Of a stretch of 64,000 nucleotides of DNA, positions 1 to 64,000 are shown piece after piece. The notes beneath the pieces are model-generated. The model saw only the letters and a list, made by a program, of their open reading frames with translations, was not told where the DNA came from and ran no database searches. Positions within the stretch are counted from its first letter, which is position 1; every line of letters starts with the position of its first letter. The translations under genes and the position numbers were made by a program. This stretch comes from Mustelus asterias (taxonomy: Eukaryota), in NCBI RefSeq assembly GCF_964213995.1, contig NC_135804.1, positions 59,954,001 to 60,018,000 of the forward strand. The letters are read 5' to 3'.

Positions 1-143
1 TAATTTAAAAGACTCTGGAGCTGTTACCCACTGTACAATTGGATACTGTGCTTCTCTAATTCGATTGCTTGTTTTTATAATTTACTTCTCTCAGTTGTTT
101 TTCTTTATCTGTTACTTCACCGCCTTTGTTACTTTCCTGACAG

Positions 144-449
144 CCGCCGGAGTAACTTGGAACAAAGTGCTTCAGGTCCCTAAATACTTGAAGGTGAGCA
201 GAGGCGCGAATGCTTCCATGTTCTGCACATTTCCCACATTTCAAGATGCGCCCGATGTTCGTTGGTGGAGACGCGGAGAGCAATCCTTTCTCCAACCAGA
301 CAGCAGAAAGCGATTTGATGTGAACAAGGAAAGCAGTTCGCTTGAATTCCTGAATGTGACTTTTGCAGATTCCGGAGTGTATTATTGTAAAGTAAAATAT
401 CCAGAAAAATCTAATGAAACTGGAACTGGCACCCAGCTTACTGTATACG
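144..449 (+). CDS. Ig V-set (VJ-type, germline-joined) exon of a V-C1-TM immune receptor gene; leader exon lies upstream of the window
   Basis: Pyrimidine tract then cag acceptor (141-143) and G|gtagg donor (450), both phase 1. Translation (A)AGVTWNKVLQVPKYLKVSRGANASMFC...VRWW...SSLEFLNVTFADSGVYYC...GTGTQLTVY has the B-strand Cys, C-strand Trp, DxGxYxC and the J-like GxGTxLxV motif. Confidence 0.92.
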
Positions 450-617
450 GTAGGTGTTATTGTAAACGGGAGGATTTCAGCTCAGCGCCACATATGCAAT
501 TTGATCCTTTTTATCACTGGAGGAAAAGCAATTGCGAATTATTTTTACAGAACACTGGATTGTCCTCCATTGACCTCGATGCACAGTGGATATATTAGTT
601 CGAATAAAAGCAAATGA

Positions 618-830
618 TTGCGGATACTGGAATCTGAAGCAAAAACAGAAAGTGCTGGAGAATCTCAGCAGGCCTGATAGCCTCTGTAGATAGAGAACAG
701 AACTAAAGTTTTAAATCTGGGTGACCTGCTCTGACGAACGGTCGTCAAGTCTCGAAAGGTTAGCTCTGTTCTCTCTCCATAGATGAAGACAGAGCTGTTG
801 AGATTTTCCAACAGTTTCTGTTTTTGTTAT
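618..830. mobile_element. Inverted (hairpin) pair of Penelope-like terminal-repeat fragments with a degenerate hammerhead motif
   Basis: aaaaacagaaagtgctggagaatctcagcag is imperfectly mirrored by ctgttgagattttccaacagtttctgttttt. CTGACGA at 731 and GAAA at 754. Similar relics at ~860-1060, ~2635-2720 and ~32250-32370. Confidence 0.6.
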
Positions 831-3472
831 TTTAGATTAGAAATCGTGCAATGGAAAAATGCGAAATAAAAAGACAACATTTTGGAAAAAGTCAGCAGGC
901 CAAGGAGCTTATGTGGGGAGAAAAAACTCTTTCATTGTCGATTATGAAAATCGACCTGAAACGTTAGCACGGTTTCTCTACACAGATGTTCCCTTACCGG
1001 CTAACATTCTCCGCATTTTCAGTTTGAATTTGAAATTTCCTGCCTCTGCAGTGTTTTGTGTTGATGGTTGAATGGGATTTCAGTGTCTGGTTCCTTCATG
1101 TCACAATGACGGTGCCACAACTCAACAATGGAATCAACTTTAACACCTCACAGGACAAACCTTTTACAAATTTTGAATATCAGTTTTTTAATCTGAACAA
1201 GAATGAATATTCGCTGCGTGCTCGGTGACACCCGCAGTTGGAACTGCGAAGTGTAACAAATCAAAACAAGTCCAAAATGGAGTTGATTACAAAGAGAAAG
1301 AAGTTTTCGGTGAAAGTCAGCCCAGTCATTCACGGTATATCATTTTGTTGCAGTTTGCCGTTTCCAAATCGTCTCTGTGCCGAGTTCGTTGAGCTAAATC
1401 AGGAGGCGAAAATCAATTGGTATTCTTACTCCTCACTGCTCCCGTTTTAAGTTGAACAATTTGGTAATATTTACAAGGGACTAGACTGTAGCTAAATTCC
1501 ACCCAAAGGTCAGAAGCGTTGCGTTATTTTGCCAGTCACCTTAAATCGGTCTTCTGGTTATCGACTCTTGTGTCGCTGAAAACACTTTCTCCTTATTGAC
1601 TTTATGAAAACTGATCAGAACTTTCAAAGTCGCTATCCAGCCTCCTCTAAACATTATCACGTTTAAATAGAACAGCCGTAGCTTATTCAGTCTCTGCATA
1701 TAATCCAAGTCCTTTCACCCTGGTAAAGATCCAGCATTCTCAGTGCCTTCACAATAAACTCAGGTGAAAACTCACTAAGCACAGCGACGAATTTTCCTCA
1801 AACCAGATCCTTTTTTCCGCTAACAGCTCGAAATTGCCGATGTAACACTTTCTATACCCCTGTGCCCGAAATTTGTGATGGACAGAGTTTTGCTATGTTT
1901 CAGTATCAACCCTATGTCCGCAGTTTATCCTTGGTACATGGGTCCATTTATATGTTTCACATTCCAAACTTTTCACAAACCGGATTCTACAACCCTGTGA
2001 AAGGAAGGATCTTGCCCTCAATGCTGGATTCCACTCCGGGTTCGGGACTTTGCAGGACAGTAAAGGTGCCCGATCCTTTTGTTTGAACCTCTTGGGTACA
2101 CCACCTGAATTTCCTATGGTATTGTCATAACTGATAAAGCGGAAGCTGGATATCACCGAACATTCATATAAACACCTGGGATCCCTTTTGGTAATTCACG
2201 ATTCCCATGTACACGTCCCATGCCCAGGCGAAAGTTGTGGTCAGAGATCGAGAGAACACTGGCTTATTTTTCCCCAGCAGTTTAAAACAGGCCCATATGA
2301 AAAGAATTGAGAAATTCTGAGGCTTTGCTGGAATAACAGCCAACGTAATATTTACTGTTAATAATGCCTGTAAATTACTAATTTTCTACTACTGCAATGT
2401 CGCAAAAGTAGACTCACAAGTAAAATATGTTAAACAGATTGATTATAATAAATAAATCTATGTAAACCTAACAAGGCACTTTACAAGGTGATTGTGGATA
2501 GAGTGGGCAGACTGATAGAGCGTTTCGCATCAGAAAATGGTAAATTTGGACTGCTCGAAGGAAAATCTTCTCCAGACAAAATGCGTTCAGCTGACCGAAT
2601 GACGCGACAGCAAACACCTGGAATTAACGGCTCAAAAAGCAAAATACTGCGGATGCTGGAAATCTGAAATGAAAACTTCATGAGACCGGCTGTGTTTACC
2701 CAGCAGTTTTTGTTTTCATCCCTGGAATTAACCCCTGGGTTATTTTTCCTATTCGGTTTCAGTCATCCGTATGGGTATTATGATCTATATAGATACATAT
2801 AATTATCAAAATAAAATCTTTCCTGGTTTACAAAATACTCTAACCTTCATTCCCTCCTCGAGAAAGATCCTTTCATGAATGATGCAAGAATTGAAACCTT
2901 CAGCATAGACACTGAAATGTTATATAATCAACAGTATCTTGTCAGGAGTCGATTTAGATATCGGAGATATTTTGATTTCACACACATTTTGATTTTACAC
3001 ATTAACCGAAAAAATCTGTTTTGAAACTAACTAAATATTCGAAGCGGGCCATTTTTTCAAATCATCACACTTTAGAACGTCAATGATTCTTGCAGGAAAA
3101 AAAACCTGAGTAGAACCCAATGTTCGTGCAGACTGGTTGGTGCTCCCTTTCTGATATATTCAGGCCGAAATCTCACTCGAGGTCACTGCTGCCACACACA
3201 ATTCCGCGCCAGGATCTGCTGATTTATTTCCGAAATGTGATACTTTCTTCGCTGGTTGTTATCAAGTCTGAGAGATTGGTCATCTTTGTGTATCGCTTGC
3301 TAAACATCCGGCATTTTTGCTGAGCATCGGATAACATTGTATGCAATAAATGCACGTCAGAAGTTTCAAAAGCACGATAACTGTTATCACCGTACGAGTG
3401 TAAGAGCGTATCGAGGTTAAGCCACTGAGAATATTCTCCTTTTAATTCAATTCTTTTTCACCCTGTTAAAAG

Positions 3473-3769
3473 TTCCCCCAGCACCACTGAAAATCGTTCC
3501 GTTTGAAGAGAATTCAGCGACTTCTCGAAGATTCGAGTGCAAAACGGCTGCATTTTACCCGGAGGATTTACAAATCTCCTGGCAAAGAGATGGTGTGGAA
3601 ATTCTGGCCGGAATAGAAACTGTGAGAAACGAGACAGTGGATGGTCTTTTTGAGGCCTGCAGTTCTTTGGAAGAAGCGCAGCCTCTCCAGAACGGAGTCG
3701 TTTATACATGCCTGGCATCTCATATCTCCCTTCAGGTGCCCGCCAGCGTCAGCTACACCGTCATGCAAG
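3473..3769 (+). CDS. Ig C1-set exon of the same receptor
   Basis: Acceptor ag at 3471-3472 and donor G|gtaagg at 3770, phase 1/1. Translation VPPAPLKIVP...FECKTAAFYPEDLQISWQRDG...DGLFEACSSL...YTCLASHISL shows the CxxxxFYP, W, DGxF/Y and YxCxxxH C1 signatures. Confidence 0.92.
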
Positions 3770-5031
3770 GTAAGGTTGGAAACATTTACTGCAGCGAGTG
3801 GGGGGAAATGCTCCAAACTGTAGTTATTTATTAGATAGGAAGGGGCAATTGTTTAAACTTGAATATACGGGGTGAATGTGGACTTAATCGCGATGTCACA
3901 TCAATGAAAATGAATTAAAATAATCAAGATGGTCGTTGGAGAAGGGAGAATATGTCCCTGAAAAGATCTGAAACGGGAAGTTGATGTGCGAACAGTTCGA
4001 AAGTGAAAGCTTATTTCTCACCAAATTCTTGCCAAATGAACTGAACTTACAAATGAAATGGATCGGCTTTAGTATAGTCATTTTTAATTGGGACCGTTCC
4101 TGTGTGCAACTTTAGCCAACATTGTTTGAGGGCATTTCCTTCACAATCCAGATACTTTTGACCATTATTAACCTATTTCTCTTTTTATCCAAACATTAAA
4201 CTTCGGAAACACCTTCTTTCGTGGTTTTACTTCATTCACTGAATTCCCTCGTTCTTCAAATTTTTGGAAATGCTGAAGCACGAAGAATTGTGTCTAATGC
4301 TCCTCTGGTGACAATTTTGGACCTTTTACTCCAATAAACAATTGTTCATTACACTGTGGGTGGAAATTTTATCAATAAGGGAATAACAGTGCAAGTACAG
4401 AGCATTTGGTACATGGTGCCTGTATTGGTAACAGCGTGTCTGCCATGCCAGGAGCCGACCCAACCTACCAGGGCGAATATCAGAAAACCTAAACTATGTG
4501 TCGTCCTGATTAAGTTAGCCGATCACAGACTGATCACCAGCGAGCTTTATTTTCATTGATGAGGACGGTGTTGGGTGCCCAACTTGTAGTGTCCCACGTT
4601 ATTATTATAGAGGTGCACTTTTGTGATTTTTCTACCCAGCCAAAAATATGTTGGATTTGTTTTTGAATTGTTTATTGGCATTGCTCATAAACGAGCGGAG
4701 AGAACGGAGCAAACACATTCTGACTGAAAATGGACATCATTGTCCTCTGAGATTTGAAGAAAAGTCAATCGCCAAAAGAATGGCGCTGGCACCGAGCAAC
4801 AGGCTCTCTCGCAAGGTGGAATATACTATGTTAACACGTTCACTTGATTCTCAGTTTGGGGATTGTATTTTGAGGTTATTATCGTACGTTAATTGAATTT
4901 AATATCGGGTCCCAAGTTTAGAGTAGCAATTTTATGGATCCCTTTCATTTATAGAAGCCAGTGCTATTTGCTTCCATTCGACAATGCTGATATAAACAAT
5001 TAAATGTGTATATTTTAATATTGCATTGTAG

Positions 5032-5135
5032 AGTACAGTTTCCGCAATGTGATGATTTCACGGTATGTTCTCGGTTTTTTGATAATTCTTGGACTGCTGG
5101 GCATAATTGTGAACCATGCTACAGATTTCAATTGA
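5032..5135 (+). CDS. Transmembrane exon with Arg in the TM segment and a very short tail ending in TGA
   Basis: tag acceptor at 5029-5031, phase 1. Reads EYSFRNVMISRYVLGFLIILGLLGIIVNHATDFN*. TGA at 5133-5135 is followed by a strong AG|gtaaga donor at 5138. Confidence 0.78.
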
Positions 5136-6075
5136 AGGTAAGAGAACGCCATCTTAATTCCGTAAACCACGTTGAAAGTATATACAGAGTTAACATTGGT
5201 GGGTTCGAAATGGGCAAGTCAAGTAATAAATTCCGAACGTCAATTTTTAGTTTTGGCTTAGTTTTAGCTGCTTTTATTAAAAAAGGGTTTGGTTTCAACC
5301 TCTCACTTGAGAAAAATGAGCACAACATATTTCAGAGCAGCACTACTGGAAGTTTGGTCTTCTTTTAATCGTTTAAATAGGGTATCCTCTGCTCTGTCCG
5401 GTCGCCCCAGTGACCTCATGGGACATTTTCGTAACTCCTGATCAGTATTTAGCCTTTAACCTTCTTCACTGAAACCGATGCCCCGAATAACGATCTGGAG
5501 AAGAATGTAATGTTGATTTCCATCCAGCTCGCTCTGAAAACACAGGTAGTTTCATCTTTTCCAGAGGACATCCAAACAAACATCTTCTAATGTGTTTATC
5601 TCCGTGCGATGCCCAAGCGTTGCATACGTCTTTATTAAGAGTCAAAGGGTAATTATTTACGTATGCAAGCTATGGCTGGATACCAAAGCCTTTTGGCTAA
5701 CATTAAGGCGTCGCATCAAGCCCGTGATTGGGTGTAATGCCTTATCTTGTCAGTTTGGACTTTCGTTGTCTCTCTTGTGGGAACCATGAATTGGAAACAA
5801 TTGAAATTTGAATTTCGTTTTTGGAGCAAGAAAAGAAAGAATTCTGGTTTTCCGGGTCCACTCTGCGCATTGGTTTCTAACTTCATGGAGTAAATAATTA
5901 AAAAATAATCCGCTGCATACCAAGTGAGTGCAGACAATTTGAATATGTCAACTCAGATATTTCACCGAGAGCTGTATTTGTATTTAAATGTTATTCTATA
6001 TCTAATGAGTGAAACCCCGTCTTAGGTAATCAGGAGTTCACATTTATCTTTTCTATAAAAGAGATGTAACACATA

Positions 6076-6124
6076 ATCACACACAACACACACACACAGA
6101 CAGACACACACACACACACACACA
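6076..6124. repeat. (CA)n microsatellite
   Basis: Imperfect CA dinucleotide run seen directly. Confidence 0.9.
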
Positions 6125-6518
6125 TGAATGAAACAGTATCGCCAAAAGAAACTGAAAGCATAAACGCAAGTTTAGGAAGCTGATGGTTTTGTAATATTGG
6201 AAATAGTTACATATTTTTCTGAATTAAGCTTGCCTAGGCCCTGGTTGTATTTATGGTATGGATATGTTAATAATTATCATTGAATCCCAATGAGGGGATA
6301 TCTTTGGAGACAGTTCCTTTAAGTTTGATATTGATCCAGTTGAATGCGCATCCGTGAATCTGGAAATATAAATGCCGTGCTGAATGTACTTGCGGATCTC
6401 TGGATATTGACGCTGACGGGATGAAATGGGAACTGTGTGTGGATATAAAGTAGAAAAGAGTAACTAAAATAAAGTGCATTGTTTCGAAATACTTTTCACT
6501 TTTGTTTTTAATGATCAG

Positions 6519-6950
6519 GTAAAGATCGGCTGATAATTTCCGCCTCTGTTCATAATTGCACAAGAGCAGTACCTTGCCCTTTGGGAATGAAGAACACGTG
6601 TTCAGATACAAGTGGGAGAAGAAATACACGAAATAAGAAAGAAGATGAAGAAGCCACAATCAAGACGGATGAGGGGCGAGTGCAGCATTCGCTTATAGTC
6701 ATTTTAATTTGCATTTCACTACACTATCTTTCTGTAAGATTAGAATATGAAAATACAATTGTAGTTGGCCCTGTGGATAAAATCAGTTTAGTGCATTCCA
6801 TGCAATGCAGCAACAGCAATGGCCTTGTTTGAATGCTCATGTTTTTGTATTTTTCGGTGGGATGGGGGGTGGGGGGGGCACATATCTTGATGTATGAATC
6901 TCGTTAATGGAAATTATTGTTTTCAATAAACTTAATTTTTAATACAAATA
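6519..6950 (+). other. Candidate terminal exon (3' UTR or former cytoplasmic exon) of the V-C1-TM gene
   Basis: T-rich tract plus cag acceptor (6516-6518). One frame is open to 6832 (KDRLII...KKEDEEATIKTDEGRVQHSLIVI...LHYLSV..EYENT). AATAAA at 6925-6930. Confidence 0.4.
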
Positions 6951-8589
6951 TGCATCACAATACTTCCAGTAAGTAAAACTTTCATATGTCTTTTTATCGA
7001 AGCCATTGGAAATGTTTGCGAGAAACCGTCCTGTTCATGGAATTTAAATCTGAGATATATTGCGGGACTATCAACAACAGTCCATGTTGGTTGTATTTCT
7101 GTCTCTGTCAACATTCGGGAGGTGAAAACTGTCGCGGTTCAAGAAGGCAGCACAACACCACCTTGTCAGGGGTAATTAAGGATGGGCAATAAATGCTGGC
7201 CTAGACAGCGACGCCAAGCCCATGAAGGAATTTTTAAAAAGGAAGCATTGCTTTCAAAAGATGAAGCCACTTTCGTCCCAGATCACCACAGACAGCTTTC
7301 CTTTTTGAGGCGGGGGGGAGGGGGAGGGGGAGGTGGGGGGAGCTAACTGGTGGTGCTTTAACCTGAGGAACGTCGCGTCTCATGCGAAGGGCAAGACTCA
7401 GGAGCCGGACCTTCATAAAAACCTCAGCCGGTATGAGAACTGAACCTGTGCGTTTGGTATCAGGAACTAGCCATCCTGCGACCTGAGCTAACCATCTCCA
7501 AGCATTAGCCATTTTCTCCTGGGCGTTCAACTGACTGCAAAATATCTCGCCCTTATTTCAACTATCAACAAGACGATCTTGCGGTTTGCTGGTCCCAATC
7601 AGACAGACCTTAAAGTCAAGTAAACAATCGAGACATGTTTCAGCATAAATTTCTGTTGTTACGACCTTCTGCCCTAATTTAGTATTTGGTTGCCAAGTTA
7701 TGAACTTCACTTCAAATTTGGACACTTTTAATGTGGAATGCGATCGGACGAACCGTGGACGTGATTTTGGCACCACATCAATGCAATTCCGTCAATTTAC
7801 TTTACCATTGTAAGCGCATAGTCGGGCAAACTTTCACATAAAACAATCTATTCAGTTAGACACATCTGCACAATCAAATATCAAATTTTAAGTTGAGAAG
7901 TTTTCCATATTAGTTACAATTGAATATGAAGTATTTCAATTAATTTTAAGAGCATATAATCGTTGACACATGAGCCTTGAATCAATCAGTGAGAGATCGG
8001 TATTCATGACCATAGCACCCAAGAGGAAATGATCTCACCGGATCGCTAACAGATACCACCGAGTCAAACGCGTTGTTTCCCGTACTGAAACTGCAAACTG
8101 GCTTAGTTTTGACATAAACGTTATTGTTAAACTAGACCTAAGAATAACTGTAATTCGCATCAGGAAAAGCAACAACGGTATTCAATTGTCCTATTTCCTC
8201 GAAGTGGCTTTCTCTCATGTGGAAGATTTCACGATTTCTGCAGCCCTGCCATGCCAATTGACATGTATAACATGCAAGCGTTTGCATGTGTGTTTTGTGT
8301 GCCTGTGCGCATGTCGGGGTGATATCCAACAGGATGCACTTCGTCCTTGCATGATACGTGCAGGTGGAAGTCACCGGCGAGTGAACAGCTAATAAACCCG
8401 CCTGGTCGACCACCCATTTAGGAAAGCAAGTCCGCCATCCTTACACAGTCCGTTCTACATGTGATTTCAACCCCACGACAATGTGGGTGACTCGTAACTG
8501 CTCTCTGAAATGCTTTGCAAGCTGCAAATAGTTGCAGAAAAGGCGAGAATTAAAAATAGGCATACCTTGCCCAGTGGAAACTGCCAAGT

Positions 8590-10700
8590 CTTCTTCATTA
8601 ACATCTATGGATATACACCAAAATTGGCAGAGGTAAAATAAGCTGATGCGTTCAAACATGTCTCCTGTTCCACCAGAGGCCCAAACATCCTGAACTACTG
8701 CTACACAAATATCAAACATGCCTTCCGCTCTATTAATCACCCATACTTTGGCAAATCAGACCACAAGGCTGTGCTCCAGCTCCCGGCTTACAAGCAAAAG
8801 CTGAAGCGGGAGAATCCATCAAAGAAAGTCTTGCAATGTTGGTCTGAGGAATCGGATGATCGTCTACGGGGCTGCTTGGAGTCAGTGGACTGGTCACTAT
8901 TTAGAAATTCTGCGACCAGCCTGAACGAGTACGCCACTAAAGTAACTGACTTCATTAGGAAGTGTGCAGAAGACTGGGTGCCAAAGAGGCAAATCCGTGT
9001 GTTCCCCAACAGGAAACCATGGGTGAACAGGGATATCCACTGCTTGCTGAATTCCAGGTCCGAGGTGTTCAAGTCAGACAACACTGACCTATACAAGATG
9101 CATGTGGATTCTACATTGTATTCTACAAAAATGCATGTGTCTTTATATGCCCTGTTTGTGAACAGAACTCCCACTTACCTGACGAAGGAGCAGCGCTCCG
9201 AAAGCTAGTGGCTTTTGCTACCAAATAAACCTGTTGGACTTCAACTTGGTGTTGTGAGACTTCTTACTGTCTGTCCAAGAAAGCCAGATACGATCTAAGG
9301 AGATCAATCAAAGATGCCAAAAGACAGTACCGAACCAAACTTGAGTCCCAGGCGAGCAAACACCGACCCCCGCAGACTATGGCAAAAACTGCAAGACGTA
9401 ACGGGCTACAAGATGAAGGCATGTAAAATCGGCAGCTCCAACGCACCTTCCCTGATGAGCTCAATGCATTCTATGCCGCTTTTGAGCAAGAGCTCAGCGA
9501 GAGTATGCCCTCCACCCTGGAAGCCCTGGATGAACCTGTATCTGTGGTCACCATTGCAGATGTCAGAGCAGCTTTCTCGAAGGTAAACCCATGGAAAGTG
9601 ACTGGCCCGGATGGGGTGCCAGGACGAGCACTCACGTCCTGTGCAGATCAGCTGGTGGGAGTATTCGCAGACATCTTCAACCTCTCTTTACAACAATCTG
9701 AAGGCCATATCTGCTTCAAGAAGACAACCATCATCCCGGTACCTAAGAAAAACCAAGCAGCGTGTCTTAATGACTATCGGCAGGTGGCTCTGACATCCAT
9801 CATTATGAAGTGCTTCCAAAAGCTAGTCATGGCACGAATCAATTCCAGCCTCCCGGCCTACGTGGGCCCACTACAGTTTGCCTATTACTGCAACAGATCC
9901 ACAGCAGACGCTATCTCCCTGGTCCTGCACTCAACCCTGGAACCCCAGCTAGATAACAAGGACACTTATGTCAGCCTCCTATTTATTGACTACCATTCAG
10001 CCTTCAACACCATTATTCACACAAAACGCATCTCCAATTCCCTAGCCTGGGCCTCAGCACCTCCCTCTGCAACTGGATCCTGGACTTCCTAACTCACAGA
10101 CCACAATCAGTAAGGATAGGCAACAACACCTCCTCCACGATCATCCTCAACACCAGTTCCCCAGAAGGCTGTGTTCTCAGCCCCCTACTATATTCCTTAT
10201 ACACCAATGGCTGTGTGGCCAAATTCCCCTCCAATTCGATTTTCAAGTTTGCTGACGACACCTGCGTAGTGGGTCAGATCTCGAACAATGACGAGACAGA
10301 GTACAGGAATGAGATAGAGAATTTGCTGACCTGGTGCGCAACAATAATATCTCCCTCAATGTCAACAAAGCAAAGGTGTTTGTCATCGACTTCTGGAAGT
10401 GTAAAGGAGAACATGCTCTTGTCTACATCAACGGGGATGAAGTAGAAAGGGTCGAGAGCTTCAAGTTTTTAGGTGTCCAGATCACCACCAACCTGTCCTG
10501 ATCCCCCCATGCCGACACTATAGTGAAGTCCACCAACATCCCTACTCTCTCAAAAGACTAAGGAAATTTGGCATGGCAGCTGCGACTCTCACCAACGTTT
10601 CCAGATGCACCCCCATAGAAAACATTTTTTCTGATTGTATCACAGCTTGTTACCACTCCTGCTCTGCCCAAGACCGCATGGAACTACAAAAGTCGTGACT
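8590..10700 (+). mobile_element. Rex1/Babar-type LINE, degraded ORF2 (endonuclease end plus RT)
   Basis: PAYKQKLKR...FPNRKPW, GPDGVPGR...FKKTTIIPVPKK...CLNDYRQVALTSIIMKCF, LQFAY, FKFADDT. Several frameshifts. Interrupted at ~9099-9275. Confidence 0.88.
9099..9275 (+). mobile_element. Penelope-like terminal-repeat fragment with an intact hammerhead core, inserted in the Rex1 LINE
   Basis: CTGACGA-A-GGAGC-AGC-GCTCC-GAAA-GCTA-GTGG at 9179-9211, followed by aataaacctgttggact. A caaga duplication flanks the insert and the LINE frame (YK|KARYDL) resumes after it. Confidence 0.8.
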
Positions 10701-11019
10701 GTTCCTGAACAGAGCATCAAAATGGTCCTGAAATTGTTCAATTGATTTTTCTTTTGCTGCACTCTTCTAACTGCTACGAATTTAAATCGTAAAAAACAGG
10801 CGAGGTAAATGCCCTTAGCAGGGATGGTGGGTAGAATTGAACATCTGGACGTTCACTGCCAGAAAAGATTGTTGAATTGCAGTGCGCTTTATATGGAGTG
10901 ATATGTAGAGCCCAAAGATTTACTTCTGTGGTGCAATATTTTGAATGTCTACAATGTTTGTTGATACCACATTCTTAGTATTCTATTATTCATTACCCAA
11001 GAAGGGAAGTAGGGGGAAA

Positions 11020-11865
11020 AAACAAGTACCTACAGGCCTGTGAGTCGAAACTCAGTGGTGGGGAAATTTTTAGAAAAAATTCTGAGGGGCAGAATTAATC
11101 TGCATTTCGTGAGACAAGGATTAATCACGAGTAGTCAGCGTGGTTTTGTCAAACAAGTTTGATTGAATTTTTCGAGGAGGTGATTGCGTGTGCAGATTAG
11201 TGCAGTGCAGTTCATGTACTCTGCATGGACTTCCATAAGGATTCTGACAAGGTCAGATGGGAAACTGATCAAGAAGATTAGAATCGATAGGATCCACGGC
11301 AATTTGGCTAATTGAATGTAAAATTAACTTAGTGGCAGGAGGCAGAGTGTTATGGTCGAAATTTGTTTTATGACTGGGTGCCAGTGCCCAGTAGTGTGCC
11401 CAAGGATCTGTGCGGTCACCTGCTGTTTGCATTGGACATTAATGATCCAAACGTGAATGTGGAAGCTGTGTTCAGGAAGTTTGCAAATGGCACGAAAAGT
11501 TGTGGCGTGGTATACAGGAGGAAAGCTTCGAATATGGAGTGATAGAGTTGGTATGGTCAGATGACCCCTTAATTGAGGGGCCAAGAACAAGGTGCATATA
11601 TTGAAGATAAGGAGCAGGAGATTTAGAGGTGATTTGAGGAAACCCTTTTTCACACAGAATGTGGTGGGAATCTGGAACTCATTGCCTGAAAGGATGGTAG
11701 AGGTGGGAACTCCTACAGCACTGAAGAAATCTTTAGCTGAGCACTTCAAACGCCACATACCTCCAACATTCACGTCTGGATCAATAATGTACACTGCAAA
11801 CAGCAAGCGTCCCAACACCAATCCTTGGGCCAAGTGCTGAAAAATGAGATTAGAATATAGGTATG
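11020..11865 (+). mobile_element. Highly degraded CR1 LINE fragment with an internal inverted segment
   Basis: Relics of LIEFFEEV, FTQNVVGIWNSLP. 11755-11832 is the approximate reverse complement of 11398-11470. Confidence 0.7.
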
Positions 11866-12620
11866 TTAGGATGTCAGATCAGAAATCCCAAGGGATGGTA
11901 TGAAACCAGACTGGACCCCAACATTTTTTTTATTTTTGGTATCAATGTGAGGAAAGGATACTTCGCCTTAGGAGTAATTCCACTAACAAATCAGGGATCT
12001 TTTGTTTATCAAAACACCTTTATTCATATCACAGTTTAAGCAAAAGTCTAACAAAATGACACATATGGGCTCCTAACTGCTGAACATTCTTTAAACATGT
12101 AAAGAAACAACTTTTAACTTCTCACTCATCACCAGTCAGTTCCAATTAAACAATATTTCTCATAGATTTGAACCTCTCTTTAAATATGGTTAGCATAGCC
12201 TGCTCTGACTTGGATAACAGGCTGGGAGCTTTCAGGGAAATCTTTCAGAGACAGGGAGAGAGATAGAGAGTGAGCTGCTTGTAGGCTGCTATCTTTAAAC
12301 AGCCTTCTTCAGCAACTGCTGCTTTTTAAATAAAATCTCTTTTTCTGTTGCAAGCCTAACTCCTCCCATTTCTCACATCACATGATTCTATCCCTATATA
12401 CCTAACTTACCTCATTACTTTAATCAAAACACACCCTATCAAGCCTTCTGCTAAATAAACATTTACATGATTACAATGAGTAATTATCCTGCCTTTCAGC
12501 ATCGGCTACATTCCACCCATACAAAGGGATTCTTTGTCGGAAACCACTGATTCTTAAAGAACACCCCCCTCCCCCCTCCCCCCCCCAAACATAAAAATAT
12601 TAATAGTCCAGTATCATCGC
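11866..12620 (-). mobile_element. Probable solo LTR of a Gmr1-like Gypsy family
   Basis: Starts tgttagga...cagactggacccc, which is shared with ~31375-31430. Its reverse complement resembles the LTR end at ~42905-42930. Reverse poly(A) signal tttatt at ~12019. Confidence 0.5.
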
Positions 12621-13203
12621 GGTGCTTGATGGCTGGCACAGATACGGTTGCTTGAAGGGCCTCTTTCTATGCTGTAAAATTCCATGATTCCGATAGTCAT
12701 CAAACTGGAACAGGTCGGCCGACGGAAATTCAACGAGTTCGCGTTGCCTTACACCATCATTAAATTCCGTGATAAAGGCTCAGTCACTGAAACTTACGTG
12801 TTGCCATTAACTAGTAATGAAATGTCATAATGATGTAACTCAAGTGATCGGCTTCCAAAATAATTCAATTTTAATGGCGCTACAGACATGCTAAAATACA
12901 CAAATAGCTGTAATTCTTATCCTTTTAAGGCTTGTTAATCTTCAAGTTGCCTGTCAAACCAAAGGACGTACATTTGCTGTTCATTATTTCCAAATTTTAA
13001 AGACTTCCATCTGGGTTATTGTGCCTTTTTCGCAACAAACTGCATTAACTTCTAAAGAGAATTTCTCAGAACATGGGTACTGTTTCCAAGGATCTGTCAT
13101 TTCTCTCTACAAATACAATTCTTTTGAAGGACGTTGTGGGAGGCTCGGGAGGTCCCCGAGCAGAGATATTTAAATCATTGACAGGTACAGGCGATGTGCC
13201 TAA

Positions 13204-13497
13204 ATCATAGAAACATAGACATCCTACAGTCCAGAAGGAGGCCATTCGGCCTATAGAGTCTGTACCGACCACAATCCCACCCAGGCCTCATTCCCATAAC
13301 CTTCTTTTGCTAATCACCCTGATGGTAGGGTCAATTTTGCGTGACCAATCAAGCCAACCCGCACATTTTTGGACAGTGGGAGGAAACCGGAGCACCCGGA
13401 GGAAACCACGCAGACACGGGGAGAAAGTGAAAACTCCTCACAGACAGTAGCCCAAGGCAGGAATTGAACCTGTGCCACTGCGCAACCGTGCCGCCCT
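13204..13497 (-). mobile_element. HE1/V-SINE-type tRNA-derived SINE
   Basis: Reverse complement of the gggcggcacgg head, the gggtttcctccgggtgctccggtttcctcccac core and the CR1-like tail. Confidence 0.85.
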
Positions 13498-13499
13498 TA

Positions 13500-15055
13500 A
13501 GATTGAAGAATGGCAAATGTTGTGCCTTTGTTTAAGAATGGCTGCACGGAAAAGCCTGGGAACTACAGACGGTGAACTTAACTTCTGTAGTGAGTAAGTT
13601 TTTAGAAGGTATTCTGAGAGACAGGATCTACAGGCATTTAGAGAGGCAAGGATTGATTAGGGACAGTCAGCATGGCTTTGCGAGTGGAAAATCATGTCTC
13701 ACGAATTTCGTTGAGTTTTTTTGAAGAGGTAATCAAGAACGTAGATGAGGGCAGCGCAGTCCACGTTTTCTACATGAACTTTAGCAAGCCTTTGACTAGG
13801 TACCACATGGTAGGTTGTTGCACGAGGTTAAATCTCACGGGATCCAGAATGAGATAATCAATTGGAAACAAGATTAGCTTGACGACAGAAGACAGAAGGT
13901 GGTTGCAGAGGGTTTTGTTTTCCAAACTGGAGGCCTGCAATCAGCGGTGTGCCTCAGGGATCTGTGCTGGGTCCACTGTTATTTACCATTTTTATTAATG
14001 ATTTGGATGAGAATTTATGGGGTCTGCTCAGTAAGTTTGCAGATGACACCAAGATTGGTGGCATAGTGGACAGTGCAGAAGGTGAGCAGGGTGGTGAAGA
14101 AGGCATTCGGCATGCTTGGTTTCATTGGTCAAAACATTGAATACAGAAGTTAGGATGTCTTGTTGAAGTTGCACAAGACATTGGTAAGGCCACACTTGCA
14201 ATACTCTGTACAGTTCTGGTCACCCTATTATAGAAAGGATATTATTAAACGAGAAAGAATGCAGGAAAGATTTATTAGGATGCTACCGGGACTTAATGGT
14301 TTGAGTTTTAAGGAGAGGCTGGATAGACTGATACTTTTTTCCCTGGAACGTAGGAGGCGTAGGGGTGATATTATAAAGGTATATGAAATAATGATGAGCA
14401 TAGATAAAATAGATAGTCAACATACTTTCTCGAATGTAGGGTAGACTAAAACTAGAGGGCATAGGTTTAAGGTGAGAGGGGAAAGATACAAAAGGGTTCC
14501 AAACGGGCACTTTTTTCACACAGAGGGTGACGAGTGTCTGGAACGAGCTGCCACATTCAGTAGAGGCGGGTACAATTTTGACTTTTCAAAAGCATTCAGG
14601 CAGTTTCATATCTAATATGGACATAGAGGGATATGGGCCAAATGCAGGCAATTGGGAGTAGCTGAGTTGTAACAACTGGATGGCGTGGACAAACTGGGCT
14701 GACGTGGCTCTGTCCATGCTGTAAACCTTTATGACTCTATTCCCCTATGACATGATCTCAAAGTAAGGGTCTCCCATTTGTAACAGAGATGAGGAGGAAT
14801 TACTTCTCTCAGAGGGTAGTGAATCTGTGGAATTGTTTACCACAGAGGGCTTTAGAGGTTGGACTGTCGAGTATGTTCTAGGCTGAGATAGCCAGATTAT
14901 TAATCAGTAAAGAATTCTAAGATTACAGGGATAAAACAGGAAGCTGGATTTGCAGATTATCATTTCGGATCAGTCATGGACTCATTCAAGGGTGGAGCAG
15001 ACTGGATGGGGGGCCAAATGGCCTTCTTCTGCTCCTATGTCTTATGGCCTTTTCA
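13500..15055 (+). mobile_element. CR1 LINE ORF2 3' portion (internally deleted) plus a second CR1 3' end
   Basis: [48 protein letters not shown] and CR1-type 3' tails. Confidence 0.88.
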
Positions 15056-15569
15056 TTTGATTTAACTTATTATTGTCACGTGTATTGCGATGCAGTGAAA
15101 AGTATTGTTTCTTGAGCTACACGGTCAAAAATATATCGTTCATAGAGTACATAGGGAAGACGGAATGGGGAGGGTGCAGAATATAGTGTTGCAGTTACAG
15201 ATCGGGTAAAAGATCAACTTGAGATCAGTTTGACGTCAGCAGGGAAGACATTGTTCTTGATTCGGTTGATAGGTCATCTCAGGCTTTTGTATCTATCTCC
15301 CGACTGAAGATGGTGAAAGAAGATATGACCGTGGAGCCCGGGGTCTTGAAAAAAGGTAGCTGCTTTTCCTGGGCAACGGGAAGTGTCGACGGAGTCAGTG
15401 GAGGTTGGTTTGTGTGATGGACTGGGCTACGTTCACAACCTTTTGAAATTTTGTGCGGCCTTGATCAGAACATGAGCCATATCAAGCTGTGATACATCGG
15501 AAAGGATGATTTCTATGATGCATTTGTAAAAATGAGTGAGAGTCGTAGCAGACAAAGTTCCAAGTTTTG

Positions 15570-18545
15570 AGCCAGCAACAGTGAGGAAACGGTGATATAT
15601 TTCCAAGTTAAGATGGTATGAAACTGAGGGGGAACCTGTAGATTACTATTGCGTTACCAAACATCTGCAGCCCTTGTTCGTCTTGGTTACAATGGTCACA
15701 GGATTGGAAGGTCCTGTTGAGGGAGCATTGGTGAGTTGTTGCAGAGCGTTTTATACATGGATGCCACTGTACATACGTGTTGGAGGGAGTGAATGTTGAA
15801 GGTGGCGGATGGGCCTCCAGTCAAATAGGCTGCTTTTCCCTGGATGATGTTGAGCTCCTGAAATGTTGTTGCAGCTCCATTTATGCATGCAACTGGAAAG
15901 CACTCAATCACACTCCCGGCTTGACTTGTAGACGATGGATAGGCATTGGGGAGTCATGAGTTGAGTTATTCGTCACCCAGTTCCCAGCCTCTTACTTGCT
16001 CTGGTAATCACAGTATTTATTTGGTTGGTCCAATTCTGTTTCCAGTCAATGGTAACACCCAGGATGCTGATAGTGGGGAATTCAATGAGGACAATTTAAT
16101 TGGAGATTGTTGGATTCTCTCTTGTTGGATTTGGTCATTGCTAGCATGTGTGGTGTGAATATAACTTGCTACTTATCAGTTCAAGCCTGAATGTTTTTCA
16201 GGACTTGCTGCATTAGGACATGGACTGCATCAGTATCTGAGATTTCACAAATGGTACTGAACATTGTGTAATCATCAGCAAACATTTGAACTTCCAACAA
16301 TATGATTTAAGGAAGGTCATTGATGAAGCAGCTGAAGATAGTTAGGCCTCGGACACTACCCTCAGGAACTGGTGTCGCGACTTTGGGACTGAGGTGATTG
16401 GCCTCCAACAACCACAGCAACCTTTCTTTGTACTGATATTTACTCTAACCAGTGGAGAACTTTTCCCTTGATTTCTATTGACCCCAATTTTGCTCAGGCT
16501 CCTTGGTGCCAAGTTTGGTCAAATGCTGCCTTGATGCCAACTGCAATCATACTCACCTCACCTCTGGAGTTCAGCTCTTTCGTCCATGTTTGGAACAAGA
16601 TTCTAATGAGGTCAGGAACTGAATGGCCCTGGCGGAACCCAAAGTTTCAATGAGCAGGCTATTTCTGAGTAAGTGCCAGTTCATAGCACGGTTGACATCA
16701 TTCTGCTCGTAACTGATAGTAGAGTGGTGGGGCAGAAATTGGCCGAGTTGGATATGTCCTGCTTTCTGTTTACAGGACATATCTGGGTAACTTCGCACAT
16801 TGTTTGGTTGATGCCAGTGTTGTAGCCGTACTGGAACAACTTGGCTAGGGGCATATTAAGTTCTGGAGCACGACATCAGACCTATTGTCAGAATATTGTA
16901 AAGGCTCATAGCCTTTGCTGCATCCATTGCTTTTAGCTATTTCTTGAATTCACTTGGAGTGAATTGAATTGGCTGAAGATTGGAATCTCTGATGCTGGGG
17001 ACTTCAGGAGGAGGCTAACATGGATTCAACACTTCTGGCTGAAGATGATTGCAAATGTTTCTGCCCTGCTTTTTGCGCTGATGTGCTGGACCCCTCCGTC
17101 ATTGAAGATTTCTTATCCGTCTTCTCCAAATAGTACAAAGAACAAAGAATAATACAGACAAGGAACAGGCCCTTCGGCCCTCCAAGCCCGTGCCGCTCCC
17201 TGGTCCAAACTAGACCATTCTTTTGTATCCCTCCATTCCCACTCCGTTCATAGCGGAGAGAGCGGGTAAATGGAGTTGAAATCAACCATGATTGAATGGT
17301 GGAGTGGACTCGATGGGCCGAATGGCCTTACTTCCGCTCCTATGTCTTATGGTCTTATGGTCTTATATGGCTATCTAGATAAGTCTTAAATGTTCCCAGT
17401 GTGTCCGCCTCCACCACCTTGCCTGGCAGCGCATTCCAGGCCCCCACCACCCTCTTTCATAATTTTATACACCTCTATTAAGTCTCCCCTCATCCTCCGT
17501 CTTTCCAGGGAGAACAACCCCAGTTTACCCAATCTCTCCTCATAACTAAGCCCCTCCATACCAGGCAACATCCTGGTAAACCTCCTCTGTACTCTCTCCA
17601 AAGCCTCTACGTCCTTCTGGTAGTGTGGCGACCAGAACTGGACGCAGTATTCCAAATGCGGCCGAACCAACATTCTATACATCTGCAACATCAGACCCCA
17701 ACTTTTATACTCTATGCCCCGTCCTATAAAGACAAGCATGCCATATGCCTTCTTCACCACCTTCTCCACCTGTGATGTCACCTTCAAGGATCTGTGGACT
17801 TGCACACCCAGGTCCCTCTGCGCATCTACACCCTTTATGGTTCTGCCATTTATCGTATAGCTCCTCCCTACATTATTTCTACCAAAATGCATCACTTCGT
17901 ATTTATCAGGGTTGAACTCCATCTGCCATTTCTTTGCCCAAATTTCCAGCCTATCTATATCCTTCTGTAGCTTCTGACAATGCTCCTCACTATCTGCAAA
18001 TCATGCCAATTTTGTGTCGTCCGCAAACTTACTGATCACCCCAGTTACACCTTCTTCCAGATCGTTTATATAAATCACAAACAGCAGAGGTCCCAATACA
18101 GAACCCTGCGGAACACCACTAGTCACAGGCCTCCAGCCGGAAAAAGACCCTTCCACTACCACCCTCTGTCTTCTGTGACCAAGCCAGTAGTTTATTAGTC
18201 CACTATCTTTCATGGCTGGATGTAGAACTGCAGAGCTCAGATCTGATCCATTGATTGTGGGATTGTCTAATAGCTCTGTCTATTGCACGTCGTTTGGCAT
18301 GCAAGTAGGCCTCTGTTGTAGCTTCACCAGGTTGGCACCTGAATTCAGGTATATCTGGTGTTGCTCCTGGCATGCCCTCCTGCATTCTACATTAAAGCAC
18401 GGTTGATCCCCTGGCTTCATGGTAATGATAGAATGGGGGTCCGCTGGACCATGAGATTACAAATTGTGTTTTTATACAATTCTGTTGTTGCTAATAGCCC
18501 ACAGTGGGGGCTATATGGATGGCCAATCTTAAGTTGGTAGATCTG
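15570..18545 (-). mobile_element. Old CR1/L2-clade LINE on the minus strand, interrupted by a younger CR1
   Basis: Degraded RT-like fragments (e.g. NIIQGKAAYL..NIHSLQH, QQHQIYLNSGA region). Split at ~17105 and ~18195. Confidence 0.6.
17135..18190 (-). mobile_element. CR1 LINE 3' part, with a + strand CR1 tail nested at ~17252-17365
   Basis: ORFs 18001-18213 and 17386-17922: [48 protein letters not shown]. Confidence 0.92.
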
Positions 18546-19711
18546 TTCGATTTTCTTTTAATGTATATACATTCGTGGGATATGGGTATCCCTGGATGGC
18601 TCTCACTTGTTGCCCATCCCGAGTCACCCTTGAACCTAATGGCTTGCTAGGCCATTTCACAGGACAGTTGTAAGTCAACAACATTGATGTTGGTCTGGAG
18701 TCACATGTAGGCCAGACCAGGTAAGGACTGCACGTTTCCATCCCTAAGGACATTAGTGAACCATATGAAATATATCGCAAAGAGTAAGAATGAGTGTGAG
18801 AAATGCGACCAAGTTGGCAAAGTGTGATGAACCTCTCAGTGAGTTTTGAATGAAAAAAGCTCAAAATATTTGCTTATTTTTTGAAGCACAGACACGCCAC
18901 AAAGCAAATATAATTTTTTTTCCAATGGTCCCAGAGGGCTACCAAATCTAGCTGGACAGTGCCGCCCACTCCCAAAGTCTCTCACCTCATGACAGTTTTT
19001 AGGAGAAAGTGTGAGCCAAAATGTTATCAGGTTACACTGCACATCTGTCCCTACCCAGAAAAGTGGGTGCTCCATATCCAACCAGTTCTGGGATTTTGCT
19101 GTTGGATATATATATATAGAGCAGAACTTCTGGCAGAGCCTCGCAAGGCCAATGAGATTGGTGGGGAGGTGAGGTTGGTCGTAAGAGGCAACACTGAGCG
19201 TCAGTGATCAGTAAGGACCTTCCCAATTACTGGAGACGGGCACTCAGAGAAATGAGGCAGAGGTGGACACCACCCGAGAGGAACGTTATAGAGAAGGTAC
19301 CTGAGGGGTAGGGGTGTCTTGCACATCCAAAGAGCAAGTTAAATTTTGACTTAAAAAAACAATTCCTGGGGTTCTGGAAACTCGCTATCACACATGACCC
19401 TCAGCTGAAACTGCATCGACCATGGTAAAATAGAATACACATCTGCAGACGACTGAACGCCCTCAAACCACATGTGCCAGTGAGCTCTGAGGTCAGTGCT
19501 GTAGAATGACAGCAAAGGAATAACAGAACATTGTCACCCATCCAACGCACTGATCGCAGTGTGACACTGTCCACCAGTTCCAAGCAACTGAAAATTTCCC
19601 AATTGTTTCAAAGAAACGTTTAGAAATTCTAAGGCTAAATGATTAACATTTGTGAAGACTCTCCAACCAATATCCGAGCCATTTACTTCAAATGCTGGAG
19701 GACAAGGAATA

Positions 19712-20010
19712 ATGTGGAGATGCCGGCGTTGGACTGGGGTAAACACAGTAAGAAGTTTAACAACACCAGGTTAAAGTCCAACAGGTTTATTTGGTAGCAA
19801 AAGCCACACAAGCTTTCGAGGCTCTAAGCCCCTTCTTCAGGTGAGTGGGAATTCTGTTCACAAACAGAACTTATAAAGACACAGACTCAATTTACATGAA
19901 TAATGGTTGGAATGCGAATACTTACAACTAATCCAGTCTTTAAGAAACAAAACAATGGGAGTGGAGAGAGCATCAAGACAGGCTAAAAAGATGTGTATTG
20001 TCTCCAGACA
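19712..20010 (-). mobile_element. Penelope-like terminal repeat with hammerhead motif
   Basis: The minus strand reads CTGAAGA-A-GGGGC-TTAGA-GCCTC-GAAA-GCTT, and has the same aataaacctgttggactttaacctggtgttg tail as the other copies. Confidence 0.8.
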
Positions 20011-20310
20011 TGGGAGGTTTTCAGGAGAGGATGGCACCTGTACAAGAGGGAGGGGTCACAACTAAGTTGGAAGGGCACAAATATCCTGGCTGGGAGCTTT
20101 GCTAATGCAGTTCGGGGGGGTTTAAACTAGTATGGCAGGGGGGTGGGGATCAAACTATTAGGTCTATAAGTGTGGTGGCTGGGGACGAGCTTGGGGCTGG
20201 GACAAGGCTGGCAAAGAAGAGGAGCACTCTGGGGGAGGACGACCTCACTGAGCCTGGGGGTCTGGAGTGCTTATACTTCAATGCAAGGAGCGTAGCAGGT
20301 AAAACAGACA
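20010..20310 (+). mobile_element. CR1 ORF1 end / ORF2 start fragment
   Basis: WHLYKREGSQLSWKGTNILAG (esterase-like ORF1 end) and LECLYFNARSVAGKTD (start of the APE endonuclease). Confidence 0.7.
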
Positions 20311-21004
20311 AAATAGTCAGAGACGCAGGCGGGATAATTTCTAAACGTTCTTATTGACAGCACTCCAGTATATGAACCCTGCCGTAGAAATCCCATTGCT
20401 TCCTCATTAATTGGATTAGAAATGAGTACTTGGCACACCATAACATTCAGGCTATGGTCCAAGTGCAGGCGAGTGGGATTAGGTGGGCAGGTCAGGGCAT
20501 TTCATGCGTCGGTGCAGACTCGATGGGCCGAAGGGTCTCTTCTGCGCTGTAGTAATCTGTGATTCTGTGAAAACAGCAGGGTGAAAAACAACATTTCACA
20601 CGTGTGCCTTAGATGACGCACTTCCAATTGGATGACACTCTTGCTCTGCCTGGTCCCAGTCTGTCTCGCTCACTGACTTTACATTGCCCCTTCAGGGCGA
20701 TGTTCGTTATCCCCTTGTTTGAAATAATGCTGCACGATTTACATTCGAAAACAACTGATCTTAACTCCTCAAACATGTCCCCCCCCCCCTCCTCAAACAT
20801 GCCCCCCCCCCCCCCCCCCCCACGCTGCTCCGCCGAAACGAATTCCACGACTCCCGGATTTGTGTTCACAGTCCACCGAGAAAGAGGAAACTGTCGTTTG
20901 GTTCAAAGTTGCTGCATGTAAATGTCAGACAGTCACCGTCCACTCACTGATATCACACATAGCAATGACCGCAGAAAATAATCACTTCACTGGTTGCAAA
21001 GAAC

Positions 21005-22498
21005 TTAGATATGGCGCTCGAATCATCGATCGACAGTTCCGACGCGCCACAGCGAAAAACTGCACCGACCTCCTCAGAAGACAAACATGGGACACAGTGG
21101 ACAGAGTACCCTTCATCGTCCAGTACTTCCCCGGAGCGGAGAATTTACAACATCTCCTCCGGAGCCTTCAACATGTCATTGATGAATGACACCACCAAGG
21201 CCATCCCCACACCCCCACTTCTTGCCTTCAAACAACCGCACAACCCCACACAGACCATTGTCCGTGGCAAAACTACCCAGCCTTCAGGTGAACAGTGACC
21301 ACGGAACCCTGCCACAGCAACCTCTGCAAGATGTGCCGGATCATCGACACTGTTTCCATCATCTCACGCGAGAACACCATCCACCAGGTACACGGTACAT
21401 ACTCTTCCAACTCGGCCAAAGTTGTCGACCTGTTAGGGGCCGTCCTGTGTCTTAGGGGCGGCACGGTAGCACAGTGGTTAGCACTGCTGCTTCACAGCTC
21501 CAGGGACCCAGGTTCGATTCCCGGCTCGGGTCACTGTCTGTGTGGAGTTTGCACATTCTCCTCGTGTCTGCGTGGGTTTCCTCCGGGTGCTCCGGTTTCC
21601 TCCCACAGTCCAAAGATGTGCAGGTTAGGTTGATTGGCCAGGTTAAAAATTGCCCCTTAGAATCCTGAGATGCGTAGGTTAGAGGGATTAGCGGGTAAAT
21701 ATGTGGGGGTAGGGCCTGGGTGGGATTGTGGTTGGTGCAGACTCGATGGGCCGAATGGCCTCCTGTAGAGTTTCTATGTTTCTATGTTATGCTGCAGGAA
21801 AGGATGTCCCGAGGCATGGTACATTGGGGAAACCATGCAGACGCTATGACAATGGATGAATGAACACCGCTCGACAATCACCAGGCTCTTATTGACACAG
21901 AATGCCTACCCGAAGATTAGAGGCTGAATGCCCATGACCGCTGAAGTGCTACACTATCTGTAACCCCCACAACCTGCCTGGATGTGCAAAATCTCACTAG
22001 CTGTCCTAAATCTTGACACAATCTTCGGGTAGGCATTCTCCAAGGCGACCTTCATGACACACAACAGCACAGAGTCGCTGAGCAGAGACTGATAGCCAGG
22101 TTCCGCACACATGAGGACGGCCTCAACCGGGATATTGGGTTCATGTCACACTATCTGTAACCCCCACAACCTGCCTGGATGTGCAAAATCTCACTAGCTG
22201 TCCTGTCTGGAGACAATACACATCTCTTTAACCTGTGCTTAGTTCTCCCTCCACTCACATTGTCTGTAACTTTAAGACTTGATTAGCTGTAAAGTCACAT
22301 TCCAATCATTAGCCATGTGAATGCAGTTTGTGTCTTTGTGCCCTGTTTGTGATCAGAACTCCCACCCACCTGACGAAGGGACATCCTGTTCCGAAAGCTA
22401 GTGGCTTTTGCTACCAAGTAAACCTGTTGGACTTTAACCTGGTGTTGTAAGACTTCTCACTGTGTTTACCCCAGTCCAACGCCGGCATCTCACATCAT
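21005..22498 (+). mobile_element. Penelope-like element 3' part (GIY-YIG region plus terminal repeat with hammerhead), containing a SINE and a local rearrangement
   Basis: DRVPFIVQYFPGAE, PCHSNLCKMC, WYIGETMQTL. Hammerhead CCAC-CTGACGA...GAAA-GCTA-GTGG at ~22366-22404. Duplicated/inverted piece at ~21890-22040. Confidence 0.88.
21455..21787 (+). mobile_element. Full-length HE1/V-SINE-type SINE
   Basis: A box TAGCACAGTGG, B box GGTTCGATTCC, conserved core, (ttctatg)n tail. Confidence 0.9.
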
Positions 22499-22828
22499 TG
22501 CGAAGAACATTACCATATTCCGAGATCATAACAGGTGTTACATAAGTGCTGGTTCTGGCTTTATTTAACTGTGGTGGCTGCAGTGAAAATGCCCTTAATT
22601 CAGAGTTTTTTTAAGATACAAATGTTTCATTTTGCAACCTCAGCCAATAATTTGAGGAAATGTTTACAAGTTTTTTGCTCCTTCCACACTAAGTTACAAT
22701 CAACAAAATAACACAAAACAAAGGCACAGCTTCCATAAGAAGCTCCGTTTACAGTTCAATAATGCTTTAGAAATTGTTTAAATGTCACTTCAAAATAGTC
22801 CGGAGAAAATGTAATGAAGCAAATGGTT

Positions 22829-23100
22829 TTAAGCACGCTCCCCCCGGATCCGTCGTGGCAGCTGGACAGATTATGTTTTTGGACATAATGGTCACTTCTT
22901 TGGCATGGATGGCACACAGGTTGGTATCATCAAACAGGCTAACCAAGTACACCTCACTGGCTTCCTGCAATACTCCAATTGCAGCACTCTAATTCCTCAG
23001 CTCCGTTTTGAAGTCCTCGTCAATTTCCCTCTCCAGACGCTGAAAGGGCAGCAAACAGTTAAGGAACTTCGTGGAGTTCTGGTATCGGCGGATTTCTTGG
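22829..23100 (-). pseudogene. H3F3: 5'-truncated processed histone H3.3 pseudogene
   Basis: [63 protein letters not shown]...RIRGERA*. Has the H3.3-specific AAIG, no intron at LQ|EA, a stop and a frameshift. Confidence 0.9.
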
Positions 23101-23289
23101 CAACTGTCTTTCAAAAGAGCACAGGCTGCTTGCTGTGCAAATGTGTTATTGGACATATTCTGGGGTTCAGCTAAGGTTAACAAAGGCCCTCCCATTCACA
23201 CTATGCCATACATGCCTTTTTCAAACAATATTACTATCAAATTTTGCCGTGTCCTTCTTGTCTCACTTGTCTTGTCTTGCCCCGAAACC

Positions 23290-25270
23290 GGATCTGGGAT
23301 CCGAGGGAGAGAATGGTTGGAATCATGCCCATAAGGAAATGAGTAAAAGGGCTCCCAAGCTTAGGAAGGCGATTGCAATTGCCAGCTGTCTAGATCACCT
23401 CCTTGGTAGAGAAGTGGAGATTATCCAGGTTAAACGGGACAGAGAGACCCAGGTAACCCAACTAAAGCAGGACTTATGAGTGCTACCACATGCATACAAC
23501 AATTGGAAGCGGAGGTAGTCACACAAGAGAAAGGGAACCAGATTAATATGATACACATGAGCCAGTTGTGATAAAGCCTACCGAAAGGCGCAGCGCCCTG
23601 TCAGTGAGAGAGAGACTGCGCTGCAACAGGTGGAGGAAGTTAAACGTAAATGCAGCGACCTGCAGGCTGCGGTAAAAGTTTTGCACCAAGCAGGAAAAGT
23701 AAATACAGCCCCCGCAACAGACCACTCCAAATGCCTGCGCGAGATTGAAGATTTAAAATCACAACCAGCCATAAAAAGGGGTGTAATGTGTGCATACACC
23801 ACTGAAACCGGGAATAATGACCCAGAGGTAGAGTGGGGGGATTTAGAAGAGGATGCCTGCCATTATGCAACAGCTGGTGTCACTGCCGACTGGGCACCCC
23901 CACCTCCCTTCCCCGTAATGGAACCAACGGCACCACCTAATCTGGCCCCCATCCTGGAACACTCAGTCTCAGCCCCTAGTCCTATTCCCATCCCGATAAG
24001 TCGAGTCGCTCATCCGGCTCCAGTACCGATGAATTCGGTCACCACCCAACGACAGGATGGACAGAGCCACAGTGTGACTTATGTAACTCCATACACCATG
24101 ACACAGCTCACTGACATAGCTAAAGCGATTGGAGTATTTGAACCCTCCGGGGATCCACATGCTCTCTTTGACCAGATCACACAATATCGTGTTTTAAACG
24201 GCCGATGGCAGAAGGAGTTAAACTTATTTTGCTATGTTTAAGTCGTGCCATCCGTTCCGCCCTACCCGAACCCCAGAACATGGCAGGGAGAACCCTAACA
24301 GAAATGAAGGCAGCCATTCTGGCCGCCAAAGGCTACAATAGAGATGACCCGGTACAAGGCTTAAACAACTGCCAACAAAAGCAAGGGGAACACCCGGCAG
24401 CCTATGCTGGCCGACTATGGAACCAATTTGTTGTGGTTTTCAGCCAATTAAATCTAGTCCAATTAAACGCACATCACTGGCCCACATGGATCCGGACCCT
24501 GATAGCACACGCCACCGAGGGGAGTCGGAATGCCTGTGAGAATTTTGACCCTGATGATACTACACATACAGAAGCCTGGGCCATCCACAAAATGATTCGC
24601 GTGAGGGAACGCGAAATCAGACAAACAGATACCCCCAAGTCCATGAAGCAATGAATGATGAACCCGATCCATACAGACCCGGCCCCGGTTTGGTGTAACG
24701 AAGGGGGAGGTGGAAACAGGGGACTGGGAAACTCACCCCCATATACGCTTGCCAATCATCGATACAGAAGACTGCAGCCCCATGCAGAATCACGATATAT
24801 TCCCAACCCCAGTTACAGAGAACAAGATAGAACCAACCCCAGATATGCACCCCCACAAGCACAGTGTTATAACTGGGCAACCCAACCATTTTGCCCGGGA
24901 CTGTAGGGCACCACCACAGCAAACCCAGCACACCCATACACTATTGCTGATCGCCAATGCAGGGAACGACGAGGCCGCACAGGATTTTGGCCCAACCCCC
25001 GACACTGAGAACAATACAGAGCTGAGCACAGAGGCCCACGCCCACAAACACAGTGTTATACCTGCAGGCAACCCAACCATTTTGTCTGGGACTGTCGGGC
25101 GCTACCCAACTACCCCACATGACCATCTCAGCGGTTCCCCGATCGATGGACCCCGACCCATGCCCCTCGAAGGACGAGCCCAACAAGCCAACATAACCCC
25201 CACCCAGTATCCCGAGGACCAGCACACGCACCCTCGGTTCCTGCCCCAATTTACAGGGCTTCAGGAATAA
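23290..25270 (+). mobile_element. Endogenous retrovirus gag (degraded): coiled-coil region, PTAP late motif, capsid, two CCHC knuckles
   Basis: EVEIIQVKRDRETQVTQLKQDL...KCSDLQAAVKVL, PPPPFPVMEPTAPP, QKQGEHPAAYAGRLW, CYN(C)GQPNHFARDC and CYTCRQPNHFVWDC. Confidence 0.8.
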
Positions 25271-25874
25271 AACCCCAGCCCAGGGGCCCCCAACAAAAAG
25301 GATGGGGAAACCGCAAACCTTACCCTCTATGGCGCCCCTGGTACCGGGACTCCCAGAACCGTTTGACCCAGTGCTCACTACCAGAGGTGGTAATGCAGTG
25401 GGTACCCAGCAGCCAAAGCCCACCCACATAGCTTCCCTCCACTGAGGAAGAATCAGAACATCACAGTCCAAATTGTAAATAGCTTTATCCGTCCACTCCA
25501 TGCATCACCCAATTGAAAAGGGCTTCTTATCTGCCCACATTATACTGCGCCATAATCTTCTGACACACCACAGTTTGGTTGTGGGATGAAGAATCTATTG
25601 TTATACTGTGCCATAGTCCTCCAACAACAAGGAAACCTGCCATATGCCCAACCTTTTATTTTCACGTTCTGCAAACTCCTTACCCCACTCAACCCCATTA
25701 AACATTGATTGCCGACCAACTCTTCATATGACACTATTGGGCCTCTATTATTCATTTACTTATTTCCTTGTTATTTTTAAAAAGAAGGGAGTCATACGAC
25801 ATTCTTGTCAAGAAAAGGAAAAGAGAATCAGGTATTAATAAGATTTAACAGGTGCTACCTTGATCTCCCCCAGA

Positions 25875-26843
25875 ATGAACTACATACTTCTCAGCTATCT
25901 GGAGCTCCTCGTCCCAAACCGAACCACAGACACCACATCAACCGAAGACGATAAGATCAGCCTATGATACCCCGGATATACGTGGTTTACTCCACCAGAT
26001 GCAGGCAAATGTGAGAATGGCATCCTATGAGTACACTCCAATAAGAGTGTCACCTATGGGTGTAATAACCAAAGAGTGGTGTACGGGAAAGGTAATGGGA
26101 GCTCTGATTACTGCTCCCTAAGGAGACCCTCACTCGCGATTGGTGGGCGTACACTAACCATGGGTGCTTGGAGCTAGCCTGTCTAGCCCATGGCCAGAAA
26201 AAGGGCTGGAATTAGGAAAGAAGTGCCCCGGCCAGGTTATTCAGAACAAATACATATACTATGAAATTAAGAATGGGTTAAAACCAACTGTTAGCTCACC
26301 CATCCCCCTTGTCCCGAAACCACCCCAGGGCCCCAAAATGGGTTGATACTAAAACATACAGGGAAAATATTATTCGACAACACACACTATGAATTGGTAC
26401 CAGTAGTGGTAGATTTAGCCGGAACACAATTACCAGACTGGTGTCCCTCCCCACTTCGAAAATTGTACCTCCACTTGACCCAGAGGCTGCTAAGCCGAAA
26501 GACTGGGACACACGCGTAGGAAGAGACGCCGAGGTCAAAGGGGCGCAAGAGGAGGGAAATCCTGAATGATCTGGCACTGCATACAGAGCGGGGGTATCCA
26601 CCATTAACGCACTGAATGTGGCTGATTTGGATAATAAGCTCAGAGTCCTAACCCGACAAATTAAACAGACCTTGGACAGCTTAAATGAAAATGCTCGGCA
26701 AGGTGCCGAGGGAGATTTGGCTGAGAACAGGGCTAGTAACCTTATGGTTATTGTACTAGAAGGACATGTCCAAACTATTAATCAGATCGCCTGAGGGAGG
26801 GTGGAAGATGATGCCAGGCAACAGAACCGAACCCTATGTAGCA
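25875..26843 (+). mobile_element. ERV env, 5' half (furin site, fusion peptide, heptad repeat), degraded
   Basis: cccag acceptor just before ATG at 25875. GLILKHTGKILFDNTHYELVPVVVDL...DWC, RKRR at 26544-26555, then EILNDL..GVSTINALNVADLDNKLRVLTRQIKQTL. Confidence 0.72.
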
Positions 26844-27191
26844 AAAAACTAAACAAAAATTCTAGCAAGTTAGGAAAAATGGTTTGCATTTCACAAGTCG
26901 TGATGATCTTAATTAATCTGCATTTTGCTCAGGGCCTATAAACACTGCCCCACGTTATTCTCTCTACCATTCTCCCTACAGCTGAGGTTAAAAAGACTGG
27001 CCAGTAGTTGCATGACTTAACCTTGCATCATCTTTTGAACAAGTTTTCTTTTTCATATTTGCAATTATTCAGCCCTCTTGCATAAGCCCTGTACCACTGA
27101 AGAGGCTTGGTGAATTATGGCAGTACGTCTACACTGATCTCTCAGTATACTTTGATGCATCCCATCCACCCTGGTTATGTATTGTTGTACC

Positions 27192-28010
27192 TGTTAATGC
27201 TCAGATACTTTCGACCAGTTTGCTTACTCCAAGGTTTTACCCCGGTGACCTTATTTGCAAGATGGACAAAGGACAAACACAAGTAAAGGTTCAACAAGTT
27301 TATTAATAATAACACTATTAACCCTTAAATTACCTACATAAAACAAGAGGATACCCCAGATTCAAGTATACTACCCGCAAAGATGGTTTGGTTAAACTGC
27401 AGGCTCGATTCTCTGAGTCCCCCTGGTCTGTCATCATGAAGGTGAGTCTCGATGGCAGCTTCTTCCTTCCTTCTTACTCTGGTCAGTCTTCTGAATGGTC
27501 AAGGTCACCTCCCTCGTCGAGTCTTCGCTACTGGTGTATCTGAGATGTATGCCTTTATCCCCCTTTCTGCTTGCCTTTCCAGAAACTTCTCTGGCTTCTG
27601 GCCAATGAGGTCCCAGGAGGGGGTTCCAATGCCCAGTGGCTTTCTTGATGTCTGCCTGACAGGACACCAGGGTCCGCCGCCAGGTGTCCATCTCCATGCT
27701 GTTGCTTACATGTAACCTGTTGTCAGGTAAGCAACTGCAGGAACTCACGGTGACAGAAAGTCTGGCCAGATCTGGGCTTCTAACAATAGGCCAGTGCATT
27801 TCAATGGGGTGTGCTGATCTCCTGCTGGGTCTCAGTAGAGTGCAACGACCTTTGATAGGTGATTGATGGGTCAGGCCCAGACATGTTTGTGTATTTGTAC
27901 AATTGACTTGCCCAAGGTTTGACTGTGTTTGATTTTAATATGCCCAATTCTTTAATTTAGGATATCCAATTTAATCAGCCTTAAAACTAGGCCCTGATTA
28001 TATTACCACA
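27192..28010 (-). mobile_element. 3' LTR of the ERV, inverted
   Basis: Minus-strand polypurine tract AAGAGGAGGGAA (28011-28022) is immediately followed by TGTGGTAAT. AATAAA on the minus strand at ~27298-27303. Candidate end ...ATTAACA at 27192, which is the less certain boundary. Confidence 0.7.
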
Positions 28011-28159
28011 TTCCCTCCTCTTGATCCAATGAGCATCAACGAACCGGATCACACAATTCTTACCAAACCATCTCAAGAAGCAAGTACCCCGAATCTGGGG
28101 TTGATAGTATCATCCCTAACCCACAATAGTATCAACAAATTTAAATGAAGTAAAATAAT

Positions 28160-29355
28160 TAAAAAGAAACAATAAGAAACAATACATCAATCGGGTATAT
28201 ACAAAACAGAGCAATAAACAGTACAAAATGACAAGTGACTATACATATTAAATATAGATGGGAGAGTATCAAGGCTCTTGATTGTAGAGTCTTTCCTGAT
28301 GTCGGATGGCCCATGCCGAGTCCAAGTTTTGCAGAAAATCCTTCTTCCATCAGGCGAATTTAAATGTGAGGATTGGGTTAGGTACACTGCCATAAGTAGG
28401 ATTCCTATTATAGCCAGGTGTGACAGAATGCAGACCCATGGGTGGATTTGGACATTTGAACCCCAATCCCAGAGGAAGTGACTCTAATTTCACTAATGTT
28501 CTTTTTAATTCCCTTTTTGACAAAGGTCTTGTGTGCTGTGATCAATTGTGTCCGAATTTGCTGACGTTTCTCGGGGAGAAGTGTTATTCCAGTATCAAAT
28601 TTTTCAAAATAGTCGCCCAAGCTTTGTCTCAATTTCTCACCAGCATTTATTAGTGTTTTCTCTCTTCTGAGCCTATGTCTACCATCTCAATTAATCCTTT
28701 CCTGGCGGGACTCTGTGGTTTAATGCAAAAGGTAGTATTGTGGATGTTACAAGTGGCTGCCCCATACTGGTAATTTTCTAGCGATGTTGTAATACAATAT
28801 TCTCCCTCTCCCCTGTAAGCCACCCGGGTGACATCCCTTTCCAAATTTCGAATTTCCAGTGCAAAATTTAGGTCAGTGGTTGTTCTGAATCCACACAGGG
28901 CATGTTCATTTTCATACACCGGATATGGGCACACAACCATTTTGTCTGTGTGTTCACATTTTTCCAGACTGGTGCCTATGAGCTTCCCTCCTTTCTCAAC
29001 CACATGCAATAGAGTCCCCTGGTATCCCATCCACTTCCCTCCTTCAATGATCACTATATTTTTGGCTTCAAAAAGTCTCAACCAGACCTTATCTTTTCAT
29101 ATTACTGGGATCCCCAACACCATTCCTCGTGCAGCCCCCGGGGTTCCTCTACAATTATCGTTAGACCAGACCTTGGTCAGTTGCTGTAATTGGCAGTTAG
29201 TGACATTGGGGTATCTTTTTCCCTGGTACAGGTGTTCAATCTGTTCATCAGTGATCCAGGACGGAACTTTCCCCCTGCTAACCTGGTCGAGATTCTCTCT
29301 TAACTGCTCGACCATCCATTGCCCTTGGCTGCGACATAGGGTTCAGTTCTGTTGC
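28160..29355 (-). mobile_element. ERV env, 3' half (Cys-rich ectodomain plus TM), on the opposite strand to the 5' half
   Basis: TLCRSQGQWMVEQLRENLDQVSRGKVPSW...GMVLGIPV, LIGTSLEKCEHTDKMVVCPYPVY..CGF..GEYCITT..CNIHNTTFC, hydrophobic LILSHLYLICIVTCHFVLFIALF. Confidence 0.78.
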
Positions 29356-29542
29356 ATGGCCAATCAACCTAACAAGCACATCTTTGGATTGTGGAAGGAA
29401 ACTGGAGCACCCAGAGGAAACCCATGCAGACACGGGGAGAACTTGCATATTCCGCACAGACAGTTACCCAAGGCCAGAATTGAACCCGCGTCCCTGGATC
29501 TGTGAGGAAGGAGTTCTAACCACTGTGCCAGCGTGTCGCCCT
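29355..29542 (-). mobile_element. Truncated HE1/V-SINE at the inversion breakpoint
   Basis: Head and core are present. The 3' part is lost at the junction with env. Confidence 0.8.
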
Positions 29543-30842
29543 AAATCTGCATTGTGTTATTATGTAATTTTTAAATATGTGTGGCTTATAATTGTTTGTG
29601 TCTTTTCATTTAGGATATGGTCAGAACTTCTTGAACCATGATTTGGATACCTGCATGAGATCGATCAAAGGAGAGTTCCATTTTGGGCCGTGGAAAATCT
29701 AAATGTGTTTATCTTTAGTATTCTTCTGCCTTGCTTACTTTATTTATAATTCTCATATTTAACAGCTCTGTATGTTTCAATAAAGTATTTGCATAATTTG
29801 ACATTCAAATGTTTGTTTTATTTCAATAAAGCATTAGTAGAATTTTGTAGTTTAATGGAGAATATTTATTAACAAAAACAATGTCATAAATGTAAAACTT
29901 TGATACCACCCTAACATTTAACTAAACATTTTACTGCAGCAGTTGCACTGACATGTTTAGTTGCATCGTCATTTCAAGTTTCTTACACAATATATTTCTC
30001 TAACAACACTCAATAAGATAGCCATGCATTAACACAACAATTATATTCTCGCTAAACGAGGAGGTGGAGGATGGATATGATGAAGGTTAAGGAGGGGAGG
30101 GGCAAGGGACGGGAAGGGGAAGGGGAAAAAGGTGTGAGAAGGAGGGGGAGAAAGAAGAGAGAGGAGAAGGAGGGGAGGGGGAAAATTGGAGAGGGAATGG
30201 TTTGGATTTTACAGGTAGCATGACTCTTCTATGCCTGATCAAAGTCTCAAAAAGACTTCAATTAAGAATCAAGTGAAAAGTGCAATGTTCCAGCGGTGGT
30301 AGAACATGACTACAGATTTTCAAGCTGCACTGGATACCGAGTGCACGTCAGTTTACAGGAGACTTGCATATTTCGTCTTAAGTGATACGCTTTCCTGAAG
30401 CATTTGAACTAGTTAGTTACACAATGTTTAACTTTGCATCAAGGAGACTCTTAAAATACTTAAAAGCTGCTTTAAAATGTTGCAAATTCCGAATGCTGGA
30501 ATTTATTCCAGCCACTAACATCCACTTCGTTATATATGAACGTACATTTTTAATGCAATTAGTTGTTATGACAAAGTTGTAAACAAAATTAAAAATCATT
30601 CTTTCACTTTCTGTGCTTTATTTATATGTTAAACAACTTTTTAAAACGTATCAAAAAATAGCCAACCCAACTGCCTCTATGCGCTGCAGCTAGAGCAAAA
30701 AATAAAATTGCGAATAAATAAGGTCAAAAACTCAGCTGACAACAGCGCAAGCAGCGGAGGTTTTGACAGAATGAAGTTTAGCGCTTTCGGACCAGCAGCT
30801 TTCCGAACCTCCATCAGAGCTTTAAAATTGGCGCTCTTTCAA

Positions 30843-30918
30843 CGCATGCGCGCATGCGCCGGGACTTCCGTGACGTCCGACGCGCATGCCCGCTGCTTAA
30901 TGAGCGGAACATGGCATT
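30843..30918 (+). promoter_or_regulatory. CpG-rich housekeeping-type promoter motif cluster
   Basis: CGCATGCGCGCATGCGC (tandem NRF1-like, 30843-30859), ACTTCCG (ETS, 30864), TGACGT (CRE-like, 30871), CGCGCATGC (30881) and AACATGGC (YY1-like) around ATG 30911, in an otherwise CpG-poor region. Confidence 0.6.
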
Positions 30919-31000
30919 TCGGGCCAAAGGTTACACCCCAATGTCTCTGACCACAGAAGAGTCTCGATCCTTCCGATTGACGACTCATTCATTGGAGGAG
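30911..31000 (+). CDS. Possible first coding exon of an unidentified gene or pseudogene
   Basis: Good Kozak context (aacATGG), reads MAFRAKGYTPMSLTTEESRSFRLTTHSLEE, donor GAG|gtgaaa at 31001. No downstream exons identified. Confidence 0.3.
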
Positions 31001-31374
31001 GTGAAAGAAGCAACGTGCAAATTTTTTAACGCAGAAATTGATTATGATTTGCTGGAGAGTATCGTGGGGGCAGATTCAATCTTAACCTTTAAAGAGAATT
31101 CGGCAATTATCTGAAATATAATAATATGATATGGGGAGAATGGGACTGGAATATTTGGTCTTGAGGAGAGTCGACACGGATAGATCTTTCTCTGCGTTGA
31201 ATCCATTCTCTGATAAGTCAAGCCATTATTTTAATTCATGTTGCAATTTAAGTATCACTGGGAAGCAAAAACGACATCGATCAAAAAGTTGAAGACAATT
31301 AACTTTGTCGCTTTACACTGAGTAGCTATGGACCACGCTGAGTTCTCACTTCCCAGGAGAAAGTAATACCGCCC

Positions 31375-32175
31375 TGTTCATGTACTGGAGCAGAGCCCAA
31401 ATATACATTGGGAAGTCAGACTGGACCCCAACGATTTTGCTTTTTGTCGTGCATGTTGGAATAGGACATTTATCTCCTGAGTGATTTCACGGACAAAATA
31501 TGGATCTTTTATCAAAAAGCAAACTTTATTTAATAAAGCAGTTTAAATATATTTCGAACAACTGAAGCAGCCGAACGGTATTTAAAAATGAAAGGAAGCA
31601 ACTTTACTTTCTAGCTTCTGACTGTTCTAGTTCCAAGTAAGCCCCAGTCATGCGTAGATTAACACAACTTTTAAACAAATATTGTTAGCAAATACTGTTA
31701 TCAGCCTTGAAGCTTTCAATGAGTCTTTGGGGACAGAGAGTGAGTTCTCAGAAACAGCTTGCACGTGGCTCTGACTTTAGCAGATATCCAACAGCAACTG
31801 CAAATGCTCCTTTCTCCCTGCCACAGACCCAACTCTGCACATTTTCTAAGCCCTCCAGTTTTTTTACGCTATTAGTACTCTAATATATTAGATATATGTA
31901 CATCTTATTGCATCTAAGCATGCAAATGTAAATAGTAATATAGTTCCGTTCAGTGTTTCTTTTCCAACATTGAATGTTCCATACTTTTACAAATCATAGT
32001 CATGATAAAGCATCTGCAGTCATGTGTGCTGTTCCTGCCACATGTATGACATTCAAATTAAATGGCTGTAACGATAAGCTCCATCTAAACAGTCTTGTAT
32101 TTTGATCTTTAAACATCTCCAGAAACTTCAATGGATTATGGTCAGTGTAAACAATTGTGTCTGAATTGTGATGAA
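31375..32175 (-). mobile_element. Gypsy (Gmr1-like) 3' end: RNase H C-terminus followed by LTR relic
   Basis: VYTDHNPLKFL...RLFRWSLSLQPFNLNVIHVAG...ADALS* ends the ORF with no integrase after it. The LTR-like segment is shared with 11866-12620. Confidence 0.7.
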
Positions 32176-32616
32176 TTAAGGGGATGCAATGGCCGAGTGG
32201 TATTATCATGAGACTATTCATCCAGAAACTCAGCTAATGTTCCAGGGAAAACAGCATGCTGGAATCTGAAACCAAAAGAGAAAATACTGGAAAATCTCAG
32301 CAGGTCTGGCAGCATCTGTAAGGAGAGAAACGCGCTGATGTTTCAAATCCAGATGACCCTTTGTCAAAGCTAAAAGACATAGAAAATGGGAGATATTTAT
32401 ACTGTAAGGTGAGGGAATGAAAGATGAGTCACAGCCACAAAACAAGGGTAAAGGCTGCTAATGGCAGTCCATAGAGAGAATAAAAGGTGTGAATGGCCAA
32501 ACAGCAGAGAAGGTGAAATCAGAGGGTAAACTGTGACAGATGAAGATGTGAGGGGGGGGGGGGGGGCGATGGGTGGGAGAGAGGAAAAATTGAGAAAAAG
32601 GGGGAAAGGTGAAGCA

Positions 32617-32890
32617 GGTTAAAGTCCAACAGGTTTATTTGGTAGCAAATGCCATTAGCTTTCGGAGCGCTGCTCCTTTGTCAGATGGAGTGGAAATCTG
32701 CTCTCAAACAGGGCACAGAGACACAAAATCAAGTTACAGAATACTGATTAGAATGCGCATCTCTACAGCCAACCAGGTCTTAAAGATACAGACAATGTGA
32801 GTGGAGGGAGCATTTAGCACAGGTTAAAGAGATGTGTATTGTCTCCAGACAGGACAGTGTGAGATTCTGCAAGTCGTGGAGGCAAGCTGT
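32617..32890 (-). mobile_element. Extra copy of the Penelope terminal repeat flanked by a 34-bp direct duplication
   Basis: Near-identical to ~33279-33554. ggaaaaattgagaaaaagggggaaaggtgaagca occurs at 32583-32616 and 32891-32924. Confidence 0.85.
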
Positions 32891-33251
32891 GGAAAAATTG
32901 AGAAAAAGGGGGAAAGGTGAAGCAAATGGGGAGAAAGAGTAAGGAAGGGGGGATGAAAGAGGGTGAAAGAATGGAGAGGAAAAAACGTTACGGACGACAA
33001 TAAAGAAATAAAAGCTAGAGAACAGTTAAAAATTAAGTTAAATTAAAACAGAAGAGTTGAGGTGGGGTAGAGCTAATCATCTGAATTTGCTGGATTCGAT
33101 GTTGAGACCAGAAGGATGTAACTGCCTAGCCAGAAGATGAGATGATGTTCCTCCAGTTTGTGTTACACTTCACTGGAACATTACAGCAGGCCAAGGACAA
33201 ATATGTGGACATGGGAGCAGGGTCGCATGTTAAAATGGCAAACAAGGGGAA

Positions 33252-35926
33252 GACACAGTAAGAGGTTTAACAACACCAGGTTAAAGTCCAACAGGTTTAT
33301 TTGGTAGCAAATGCCATTAGCTTTCGGAGCGCTGCTCCTTTGTCAGATGGAGTGGAAATCTGCTCTCAAACAGGGCACAGAGACACAAAATCAAGTTACA
33401 GAATACTGATTAGAATGCACATCTCTACAGCCAACCAGGTCTTAAAGATACAGACAATGTGAGTGGAGGGAGCATTTAGCACAGGTTAAAGAGATGTGTA
33501 TTGTCTCCAGACAGGACAGTCAGTGAGATTCTGCAAGTCCTGGAGGCAAGCTGTGGGGGTTACTGATAGTGTGACATAAACCCAACATCCCGGTTTAGGC
33601 CATCCTCATGTGTGCGGAACTTGGCTATCAGTTTCTGCTCAGCGACTCTGCGCTGTCGTGTGTCGTGAAGGCCACCTTGGAGAACGCTTTCCCGAAGATC
33701 AGAGGCTGAATGCCTGTGACCACTGAAGTGCTCCCCCACAGGAAGAGAACAGTCTTGCCTGGTGATTGTCGAGTGGTGTTCATTCATCCATTGTCATAGC
33801 GTCTGCATGGTTTCCCCAATATACCAAGCCTCGGGACATCCTTTCCTGCAGCGTATCAGATAGACAACGTTGGCCGAGTTGCAAGAGTAGGTACCGTGTA
33901 CCTGGTAAATGGTGTTCTCACGTGAGATGATGGCATCTGTGTCGATGATCCAGGCACGTCTTGCAGAGGTTGCTGTGGCAGGGTTGTGTGGTGCCGTGGT
34001 TACTGTTCTCCTGAAGGCTGGGTAGTTTGCTGCGGACAATGGTCTGTTTGAGGTTGTGCAGTTGTTTGAAGGCAAGAAGTGGGGGTGTGGGGATGGCCTT
34101 GACGAGATGTTCGTCTTCATCAATGACATGTTGAATGCTCCGGAGGAGATGCCGTAGCTTCTCCGCTCCGGGGAAGTACTGGATGACGAACATTGTCATC
34201 AAACTAGCAGACAAAGGAGGGGCCATTGTCAGACTGAACAGAATGGATTACTGCAAAGAAGTGTACCGACAACTGAACAACGAGGAACACTACAGACAGT
34301 TACCCACAGATCCGACCAAAGAACACACCCATCAACTCAACACTCTGATCAACACCTTTGATCCGGACCTTCAGAGCACCCTCCGTGCTCTCATCCCACG
34401 TACTTCCCGCGTTGGAGATCTCTACTACCTCCCAAAGATACACCCGGCCATCCCATCGTATCGGGCAATGGGACCCTGTGCGAGAACCTCTCCGGCTATG
34501 TCGAGGGCTTCCTGAAACCCATTGTACAAAGAACCCCCAGCTTTTGTCGCGACACTACGGACTTCCTACAGAAACTCAACGCACATGGAGCAGTTGAACC
34601 AGGAGCACTCCTCGTCACAATGGATGTCTCGGCACTCTACACCAGCATCCTCCACAATGATGGCATTGCTGCAACGGCCTCAGTACTCAACGCCGACAAC
34701 TGCCAGTTTCCAGATGCAATTTTACAACTCATCCGCTTCATCCTGGACCACAATGTCTTCACCTTCAACAACCAGTTCTTCATCCAGACACATGGAACAG
34801 CCATGGGGACCAAATTCGCACCTCAATATGCCAACATATTCATGCACAAGTTCGAACAAGACTTCTTCACTGCACAGGACCTTCAACCAATGCTATACAC
34901 TAGATACATCGATGAGATCTTCTTCCTTTGGAGTCATGGTGAACAATCACTGAAACAACTATATGATGACATCAACAAGTTCCATCCCACTATCAGACTC
35001 ACCGTGGACTACTCTCCGGAATCGGTTGCATTCTTGGACACACGCATCTCCTTTAAGGATGGTCACCTCAGCACCTCACTGTTCCGCAAGCCCACAGATA
35101 AGCTCACAATGTTCCACTTCTCCAGCTTCCACCCTAAACATGTTAAAGAAGCCATCCGCTATGGTCAAGCCCTCCGTATACACAGGATCTGATCAGATGA
35201 GGAGGATAGCAACAGACACCTACAGACGCTGAAAGATGCCCTCATAAGAACAGGATATGGCGCTCGACTCACGATCGACAGTTCCAACGTGCCACAGCGG
35301 AAAACCGCACCGACCTCCTCAGAAGACAGACACGGGACACGGTGGACAGAGTACCCTTCATCGTTCAGTACTTCCCCGGAGTGGAGAAGCTACGGTATCT
35401 CCTCCGGAGCCTTCAACATGTCATTGATGAAGACGAACATCTCGTCAAGGCCATCCCCACACCCCCACTTCTTGCCTTCAAACAACTGCACAACCTCAAA
35501 CAGACCATTGTCCACAGCAAACCAGCCTTCAGGAGAACAGTGACCACGACACCACATAACCCTGCCACAGCAACCTCTGCAAGACATGCCGGATCATTGA
35601 CATGGGTGCCATCATCTCACGTGAGAACACCATCTACCAGGTACAAGGTACCTACTCTGGCAACTCGGCCAACATTGTCTCCCTGATACAATGCAGGAAA
35701 GGATGTCCCGAGGCTTGGTCCATTGGGGAAACCATGCAGACGCTGCGACAAAGAATGAATGAACACTGCTCGACAATCACCAGGCAAAACTGTTCTCTTC
35801 CTGTGGGGGAGCACTTCAGCGGTCATGGGCATTCAGCTCTGATCGGGAAAGCGTTCTCCAAGGTGGCCTGGTGTTGTTAAAACTCTTACTGTGTTTACCC
35901 CAGTGCAATGCCAGCATCTCCACATC
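33252..35926 (+). mobile_element. Younger Penelope-like element: RT plus GIY-YIG on +, with an inverted 3' copy (33252-34190) at its 5' end
   Basis: IVIKLADKGGAIV, MDVSALYTSI, QTHGTAMGTKFAPQYANIFM, RYIDE, FLD, WSIGETMQTLRQRMNEH. The inverted-repeat arrangement is typical of PLEs. Confidence 0.92.
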
Positions 35927-36814
35927 AAGCAAGGGGAAGGTCAGGGTCCTGATTACATACAGACCAAAGGTGCTCAACAAGGTGATCATGCAGTCTATAT
36001 TTGGTCTCTCTGATATAAAGGAGACCACATTGGGAGCAGAAAATGCAATAGACCAAATTGAAAGAGGTGCAAGTGAAACACTGCTTAACCTGGAATGAGT
36101 GTTTTGGACCTTGGATGGTAATCATGAAAAAGTAAATGGGCAGGTGTTACACCTTCTGCGATTGCATAGGAAGATGCCATAGGTGATGGGTGAGGTGTTG
36201 GGTATATTGGAGGAGTGGACATGGTTATCCCGGAGGGAATGATTTCTGTGGAATCCTGACAGAGGGAGTGAAGGGAAGATATGTTTGGTGGTGGCATCAC
36301 GCTGGAGTTGGCGAAAATGGTGGAGGACTATGCTTTGCATGTGGAGGATTGTGGGGTGAAATGTGAGAGCAAAGGGGATTCTATCCTTGTTCTCACCCCC
36401 ACCCCTTCCTCTCAGTTAGCACTGCTCGCTTAGATATCCTGGGATACGGGTTCAATTCCAGCCTTGGGTGACTGCATGGAGTTTGCACATTCTCCTTGTC
36501 TCTACGTAGTGAATTAAATCGACGTATTATGCATTCTGCCAACTAAACCCATGGTCACTCTCTATCTCACCCTTAGTTATTTTAACAGAATCCACGGAGA
36601 TTGTTTTTTTACATTCCCGGGGTAGCCTCCTGTCTGTTTGTGTTTCTGTGCGTGTTTTGTGAGGGCCTCTGTTTGTGTAAATGTGTGTTTGTGTGTTTCT
36701 GTAAGTCTGTGCTAAACTTTACCGAGCCTCTAAAAATGTTTTTGAAGGCACAAATTTGGAAAGTGTCTATATAATCGTAAGAATTTAAAGTAATTAATCT
36801 GCATTATTTTGCAG

Positions 36815-36858
36815 GTAAACAAGAAAGTATAACAGAAGTGAACACTAGTAACACGCTG
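36815..36858 (+). pseudogene. Small cytoplasmic-type exon candidate
   Basis: ttattttgcag acceptor and CTG|gtgggt donor. Open only in phase 1: (G)KQESITEVNTSNTL. Confidence 0.4.
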
Positions 36859-37024
36859 GTGGGTTCACATTATTTTATATCAATGTTGTTATGATGAAGG
36901 TACTTCATCATGATTTATTTAACTATAAGCATTTATCTCTAATTGATGCATCATAGACATCCTATTTTGAAAATCATTTGATGCTTGCTGGAATGCTAGT
37001 GAAGGTTGTTGAAGAAAGAGGGAA

Positions 37025-37335
37025 AGTTAAGGGGAAAATGAGGGCATATGGTGACACAGTTATTAAGTCTGCTGCCTCACAGTTGCAAGGACCGGGGTTC
37101 CAATTTTGGGTGATTATCTGCAGGAATTTGTACATTCTCCTCATGTCTGCTTAGTTTACTCCCACAATCGAAAGATTGGCCATATTAAATTGCCGCTTGG
37201 TGTCCAAAGATGTGTAAATTAAATGGATTAGCCATGATAAATGTGTGGGTTTACAGGGATAGGGCGGAGGAGAATGTCTGGGTAAGATACTCAGTCAGAG
37301 TCGATGCAGACTCTTCAGCGCTGTATGGATTCTAT
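37025..37335 (+). mobile_element. Degraded HE1/V-SINE
   Basis: Recognisable head, core and tail. Further degraded copies at ~36410-36510 and ~37635-37905. Confidence 0.7.
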
Positions 37336-37950
37336 GGAGTTTCTAGTTTCATTAACGTACAGTTCATAGTTATAAATTGGGCCATCTAATGGTAGTTTTT
37401 GGGAGCTGAGATCACACATTCAAAATGTTAAAATTTTCTCTTGTCTAAACCCATCGGTAATACTATTGCAGCGAAAATTGGCAGTTCCAATTGACACTTT
37501 ATTTACCAACACTTTAAATATATTCACCGTCATCTCTGCATTTTATATGTAGTCCATGTTCCAGTTATTTTCAGTGTTTAGTTAGAAATTTGTAAAGTGG
37601 TGATGCCAATTAACTAACCAGATAATAATATGGGTTGCACTGTGGTTAGTACTGCTGCCTCATAGCACCAGGGACCCGTGTTCGATTGCTACCTTGGGTC
37701 ACCATCTGTGAGAGTCTGCACATTCTCCCAGTGTCTGCGTGGGTTTCCTCCAGGTGCTCCTGTTTCCTCCCACAGTCCCAAAGACGTGCTGGTTAGGGGC
37801 ATTGGCCATGCTAAGTGCACCCGAAAAGGCGCCAGCGTGTGTCGACTAGGGAATTTTCACATTAACTTCATTGCTATGTAATGTAAGCCTAATTGTGACA
37901 CTAATAATTAAATGTATACCTTAAACATATTTTAGTTCTTTCACACACAG

Positions 37951-38400
37951 GAAAAGATTGTGCAGTGGATTTAATAAAGCCCACAAAAACTGCAAGAAAG
38001 ATGAAGAGGAGATGACAGCTTATGCTCAGGTCGGTCTGAGAAGTAAAGAATGGAAGTATGAATACCTGCGAAGAGCCAATAATAATGTAATAGTTAAGTA
38101 CTCAACATTGCTGTGACTTTGACTGTGTCGCATCGACGGTGTTTGTATATTTTTCTGATGAACCTGGCATGAACAGCAAAATGATAAAACGACCAATCAA
38201 TGATAACTTTGAACATTTTTTCAGATAAAGCAAGAAACAACCCAGAAAGGGTAACACATGCGGCTCTAGAATTGTCTGAATTTGAGACAAGGTGACAATT
38301 AGAAAGAACTAAAGAAGCGAACAATATGCCGAGCTACAGATGAAAACCCAAAGTGAGCAAAAAAGACGTACAGAGAAGCAGCAACCAAATGGAGTCACAA
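37951..38400 (+). pseudogene. Relic cytoplasmic exon(s) of an inhibitory immune receptor (ITSM/ITIM motifs)
   Basis: After the acceptor at 37950: KRLCSGFNKAHKNCKKDEEEMTAYAQVGLRSKEWKYEYLRRANNNVIVKYSTLL* (TxYxxV, VxYxxL). After a second acceptor at 38224: ERVTHAALEL and, in a shifted frame, EQYAELQM. Confidence 0.55.
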
Positions 38401-38699
38401 TCTTGGGTGCAGAAATCAGTTATTTTTGTATATCTATGCTGCCTCTATATTAATTTCACTGAAATTGAAATCGGGCGGGTTGTGTAAAAGCAGAGGCACC
38501 GATGTGACAGTTTACTGCCTCAGCAGCAAAGGCGTAAATGATCTGCATTCACGTGTATAATCGGTATTTACAATCATTGATATGTAACATCGTAGTATAT
38601 GAAACAAGCACTTTGGATTTTTAATTATTTGGGGATTATTAGTCAGTAATATAAATACATGTCATGAGAAAGCACTTTCAAAGTTTATTCTGTATTATT

Positions 38700-38955
38700 A
38701 GAATCATAGAATCCCTACAGTGCAGAATAAGGCCATTTGCCTATCGAGGCTGCACCTGCAACAATGCCACCCTGGTCCCACTCCCGTAACCCCACTATTC
38801 ATCCTGTTCATCTCACTGACACAAAGGGCTATTTTAAACATGGCTAATCCATCTATGCTGTATATCTTCAGACTATGGGAGGAAACCAGAACACCCAGGT
38901 GAAACCCACACAGACACGGAAGAACGTCCAAACTCGACATAGTGACCTGAGGCCA
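38700..38955 (-). mobile_element. Degraded HE1/V-SINE
   Basis: Reverse of the SINE tail (catagaatccctacagtgcag) and core. Confidence 0.75.
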
Positions 38956-38974
38956 GAGGTTGCCAGAATTACAA

Positions 38975-40095
38975 CAGAAAGGTATAGAGATAAAATGGTT
39001 GTATCAGACTGCATACATGGATGAAGAATGTGAGTGTATGCCAGAATGTTGTTACCTTAAAAATGAATTCTTAATGAAGAAAAATAAATCTTTGCATATT
39101 CAGATGGATTAAAATGGGTAGAGGTTCAACAAGTGGTATTACCGGTTATTTATAGAAAGGAGGTGTTGCGGATAGCACATGAAGTACCAGGCGGTAAGGA
39201 AAACTCAGGCTGAAATACAAAGTCATTTTTATTGGCCTGCACTGCAAAAAAATGTGGTTGCATATTACCGGTCATGTCACATATGTCAGGTGATAGGGAA
39301 ACTTCAAGTGGTGATAAAAGCAGCACCATTAATACCCATTCCAGTATTTGAGGAATATTAAACAAGACTCTTAGTTGATTGCATAGGACACCTCCCTAAA
39401 ACGAAACGTGTGAATCAATATCTACTGGCCATAATGGATGTGAGTACCAGATTTACAGAGGCCACTCCATTACATAACATTACAGGTTAGAGGATTGCAT
39501 GATTGTTTTTCAATGGATATGGCCTACCCACAGAAATACAATCAGATCAAAGATCAAATTTTACGTTGAAGTTATTCAAGGAGGATATGGTTAGCTTAGG
39601 AGTTAAAATCAACTGTGTACCATTCAGAAATGCAGGGAAAATTAGGATGATGGCATCAAACTGTAAGGACAATGCTGAGAGCGTATCGTCAAGGTTATCT
39701 GGAGGATTGGGGTAAAGGAATACAACGTGTTCTTTTTGAAATTAGGGATGAAGCTAACGAATCATCAAAATTCAGTTCATTTGACTTGATTTTTGGTCCT
39801 GAGGTAAGAGAACATGTTAAATTGAGTAAGGAGAACTTGGTGAATCAGCTTGCTGTAGCCACATTGTTGGATCATATGTCAAATTTTAGGGAAGGATTGA
39901 ATAGAGCAGGTGAGTTGGCTAGAGAACATTTAAAAGTAGCACAGCATGTGATGAAATGGGAAGTGGATAAGAAATCAGAAATTCGGAGTTCTGCTAGTGG
40001 GGATTAAGCCTTAGTATTACTATCAATGATAGGTGAACCATTAAAATAAAGGTTTAGTGAGCCTTGCAAATTGAAATGAAATTGAGTGAGGCAAA
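38975..40095 (+). mobile_element. Gypsy (Gmr1-like) integrase relic
   Basis: VLRIAHE..VRKT..FYWP..CHICQ (HHCC zinc finger), VDCIGHLPKT, IMDVSTRF, GLPTEIQSDQRSNF. Many stops and frameshifts. Confidence 0.85.
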
Positions 40096-40991
40096 TTATT
40101 TCGGTCTGAAATGCAGCAGCCAAAAATCTCAATCAATCATGTAAAACAGGTGAAGGTGGGGGAAGGAGAACCATTTTCTGGACAATAATGTGAATAAAGA
40201 AAGTGAGCAGGTGCGGAGACAGATACAAGACAACTTGACTGTTTTGGAACCTGTTCCTGAGTTATTCAAATTACCTGAACATAAATTGCAGGATTGTCAA
40301 AAACAGCTCATCATCTTTGTGAAGTACAATATAAATGAATCAATACTCATGTGTGTTGTAGGGAAAAATCCCTTGTACCAGTGCATTCAAGGAAGTCGAG
40401 TCGCAAGGCAACGTTCAATGCGTTTTTCTTTATTGTACAATTACTGGGATCCCAAAGAGACCCCCATAGCCAGCTTAGAAACAGTGGCTTGGCCACGTTG
40501 ATCTCAACAGTTACACATTTGCTCTGAATATTTATAGGAATCCAAATTCGAGCTGGAACATTTGCTCATACATTTTTACAATACCTAAAAAGTGGCCTAT
40601 CTGGTCAGGAAGTTCCCTGGTAGACATTGTCAATTTGCATCTGTATGGTGTGTGTCCGTGTTAATGGGACTGCCTGTTCTTGCCCCGGTGTTTTAATGTG
40701 TTTCCCATTATCCTCTCGATGTGTCCCCTTATCTAAATCGACCTCTGATGTTTTGTGTCTGTATTCTATGCTTGCGAGATTAGGTGTTAATGTCATTTTG
40801 TCCTGCTGTGTGTAGGGGGATTTAATCTAATCTTTTATTCTTTTTATCCTGGTTTATTAAGTTTCTTTGCCTGCCTTGGCCATTTTATTCCCATAATATT
40901 TTATTTACAGTACAGTATTCCATATATCCCACTCCCAGGTCTTGACTCGCAGATATCCCGATCTTCTGGCCAAGGGCCGGTTTAAAATGCA

Positions 40992-41208
40992 GCTTCGTGC
41001 TGTTGCTGGGCGGAATAAGGATCTTTTGTCGGCTTTGAAATTAAAGGTCTCTCAGCTGTGCAGAGCTTCGTGCTGTTGCTGGGCAGAATAAGGATCTTCC
41101 ATCAAACTTGAATTAAAGGTCTCTCAGCTGTGCAGAGCTTCGTGCTGTTGCTGGGCAGAATAAGGATCTTCCATCAAACTTGAATTAAAGGTTTCTCAGC
41201 TGTGCAGA
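40992..41208. repeat. Tandem repeat, ~72-bp unit x3, probably within the 3' region of an LTR element (~40390-41370, minus)
   Basis: gcttcgtgctgttgctgggc(a/g)gaataaggatctt...aattaaagg..tctcagctgtgcaga occurs three times. A purine tract on the minus strand lies at ~40925-40937. Confidence 0.85.
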
Positions 41209-42146
41209 GGGGGATTTAAACGAATGTCCATTCGGGTGTTCCCCTCTGCATTGTGGGCACGTTATGAATGGTGCCAATCAGTCCAATAAATGAATATGTT
41301 TAATGAGACGAATATTGATGAGATAATAAAAATATGGCTTTGGAAAATGGCCTACTTCATGTGTAATCTTGAAATGGAAATTTAGGAGCAGAAGTATGCA
41401 CTACTGCAGCTGAAAGGAAAAGACGATGATGTGAAATTAAATTGTTTGCTGAAACTGTGCCATCATTCGAAGTGAGCTGTTGGAATAATGATTCTGTAGA
41501 ATTTGCACAGATGCCCATACCCAATGAAACAATACAGTGCACATCTGCTGTTCCAATGAATTACAGTGGTTCTCGCAGCAGCCTACCTGCCACAGTGACT
41601 TCTGGAAGCATGCTTGCAATGGGTTCTGAGTCAAAGAAAGATAATCTGCTGGAGCCATTGCCAAAGAGTGTACAGAAAGTGATGGTGAAAATTCAAAGCA
41701 AACAAAGGCGTTGAACTGCCTGACAGAGGAAGAGCTAAGGCCAATTGACAGAAAAGGGGACAGAGATAAATTCACATTTCTGAATGGCTCTGAATACACA
41801 CATGTAAAGTTGTATCCTCCTGATCCTGCCTAGCATTGCCAGAACTAATTTATCATTGGAGTGACAAATTTGAGCTTGAACTTGGAATCAAAACAGGATT
41901 TAGGACTGAAGGAGTCTTCTGGAGATGATCAAGAAAGCAGCTTGTTGAGAAAAGGAAGAAGGAGGAATATTTGATAGTGGAAGTCAAAAACGGAAATGGA
42001 CAATAATACTGTTTTGCTTATATGTTTTGATTTTATAAAATCTGTGTATATCTATTGGAGAGTACTCGTAGCGTGAAACTCAAATGATTTGAAAAATGAA
42101 GCCAGCTTTGAACATTGATGATTCATTTTTTCCTTAAGGGAGGACA

Positions 42147-42931
42147 TGTGACAATACTGCGCCTTGACGAAATCGATTTTAATCATGTTTCTCCGCTGGT
42201 TTTTCAAACAGGTGCTAGCATTTTATTGGCACCCAGATGTCTATAACTGGTGTCCTCTAATTGTTACTGAAGCAATATAATGGACATCATGCTGATTATA
42301 ATCTGGATTAATGCAGTGTTCTGTGGTATAATAGTCTGTTGGGCAATGCCCAGTGGGGCTTGATTTGAGATTGATTGACTGTTTATGTCATGTGGTTCGG
42401 GATAGCTATGCTTCACAGAAAAGTTCAATTTTACTTTCATTACTCGGTTGCTGTTAGAAACTAGTTGAAGAAGGCAGTGTCTCTGTCTCTATCTCTCTCT
42501 CTAGAGTGTGCTGAAAGTTCCAGAACTGGGAAGCGTCAGAAATTTACTCCAACATTCAACTGACAATTCACAGCAGGTTTAAAAAGCTGAAGACCCAGCA
42601 TCACGTGAGCATGCTTGCGTTTTGTGCCAAATCTAGAAAAGGGTGTATGACTATGGGATTGTGTTTAACTTGGCACAATATAGACAGCTAGCTATTAAAA
42701 TTATACTGTATCATGTTTGACATTTGTAATTGATAGAAGTTAGATGAATTATTTTATTATATTTTAACTGTGTACTTAAGTAAACTTTGTTTGACAAAAG
42801 CTTCCTGCTGGGTCACGTGAATCATGCCTGGAGTGATACACCTTATGCTCACCCATGCCAAATACAAATGCAAAACTTAGGATCTAGGCTTTCTTCATAA
42901 AACACCTTGGTTTCTGGCCTGGGTCCCAACA
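42147..42931 (+). mobile_element. 3' LTR of the Gmr1-like Gypsy element
   Basis: Purine tract aagggaggaca followed by TGTGACAAT. Ends near ...gggtcccaac, similar to the reverse complement of 11866-11895. Confidence 0.55.
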
Positions 42932-44365
42932 CCGGATCGGATTAAAGAATATTCCAACCATCTATGAAAATGAAGGCATTGCTCAAAGCCATACTGGATC
43001 CCATGGCAAAACTTTTTATCTGGATGATGTGGATGGAATTAATATATAAGTCATTATGTGTATGAATAAGTTGAAACAAGTGGTGCAGGGTAGTGTTAGA
43101 TGGGGACTGGTTGGACCATCTATCAAGGGAGCAACGAAACCCCTCAGACGCTCATGTTGGAATATGTATAGAGAAATTGATCACCGATTATGAATAAGTA
43201 GTTGACGTTTCGATCAAGCGGCTGAATATCAGTGACTTCTAGATATTCCAACAAGTAAGCAATTCGAAATTTCAAGCAGCTTAAGCAAGAAGGAATGCCC
43301 CTGAATTAGAGTCTTTCAGCGTGTCAAATCTAAGCAACATGAAGTTGCACGTACTCCCTGTGTTTAGTAGCACAGATAAGCACGTTTTATTTGTCGGGAA
43401 CACTGAAGAGGAGTTATAAATGACAACAATGTCAGATTAAATTCATCTACAGCTCCAAAAGTAGAAGTCTAGCATGGTCCATTGACTCTAGATGGAGAGA
43501 GGCGTAATAAAAATAAATGGGGAAGGCGAGAATTAAAGCGACAAAATTACGAAAAATATTACAATATTTTTACTTTGATGCCATTGTTTGCAGTGTAGAT
43601 AGATAAAATCCCAGTTTTTGGCTCATCCGAGCGATAACATGTTAGAAGCACAGATAATTTGCCGGCCGTTTATCTGGAATATCTGGTATCATGTAAACCA
43701 TTCGCTGGGGTTTGTCGCTTTCCGGTTTCAGCTATACATAGATTATGCTAAATATTGACAAGGCGAATTGTCTATTCGAACTTGGCATTGGGAGTATTTC
43801 ACTCCGTCTTCTCGAAATGCCAGCAGGTCGTTTCGAAATGTAACAGCATTGCAACACACTGGACCCAATTTTACCATTTTCATTCTAAGTGCCGAATCTG
43901 GGCGTAGTACAGATCTGACTTAGAAATCCGCTTTCAGGCGCTCTCAGCCATCTCCAGTCCGATGCACACCGTGGGCGGGGCTTAGTGCTGCCGGAATGAT
44001 CGGAGCTCTGAATCGCGCATGCGCAGTTTGAAAAAAACAACGAAAAAGCGCGCCCGTTACATCACTGCCAGACCAGATAATCCCGCACAAGGCCCCATCC
44101 CACTTACACTCTGATGGCTGTGTGACACCTCCCCTCTCTCTCCCCTGTCGCTAATCATTGAGGCACTCACCCACCACCACTGCCCCCCCCCCCCACACAC
44201 CCCCCCCCCACACCCCCCCCTCTCCCCAGCCACACACCTGCAAGTGCTCACCTGTCTTCCCCTCAATGCTAACAATCAAACTGCATGGAACTTTCTGGAA
44301 TGCTCTGTCAAACTGCCTGCAGCTGATCTGCCCTAACGAAGGGCAACTCCATAAGAAACTCCAGA

Positions 44366-46997
44366 ATGGACAGGCAGGCAGTACAGGACAATGTGCGCAC
44401 GATCAGCCCCCCGATTTTCTGATGACGACTTGGGAGGCTGCTGGATGCAGCAGAGGCGAGGCGGGCCACCCTCCTACTCCCAGGAGGACGCAGACCCAGG
44501 GGGGCTGATGGCCATGCGGCCTGGGAGGCAGTCGCCGCCTCGGTCAGTGCCAGGGCACTGGCCCCCCGAACCGCGAGGCAGTGCCGGAAAAAAATCAGTG
44601 ACCTCATCCGTGCAGCAAGGGTGAGTGCTGAACCCCATTCAGCATGCTCCCCCATATCCCCCACAGATCCTCCCATGGGAGGATGCCATGCCAGGGCGGC
44701 ACGGTAGCACAGTGGTTAGCACTGCTGCTTCACAGCTCCAGGGTCCCGGGTTCGATTCCCGGCTCGGGTCACTGTCTGTGTGGAGTTTGCACATTCTCCT
44801 CGTGTCTGCGTGGGTTTCCTCCGGGTGCTCCGGTTTCCTCCCACAGTTCAAAGATGTGCGGGTTAGGTTGATTGGCCAGGTTAAAAAAAAATTGCCCCTG
44901 AGATGCGTAGGTTAGAGGGATTAGCGGGTCAAAATATGTGGGGGTAGGGCCTGGTGGGATTGTGGTCGGTGCAGACTCGATGGGCCGAATGGCCTCCTTC
45001 TGCACTGTAGGGATTCTATGATTCCCAGCACCCTGCATGGTTCCAGCTCCTGACCCCCAAGCACCTCCGTCCTTTCCCCCCCAATGAGCCTCACTGTGTT
45101 TGCCCTCTAAGGGTCACCACCTGATTCTCTGCATGAGTCACGCCACCATTTATTTCATGGTTCCATCTGTCTCCACAGAGGAAGACTGAGCACAACACTC
45201 GTGAGAGGTCGAAGACTGGGGGTGGTGAGCCAGACCTCCAGGTCCTCACCCTATTCGAGGAGCGGACGCTGGAGCTCACCAGAGAAGGGGAGAAGCGGGC
45301 TGTCAGCGACAGCATGGTCGGTCTGCCATCCAGACGTGAGCACCTGTCATTCCTACACTCATGTTGAGGCAACGTCTTGGGGGCACGGGTTTCAGGTGCA
45401 AGGGGCAAGGTGTAAAGGAGATGTATGAGGCATTTTCTTTGCATTAGACGATAGTGGGTGCCTGGAACTCACTGCCCGGGGAGGTCGTGGATGCGGAAAC
45501 TATAGGGACATTTAAGGGGCATGTCTAAAGCTATCTGAATGGGATGGGAACAGAGGTATATGGGGGCAAACAAATCAGATGGGCAGCCTGGTCGCTACAG
45601 GGTTGGATGTCCGAAGAGCCTGTCCCTGAGATGTAATTGCCTGGGTTCAGTGTTCTATGTTCAAGGGAGCCATGTGATTCATGTGTTTGGCATCCCAGAT
45701 TCCTCTCCCTCCTTTGCACTTAACCTTGTGTCCTGTGTTTCAGGGACAGATCCTGATGCCCCAGGGCCTTCTGGACAGCAGGACCCGGCTACAGCTCCCA
45801 TCCATCATGAGAATGATAGCTCGGCCGAGTCCCCGGAGGATATGGGTGAAGGGACCTCCGAGGGTGGCACCATTTATCCGCCAGCTTTTACCTCACAACT
45901 CACCATTACAGAAACAGATACGTCGGTGGGTCCAGTTAGTGTTGAGACTTCTGAGTCACTCTCTGGTGAGCACGACACATCTGCTGATGAGGCCTCTGGC
46001 ATGCGGGGGCTTGCTGGAGGCAAGGACTCAGCTGGCCCCAGGCTCCATGCTGGGCCTCTGAGATCACTTCTCCCTCAGCTGCTGGCAATACAGCAACAGA
46101 GCCAGGGAATGCAGGAGGGGCTGACGGCCACACTGGACCAACTGCGAGGCTGCTGGGAGGAGTCCCAAAGCTTTCAGGCGGACCAGCTATTGTCTGTCAT
46201 GCATGCTTCCAATGGCAACACTGCAAGGGTGGCGTCTGCAGTGGAAAGCCTGGGGCAGGGGATCCTCAGCATGGGTGGCAGGCTCCAAGCAATGGCCGAG
46301 TCACAGCAGGCCACAGTGGAGGGACTGAGCAGACTTCAAGATTCTGCGGCCCATGGCTGAGAGGCTCGAGAGCTTGCAGGAGACCCAGAGGGATAGCACT
46401 GAGACATAGCGGGAAATGGCAGCAACCCTTGAGAAGGTGGCCCGCTCTCAGAGGGCCACGGCTGAGGGCTTGCAGAGCATGGCCCATTCTCAGAGGGCAC
46501 TTGCTGCAGCCATTGAGAGATGGCCCATGACTCAAGTGGCCATCGCGGAGGGGTCGACCACCATGGGTAGGACGCAGGTGGTCCACCAGGACTGGCAGTG
46601 CCAGGTGACACCGGAGCTTCTGGAGCTCATTGCAGAAGAACTAGTGTCCCATGGAGTGACCCAGGGGCTGAAAGGGACCCCAAGGGAGCAGGAAGGGCAC
46701 GAGCCCATGCCGGGGCCTTCCAACCATGAGACTGTGGCTATGGTAACACCTTCTGACTTCCCCCTTCCTGACACTGGGGTATCTCAGGGGCAGCGGGATG
46801 AAGAGGGTGTCATGGAAACATCCCAGGCACCTGGAAGCAGGCCAGAGCCCTCAAGGTCCAGGGCCTCCAGAGGACGCCCGCCATGTGCATCACAAGACAC
46901 GGGGTGAGGTAGGCAACTGGCCCCTCCACCTCCGATGTACATTCTGGGGAGTCACTGAGGCGTAATGCGAGGCAGCGTAAGGTTAGGAAGTTGTAGT
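44366..46997 (+). pseudogene. Harbinger Myb/SANT-like DNA-binding protein gene, 3 exons (~44366-44620, 45179-45335, 45744-46997), frameshifted
   Basis: APRFSDDDL/RLLDAAEARR...AAWEAVAASVSA...RTARQCRKKISDLIRAAR|gtgagt, then cag|RKTEHNTRERSKTGGGEPD, then a long low-complexity/coiled exon 3 ending RQRKVRKL*. AATAAA at ~47115. Confidence 0.82.
44694..45022 (+). mobile_element. Full-length HE1/V-SINE in intron 1 of the Myb-like gene
   Basis: Nearly identical to 21455-21787, with A and B boxes intact. Confidence 0.9.
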
Positions 46998-47601
46998 TGC
47001 ACTGAGATGGCACGGGTGAAGGGCTGCACTAGTTAGAAAGAACTGTAAGCACCTTAATGTTTTCTTGTCACAAGTATTTAAGTTTCACCAGCTTATCTGA
47101 ACACCTTTATTGTAAATAAATGTTTTTTCTCCACAACCACCTGTGAATAGGTTGTCACGAATAGGATTCCTGCCCCATTGACGATCACCCGATGGATGCC
47201 TCATGGTGATATCAGTTGGGCTGGCCCCTCAATGCGGTGTCACTGAGAAAAGGAAGCCATTGGTCTCTCATACCCCACGAGCGATGACCTCCCTTCCCCC
47301 AATCCACCCGCCCCAGAGCCCTGTATGGGGGTTTTGGATCCCTTACTCACTAGACAGGCGTGGGCCCAGGTGCCAGCGTGCATGTGGATCTCAGGCAGCA
47401 GTCAGACTGGTTTGTACCAGGGCATCATCAGAATGGTGCTTAGCGAGTCGTCATCACCCTCCTGCCTGGAAAAAATATCGCGAGCACAGAGTACCCAGGC
47501 CCACCATTCTGGTGTGACAATGAGCAGGATAAATGGAAGGCACTATTCGGGGGTGGGGGGCCGGGGGGGGGGGGTGGAATGGAACCCACAATCACCATCC
47601 C

Positions 47602-48873
47602 CTAGCGACTGAACCGCCTGGTTATCAGAGCCTCCCTGGCCACCCTCGCATGCCTCAGCTGAGATGCCAGCCCTGCATCACCTGGCAGGTGTTCCAAGGT
47701 GCTCTCAGCCTCCTCTTCCCCCTCTTCCCCTTCCTCCTCCTGCTGGTCATCCTCTCCAGTAATGGCTGGCTGGTCATTCTCCATGTCCTCTTCCTCCTCC
47801 AAGAGGTCACCTCGCTGCAGAGCCAGATTGGTCAAGGCACAGCACACCACCACTGTGCAGGAGGAGATCAGGGGGCTGTACTCGAGGGCCCCTCCGGGTC
47901 GGTCCAGGCACCGGAATCGCATCTTGAGGAGCCCAATGCACCTCTCTACTGTCACGTGGGTGGCTACATGCGCCTCATTATAGCGGGTCTCTGCCTCAGT
48001 CACAGGCCTCCGCACAGGCGTCATCAGCCATGTCCAAAGCGGGTAACCCATATCACCCAGGAGCCACCCCCGCAGCCTGGGCTCCTCCTCAAATGCTTGC
48101 GGGATGTCCGACCTCCTTATAATGAAGCTGTTATGCACGCTGCCTGGATATCTGGTGCAGACGTGCATGATGGTCATATTGTGATCACACAATTTTGTAC
48201 ATTCAGGGAGTGGAACCCCTTCCTATTAACAAATTGTCGTGGATTCTGTAGGGAGGCCCTGAGGGCGACATGGGTGCAGTCGACCGCCCCCTGCACATTC
48301 GGCATCCCCGCAATTAACCCCACAGCCCGGGCTTCCTGATGGGCCTGATCCAGGTTGAATTTGATGGACTGCCCAGCCCGGGCATACAGGGCTTCAGTGC
48401 TCTGCTTGACACAGGTGTGGACTGAAGACTGGGAGATGCCACAGACATCTCCACTCGGGCTCTGGAAGGCGCCAGTTGCATAGAAGTTCAGAGCAGCCAT
48501 CAATCTGACAGCCACTGAGAGTGGGTGCTCCCCCCCTCCCCCTGCCCCTAGGCACCAGGTCCTGCAACAGTTTGCACAGGTGTCGCATGGTATCCTTTCG
48601 CAGTCGGAGACATCGGCGGCATACGGTGTCCGACATCTCCTCGAAGGACACTCGTGCACGGAACTGCCGGGGTCTCTGCTCCCTCCTTCTCCGAAGCTCC
48701 CGCTCCGGGTGAATGACGGCCACCTCCTGCCTCTGATGGTCGTCTCCCTCCGGTCCTGCAAGTGGTACGGCCTGGGCCTCCTGGGCCCGCAGTTCTTCCT
48801 CCATGTCCTCCTCTTCGGCTCCAGCAGCAACCAGAAGAACAGCAAGATCGATTGGTTGCATTGCAAAAGACAT
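47602..48873 (-). pseudogene. Harbinger (HARBI1-like) DDE transposase with two frameshifts
   Basis: ALNFYATGAFQ, GISQSSV, GAVDCTHV, FVNRKGFHSLNVQ, YPGSVHNS, LLGDMGYP, VERCIGLLKMRFRCL. Frame changes near 48530 and 48185. Confidence 0.92.
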
Positions 48874-48987
48874 CTTGTCACTCTGAAAGGCGGGGGGGGC
48901 GGGGGGGAGGGGGAGGTGGATTGGGGGGAGGTGGAGATGAACAAGTGTTGGAGTCATGAAATTCTGCTTGCCCCAGCACACCGACAA

Positions 48988-49199
48988 TCACAGCCCCCCC
49001 CCCATGCCCCCCAATCCCCCCAGCCACATACTCCACACAGTCACAGCCCCCCATGCCCCCCAATCCCTCCAGCCACATGCTCCACACAGTCACAGCCCCC
49101 CCATGCCCCCCAATCCCTCCAGCCACATGCCCCACACAGTCACAGCCCCCCCATGCCCCCCACTCCCCCCAGCCACATGCCCCACACAGTCACAGCCCC
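48988..49199. repeat. C-rich ~50-bp tandem repeat x4 (G-rich on the transposase sense strand)
   Basis: cacagccccc..catgccccccaatccc.ccagccacatg..ccacacagt repeated. Confidence 0.9.
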
Positions 49200-49939
49200 T
49201 GGTAACGTTGGGAGGCAACAGCAGTGCTATCTGCAAGGGCTTTGTGCACATCCTTCAGTCTGAAGTGAGCTGTGGTGCTGGAACCCAGCAGCACTGCAGG
49301 ACCCCAGGTCAGTGCTGAGACCTGTGTCCGTGCTGCCAGACAAACATCGGAGATTGTGCACAGCAACAGCCCCCCCTCCCCGCCCCCCCCCCCCCCCCCC
49401 CCCCAGCCGCCACCGACCGGAGACAGCAAAATGGCCGCAACAACAGGACACCCGTGAGTAGCGGAGAGCTTTCGGACACCATGCACCTACCTCCACGCCA
49501 ACCCTCACTGAGGAAGCGCCTGATTCAGACTTTTATTCAGCAGGTCCCTAAAAGTGCGGTTCCGGACTGGTAAACGCGGTGGTAAAGGGGGAAATGCTGA
49601 TTACGTTGGACGGGCAGTTCATTAATTCAATTTAAATGCATGCAAATACATTTAAATCATCGTTGCGCCCGATTTGGGCGCGGAACGGTTCCCCGCCATT
49701 CGCGGGTCTTGGTAAAGTGGCGATCTGCGTGAGCGTGGGTGCAGATCGCGGTAAAGGCCTCACACCCGACTTTACCACGATTTCGCGCCCAAAAACGGGT
49801 GCAAATTGTTGGTAAAATCGGGCCCACTGTGGCATATCAAGTGTTCAATAGCAATAGTTATTTTACAACGCGTATTTTGCTGTATAATTATAGGGGAACA
49901 CAAATATCACGTTCAATGGATGTTTCATTTCACACAAGT

Positions 49940-51310
49940 CTGTTTGTAATATATATAAATGATGTGGAGGAAAATGTAACTGGTTTGATTAGTAAGTTTG
50001 CGGACGACACAAAGGTTGGTGGATTTGCGGATAGCGATGAGGACCATCAGAGGATACAGCAGGATATAGATCGTTTGGAGACTTGGGCGGAGAGATGGCA
50101 GACGGGGTTTAATCCGGACAAATGTGAGGTCATGAATTTTGGAAGGTCTAATACAGATAGGAAATATACAGTAAATGGCAGAACCCTTAAGAGTGTTGAT
50201 AGCCAAAGGGATCTGGGTGTACAGGTGCACAGGTCACTGAAAGTGGCAATGCAGATGGAGAAGGTAGTCAAGAAGGCATACGGGCATGCTTGCCTTCATT
50301 GGCCGGGGCATTGAGTTTAAAAATTGGCAAGTCATGTTGCAGCTTTATAGAGCCTTAGTTAGGCCGCACTTGGAATATAGTGTTCAATTCTGGTCGCCAC
50401 ACTACCAGAAGGATGTGGAGGCTTTGGAGAGGGTACAGAAATGATTTACCAAGATGTTGCCTGGTATGGAGGGCATTAGCTATGAGGAGAGGTTGGAGAA
50501 ACCTGGTTTGTTCTCACTGGAACGACGGAGGTTGAGGGGTGACCTGATAGAAGTCTACAAGATTATGAGAGGCATGGACAGACTGGATAGTCAGAAGCTT
50601 TTTCCCAGGGTGGAAGAGTCAATTACTAGGAGGCACAGGTTTAAGGTGCAAGGGGCAAGGTTTAAAGGAGATGTACGAGGCAGATTTTTTACACAGAGAG
50701 TGGTGGGTGCCTGGAACCCGTTGTCGGGGGACGTAGTGGAAGCGGTTACAGTAGTGACTTTTAAGGGGCGTCTTGACAAATACATGAATAGAACAAAGAA
50801 CAAAGAACAATACAGCACAGGAACAGGCCCTTCGGCCCTCCAAGCCCACGCCGCTCCCCGGTCCAGGATTGAATCCTGAATCCAGGATCCCCGCCCAATT
50901 TTCCAAGCTATCTACATCCTAATATCCTATCCACCGAGCTGTCCCTCACAGCTACGATGCTTTGTTCATCACAACCTATTAACTCACCCACACCCCCCCA
51001 TTCCAGACCATGTGATCTCCAGGGAGAGGCGAAAACCCAGAGTGAAAACCCCAGGGCCAATATGGGGAAAAAAAAATCTGGGAAATTCCTCTCCGACCCC
51101 CTGAAGCGATCGAAACAAGTCCAGGAGATCACACTGGCCCTGATCAGAAAATGCTTCCCAACCCTATTCATTTCCACAAATGGAATAGGATGGGAATAGC
51201 GGGATATGGTCCCCGCATGGGTAAGGGGTTTTAGTTAAGTCGAGCAGCATGGTCGGTGCAGGCTTGGAGGGCCGAAGGCCTGTTCCTGAGCTGTAATTTT
51301 ATTTGTTCAA
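49940..51310 (+). mobile_element. CR1 LINE 3' part with an opposite-strand CR1 3' end nested at ~50788-51180
   Basis: [34 protein letters not shown]. Nested (gaacaaa)n reverse tail. Confidence 0.92.
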
Positions 51311-53003
51311 GTCACTGTCACTTTCTAAACCGCACTGTCGCTACGAATGGAAAAGTGTAAATCTTTCGTCTATTGACAATTAATTATTTAATCTATTTCC
51401 ATATATGACTGAAAGCATTTTCCTGCATTCAGTGTCCATTCTTGTTCTGCTGATTATTGCACAATATTTAGAAAAGTGGTGTTTAAATCACCCACACGTA
51501 ATTGAATTTTTTCACATCTAAAAATACTGATCCCATTGATTCACCAATTGCACCTTCTGCATATTGTCCAAAACCAATCAATAATGCCAACTGTAAGCAA
51601 ATTCTTCATAATTCTGCACACTTTGTGAGGAATGCTACTCATTAAGGTGATTCCTATCATCCTACTGTATATCATAGATTTGCAGATGGGTGTGATGAAG
51701 GAAGAGATTTGCAAAATAAAAGAAGACATTGCAACATCTTGTCATCCAATTTTATTGATAGAGATAGCATATCCTCATTTGTAAACACACAGGCAAGTGA
51801 CTTCCATCATAATTCCCTGCAGCCGGACAGAATTTTTCTTTTAGGATATAGGCATCGCTGACCAGGCCAGCATGTGTTGTCCACAAGGGTGACTTGCTAG
51901 ACCACTTCAGAGGGCAGGTAAATGTCAACCACATTGCTCTGTGTCTGATGTCACGTGTAGGCCAGGCATGGGATACACGGCACATTTCCTTCTCTAGAGG
52001 GCATTACGGAACCGGGTTGGGTTTTTTTAAACGACAATTCTTTCATGTGGTCATTCAACTTATCAATTCCAGACGTTTTCAATCGAATTCAAATTTCGCT
52101 ATTGGCCTTAGTGGGATTCGAGTCCTCAGGCATTACTGAGGGTCCTTAGATTCAGAATCCAATGGGCAGTGTCCTCCCCGAATCCAAACGCCAGATCTGT
52201 ATAATAAAATGGACCGGGAAATAACAATATATGGAAAAGTATTTCCCGCGACATCAGTGAAGGAATATAAAAGAACTCTTTTGAGAAGTCTACATTCCCT
52301 TTAAGGCAGGCACTAATTATTATTCTAAAACTGTCTGAAAAGGTTATACCTACAGAAGAAGCAAATACACAGATTCGTATATACATGGCAAACATAAGTG
52401 GCTGTGGATGCTTATTGACAAAGTAGCCAACTTCGAATGCTAGTGGGAGAATATGCTGGCTCCCTGCCTCGAGACAGATCTCTAGATTCGTTTTTCGTCT
52501 ACAAAGAAACAACTGTGTACAATGAGAGTGTAAAAACGCAATCAAAACGCCAAATTGATCCGCAGTAGTGCCCAGATTAATGTTTTACTGCAGAATAATC
52601 CCAGGAGGATGGCGTGCTCGCTGCACCCCAACATTGGCTGTAGACAGTGCAATCTGTCCATGATACCTTCCTGGGATCGGGGAGACTTCTAACATTCAAA
52701 GTAGGGACACGCAGGTGAAGAATGAATGAGGTTGGGAACAAAATTCCAGCTAGCACCCTGATAAGGACATTGTGAATAAATACTTTGAAGACAGCAGGAG
52801 CAAAAACGTAGTTGGAGAAGCATCACTAAATATTGGCACAGACGTCTGGGTTTCGAAATCTAATTAAGGGACATGCCTCATTAGCTCAGCTCTGCTGCAG
52901 GAGAATACATGTATCTGTTAAATGCAACACCATGAATATGAGCTATCCTTGCATACGAATGGTTATAATGCCTCGAGATTGAGGGTGATTGCAGAAAAAT
53001 ACA

Positions 53004-53065
53004 ATGTTTTCATTAAAGGAAGATTGTTTTTTTGATATTTTTGCTTGGAGCCTTGCATTACACAG
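53004..53065 (+). pseudogene. Possible decayed leader (signal peptide) exon
   Basis: ATG TTT TCA TTA, then with a 1-nt shift RKIVFLIFLLGALHYT+G, ending at a non-canonical G|gcggagt in phase 1. Confidence 0.3.
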
Positions 53066-53524
53066 GCGGAGTGGATTAGAGAGAAACCGCCAAAACATAG
53101 GAACTTCAACAACTACGACAGGGCCACCAGTTGAGGACCAAATCAAATTGGGGATGGTGCAAATGTCAGAATTGAATGGGCTGAAGTGCCTCAGAGGCTC
53201 ATATGGTGAAAAATAACAAAGGCCTTCCTGAAATTAAAACATCGTATGCTGCTGCAATTAGTGTTGTAATATATAGCTACATTCCAATTGCTGCACTGAA
53301 AAATAAAGGCAGAAAGCGGAGCGAGGTTTGGGGGATTTATAAGCATGGAATAGAATATTAAAATAGCATTGTTTAATCTGAACATTGTTCGTCTGTGAGA
53401 TTGGCATGATGGTTGAACAAGACTTGGCCCCATTTAGGACATACGTAACAGAAATTTCGATGACTGCAAGTTGAAGGAAGCGTGAAAGAGAGAGGCCATC
53501 TGAGAATGCATTGATAGAGTTACA

Positions 53525-54870
53525 TATAGAACATAGAACATTACAGCGCAGTACAGGCCCTTCGGCCCTCGATGTTGCACCGACCAGTGAAACCAATCTA
53601 AAGCCCATCTAACCTACATTATTCCAATATCATCCATATGTTTATCCAATAACCATTTGAATGCTCTTAATGCTGACGAGTCCACTACTGCTGCAGGCAG
53701 GGCATTCCACACCCTTACTACTCTCTGAGTGAAGAACCTACCTCTAACATCTGTCCTATATCTATCACCCCTCAATTTAAAGCTATGTCCCCTCATGTTA
53801 GCCATCACCATCCGAGGAAAAAGGCTCTCACTATCCACCCTATCTAATCCTCTGATCATATTGTAAGCCTCTATTAAGTCACCTCTTAACCTTCTTCTCT
53901 CTAACAAAAACAACCTCAAGCCCCTCAGCCTTTCCTCATACAATTTTCCCACCATACCAGGCAACATCCTGGTAAATCTCCTCTGCACCCTTTCCAACAC
54001 TTCCACATCCTTCCTATAATGCGGCGACCAGAACTGTACGCAATACTCCAAGTGCGGCCGCACCAGAGTTTTGTACAGTTGCAGCATGACCTCATGGCTC
54101 TGAAACGCAATCCCTCTACCAATGAAAGCTAACACACCGTACGCCTTTTTAACAACCCTATCAACCTGGGTGCCAACTTTCAGGGATCTATGCACATGGA
54201 CACCCAGATCCCTCTGTTCATCCACACAACCAAGTATCTTACCATTAGCCTAGTTCTCTGTATTCCTGCTACTCCTTCCAAAGTGAATCACTTCGCACTT
54301 TTCCGCATTAAACTCCATTTGCCACCTCTCAGCCCAGCTCTGCAGCTTATCTATGTCCCTCTGTAACTTGCCACTTCCCTCCACACTGTCTACAACTCCA
54401 CCAACTTTAGTGTCATCCGCAAATTTACTAACCCATCCTTCTATGCCCTCATCCAGGTCATTAATAAAAATGACAAACAGCAGTGGCCCTAAAACAGATC
54501 CTTGCGGTACACCACTAGTAACTGAACTCCAGGATGAATATTTCCCATCAACCACCACCCTCTGTTTTCTTCCAGCTAGCCAATTCCTGATCCAAACCAC
54601 TAAATCACCCTCAATCCCATGTGTCCATATTTTCTGCAAAAGCTTACCATGGGGAACCTTATCAAACGCTTTGCTGAAATCCATATACACCACATGAACC
54701 GCTTTACCCTCATCCACCTCTTTGGTCACCTTCTCAAAGAACTCAATAAGGTTTGTGAGGCACGACCTACCCTTCACAAAACCCTGCTGACTATCCCTAA
54801 TCAAATTATTCCTTTCCACGTGATTATCAATCCTATCTCTTATATTCCTTTCCAATACTTTGCCCACAAT
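53525..54870 (-). mobile_element. CR1 LINE ORF2 3' half
   Basis: ORFs 54250-54978 and 53614-54225: [42 protein letters not shown]. (catagaa)n reverse tail. Confidence 0.95.
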
Positions 54871-56149
54871 AGTGGCAACAAAGACATGGACGAGGATTTG
54901 TAAGGAACTCAGTAGTTGGAGCAGTAGTTGAGGTGGGCAGTATCCCGATGTAGAAATAGATGGCCTTATTGGCGGCATGGACTTCTGGTTGGAAGGTTAT
55001 TTCACGGTCAAATATGTGAACAAGTCTGCAAACATTTCTGATCATCACTAGACATTTGCCAGCGAAGACACATTCGGGGGGGGGGGGCGGGGCGGAGAGT
55101 GGGGGTGAATGTCGTAGTGTAGACCAAATACGAACGGTTTGGACTCCTAATATCTAGGTGCAGGACTTTGTCTTGTCCAGAACTGGAGGTTGTACATTCA
55201 TTGTGACAATTTACATATGGGAACGCATTGACAGAGGCAGTGATGAGGTACAGCTGTGTATCATCACCCTATGTGTAAAACCTGACACCGTACTTGGATG
55301 AGATCTCAGAGGGTAAGTATATAGATGAGAAAAAGGACGAGTGGAGTATAGTTTCTTTGGCAGACAATAGCTGACCTACCCGAACGAGGAGAGAAACCCC
55401 CATCGTTTATTATTCACTGCTTTGGAATCAATAATTGAAGAAGGTAAGCAGGCAACTCCAGACTCACCCAATTCGGCCATGGTGAGAGGCACCGAAGAAG
55501 AACGATATCGTCAGCTGCATCAATGACTACTAACAAGTTGCGTATGTGCAGCAGTTTCGCATCAGGGTGCCGTTGATCCGTAGAACAGGTCAAGATCACC
55601 GTGAAGCTGACCGAATGGTATGTGAGGCAGAGAAAAAAATCAGATCGTGAAATTATAGGGTTGTCTTGTGCCCAAAAAGGGGCGTGCCTTCCTTCCGTGT
55701 GCTCCTGTCTCACCTGTCCTGAGAGAGCAAGGTCGGACGAGTCAGAAGCTTTCGAATTACAACGAAGGTTATTCCCTCCGGAGTGGCAATCCGCAGCTGA
55801 TTGACACTCCAAGAGGATACCTGCCACAGACAGAAGGTTTCTGCTTCTCAGAGCAAATAACGCTGTCCTGACCATGAACGAATACATCAAACTGAAGCTA
55901 CTTACATACTACGCGTGCAGCCACACACATGTGGGTATGTGCAGATTTATAAGTCCATTCATCTGCAAATATGCCGCAGCTGCACTTTTGCGAAAAAAAA
56001 TCTTAAACCATTCACACATGTTATCCCGCTTTTAATTTAAAAGCCTTGCAAGCATTCCAGTTTAATGAGATAAGCAAGGACATCATTCAACTACTTTATT
56101 TAATACTTATGATACCAATTCAACCATAAACAGTTGCAACTTATTATCT

Positions 56150-56292
56150 CTTTTACTGAATTTTAACACTTAACTGAACTTCAACTTTCAACTGAACTTG
56201 AACTCTTAACTGAACCAACTCTCAGCTGAGCTTTAACTCTCAACTGTACATTAACTTTAACTGAACATTAACTTTAATTATTCAACTGAAAT
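56150..56292. repeat. Degenerate AACT(G/T)-based minisatellite
   Basis: Repeated ttaactg, aactt and caactg units. Confidence 0.75.
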
Positions 56293-56841
56293 TAGATACT
56301 GCCGAGTTTAAGAAAAACCTAAGCCAAGAAATACCCTTGATGCAGAATCTATATTCTTCTCTGAAGCATCTTTCAGGGTACATGTCACCGATCCCAGACA
56401 CGATAAGCTTGCTGTAGTATTCTGTCCACTTGAGGTTCTTTCATTTCTCTAGGCATAGTTCCAAGGCACGAGAAGTGACTGAAGGGGTACGGCTACTCCT
56501 AATTTACCAATCAGTCCCACTAAGTCAGGTTATACAGAGAACGCGATGAACACCCACCTTTACTCCAAGACTTAGGTTTTAGCCTTACCGCAGGGTCGAC
56601 AACAGCGTTTCCCCCTCCCTTTAATGAGCCTTACTTCAAAATCTCACTTCTAGATTAACAATGGCAGGAAGACAGACACTTAGCCCGGAACAATGCTCAT
56701 GCTAAAAGATTAGTCCCTACTCCCCCTACACTTGGTATATCAGGAACGCGGATCAGACCACACCCACCCCCACCTCCCCCCACAATACTACTGAAAGATA
56801 GGTCTTTAATCCCCTCTTACGAACGTCTATTGGGTTACCAC

Positions 56842-57063
56842 TGTGGTGAACCACTGTAATACTGTCTGTTTATGGGATATGCCTGGGCATGCCCCTGCTG
56901 TCTCAATCCGGGGCTCCGCCCTCCTCGGGGTATAAAGGTGGCTGCTCTCTGCCCCTTTTGCCTCAGTTCGGGTTAGCCATCGGTTTGGGAGTGCTTCTGT
57001 TCTTGTTAATAAAAGCCTGTTGTTTCACAACATCTAGTTTTTGCGTAAATCAATGGTGCATCA
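56842..57063 (+). mobile_element. 5' LTR of a Ty3/Gypsy element
   Basis: TGTGGTGAACCA...TGGTGCATCA, TATAAA at 56931, AATAAA at 57008. Confidence 0.8.
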
Positions 57064-57086
57064 ATTTTATTAACAACATTTTTGAA

Positions 57087-59925
57087 ATGGAGCAACTCCT
57101 GAAACCTGACAAATTGGATTTGGATCCGCAGGCAGTTGGCGCCTCTAACTCTTTTGATCACTGGCTGCGCTGTTTTGAGACCTTCATCGCCTCCTCCTCC
57201 TCCATCGTTGTAACAGACATCGACAAACTGCATGTGCTCCACGCCCACGTCAGCGCTCACGTCTTCGCGCTGATCCGAGACGCAGAGACTTACCAGGAGG
57301 CAATCGATCTCCTCAAGAGCCAGTACAACCAGCAGCCGAACGAGGTCTACGCCAGACACCTGCTGGCCACTCGCAGATAGCAGCCCGGGGAATCGACTGA
57401 GCAATTCCTGCGCGAACTGTGTGCACTCGGCAGAGCCTGCAACTGCAAGTCCGTTTCAGCCAAAACGCCGACGACCTGATCAGAGATGCCTTTGTCGCGG
57501 GCATCAGGTCGACCTATATTCGGCAGCGCCTGCTGGAACAAGGTGGGCCGGACCTGAAGAAAACTGTGGAACTTGCCGGCTCACTGGAGGTAGCATTCCA
57601 GAACCTCGAGGCCTACACCCCCGACCACGAGGGCACACCGTGGACACCGTGAACACAGCCATCGCTGTACCGGGAGGGCCGCAAACCTACGCCACACTCT
57701 GTCCCGAAGCCGAACTGACCACTGCGGCAGTCCCCGGAGGCCCGAGGTGCTACTTCTGCGGCCTGGAGAAGCACCCACGCCGACGCTGCCTGGCGAAAGA
57801 CGCGATCTGCTCTGGCTGCAATAAGAAGGATCATTACCTGAAAGTTTGCAGGGCAAAATCAGCCCCCAGGCCCAGCAGCGCCGCATGCGATCCGCGGGAG
57901 GCACTGCCTTTGACGCCATCGACCGGATGCGATCCGCGGGTGCCGCTATATTGGATCGGCAGTGGCCGCGTGTGACCCACGGAGGCTGCCATCTTGGATG
58001 CCATCAGCCACGTGCGACCCATGGGAGCCGCCATCTTGAGTGACGTCAGCCGAGTCATGGGGGCCGCCATTTTGGGAACCATCCACCGCATCGCCTAACC
58101 CGACAGTGGCCTCGGTCGCGTTGGACCAGTCCAGGCCTCACCAGCTCACCTGGTCGATGATGGACATCAAGGTAAACGGCCACACGACTAACTGCTTATT
58201 TGACAGTGGGAGTACGGAGAGTTTCATCCACCCTAACACGGTGAGGTGCTACGCACTGCCAGTACTGCCAATGCAGCAATCAATCTCTATGGCTTCGACA
58301 TCCCGGTCAGTGAATGTCCTCAGGTACTGTGTAGCAAATCTGACTGTACGGGGTACGGTGTACAACAAGTGCAGGCTCCTCGTGCTGCCACAGCTCTGCG
58401 CTGCCGTACTGCTGGGGCTAGATTTCATGTGCCACCGTGGGAGTGTTACTATGGTGTATAATGGGCCTTTTCCCCCAATCTCTGTCCAAAATCCACAGCT
58501 AACAGACCAGCCACCGTGCACCACCTGTGGTCTCTCGACCCTCAAAGTCGCCCCTCCCTCGCTCTTTGAGCACCTCACCCCCGACTGCAAGCCCATTGCC
58601 ACCAAAAGCAGACGGTACAGCGCTGGAGATAGAGCGTACATCAAGTCCGAGGTGCGATGCCTCCTGGGGGAGGGGATCATTGAGGCCAGTACCAGTCCCT
58701 GAAGGACCCAAGTGGTGGTTGTCAAGACTGGGGAGAAACTTCGCATGGTCATTGACTACAGTCAGACCGTCAACCGATACACTCAGCTGGATGCGTATCC
58801 CCTTCCCTGCGTATCTGACATGGTCAATCAGATTGCACAATATCGGGTGTTCTCCACCATTGATTTGAAGTCTGCATACCACCAGCTCCCTATCCGCCTG
58901 GAAGACCGCCAATACACTGCCTTCGAGGTGGATGGCCGTCTCTACCTCTTTCTTCGGGTCCCCTTCGGCGTCACCAACGGGGTCTCGGTTTTCCAGCGTG
59001 AGATGGACCAAATGGTGGACCAGAACGGGTTGCGGGCCACCTGCCCGTACCTGGATAACGTCACCATCTGCAGCCACGATCAGCAGGACCACGACGCCAA
59101 CCTCCAAAAATTCCTCCACTCTGCGGCACTCCTCAATCTGACCTATAATAAGGAGAAGTGTGTATTCCGCATGCGCCGCCTCGCCATCCTTGGTTGTGTT
59201 GTGGAGAACGGGGTCATCGGCGCCGACCCTGACCGCATGCATCCCCTCTTGGAACTTCCCCTCCCCGCCACCCTCAAAGCGCTGAGGAGATGCCTAGGCT
59301 TCTTCTCATACTACGCCCAGTGGGTCCCCAATTATGCGGACAAAGCCCATCCGCTCATCAAATCCACATCTTTTCCCCTAGCGGTGGAGGCTCGGCTGGC
59401 CTTTGACCGCATCAAAGCGGATATCGCGAAGGCCACGATGCACGCCGTAGACGAATCCACCCCATTCTAGGTGGAGAGCAATGCGTCTGATTTTGCCCTA
59501 GCCGCCACTCTTAACCAGGCGGGCAGACCCGTGGCCTTCTTCTCGTGCACCCTCCCGGGCCCTGAAATTTGACACTCCTCTGTTGAAAAAGAGGCACAAG
59601 CCATCGTGGAGGCTGTGCGGCACTGGCGCCACTACTTAGCTGGCAAACGGTTCACCCTGCTCACGGACCAATGGTCCGTTGCCTTTATGTTCAGTAACGG
59701 GCAGCAGGGCAAAATCAAGAACGATAAGATTTTGAGGTGGAGGATCAAGCTCTCCACCTACAATTATGACATTTTATACCGCCCTGGGAAGCTCAATGAG
59801 CCCCCAGATGCCCTGTCCCGGGGGACCTGGGCCAGCGTGAACGTAGACCGGTTACAGACCCTCCACGATGACCTCTGCCACCCGGGGGTTATCAGGTTCT
59901 TCCATTTCATCAAGGCCCGGAACCT
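57087..59925 (+). mobile_element. Ty3/Gypsy gag-pol (gag, CCHC, protease, RT, RNase H), disrupted and truncated at the start of integrase
   Basis: MEQLLKPDKLDLDP, CSGCNKKDHYLKVC, LFDSGST, IDLKSAYHQ, VPFGVTN, YLDN, EAVRHWRHYL, TDQ, PDALSR, LHDDLCHPG. In-frame stops at 57378, 58700 and 59468. Confidence 0.93.
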
Positions 59926-60854
59926 GGGGAGGGAGAAATTGTTTGACAGGCTGACAACTGAGGGAGCATATTGTTGTGAATAGGGGAGGAGTAGGTTGAT
60001 GGAAAGAGTGCATGGTCACATGAGAAAAGAATATCATTGAATGGGAGCGAGTTGAGGAAAGTGCAGTGGAGAATTGTTATAAGAATTGAGAAGAGAGGCA
60101 ATCCAAAATTAAAGGAACCAATTGAAAGGGTGCAACACTGGAACAGAAACTGGACGAAGGACGGTGAAGCAAAGGTGGTGAGAATAGACTATTAGAAAGT
60201 GGAGTTATTGTATTCTGTTTATTTTATTTATTAATGTCATATGTCAGCTTATATTAAGACTGCAGTGAAGTTACTGTGAAAATACCCTGCACATAAACAT
60301 GTGTACATAAACCACAAACCGACAGGGCCTGGGTGTGGTGATTTTTCGGAGCCTCGGTGCAGATTCGAAGGACCGAATGGTCTTTCTGCACTGCAGAGAT
60401 TCTGTGGTTCTAAAGGGTCAGAAATCAGCTCAGGTCTAAACAAGCGCATGTAGAGGAGGTTAATGAAGACACATGAGATTGAATCGGGAGGCCAGAAGCA
60501 GATCAAATTCACAGCACAATATAATTTGTGCACTATTAATACATAATTGGATTGCTGCATACCAGGGTGTGGGTGATAGGAGGATGGACATCTTCTCTGA
60601 GGAAACTCATTGATGGAGTTTCTCCTTTCAAACTGTAATTTGTATTGTCCACAATAGCCTTCAAATACACAGAGTTGATTCTAAGGACAATCTCATCAGA
60701 AGAAACTTTGGGCAAAGGGAAATTCACGGAATGAAAAATACCTACCCTGCACGATCATTGCCCCAAAGACAGAAAATAGAAACACTTCTAACTGAAAATT
60801 GGCAAGCAACTGTTCAGCAACCACTCTCTCCAAACAGGGAAGCAATATCCGGCA

Positions 60855-61166
60855 TGGTGGCACAGTAGGGTGGCATGGTGGCACAGTGGTGCCTCACAGC
60901 ACCAGAGATCTAGGTTTAATTCCCGGCTCGGGTCACTGTCTCCCGTGTCTGCGTGAGTTTCCTCTGGGTGCTCTGATTTCTTCCCACACTGCAAAGATGT
61001 GCGGGTTAGGTTGATTGGCCATGCTAAATTGCCCCTTAGTTCAGGGGACTAGCAGGCTAAATAGGGTTACTGGGATAGGACCTGGTTGGGATTATGGTCG
61101 GTGCAGACTCGATGGAGCAAATGGCCTCCTTCTGCACTGCAGGGATTCTATGATTCTATTCTATGA
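60855..61166 (+). mobile_element. HE1/V-SINE with a duplicated head
   Basis: ggcatggtggcacagt occurs twice, followed by the core and a (ttcta) tail. Confidence 0.85.
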
Positions 61167-61821
61167 TCCTGCTGAAAGGGATGGAGCGGACAGCAGATAT
61201 ACATCAGGAGCTGGAACCTGACGATAATCCCTGAGGCAAAGAGCGACAGAATACGGCTTTGGGTGAATTCAGGCTCAGCAGTACAATCTTTTTTGTTGGA
61301 AACAGTAGTACATACAGAACCTGTGCACTCCGCCCTCGTGTGGCGAAGATTGCAAAATGCACACCTCGTGGCAGGACCCCATGTGGAAGGTAAATACGGA
61401 TTCTAAGAGGACAACAAATATGTTCAACCAAGGCAGAGGGAAACGCTGAGTCCAGAAGATATCACTTGTTCATTTGACTTCCTTCTGTGCTGAATTTTTC
61501 CACCAATTTATTGGTGTAACTATTGAACAAGGCGATCTGGCTAACAAGCAACTAGTGATTCAATATTACGTTATAAATGTTACTGATAAATTGCAAGATT
61601 CCAGGTCGAAAGCAATTTAGTTGATCGTTTCAAGTACTGACACCCAAAATAATTATTCACTTTTGCCCGAATCATCGAGGATGTCAAAACTCAGTGTTCC
61701 TCCACTCAGGGTTGTACACATGACATAAGTTATACATTAGGTGGGGAGGGGGAAAAGGTGATTGAGAAGGGTGGGGGGATCTTCATGGACCCCCCCGCCA
61801 CCCCCCCCCCCCTCCCCCAAC

Positions 61822-62490
61822 CATTAGGAACATCCACCCTGCATCTACCCTGTCTAGTCCTGTTAGAATTTTATAAGTTTCTATGAAATCCCCCCTCATT
61901 CATCGGAACTCCAGCGAAAATAATCCTAATCTAGTCAATCTCTCCTCATACATCAGTCCCGCCATCCCCAGAATCAGCCTGATAAACCTTCGCTGCAGTC
62001 CCTCGTGAGCAAGAACATCCTTTCTCAGAAAAGGAGACCAAAACTGCACACAATATTCTAGGTGTGGCCTCACCAAGGCCCTGTATAATTGCAACACCAC
62101 ATCCCTGCTCCTATACTTGTAACCTCTCACAATGAAGGCCAACATACCATTTGCCTTTTTTACTACCTGCTACATCTGCATGCTCACTTTCAGCAACTGG
62201 TGCACAAGGACACCCAGATCCCACTGCACACTCAACTCTCCCAATTTACAGCCGTTCAGGTTGTAATCTGCCTTCTTGTTTTTGCTTCCAAAGTGAATAA
62301 CCTCACATTATCCAAATTATGCTGCATCTGCCATTGATTCGCCCACTCACCCAACATGTCCAGATCATGCTGAAGGATTTCTGTATCCTCGTCACAGTTC
62401 ACCCTCCCACCCAACTTGATGTCATCTGCAAACTTTGAGATGTTACATTTTGTTCCCTCATCCAAATCATTAATATATATTGTGAATATA
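61822..62490 (-). mobile_element. CR1 LINE fragment
   Basis: FTIYINDLDEG..SKFADDIK, LYRALVRPHLEYCVQFWSP. Confidence 0.9.
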
Positions 62491-62777
62491 TTGTGATTGT
62501 ACATCTTGTAGATGGTGCACAATGGTGCCACTGTACATTGGTGTTGGAGGGAATGAATGTTGAATGTGGTGGATAGGGTGCCAATCAAATGGGCTGGATA
62601 ATATAGAGCTTCTTAAGTGTTGTTGGAGCTGCATTTATGCAGGCAAGTGGAGAGTATTACACTACACTCATGGCTTGGCTTGTGGATGATGGAAAGGCAC
62701 TGGGGAGTCAGGAGGTGAGTTATTCATCACTGAATTCCTAGCCTCTGACTTGCTCTGGTAGTCATGGTATTTGTTTA

Positions 62778-64000
62778 GAGTCATAGAGTCATAGACGTTT
62801 ACAGCATGGAAACAGGCTCTTCGGCCCAACTTGTCCATGCCGCCCAATTTTTTACCATTACTCTTGTCACAATTGCCCACGTTTGGCCCATATCCCTCTA
62901 TACAAATCTTACCCATGTAACTGTCTAAATGCTTTTTCAAAAACAAAATTGTACCCACCTCTACTACTACGTCTGGCAGCTCATTCCAGACATTCACTAC
63001 TCTCTGTGTGAAAGAATTGCCCTCCTGGACCCTTTAGTATCTCCCCCCTTTCACCTTAAACCTATGCCCTCTAGTTTTAGACACCCCTACCTTTGGCAAA
63101 AGACATTGACTAACTATCTTATCTGTGCCCCTCATTATTTTATAGACTCCTATGAGATAACCCCTAAGCCTCCTAAGCTTCAGGGAAAATAGTCCCAATC
63201 TATCCAGCCTCTCCTTATAACTCAAACCATCAAGACACGGTAACATCCTAGTAAATCTTTTCTGCACTCTTTCTAGTTTAATAGTATCCTTTCTATAATA
63301 GGGTGACCAGAACTGTACACAGTATTCCAAGTGTGGCCTTACCAATGTCTTGTACAACTCCAACAAGATGTCCCAACTTCTGTATTCAATGGTCCGACCA
63401 ATGCAACCAAGCATGCCGAATGCCTTCTTCACCATCCTGTCCACCTGCGACTCCACTTTCAAGGAGCTATGAATCTGTGCTCCTAGATCTCTTTCTTCTA
63501 TTACACTCCCTAACACCTTACCATTAACTGAGGAAGTCCTGCCCAGGTTCAATCTACTGAAATGCATCACCTCACATTTATCTAAATTAAACTCCATCTG
63601 TCATTCATCATCCCACTGTCCCAATTGATCAAGATCCTGTTCCAGCCTAGATAACCTTCTTCACTATCCACTATGCCACCAATCTTGGTGTCATCCACAA
63701 ACTTACTAACCATGCCTCCTAAATTCTCACCCAAGTCATTAATATAAATGGCAAATGACAGTGGACCCAGCACCAATCCCTGAGGCACACCACTGGTCAC
63801 AGGCCTCCAGTTTGAAACACAACCCTCTACAACCACCCTCTGGCTTCTGTCATCAAGCCAATTTTGTATCCAATTAGCTACCTCACCCTGGATCCCGTGT
63901 GATTTAACCAGATGCAACAACCTGCCATACGGTACCTTGTCAAAGGCCTTGCTAAAGTTCATGTAGACAACGTCAACTGCACCACCCTCATCTACCTTCT
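62778..64000 (-). mobile_element. CR1 LINE 3' part, running off the window; inserted in an older LINE fragment (62490-62775)
   Basis: [35 protein letters not shown]. (gagtcata)n reverse tail. Confidence 0.93.

Follow-up and report, generated by a model that had tools for sequence, protein, structure and literature searches.

The gene at the start of the window, by which we mean the whole 64,000-nucleotide stretch of Mustelus asterias DNA analysed, is the arginine-bearing (Arg-TM) form of a V(J)-C1-TM receptor family and is probably a paired receptor that activates through an adaptor of the FcR-gamma/CD3-zeta type. Judged by its sequence, it is a member of a large chondrichthyan multigene family in which related ectodomains are followed either by ITIM tails or by a charged TM segment and a short tail, the features by which paired receptors are recognized. 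The two forms, and the 94% identity over 196 ectodomain residues between catshark P0006 (Arg-TM) and P0021 (ITIM/ITSM tail), are the signature of paired activating and inhibitory receptors. The leader exon falls outside the window, on its upstream side; the features inside the window are as follows.

144..449, + strand: V exon with a germline-joined J-like G strand, 306 nt (splice and ORF reading, Pfam)
3473..3769, + strand: C1-set exon, 297 nt (splice and ORF reading, Pfam)
5032..5137, + strand: short stalk and TM exon (best matches among the stored proteins are Arg-TM family members)
5113..5135, + strand: putative small frameshift behind the TM segment (three-frame translation compared with P0009 and P0016)
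6519..6930, + strand: last exon (exon 4), predicted 3' UTR (acceptor AG at 6517-6518; 3' end approximate)

The predicted layout, with a V domain and its J part in a single exon, a C1 exon and a TM exon, phase-1 introns and intact Ig exons, is borne out by splice sites and Pfam. The V, C1 and TM exons are all open, are each entered in phase 1 and have canonical AG/GT splice sites. The V exon matches the V-set profile throughout (1-109 of 109, E 1.1e-14) and the C1 exon the C1-set profile (E 3e-8); they are 77% and 75% identical, respectively, to catshark P0001, and both keep the canonical cysteines and tryptophan. Three N-glycosylation sequons are found in the V exon, one of them immediately preceding the GxG motif, and the C1 exon holds, in addition to its two canonical cysteines, an extra one at exon residue 62 that is absent from the contigs of runs X1 and X2 and from relatives. 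The TM exon starts at 5032 as predicted, and its end is corrected to 5137, with the GT donor 2 nt past the stop; it had no matches in PDB. The original prediction overlooked the TM arginine, exon 4 at 6519 and the large paired family. Elsewhere in the window, blastn and tblastn revealed no further family exons past 7300, and a search for the exons of the P0002 ITIM tail detected no counterpart (best E 0.71). A short TM-like match at 38615 was inspected as a second copy and discarded as chance, and a Pfam scan of 33 hand-picked window ORFs gave transposon domains only and no host neighbour genes.

The TM helix carries its arginine (codon 5061-5063) at the N-terminal end, the TM exon is devoid of cysteine, and there is no lysine in the TM segment. 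The cytoplasmic tail comprises about 6 residues without a signalling motif, and its stop codon (TGA, 5133-5135) is followed by AG and, after 5137, by the GT donor. This tail appears to have been cut short by a small frameshift behind the TM segment; the alternative frame there ends in QISIE, resembling Heptranchias tails. Exon 4 is a homologue of the exon that encodes the short cytoplasmic part in Arg-TM relatives, scoring 36-46 against P0006, P0009, P0011 and P0016, with a next score of 24 and a median of 16 among 128 stored proteins. It contains AATAAA at 6925-6930 and is predicted now to be 3' UTR.

The shortened tail and the extra C1 cysteine could be signs of decay in this copy, as often happens in receptor clusters that evolve by birth and death. 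A pseudogene of recent origin, or an allele in decay, within a real family would also fit exon 4, which has lost the stop codon that ends the Heptranchias relative and is open for 103 codons, and the exon differences from runs X1 and X2, where five of the six listed (among 40 of 292 difference rows) change an amino acid, in contigs that may include a paralogue. We nevertheless regard this as unlikely, since both Ig exons are open and keep their canonical cysteines, tryptophan and splice sites, Arg-TM relatives such as P0001 and P0018 also have short tails of varying length, and the same frame runs ungapped across 4661-5361 in contig 14 of run X2, which stems from another sample. Furthermore, a stop 2 nt before the last junction escapes nonsense-mediated decay by an established rule, so that the transcript predicted here would be spared.

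Members of the family are present in chimaera, rays and sharks and are restricted to one chromosome per species. A count of paralogues, proposed along with the original prediction, yielded at least 11 distinct ectodomains in the horn shark (pairwise identity at most 90%), and all eleven are encoded on one 99.65-Mb sequence. Relatives and trees alike support the prediction of a non-rearranging member of a poorly characterised cartilaginous-fish VJ-C1 family. We found no description of the family in the open-access literature searched, although key papers and supplements beyond it may already mention the family, and the terms SIRP, NKp30, ITIM and MDIR are absent from one elephant-shark supplement file. 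The automatic names given by NCBI conflict, ranging over SIRP, B7-H6, tapasin-related, IgL and TCR-beta. The 120 stored family rows, which include isoforms, fragments and many species, comprise 15 of the Arg-TM type with a shared [DEN]H end, 35 with a TM segment and a long tail with tyrosine motif, five with this motif and no detected TM segment, 40 with another TM segment and 25 in which none was found; these types depend on automatic gene models and a loose tyrosine pattern, and 40 of the 120 match neither type. In P0007 the C1 domain is duplicated. In a tree of 26 ectodomains the tail types need 7 changes, compared with a mean of 7.1 for shuffled labels, and at least three changes are forced by starred branches. 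Two catshark Arg-TM proteins carry a VxYxxL string directly behind the TM segment, which blurs the activating label for those two.

If the window gene is an activating member of such pairs, its V domain would bind a ligand on cells or microbes and the TM arginine would pair with aspartates in a dimeric ITAM adaptor. Siblings with ITIM tails, expressed by the same leukocytes, could oppose the signal through SHP-1/2. In the usual logic of such pairs, inhibitory forms read a self ligand and activating forms a pathogen decoy. The tree suggests that ectodomains have been exchanged repeatedly between the two tail forms. In the available part of Feng et al. 2006 (PMC1440944), receptors assembling with FcR-gamma have their TM arginine at the N-terminal side, and receptors partnering DAP12 have a central TM lysine.

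The V and C1 trees proposed with the original prediction place the family outside all SIRP, UrIg2, IgH and B7-like rows tested. In these and in V+C1 trees it forms a clade of its own, apart also from the PRARP-like rows, with support of 96/94 (V), 98/89 (C1) and 100/100 and 99/96 (V+C1). UrIg and UrIg2 form a separate clade (AU p 0.052), one IgL-C-like row falls outside the family in the C1 tree, and so does, in the V tree, one long-branched row that is presumably NITR-like. The family could be a chondrichthyan co-orthologue of SIRP, the myeloid V-C1 paired receptors, that lacks one C1 domain; we consider this quite unlikely. Paired logic and domain types are the same, many automatic names are SIRP-like, SIRP-alpha ranks sixth when PDB is searched with the family profile (2.9e-31), the C1 tree unites the family with SIRP and PRARP-like rows at 80/88, and AU tests do not reject family plus SIRP (p 0.21 and p 0.084). 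However, there is one C1 domain and not two, the arginine at the TM start is not the DAP12-type lysine, antibody chains and UrIg2 score higher in the same PDB search, and the automatic names are inconsistent. Moreover, SIRP, represented by only two SIRP-like proteins (the identity of P0168 being backed by a PDB match at 6.3e-43), is never the sister group of the family in the five trees with outgroups.

A further proposal, that the product is no receptor but a V-C1 ligand or chaperone akin to B7-H6 or to tapasin-related proteins, draws on some of the NCBI names, on an AU test that does not reject grouping with B7-like rows (p 0.37) and on B7-H6 being one of the highest-ranking folds matched by the catshark model (pLDDT 89.4), at Z 15.5, rmsd 4.0 and 188 aligned residues, tied with others. 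It is very improbable given that the ITIM and Arg-TM forms are typical of receptors and that the seven rows which we take to be B7-like, and which follow-up matches did not confirm as B7-H6, form their own clade, have no GxG motif and space their V cysteines by 68-73. With the same model, Foldseek gave a list full of Fab chains and VIA-align rows were tied at Z 14-16, with NKp30 not among the 50 matches listed; the family is placed by neither search. The ESM Atlas gave generic V/C1 clusters only.

The reading as a paired activating receptor also has to be weighed against a resemblance to the pre-RAG receptor, which had been proposed for VJC1/PRARP-type genes. The absence of an RSS between the V and J parts is confirmed, as a relaxed scan of the 64 kb gave three matches (18506, 27927 and 52517), none of them near the V exon. 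The claimed J-type diglycine motif is present as GxG, but the preceding residue is threonine and not the phenylalanine or tryptophan of antigen-receptor J segments. The split V/J with RSS and the stalk cysteine of TCR are both absent from the window gene, and in P0001 the TM exon is joined to V-C1, unlike in a secreted germline-joined IgL chain. Chromosome sizes and gene lists put orthologues elsewhere than on the MHC chromosome or most of its paralogons, and MHC linkage, checked in orthologues only, is not upheld. In catshark the family chromosome measures 198.8 Mb, compared with an MHC chr13 whose gene list ends at 163.4 Mb, and tapbpl is on chr16 (145.0 Mb) and not on the family chromosome. 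The sawfish family member is missing from the gene list of the MHC chr34, which has three NCR3-like genes, and the family chromosome is of 53.95 Mb, compared with an IgH/TCR-delta chr12 that has genes at 55.6 Mb.

Were the gene an orthologue of PRARP/VJC1, a relic from a precursor of antigen receptors before RAG that forms one chain of a TCR-like dimer, this would account for the VJ-C1-TM layout, the phase-1 introns and the basic TM residue. When the C1 exon is compared with PDB, UrIg2 scores best, by a score summed over three C domains, and the mixture model gives the family the PRARP-like pair P0160/P0163, presumably PRARP, as its sister group, at 70/89 on an unstarred branch that does not recur under LG+G4. 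Two observations weaken this reading. By size and gene content, the chromosomes that carry orthologues are neither the MHC chromosome nor paralogons 1, 9, 12 and 14, and the V domain is short: the V cysteines are spaced by 54 in the window gene and by 54-60 in the family, as against 66-70 in PRARP-like rows and 71-75 in IgH and UrIg2. The lack of a stalk cysteine, the ITIM-bearing siblings and the J region, where a first-match pattern found tryptophan in none and phenylalanine in two of 46 family rows and 36 of the 46 have a glycosylation sequon within the last 16 V residues, point the same way, and a relic is decidedly unlikely.

To our knowledge, which receptors serve NK-like and myeloid self/non-self decisions in sharks is an open question. 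For these, the paired family offers a defined candidate with at least 10 genes in one species, and its matched activating and inhibitory pairs are concrete reagents for ligand screens. It may be, though we hold this tentatively and as unlikely, that the family is the missing large innate receptor system of cartilaginous fish, a paired one dating from the chimaera-shark split, assembled from antigen-receptor elements (germline VJ and C1), of a VJC1 lineage shared with PRARP and with a role like that of KIR, LILR or NITR. If so, ITIM forms would read self ligands, MHC class I for example, Arg-TM forms would read pathogen decoys, and the V domain would have been shortened in a VNAR-like manner. 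We propose that the VJ-C1 layout here serves innate signalling by paired receptors outside the MHC, and this is relevant to how well the layout by itself identifies a pre-RAG precursor.

Among known systems, NKp30/NCR3 has a single V domain and a TM arginine and couples to CD3-zeta/FcR-gamma. It thus shares a VJ-type V domain and the arginine with the shark family, which differs in having a C1 domain and in its location, the NCR3-like genes of sawfish being on the MHC chromosome. The NITR of ray-finned fish likewise occur in clusters, are paired and have a VJ-type V domain, but their second domain is of the I/C2 type and not C1. Fc-alpha-RI has C2-type ectodomains, and its resemblance to the window gene is one of mechanism, not of ectodomain ancestry. 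Receptors of this FcR-gamma-coupled type have, in the available part of PMC1440944, the same N-terminal TM arginine and motif-free tail.

SIRP consists of one V and two C1 domains in the accessible text of PMC12975943. Like the shark family, it combines a germline VJ-type V domain with C1 and pairs ITIM forms with adaptor-coupled ones that are nearly identical in their ectodomains; its activating form, however, is V-C1-C1 and uses DAP12, whereas the shark family is V-C1 with an N-terminal TM arginine and a separate clade. PMC10751288 refers to PRARP as a VJ gene located in the MHC, and PRARP/VJC1 is also mentioned in PMC11599192. It shares with the window gene a non-rearranging single-exon VJ, C1 and TM, but is MHC-linked, whereas the shark family is off the MHC chromosome (in orthologues), multigenic and paired, with a shorter V domain. 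UrIg, with three C1 domains and secreted, and UrIg2, with nine or more, are located in the MHC and antigen-receptor complex according to the available portion of PMC12227049. Both are elasmobranch genes with a single-exon VJ followed by C1, as is the window gene, but their V domain is long (Cys-Cys 74-75) and followed by at least three C1 domains, whereas the window gene has a spacing of 54 and one C1.

The gene foreseen by the original prediction is real, its three exons lying at the predicted positions, and an arginine codon in the TM exon and a fourth exon, both overlooked there, can be added:

144-449: V exon, 306 nt, open, bounded by AG and GT, phase 1 in and out
3473-3769: C1 exon, 297 nt, open, bounded by AG and GT, phase 1 in and out
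5032 (start): TM exon, whose stop codon at 5133-5135 precedes AG and a GT donor
5061-5063: arginine codon at the beginning of the hydrophobic stretch of the TM exon
6519 (start): fourth exon
6925: AATAAA, downstream of the start of the fourth exon

The V and C1 exons match the Pfam V-set and C1-set domains (E 1.1e-14 and 3e-8). The leader exon is outside the window, upstream of it; within the window the family has no further Ig exon that the searches found. The absence of an RSS was borne out by a relaxed scan, whose three hits in 64 kb all lie away from the V exon. At 3656-3659 the C1 exon encodes alanine and an extra cysteine where contigs of X1 and X2, two sequencing runs of another sample, read valine and serine like the relatives; this cysteine is unpaired and private to the window copy or allele. 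At 1-534 and 3472-3738 (V and C1) these contigs are about 2-3 times as deep as over the TM region. This hints that the organism has a near-identical paralogue, although copy number is poorly measured by contig depth.

The TM exon is devoid of cysteine. Compared with the tails of four relatives, the first 20 codons of the fourth exon reach scores of 36-46, the next best score among 128 stored proteins being 24 and the median 16. One of the two other frames at the end of the TM exon reads QISIE, matching Heptranchias tails, and this suggests a small frameshift behind the TM, by which the tail would now comprise about six residues and exon 4 would be untranslated. An assembly slip is an unlikely source of the frame, since contig 14 of X2 spans 4661-5361 with six unplaced substitutions and no gaps against the window; a contig of X1, from the same sample, has one gap at an unplaced position in a longer stretch. 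The catshark relatives P0001 and P0006 have an Arg-TM with a VxYxxL string directly behind it, in a frame unused by the window gene.

The 120 stored rows of the family (C1-profile score of 75 or more, counting isoforms and fragments) comprise 15 with an Arg-TM that ends in [DEN]H and 35 with a TM and a long tail carrying a tyrosine motif; the motif without a detected TM occurs in five, another TM in 40 and no detected TM in 25. The window TM exon scores best with the Arg-TM rows. The catshark proteins P0006 (Arg-TM) and P0021 (ITIM and ITSM) are 94% identical over 196 ectodomain residues, and on an ectodomain tree of 26 rows (8 Arg-TM, 18 ITIM) the tail label changes seven times, equal to shuffled labels, with at least three changes forced by starred branches. 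Both observations suggest that ectodomain and TM/tail type differ in history, as would be expected if paired families exchange exons. An N-terminal TM arginine marks partners of FcR-gamma and a central lysine those of DAP12 in the account of Feng et al. 2006 (PMC1440944), and by this rule FcR-gamma would be the adaptor of the window receptor.

The V exon is 77% identical to P0001 of catshark and 69% to P0002 of horn shark. Of 8000 candidates scored with a profile built from 40 relatives, 43 proteins were recovered; 42 carry a chondrichthyan species name, and the name of the other is truncated. A word-free search gave 63 representatives (E up to 1e-30), and ten rows looked up comprised eight chondrichthyans, one caecilian and one without a name. 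Confinement to cartilaginous fish is likely, and no more than that since many matched rows lack a species name. Automatic NCBI names are scattered (SIRP-like, B7-H6-like, tapasin-related, IgL-like, TCR-beta-like). Wherever a species has a chromosome-scale assembly, its named members all lie on sequence of a single length (catshark 198,790,641; horn shark 99,651,266; sawfish 53,952,022), and the family genes probably form a tight cluster in each; 11 horn-shark ectodomains are mutually at most 90% identical. The gene models of P0002, P0007, P0011 and P0020 skip the TM exon and could represent soluble isoforms or model errors.

Separate V and C1 trees, as called for by the original prediction, were built from 45 stored family proteins and the window exon, and the family formed one clade in both (96/94 and 98/89). 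The same clade was obtained in V+C1 trees of 24 or 14 family proteins, with P0001 in place of the window gene (100/100; mixture model 99/96). Outgroups from the word-free search were SIRP-like P0168 and P0132, UrIg2 P0087 and P0070, IgH and IgNAR rows, seven B7-like and two PRARP-like rows; NKp30, TCR, IgL-V and tapasin rows were not included. P0168 matches PDB SIRP-alpha at 6.3e-43, and the labels other than those of P0168 and P0087 are our own assumption. No sister group was rejected by the AU test (p: SIRP 0.21, PRARP-like 0.41, UrIg2 0.052, Ig+UrIg2 0.46, B7-like 0.37); under the mixture model the PRARP-like rows were sister to the family at 70/89, with p 0.084 for SIRP.

The Cys-Cys spacing is 54 in the window V and ranges over 54-60 across 46 V domains of the family. 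SIRP-like sequences have 60-65, IgNAR 61, PRARP-like 66-70, IgH 71-74 and UrIg2 74-75. A structure model of the catshark orthologue, standing in for the window protein (pLDDT 89.4), shows, between strands C (56-61) and D (74-79), no further strand that reaches three residues, and its top V-only fold match, tied with others, is a skate VNAR (Z 15.5, rmsd 2.0, 97 aligned). In the 46 V domains the residue preceding the first GxG is never Trp, twice Phe and most commonly Asn, and 36 carry a glycosylation sequon within the last 16 V residues. Together with the lack of a stalk cysteine, these features argue against Fab-like pairing.

Downstream, from 7300 to 64000 (about 57 kb), none of the 33 ORFs scanned could be recognised as a host protein-coding neighbour, so that either family genes are widely spaced or the window gene is the end of a cluster. 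This region contains mobile elements:

9427-10089 and 34362-35189: non-LTR reverse-transcriptase fragments
near 14154, 17386-18279, 49733-50879, 53614-54996 and 62256-63998: LINE-like pieces, by eye
44426-44704, plus strand: Myb/SANT-like ORF, facing the transposase in a GC-rich block
47605-48222, minus strand: DDE_Tnp_4 transposase, facing the Myb/SANT-like ORF in the same block
56850-59980, plus strand: successive broken ORFs for protease, reverse transcriptase and RNase H of LTR-retrotransposon type

The facing pair (44426-48222) we take to be a PIF/Harbinger-type element. ORFs at 23063-29096 look retroelement-like by eye, gag-like on the plus and envelope-like on the minus strand; seven scanned there gave no Pfam match.

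Chromosomal location was approached through orthologues, using the supplementary gene lists of Verissimo et al. 2023 (PMC10751288) and assuming the same assemblies. As listed there, the catshark MHC genes on chr13 end at 163.4 Mb, and chr16 (paralogon 12) and chr21 (paralogon 9) measure 145.0 and 71.0 Mb; the 198.8 Mb family chromosome matches none of these by size or gene list. In sawfish, chr3 (paralogon 1) and chr12 (IgH/TCR-delta) have listed genes past 53.95 Mb, the size of the family chromosome, and the MHC list for chr34 does not contain the family gene LOC127577509. Paralogon 19 is ruled out only if chromosome numbers follow size, and the white-shark family chromosome (193.5 Mb) is by size alone indistinguishable from chr8 (paralogon 9, listed genes to 170.9 Mb). 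The same supplement places on reedfish chr12 (7.3-12.5 Mb), the beta-2-microglobulin chromosome, a cluster of genes that carry this same mix of automatic names (SIRP-like, tapasin-related, B7-H6-like), a possible bony-fish counterpart.

Thus, of the antigen-receptor-like VJ-C1-TM gene originally predicted, the gene itself stands, and the MHC linkage cited for PRARP was not seen in the catshark and sawfish orthologues. This counts against PRARP, and the gene also lacks features that define SIRP, UrIg, IgL, TCR and NKp30. The joined-VJ genes listed in part of PMC11599192 are CD79, NITR, SIRP, CD8, NKp30 and PRARP. SIRP is defined as V-C1-C1 in a passage of PMC12975943, and a grouping table of PMC13262535 places the SIRP cluster in Tetrapoda. 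A description of the VJ-C1 family was not found in searches of open-access literature, and Ohta 2019, Kinlein 2021, Flajnik 2023 and Fu 2019, outside that scope, may mention these genes; the passage of PMC10450919 and the one supplement file of PMC3964593 consulted added nothing on it. UrIg and UrIg2, as described by Flajnik et al. 2025 (PMC12227049), differ from the window gene in the number of C1 domains and in genomic location. The window gene is best filed as a member of a chondrichthyan VJ-C1 paired receptor family and would most likely work like SIRP-beta or NKp30, as the putative activating arm of a paired system.
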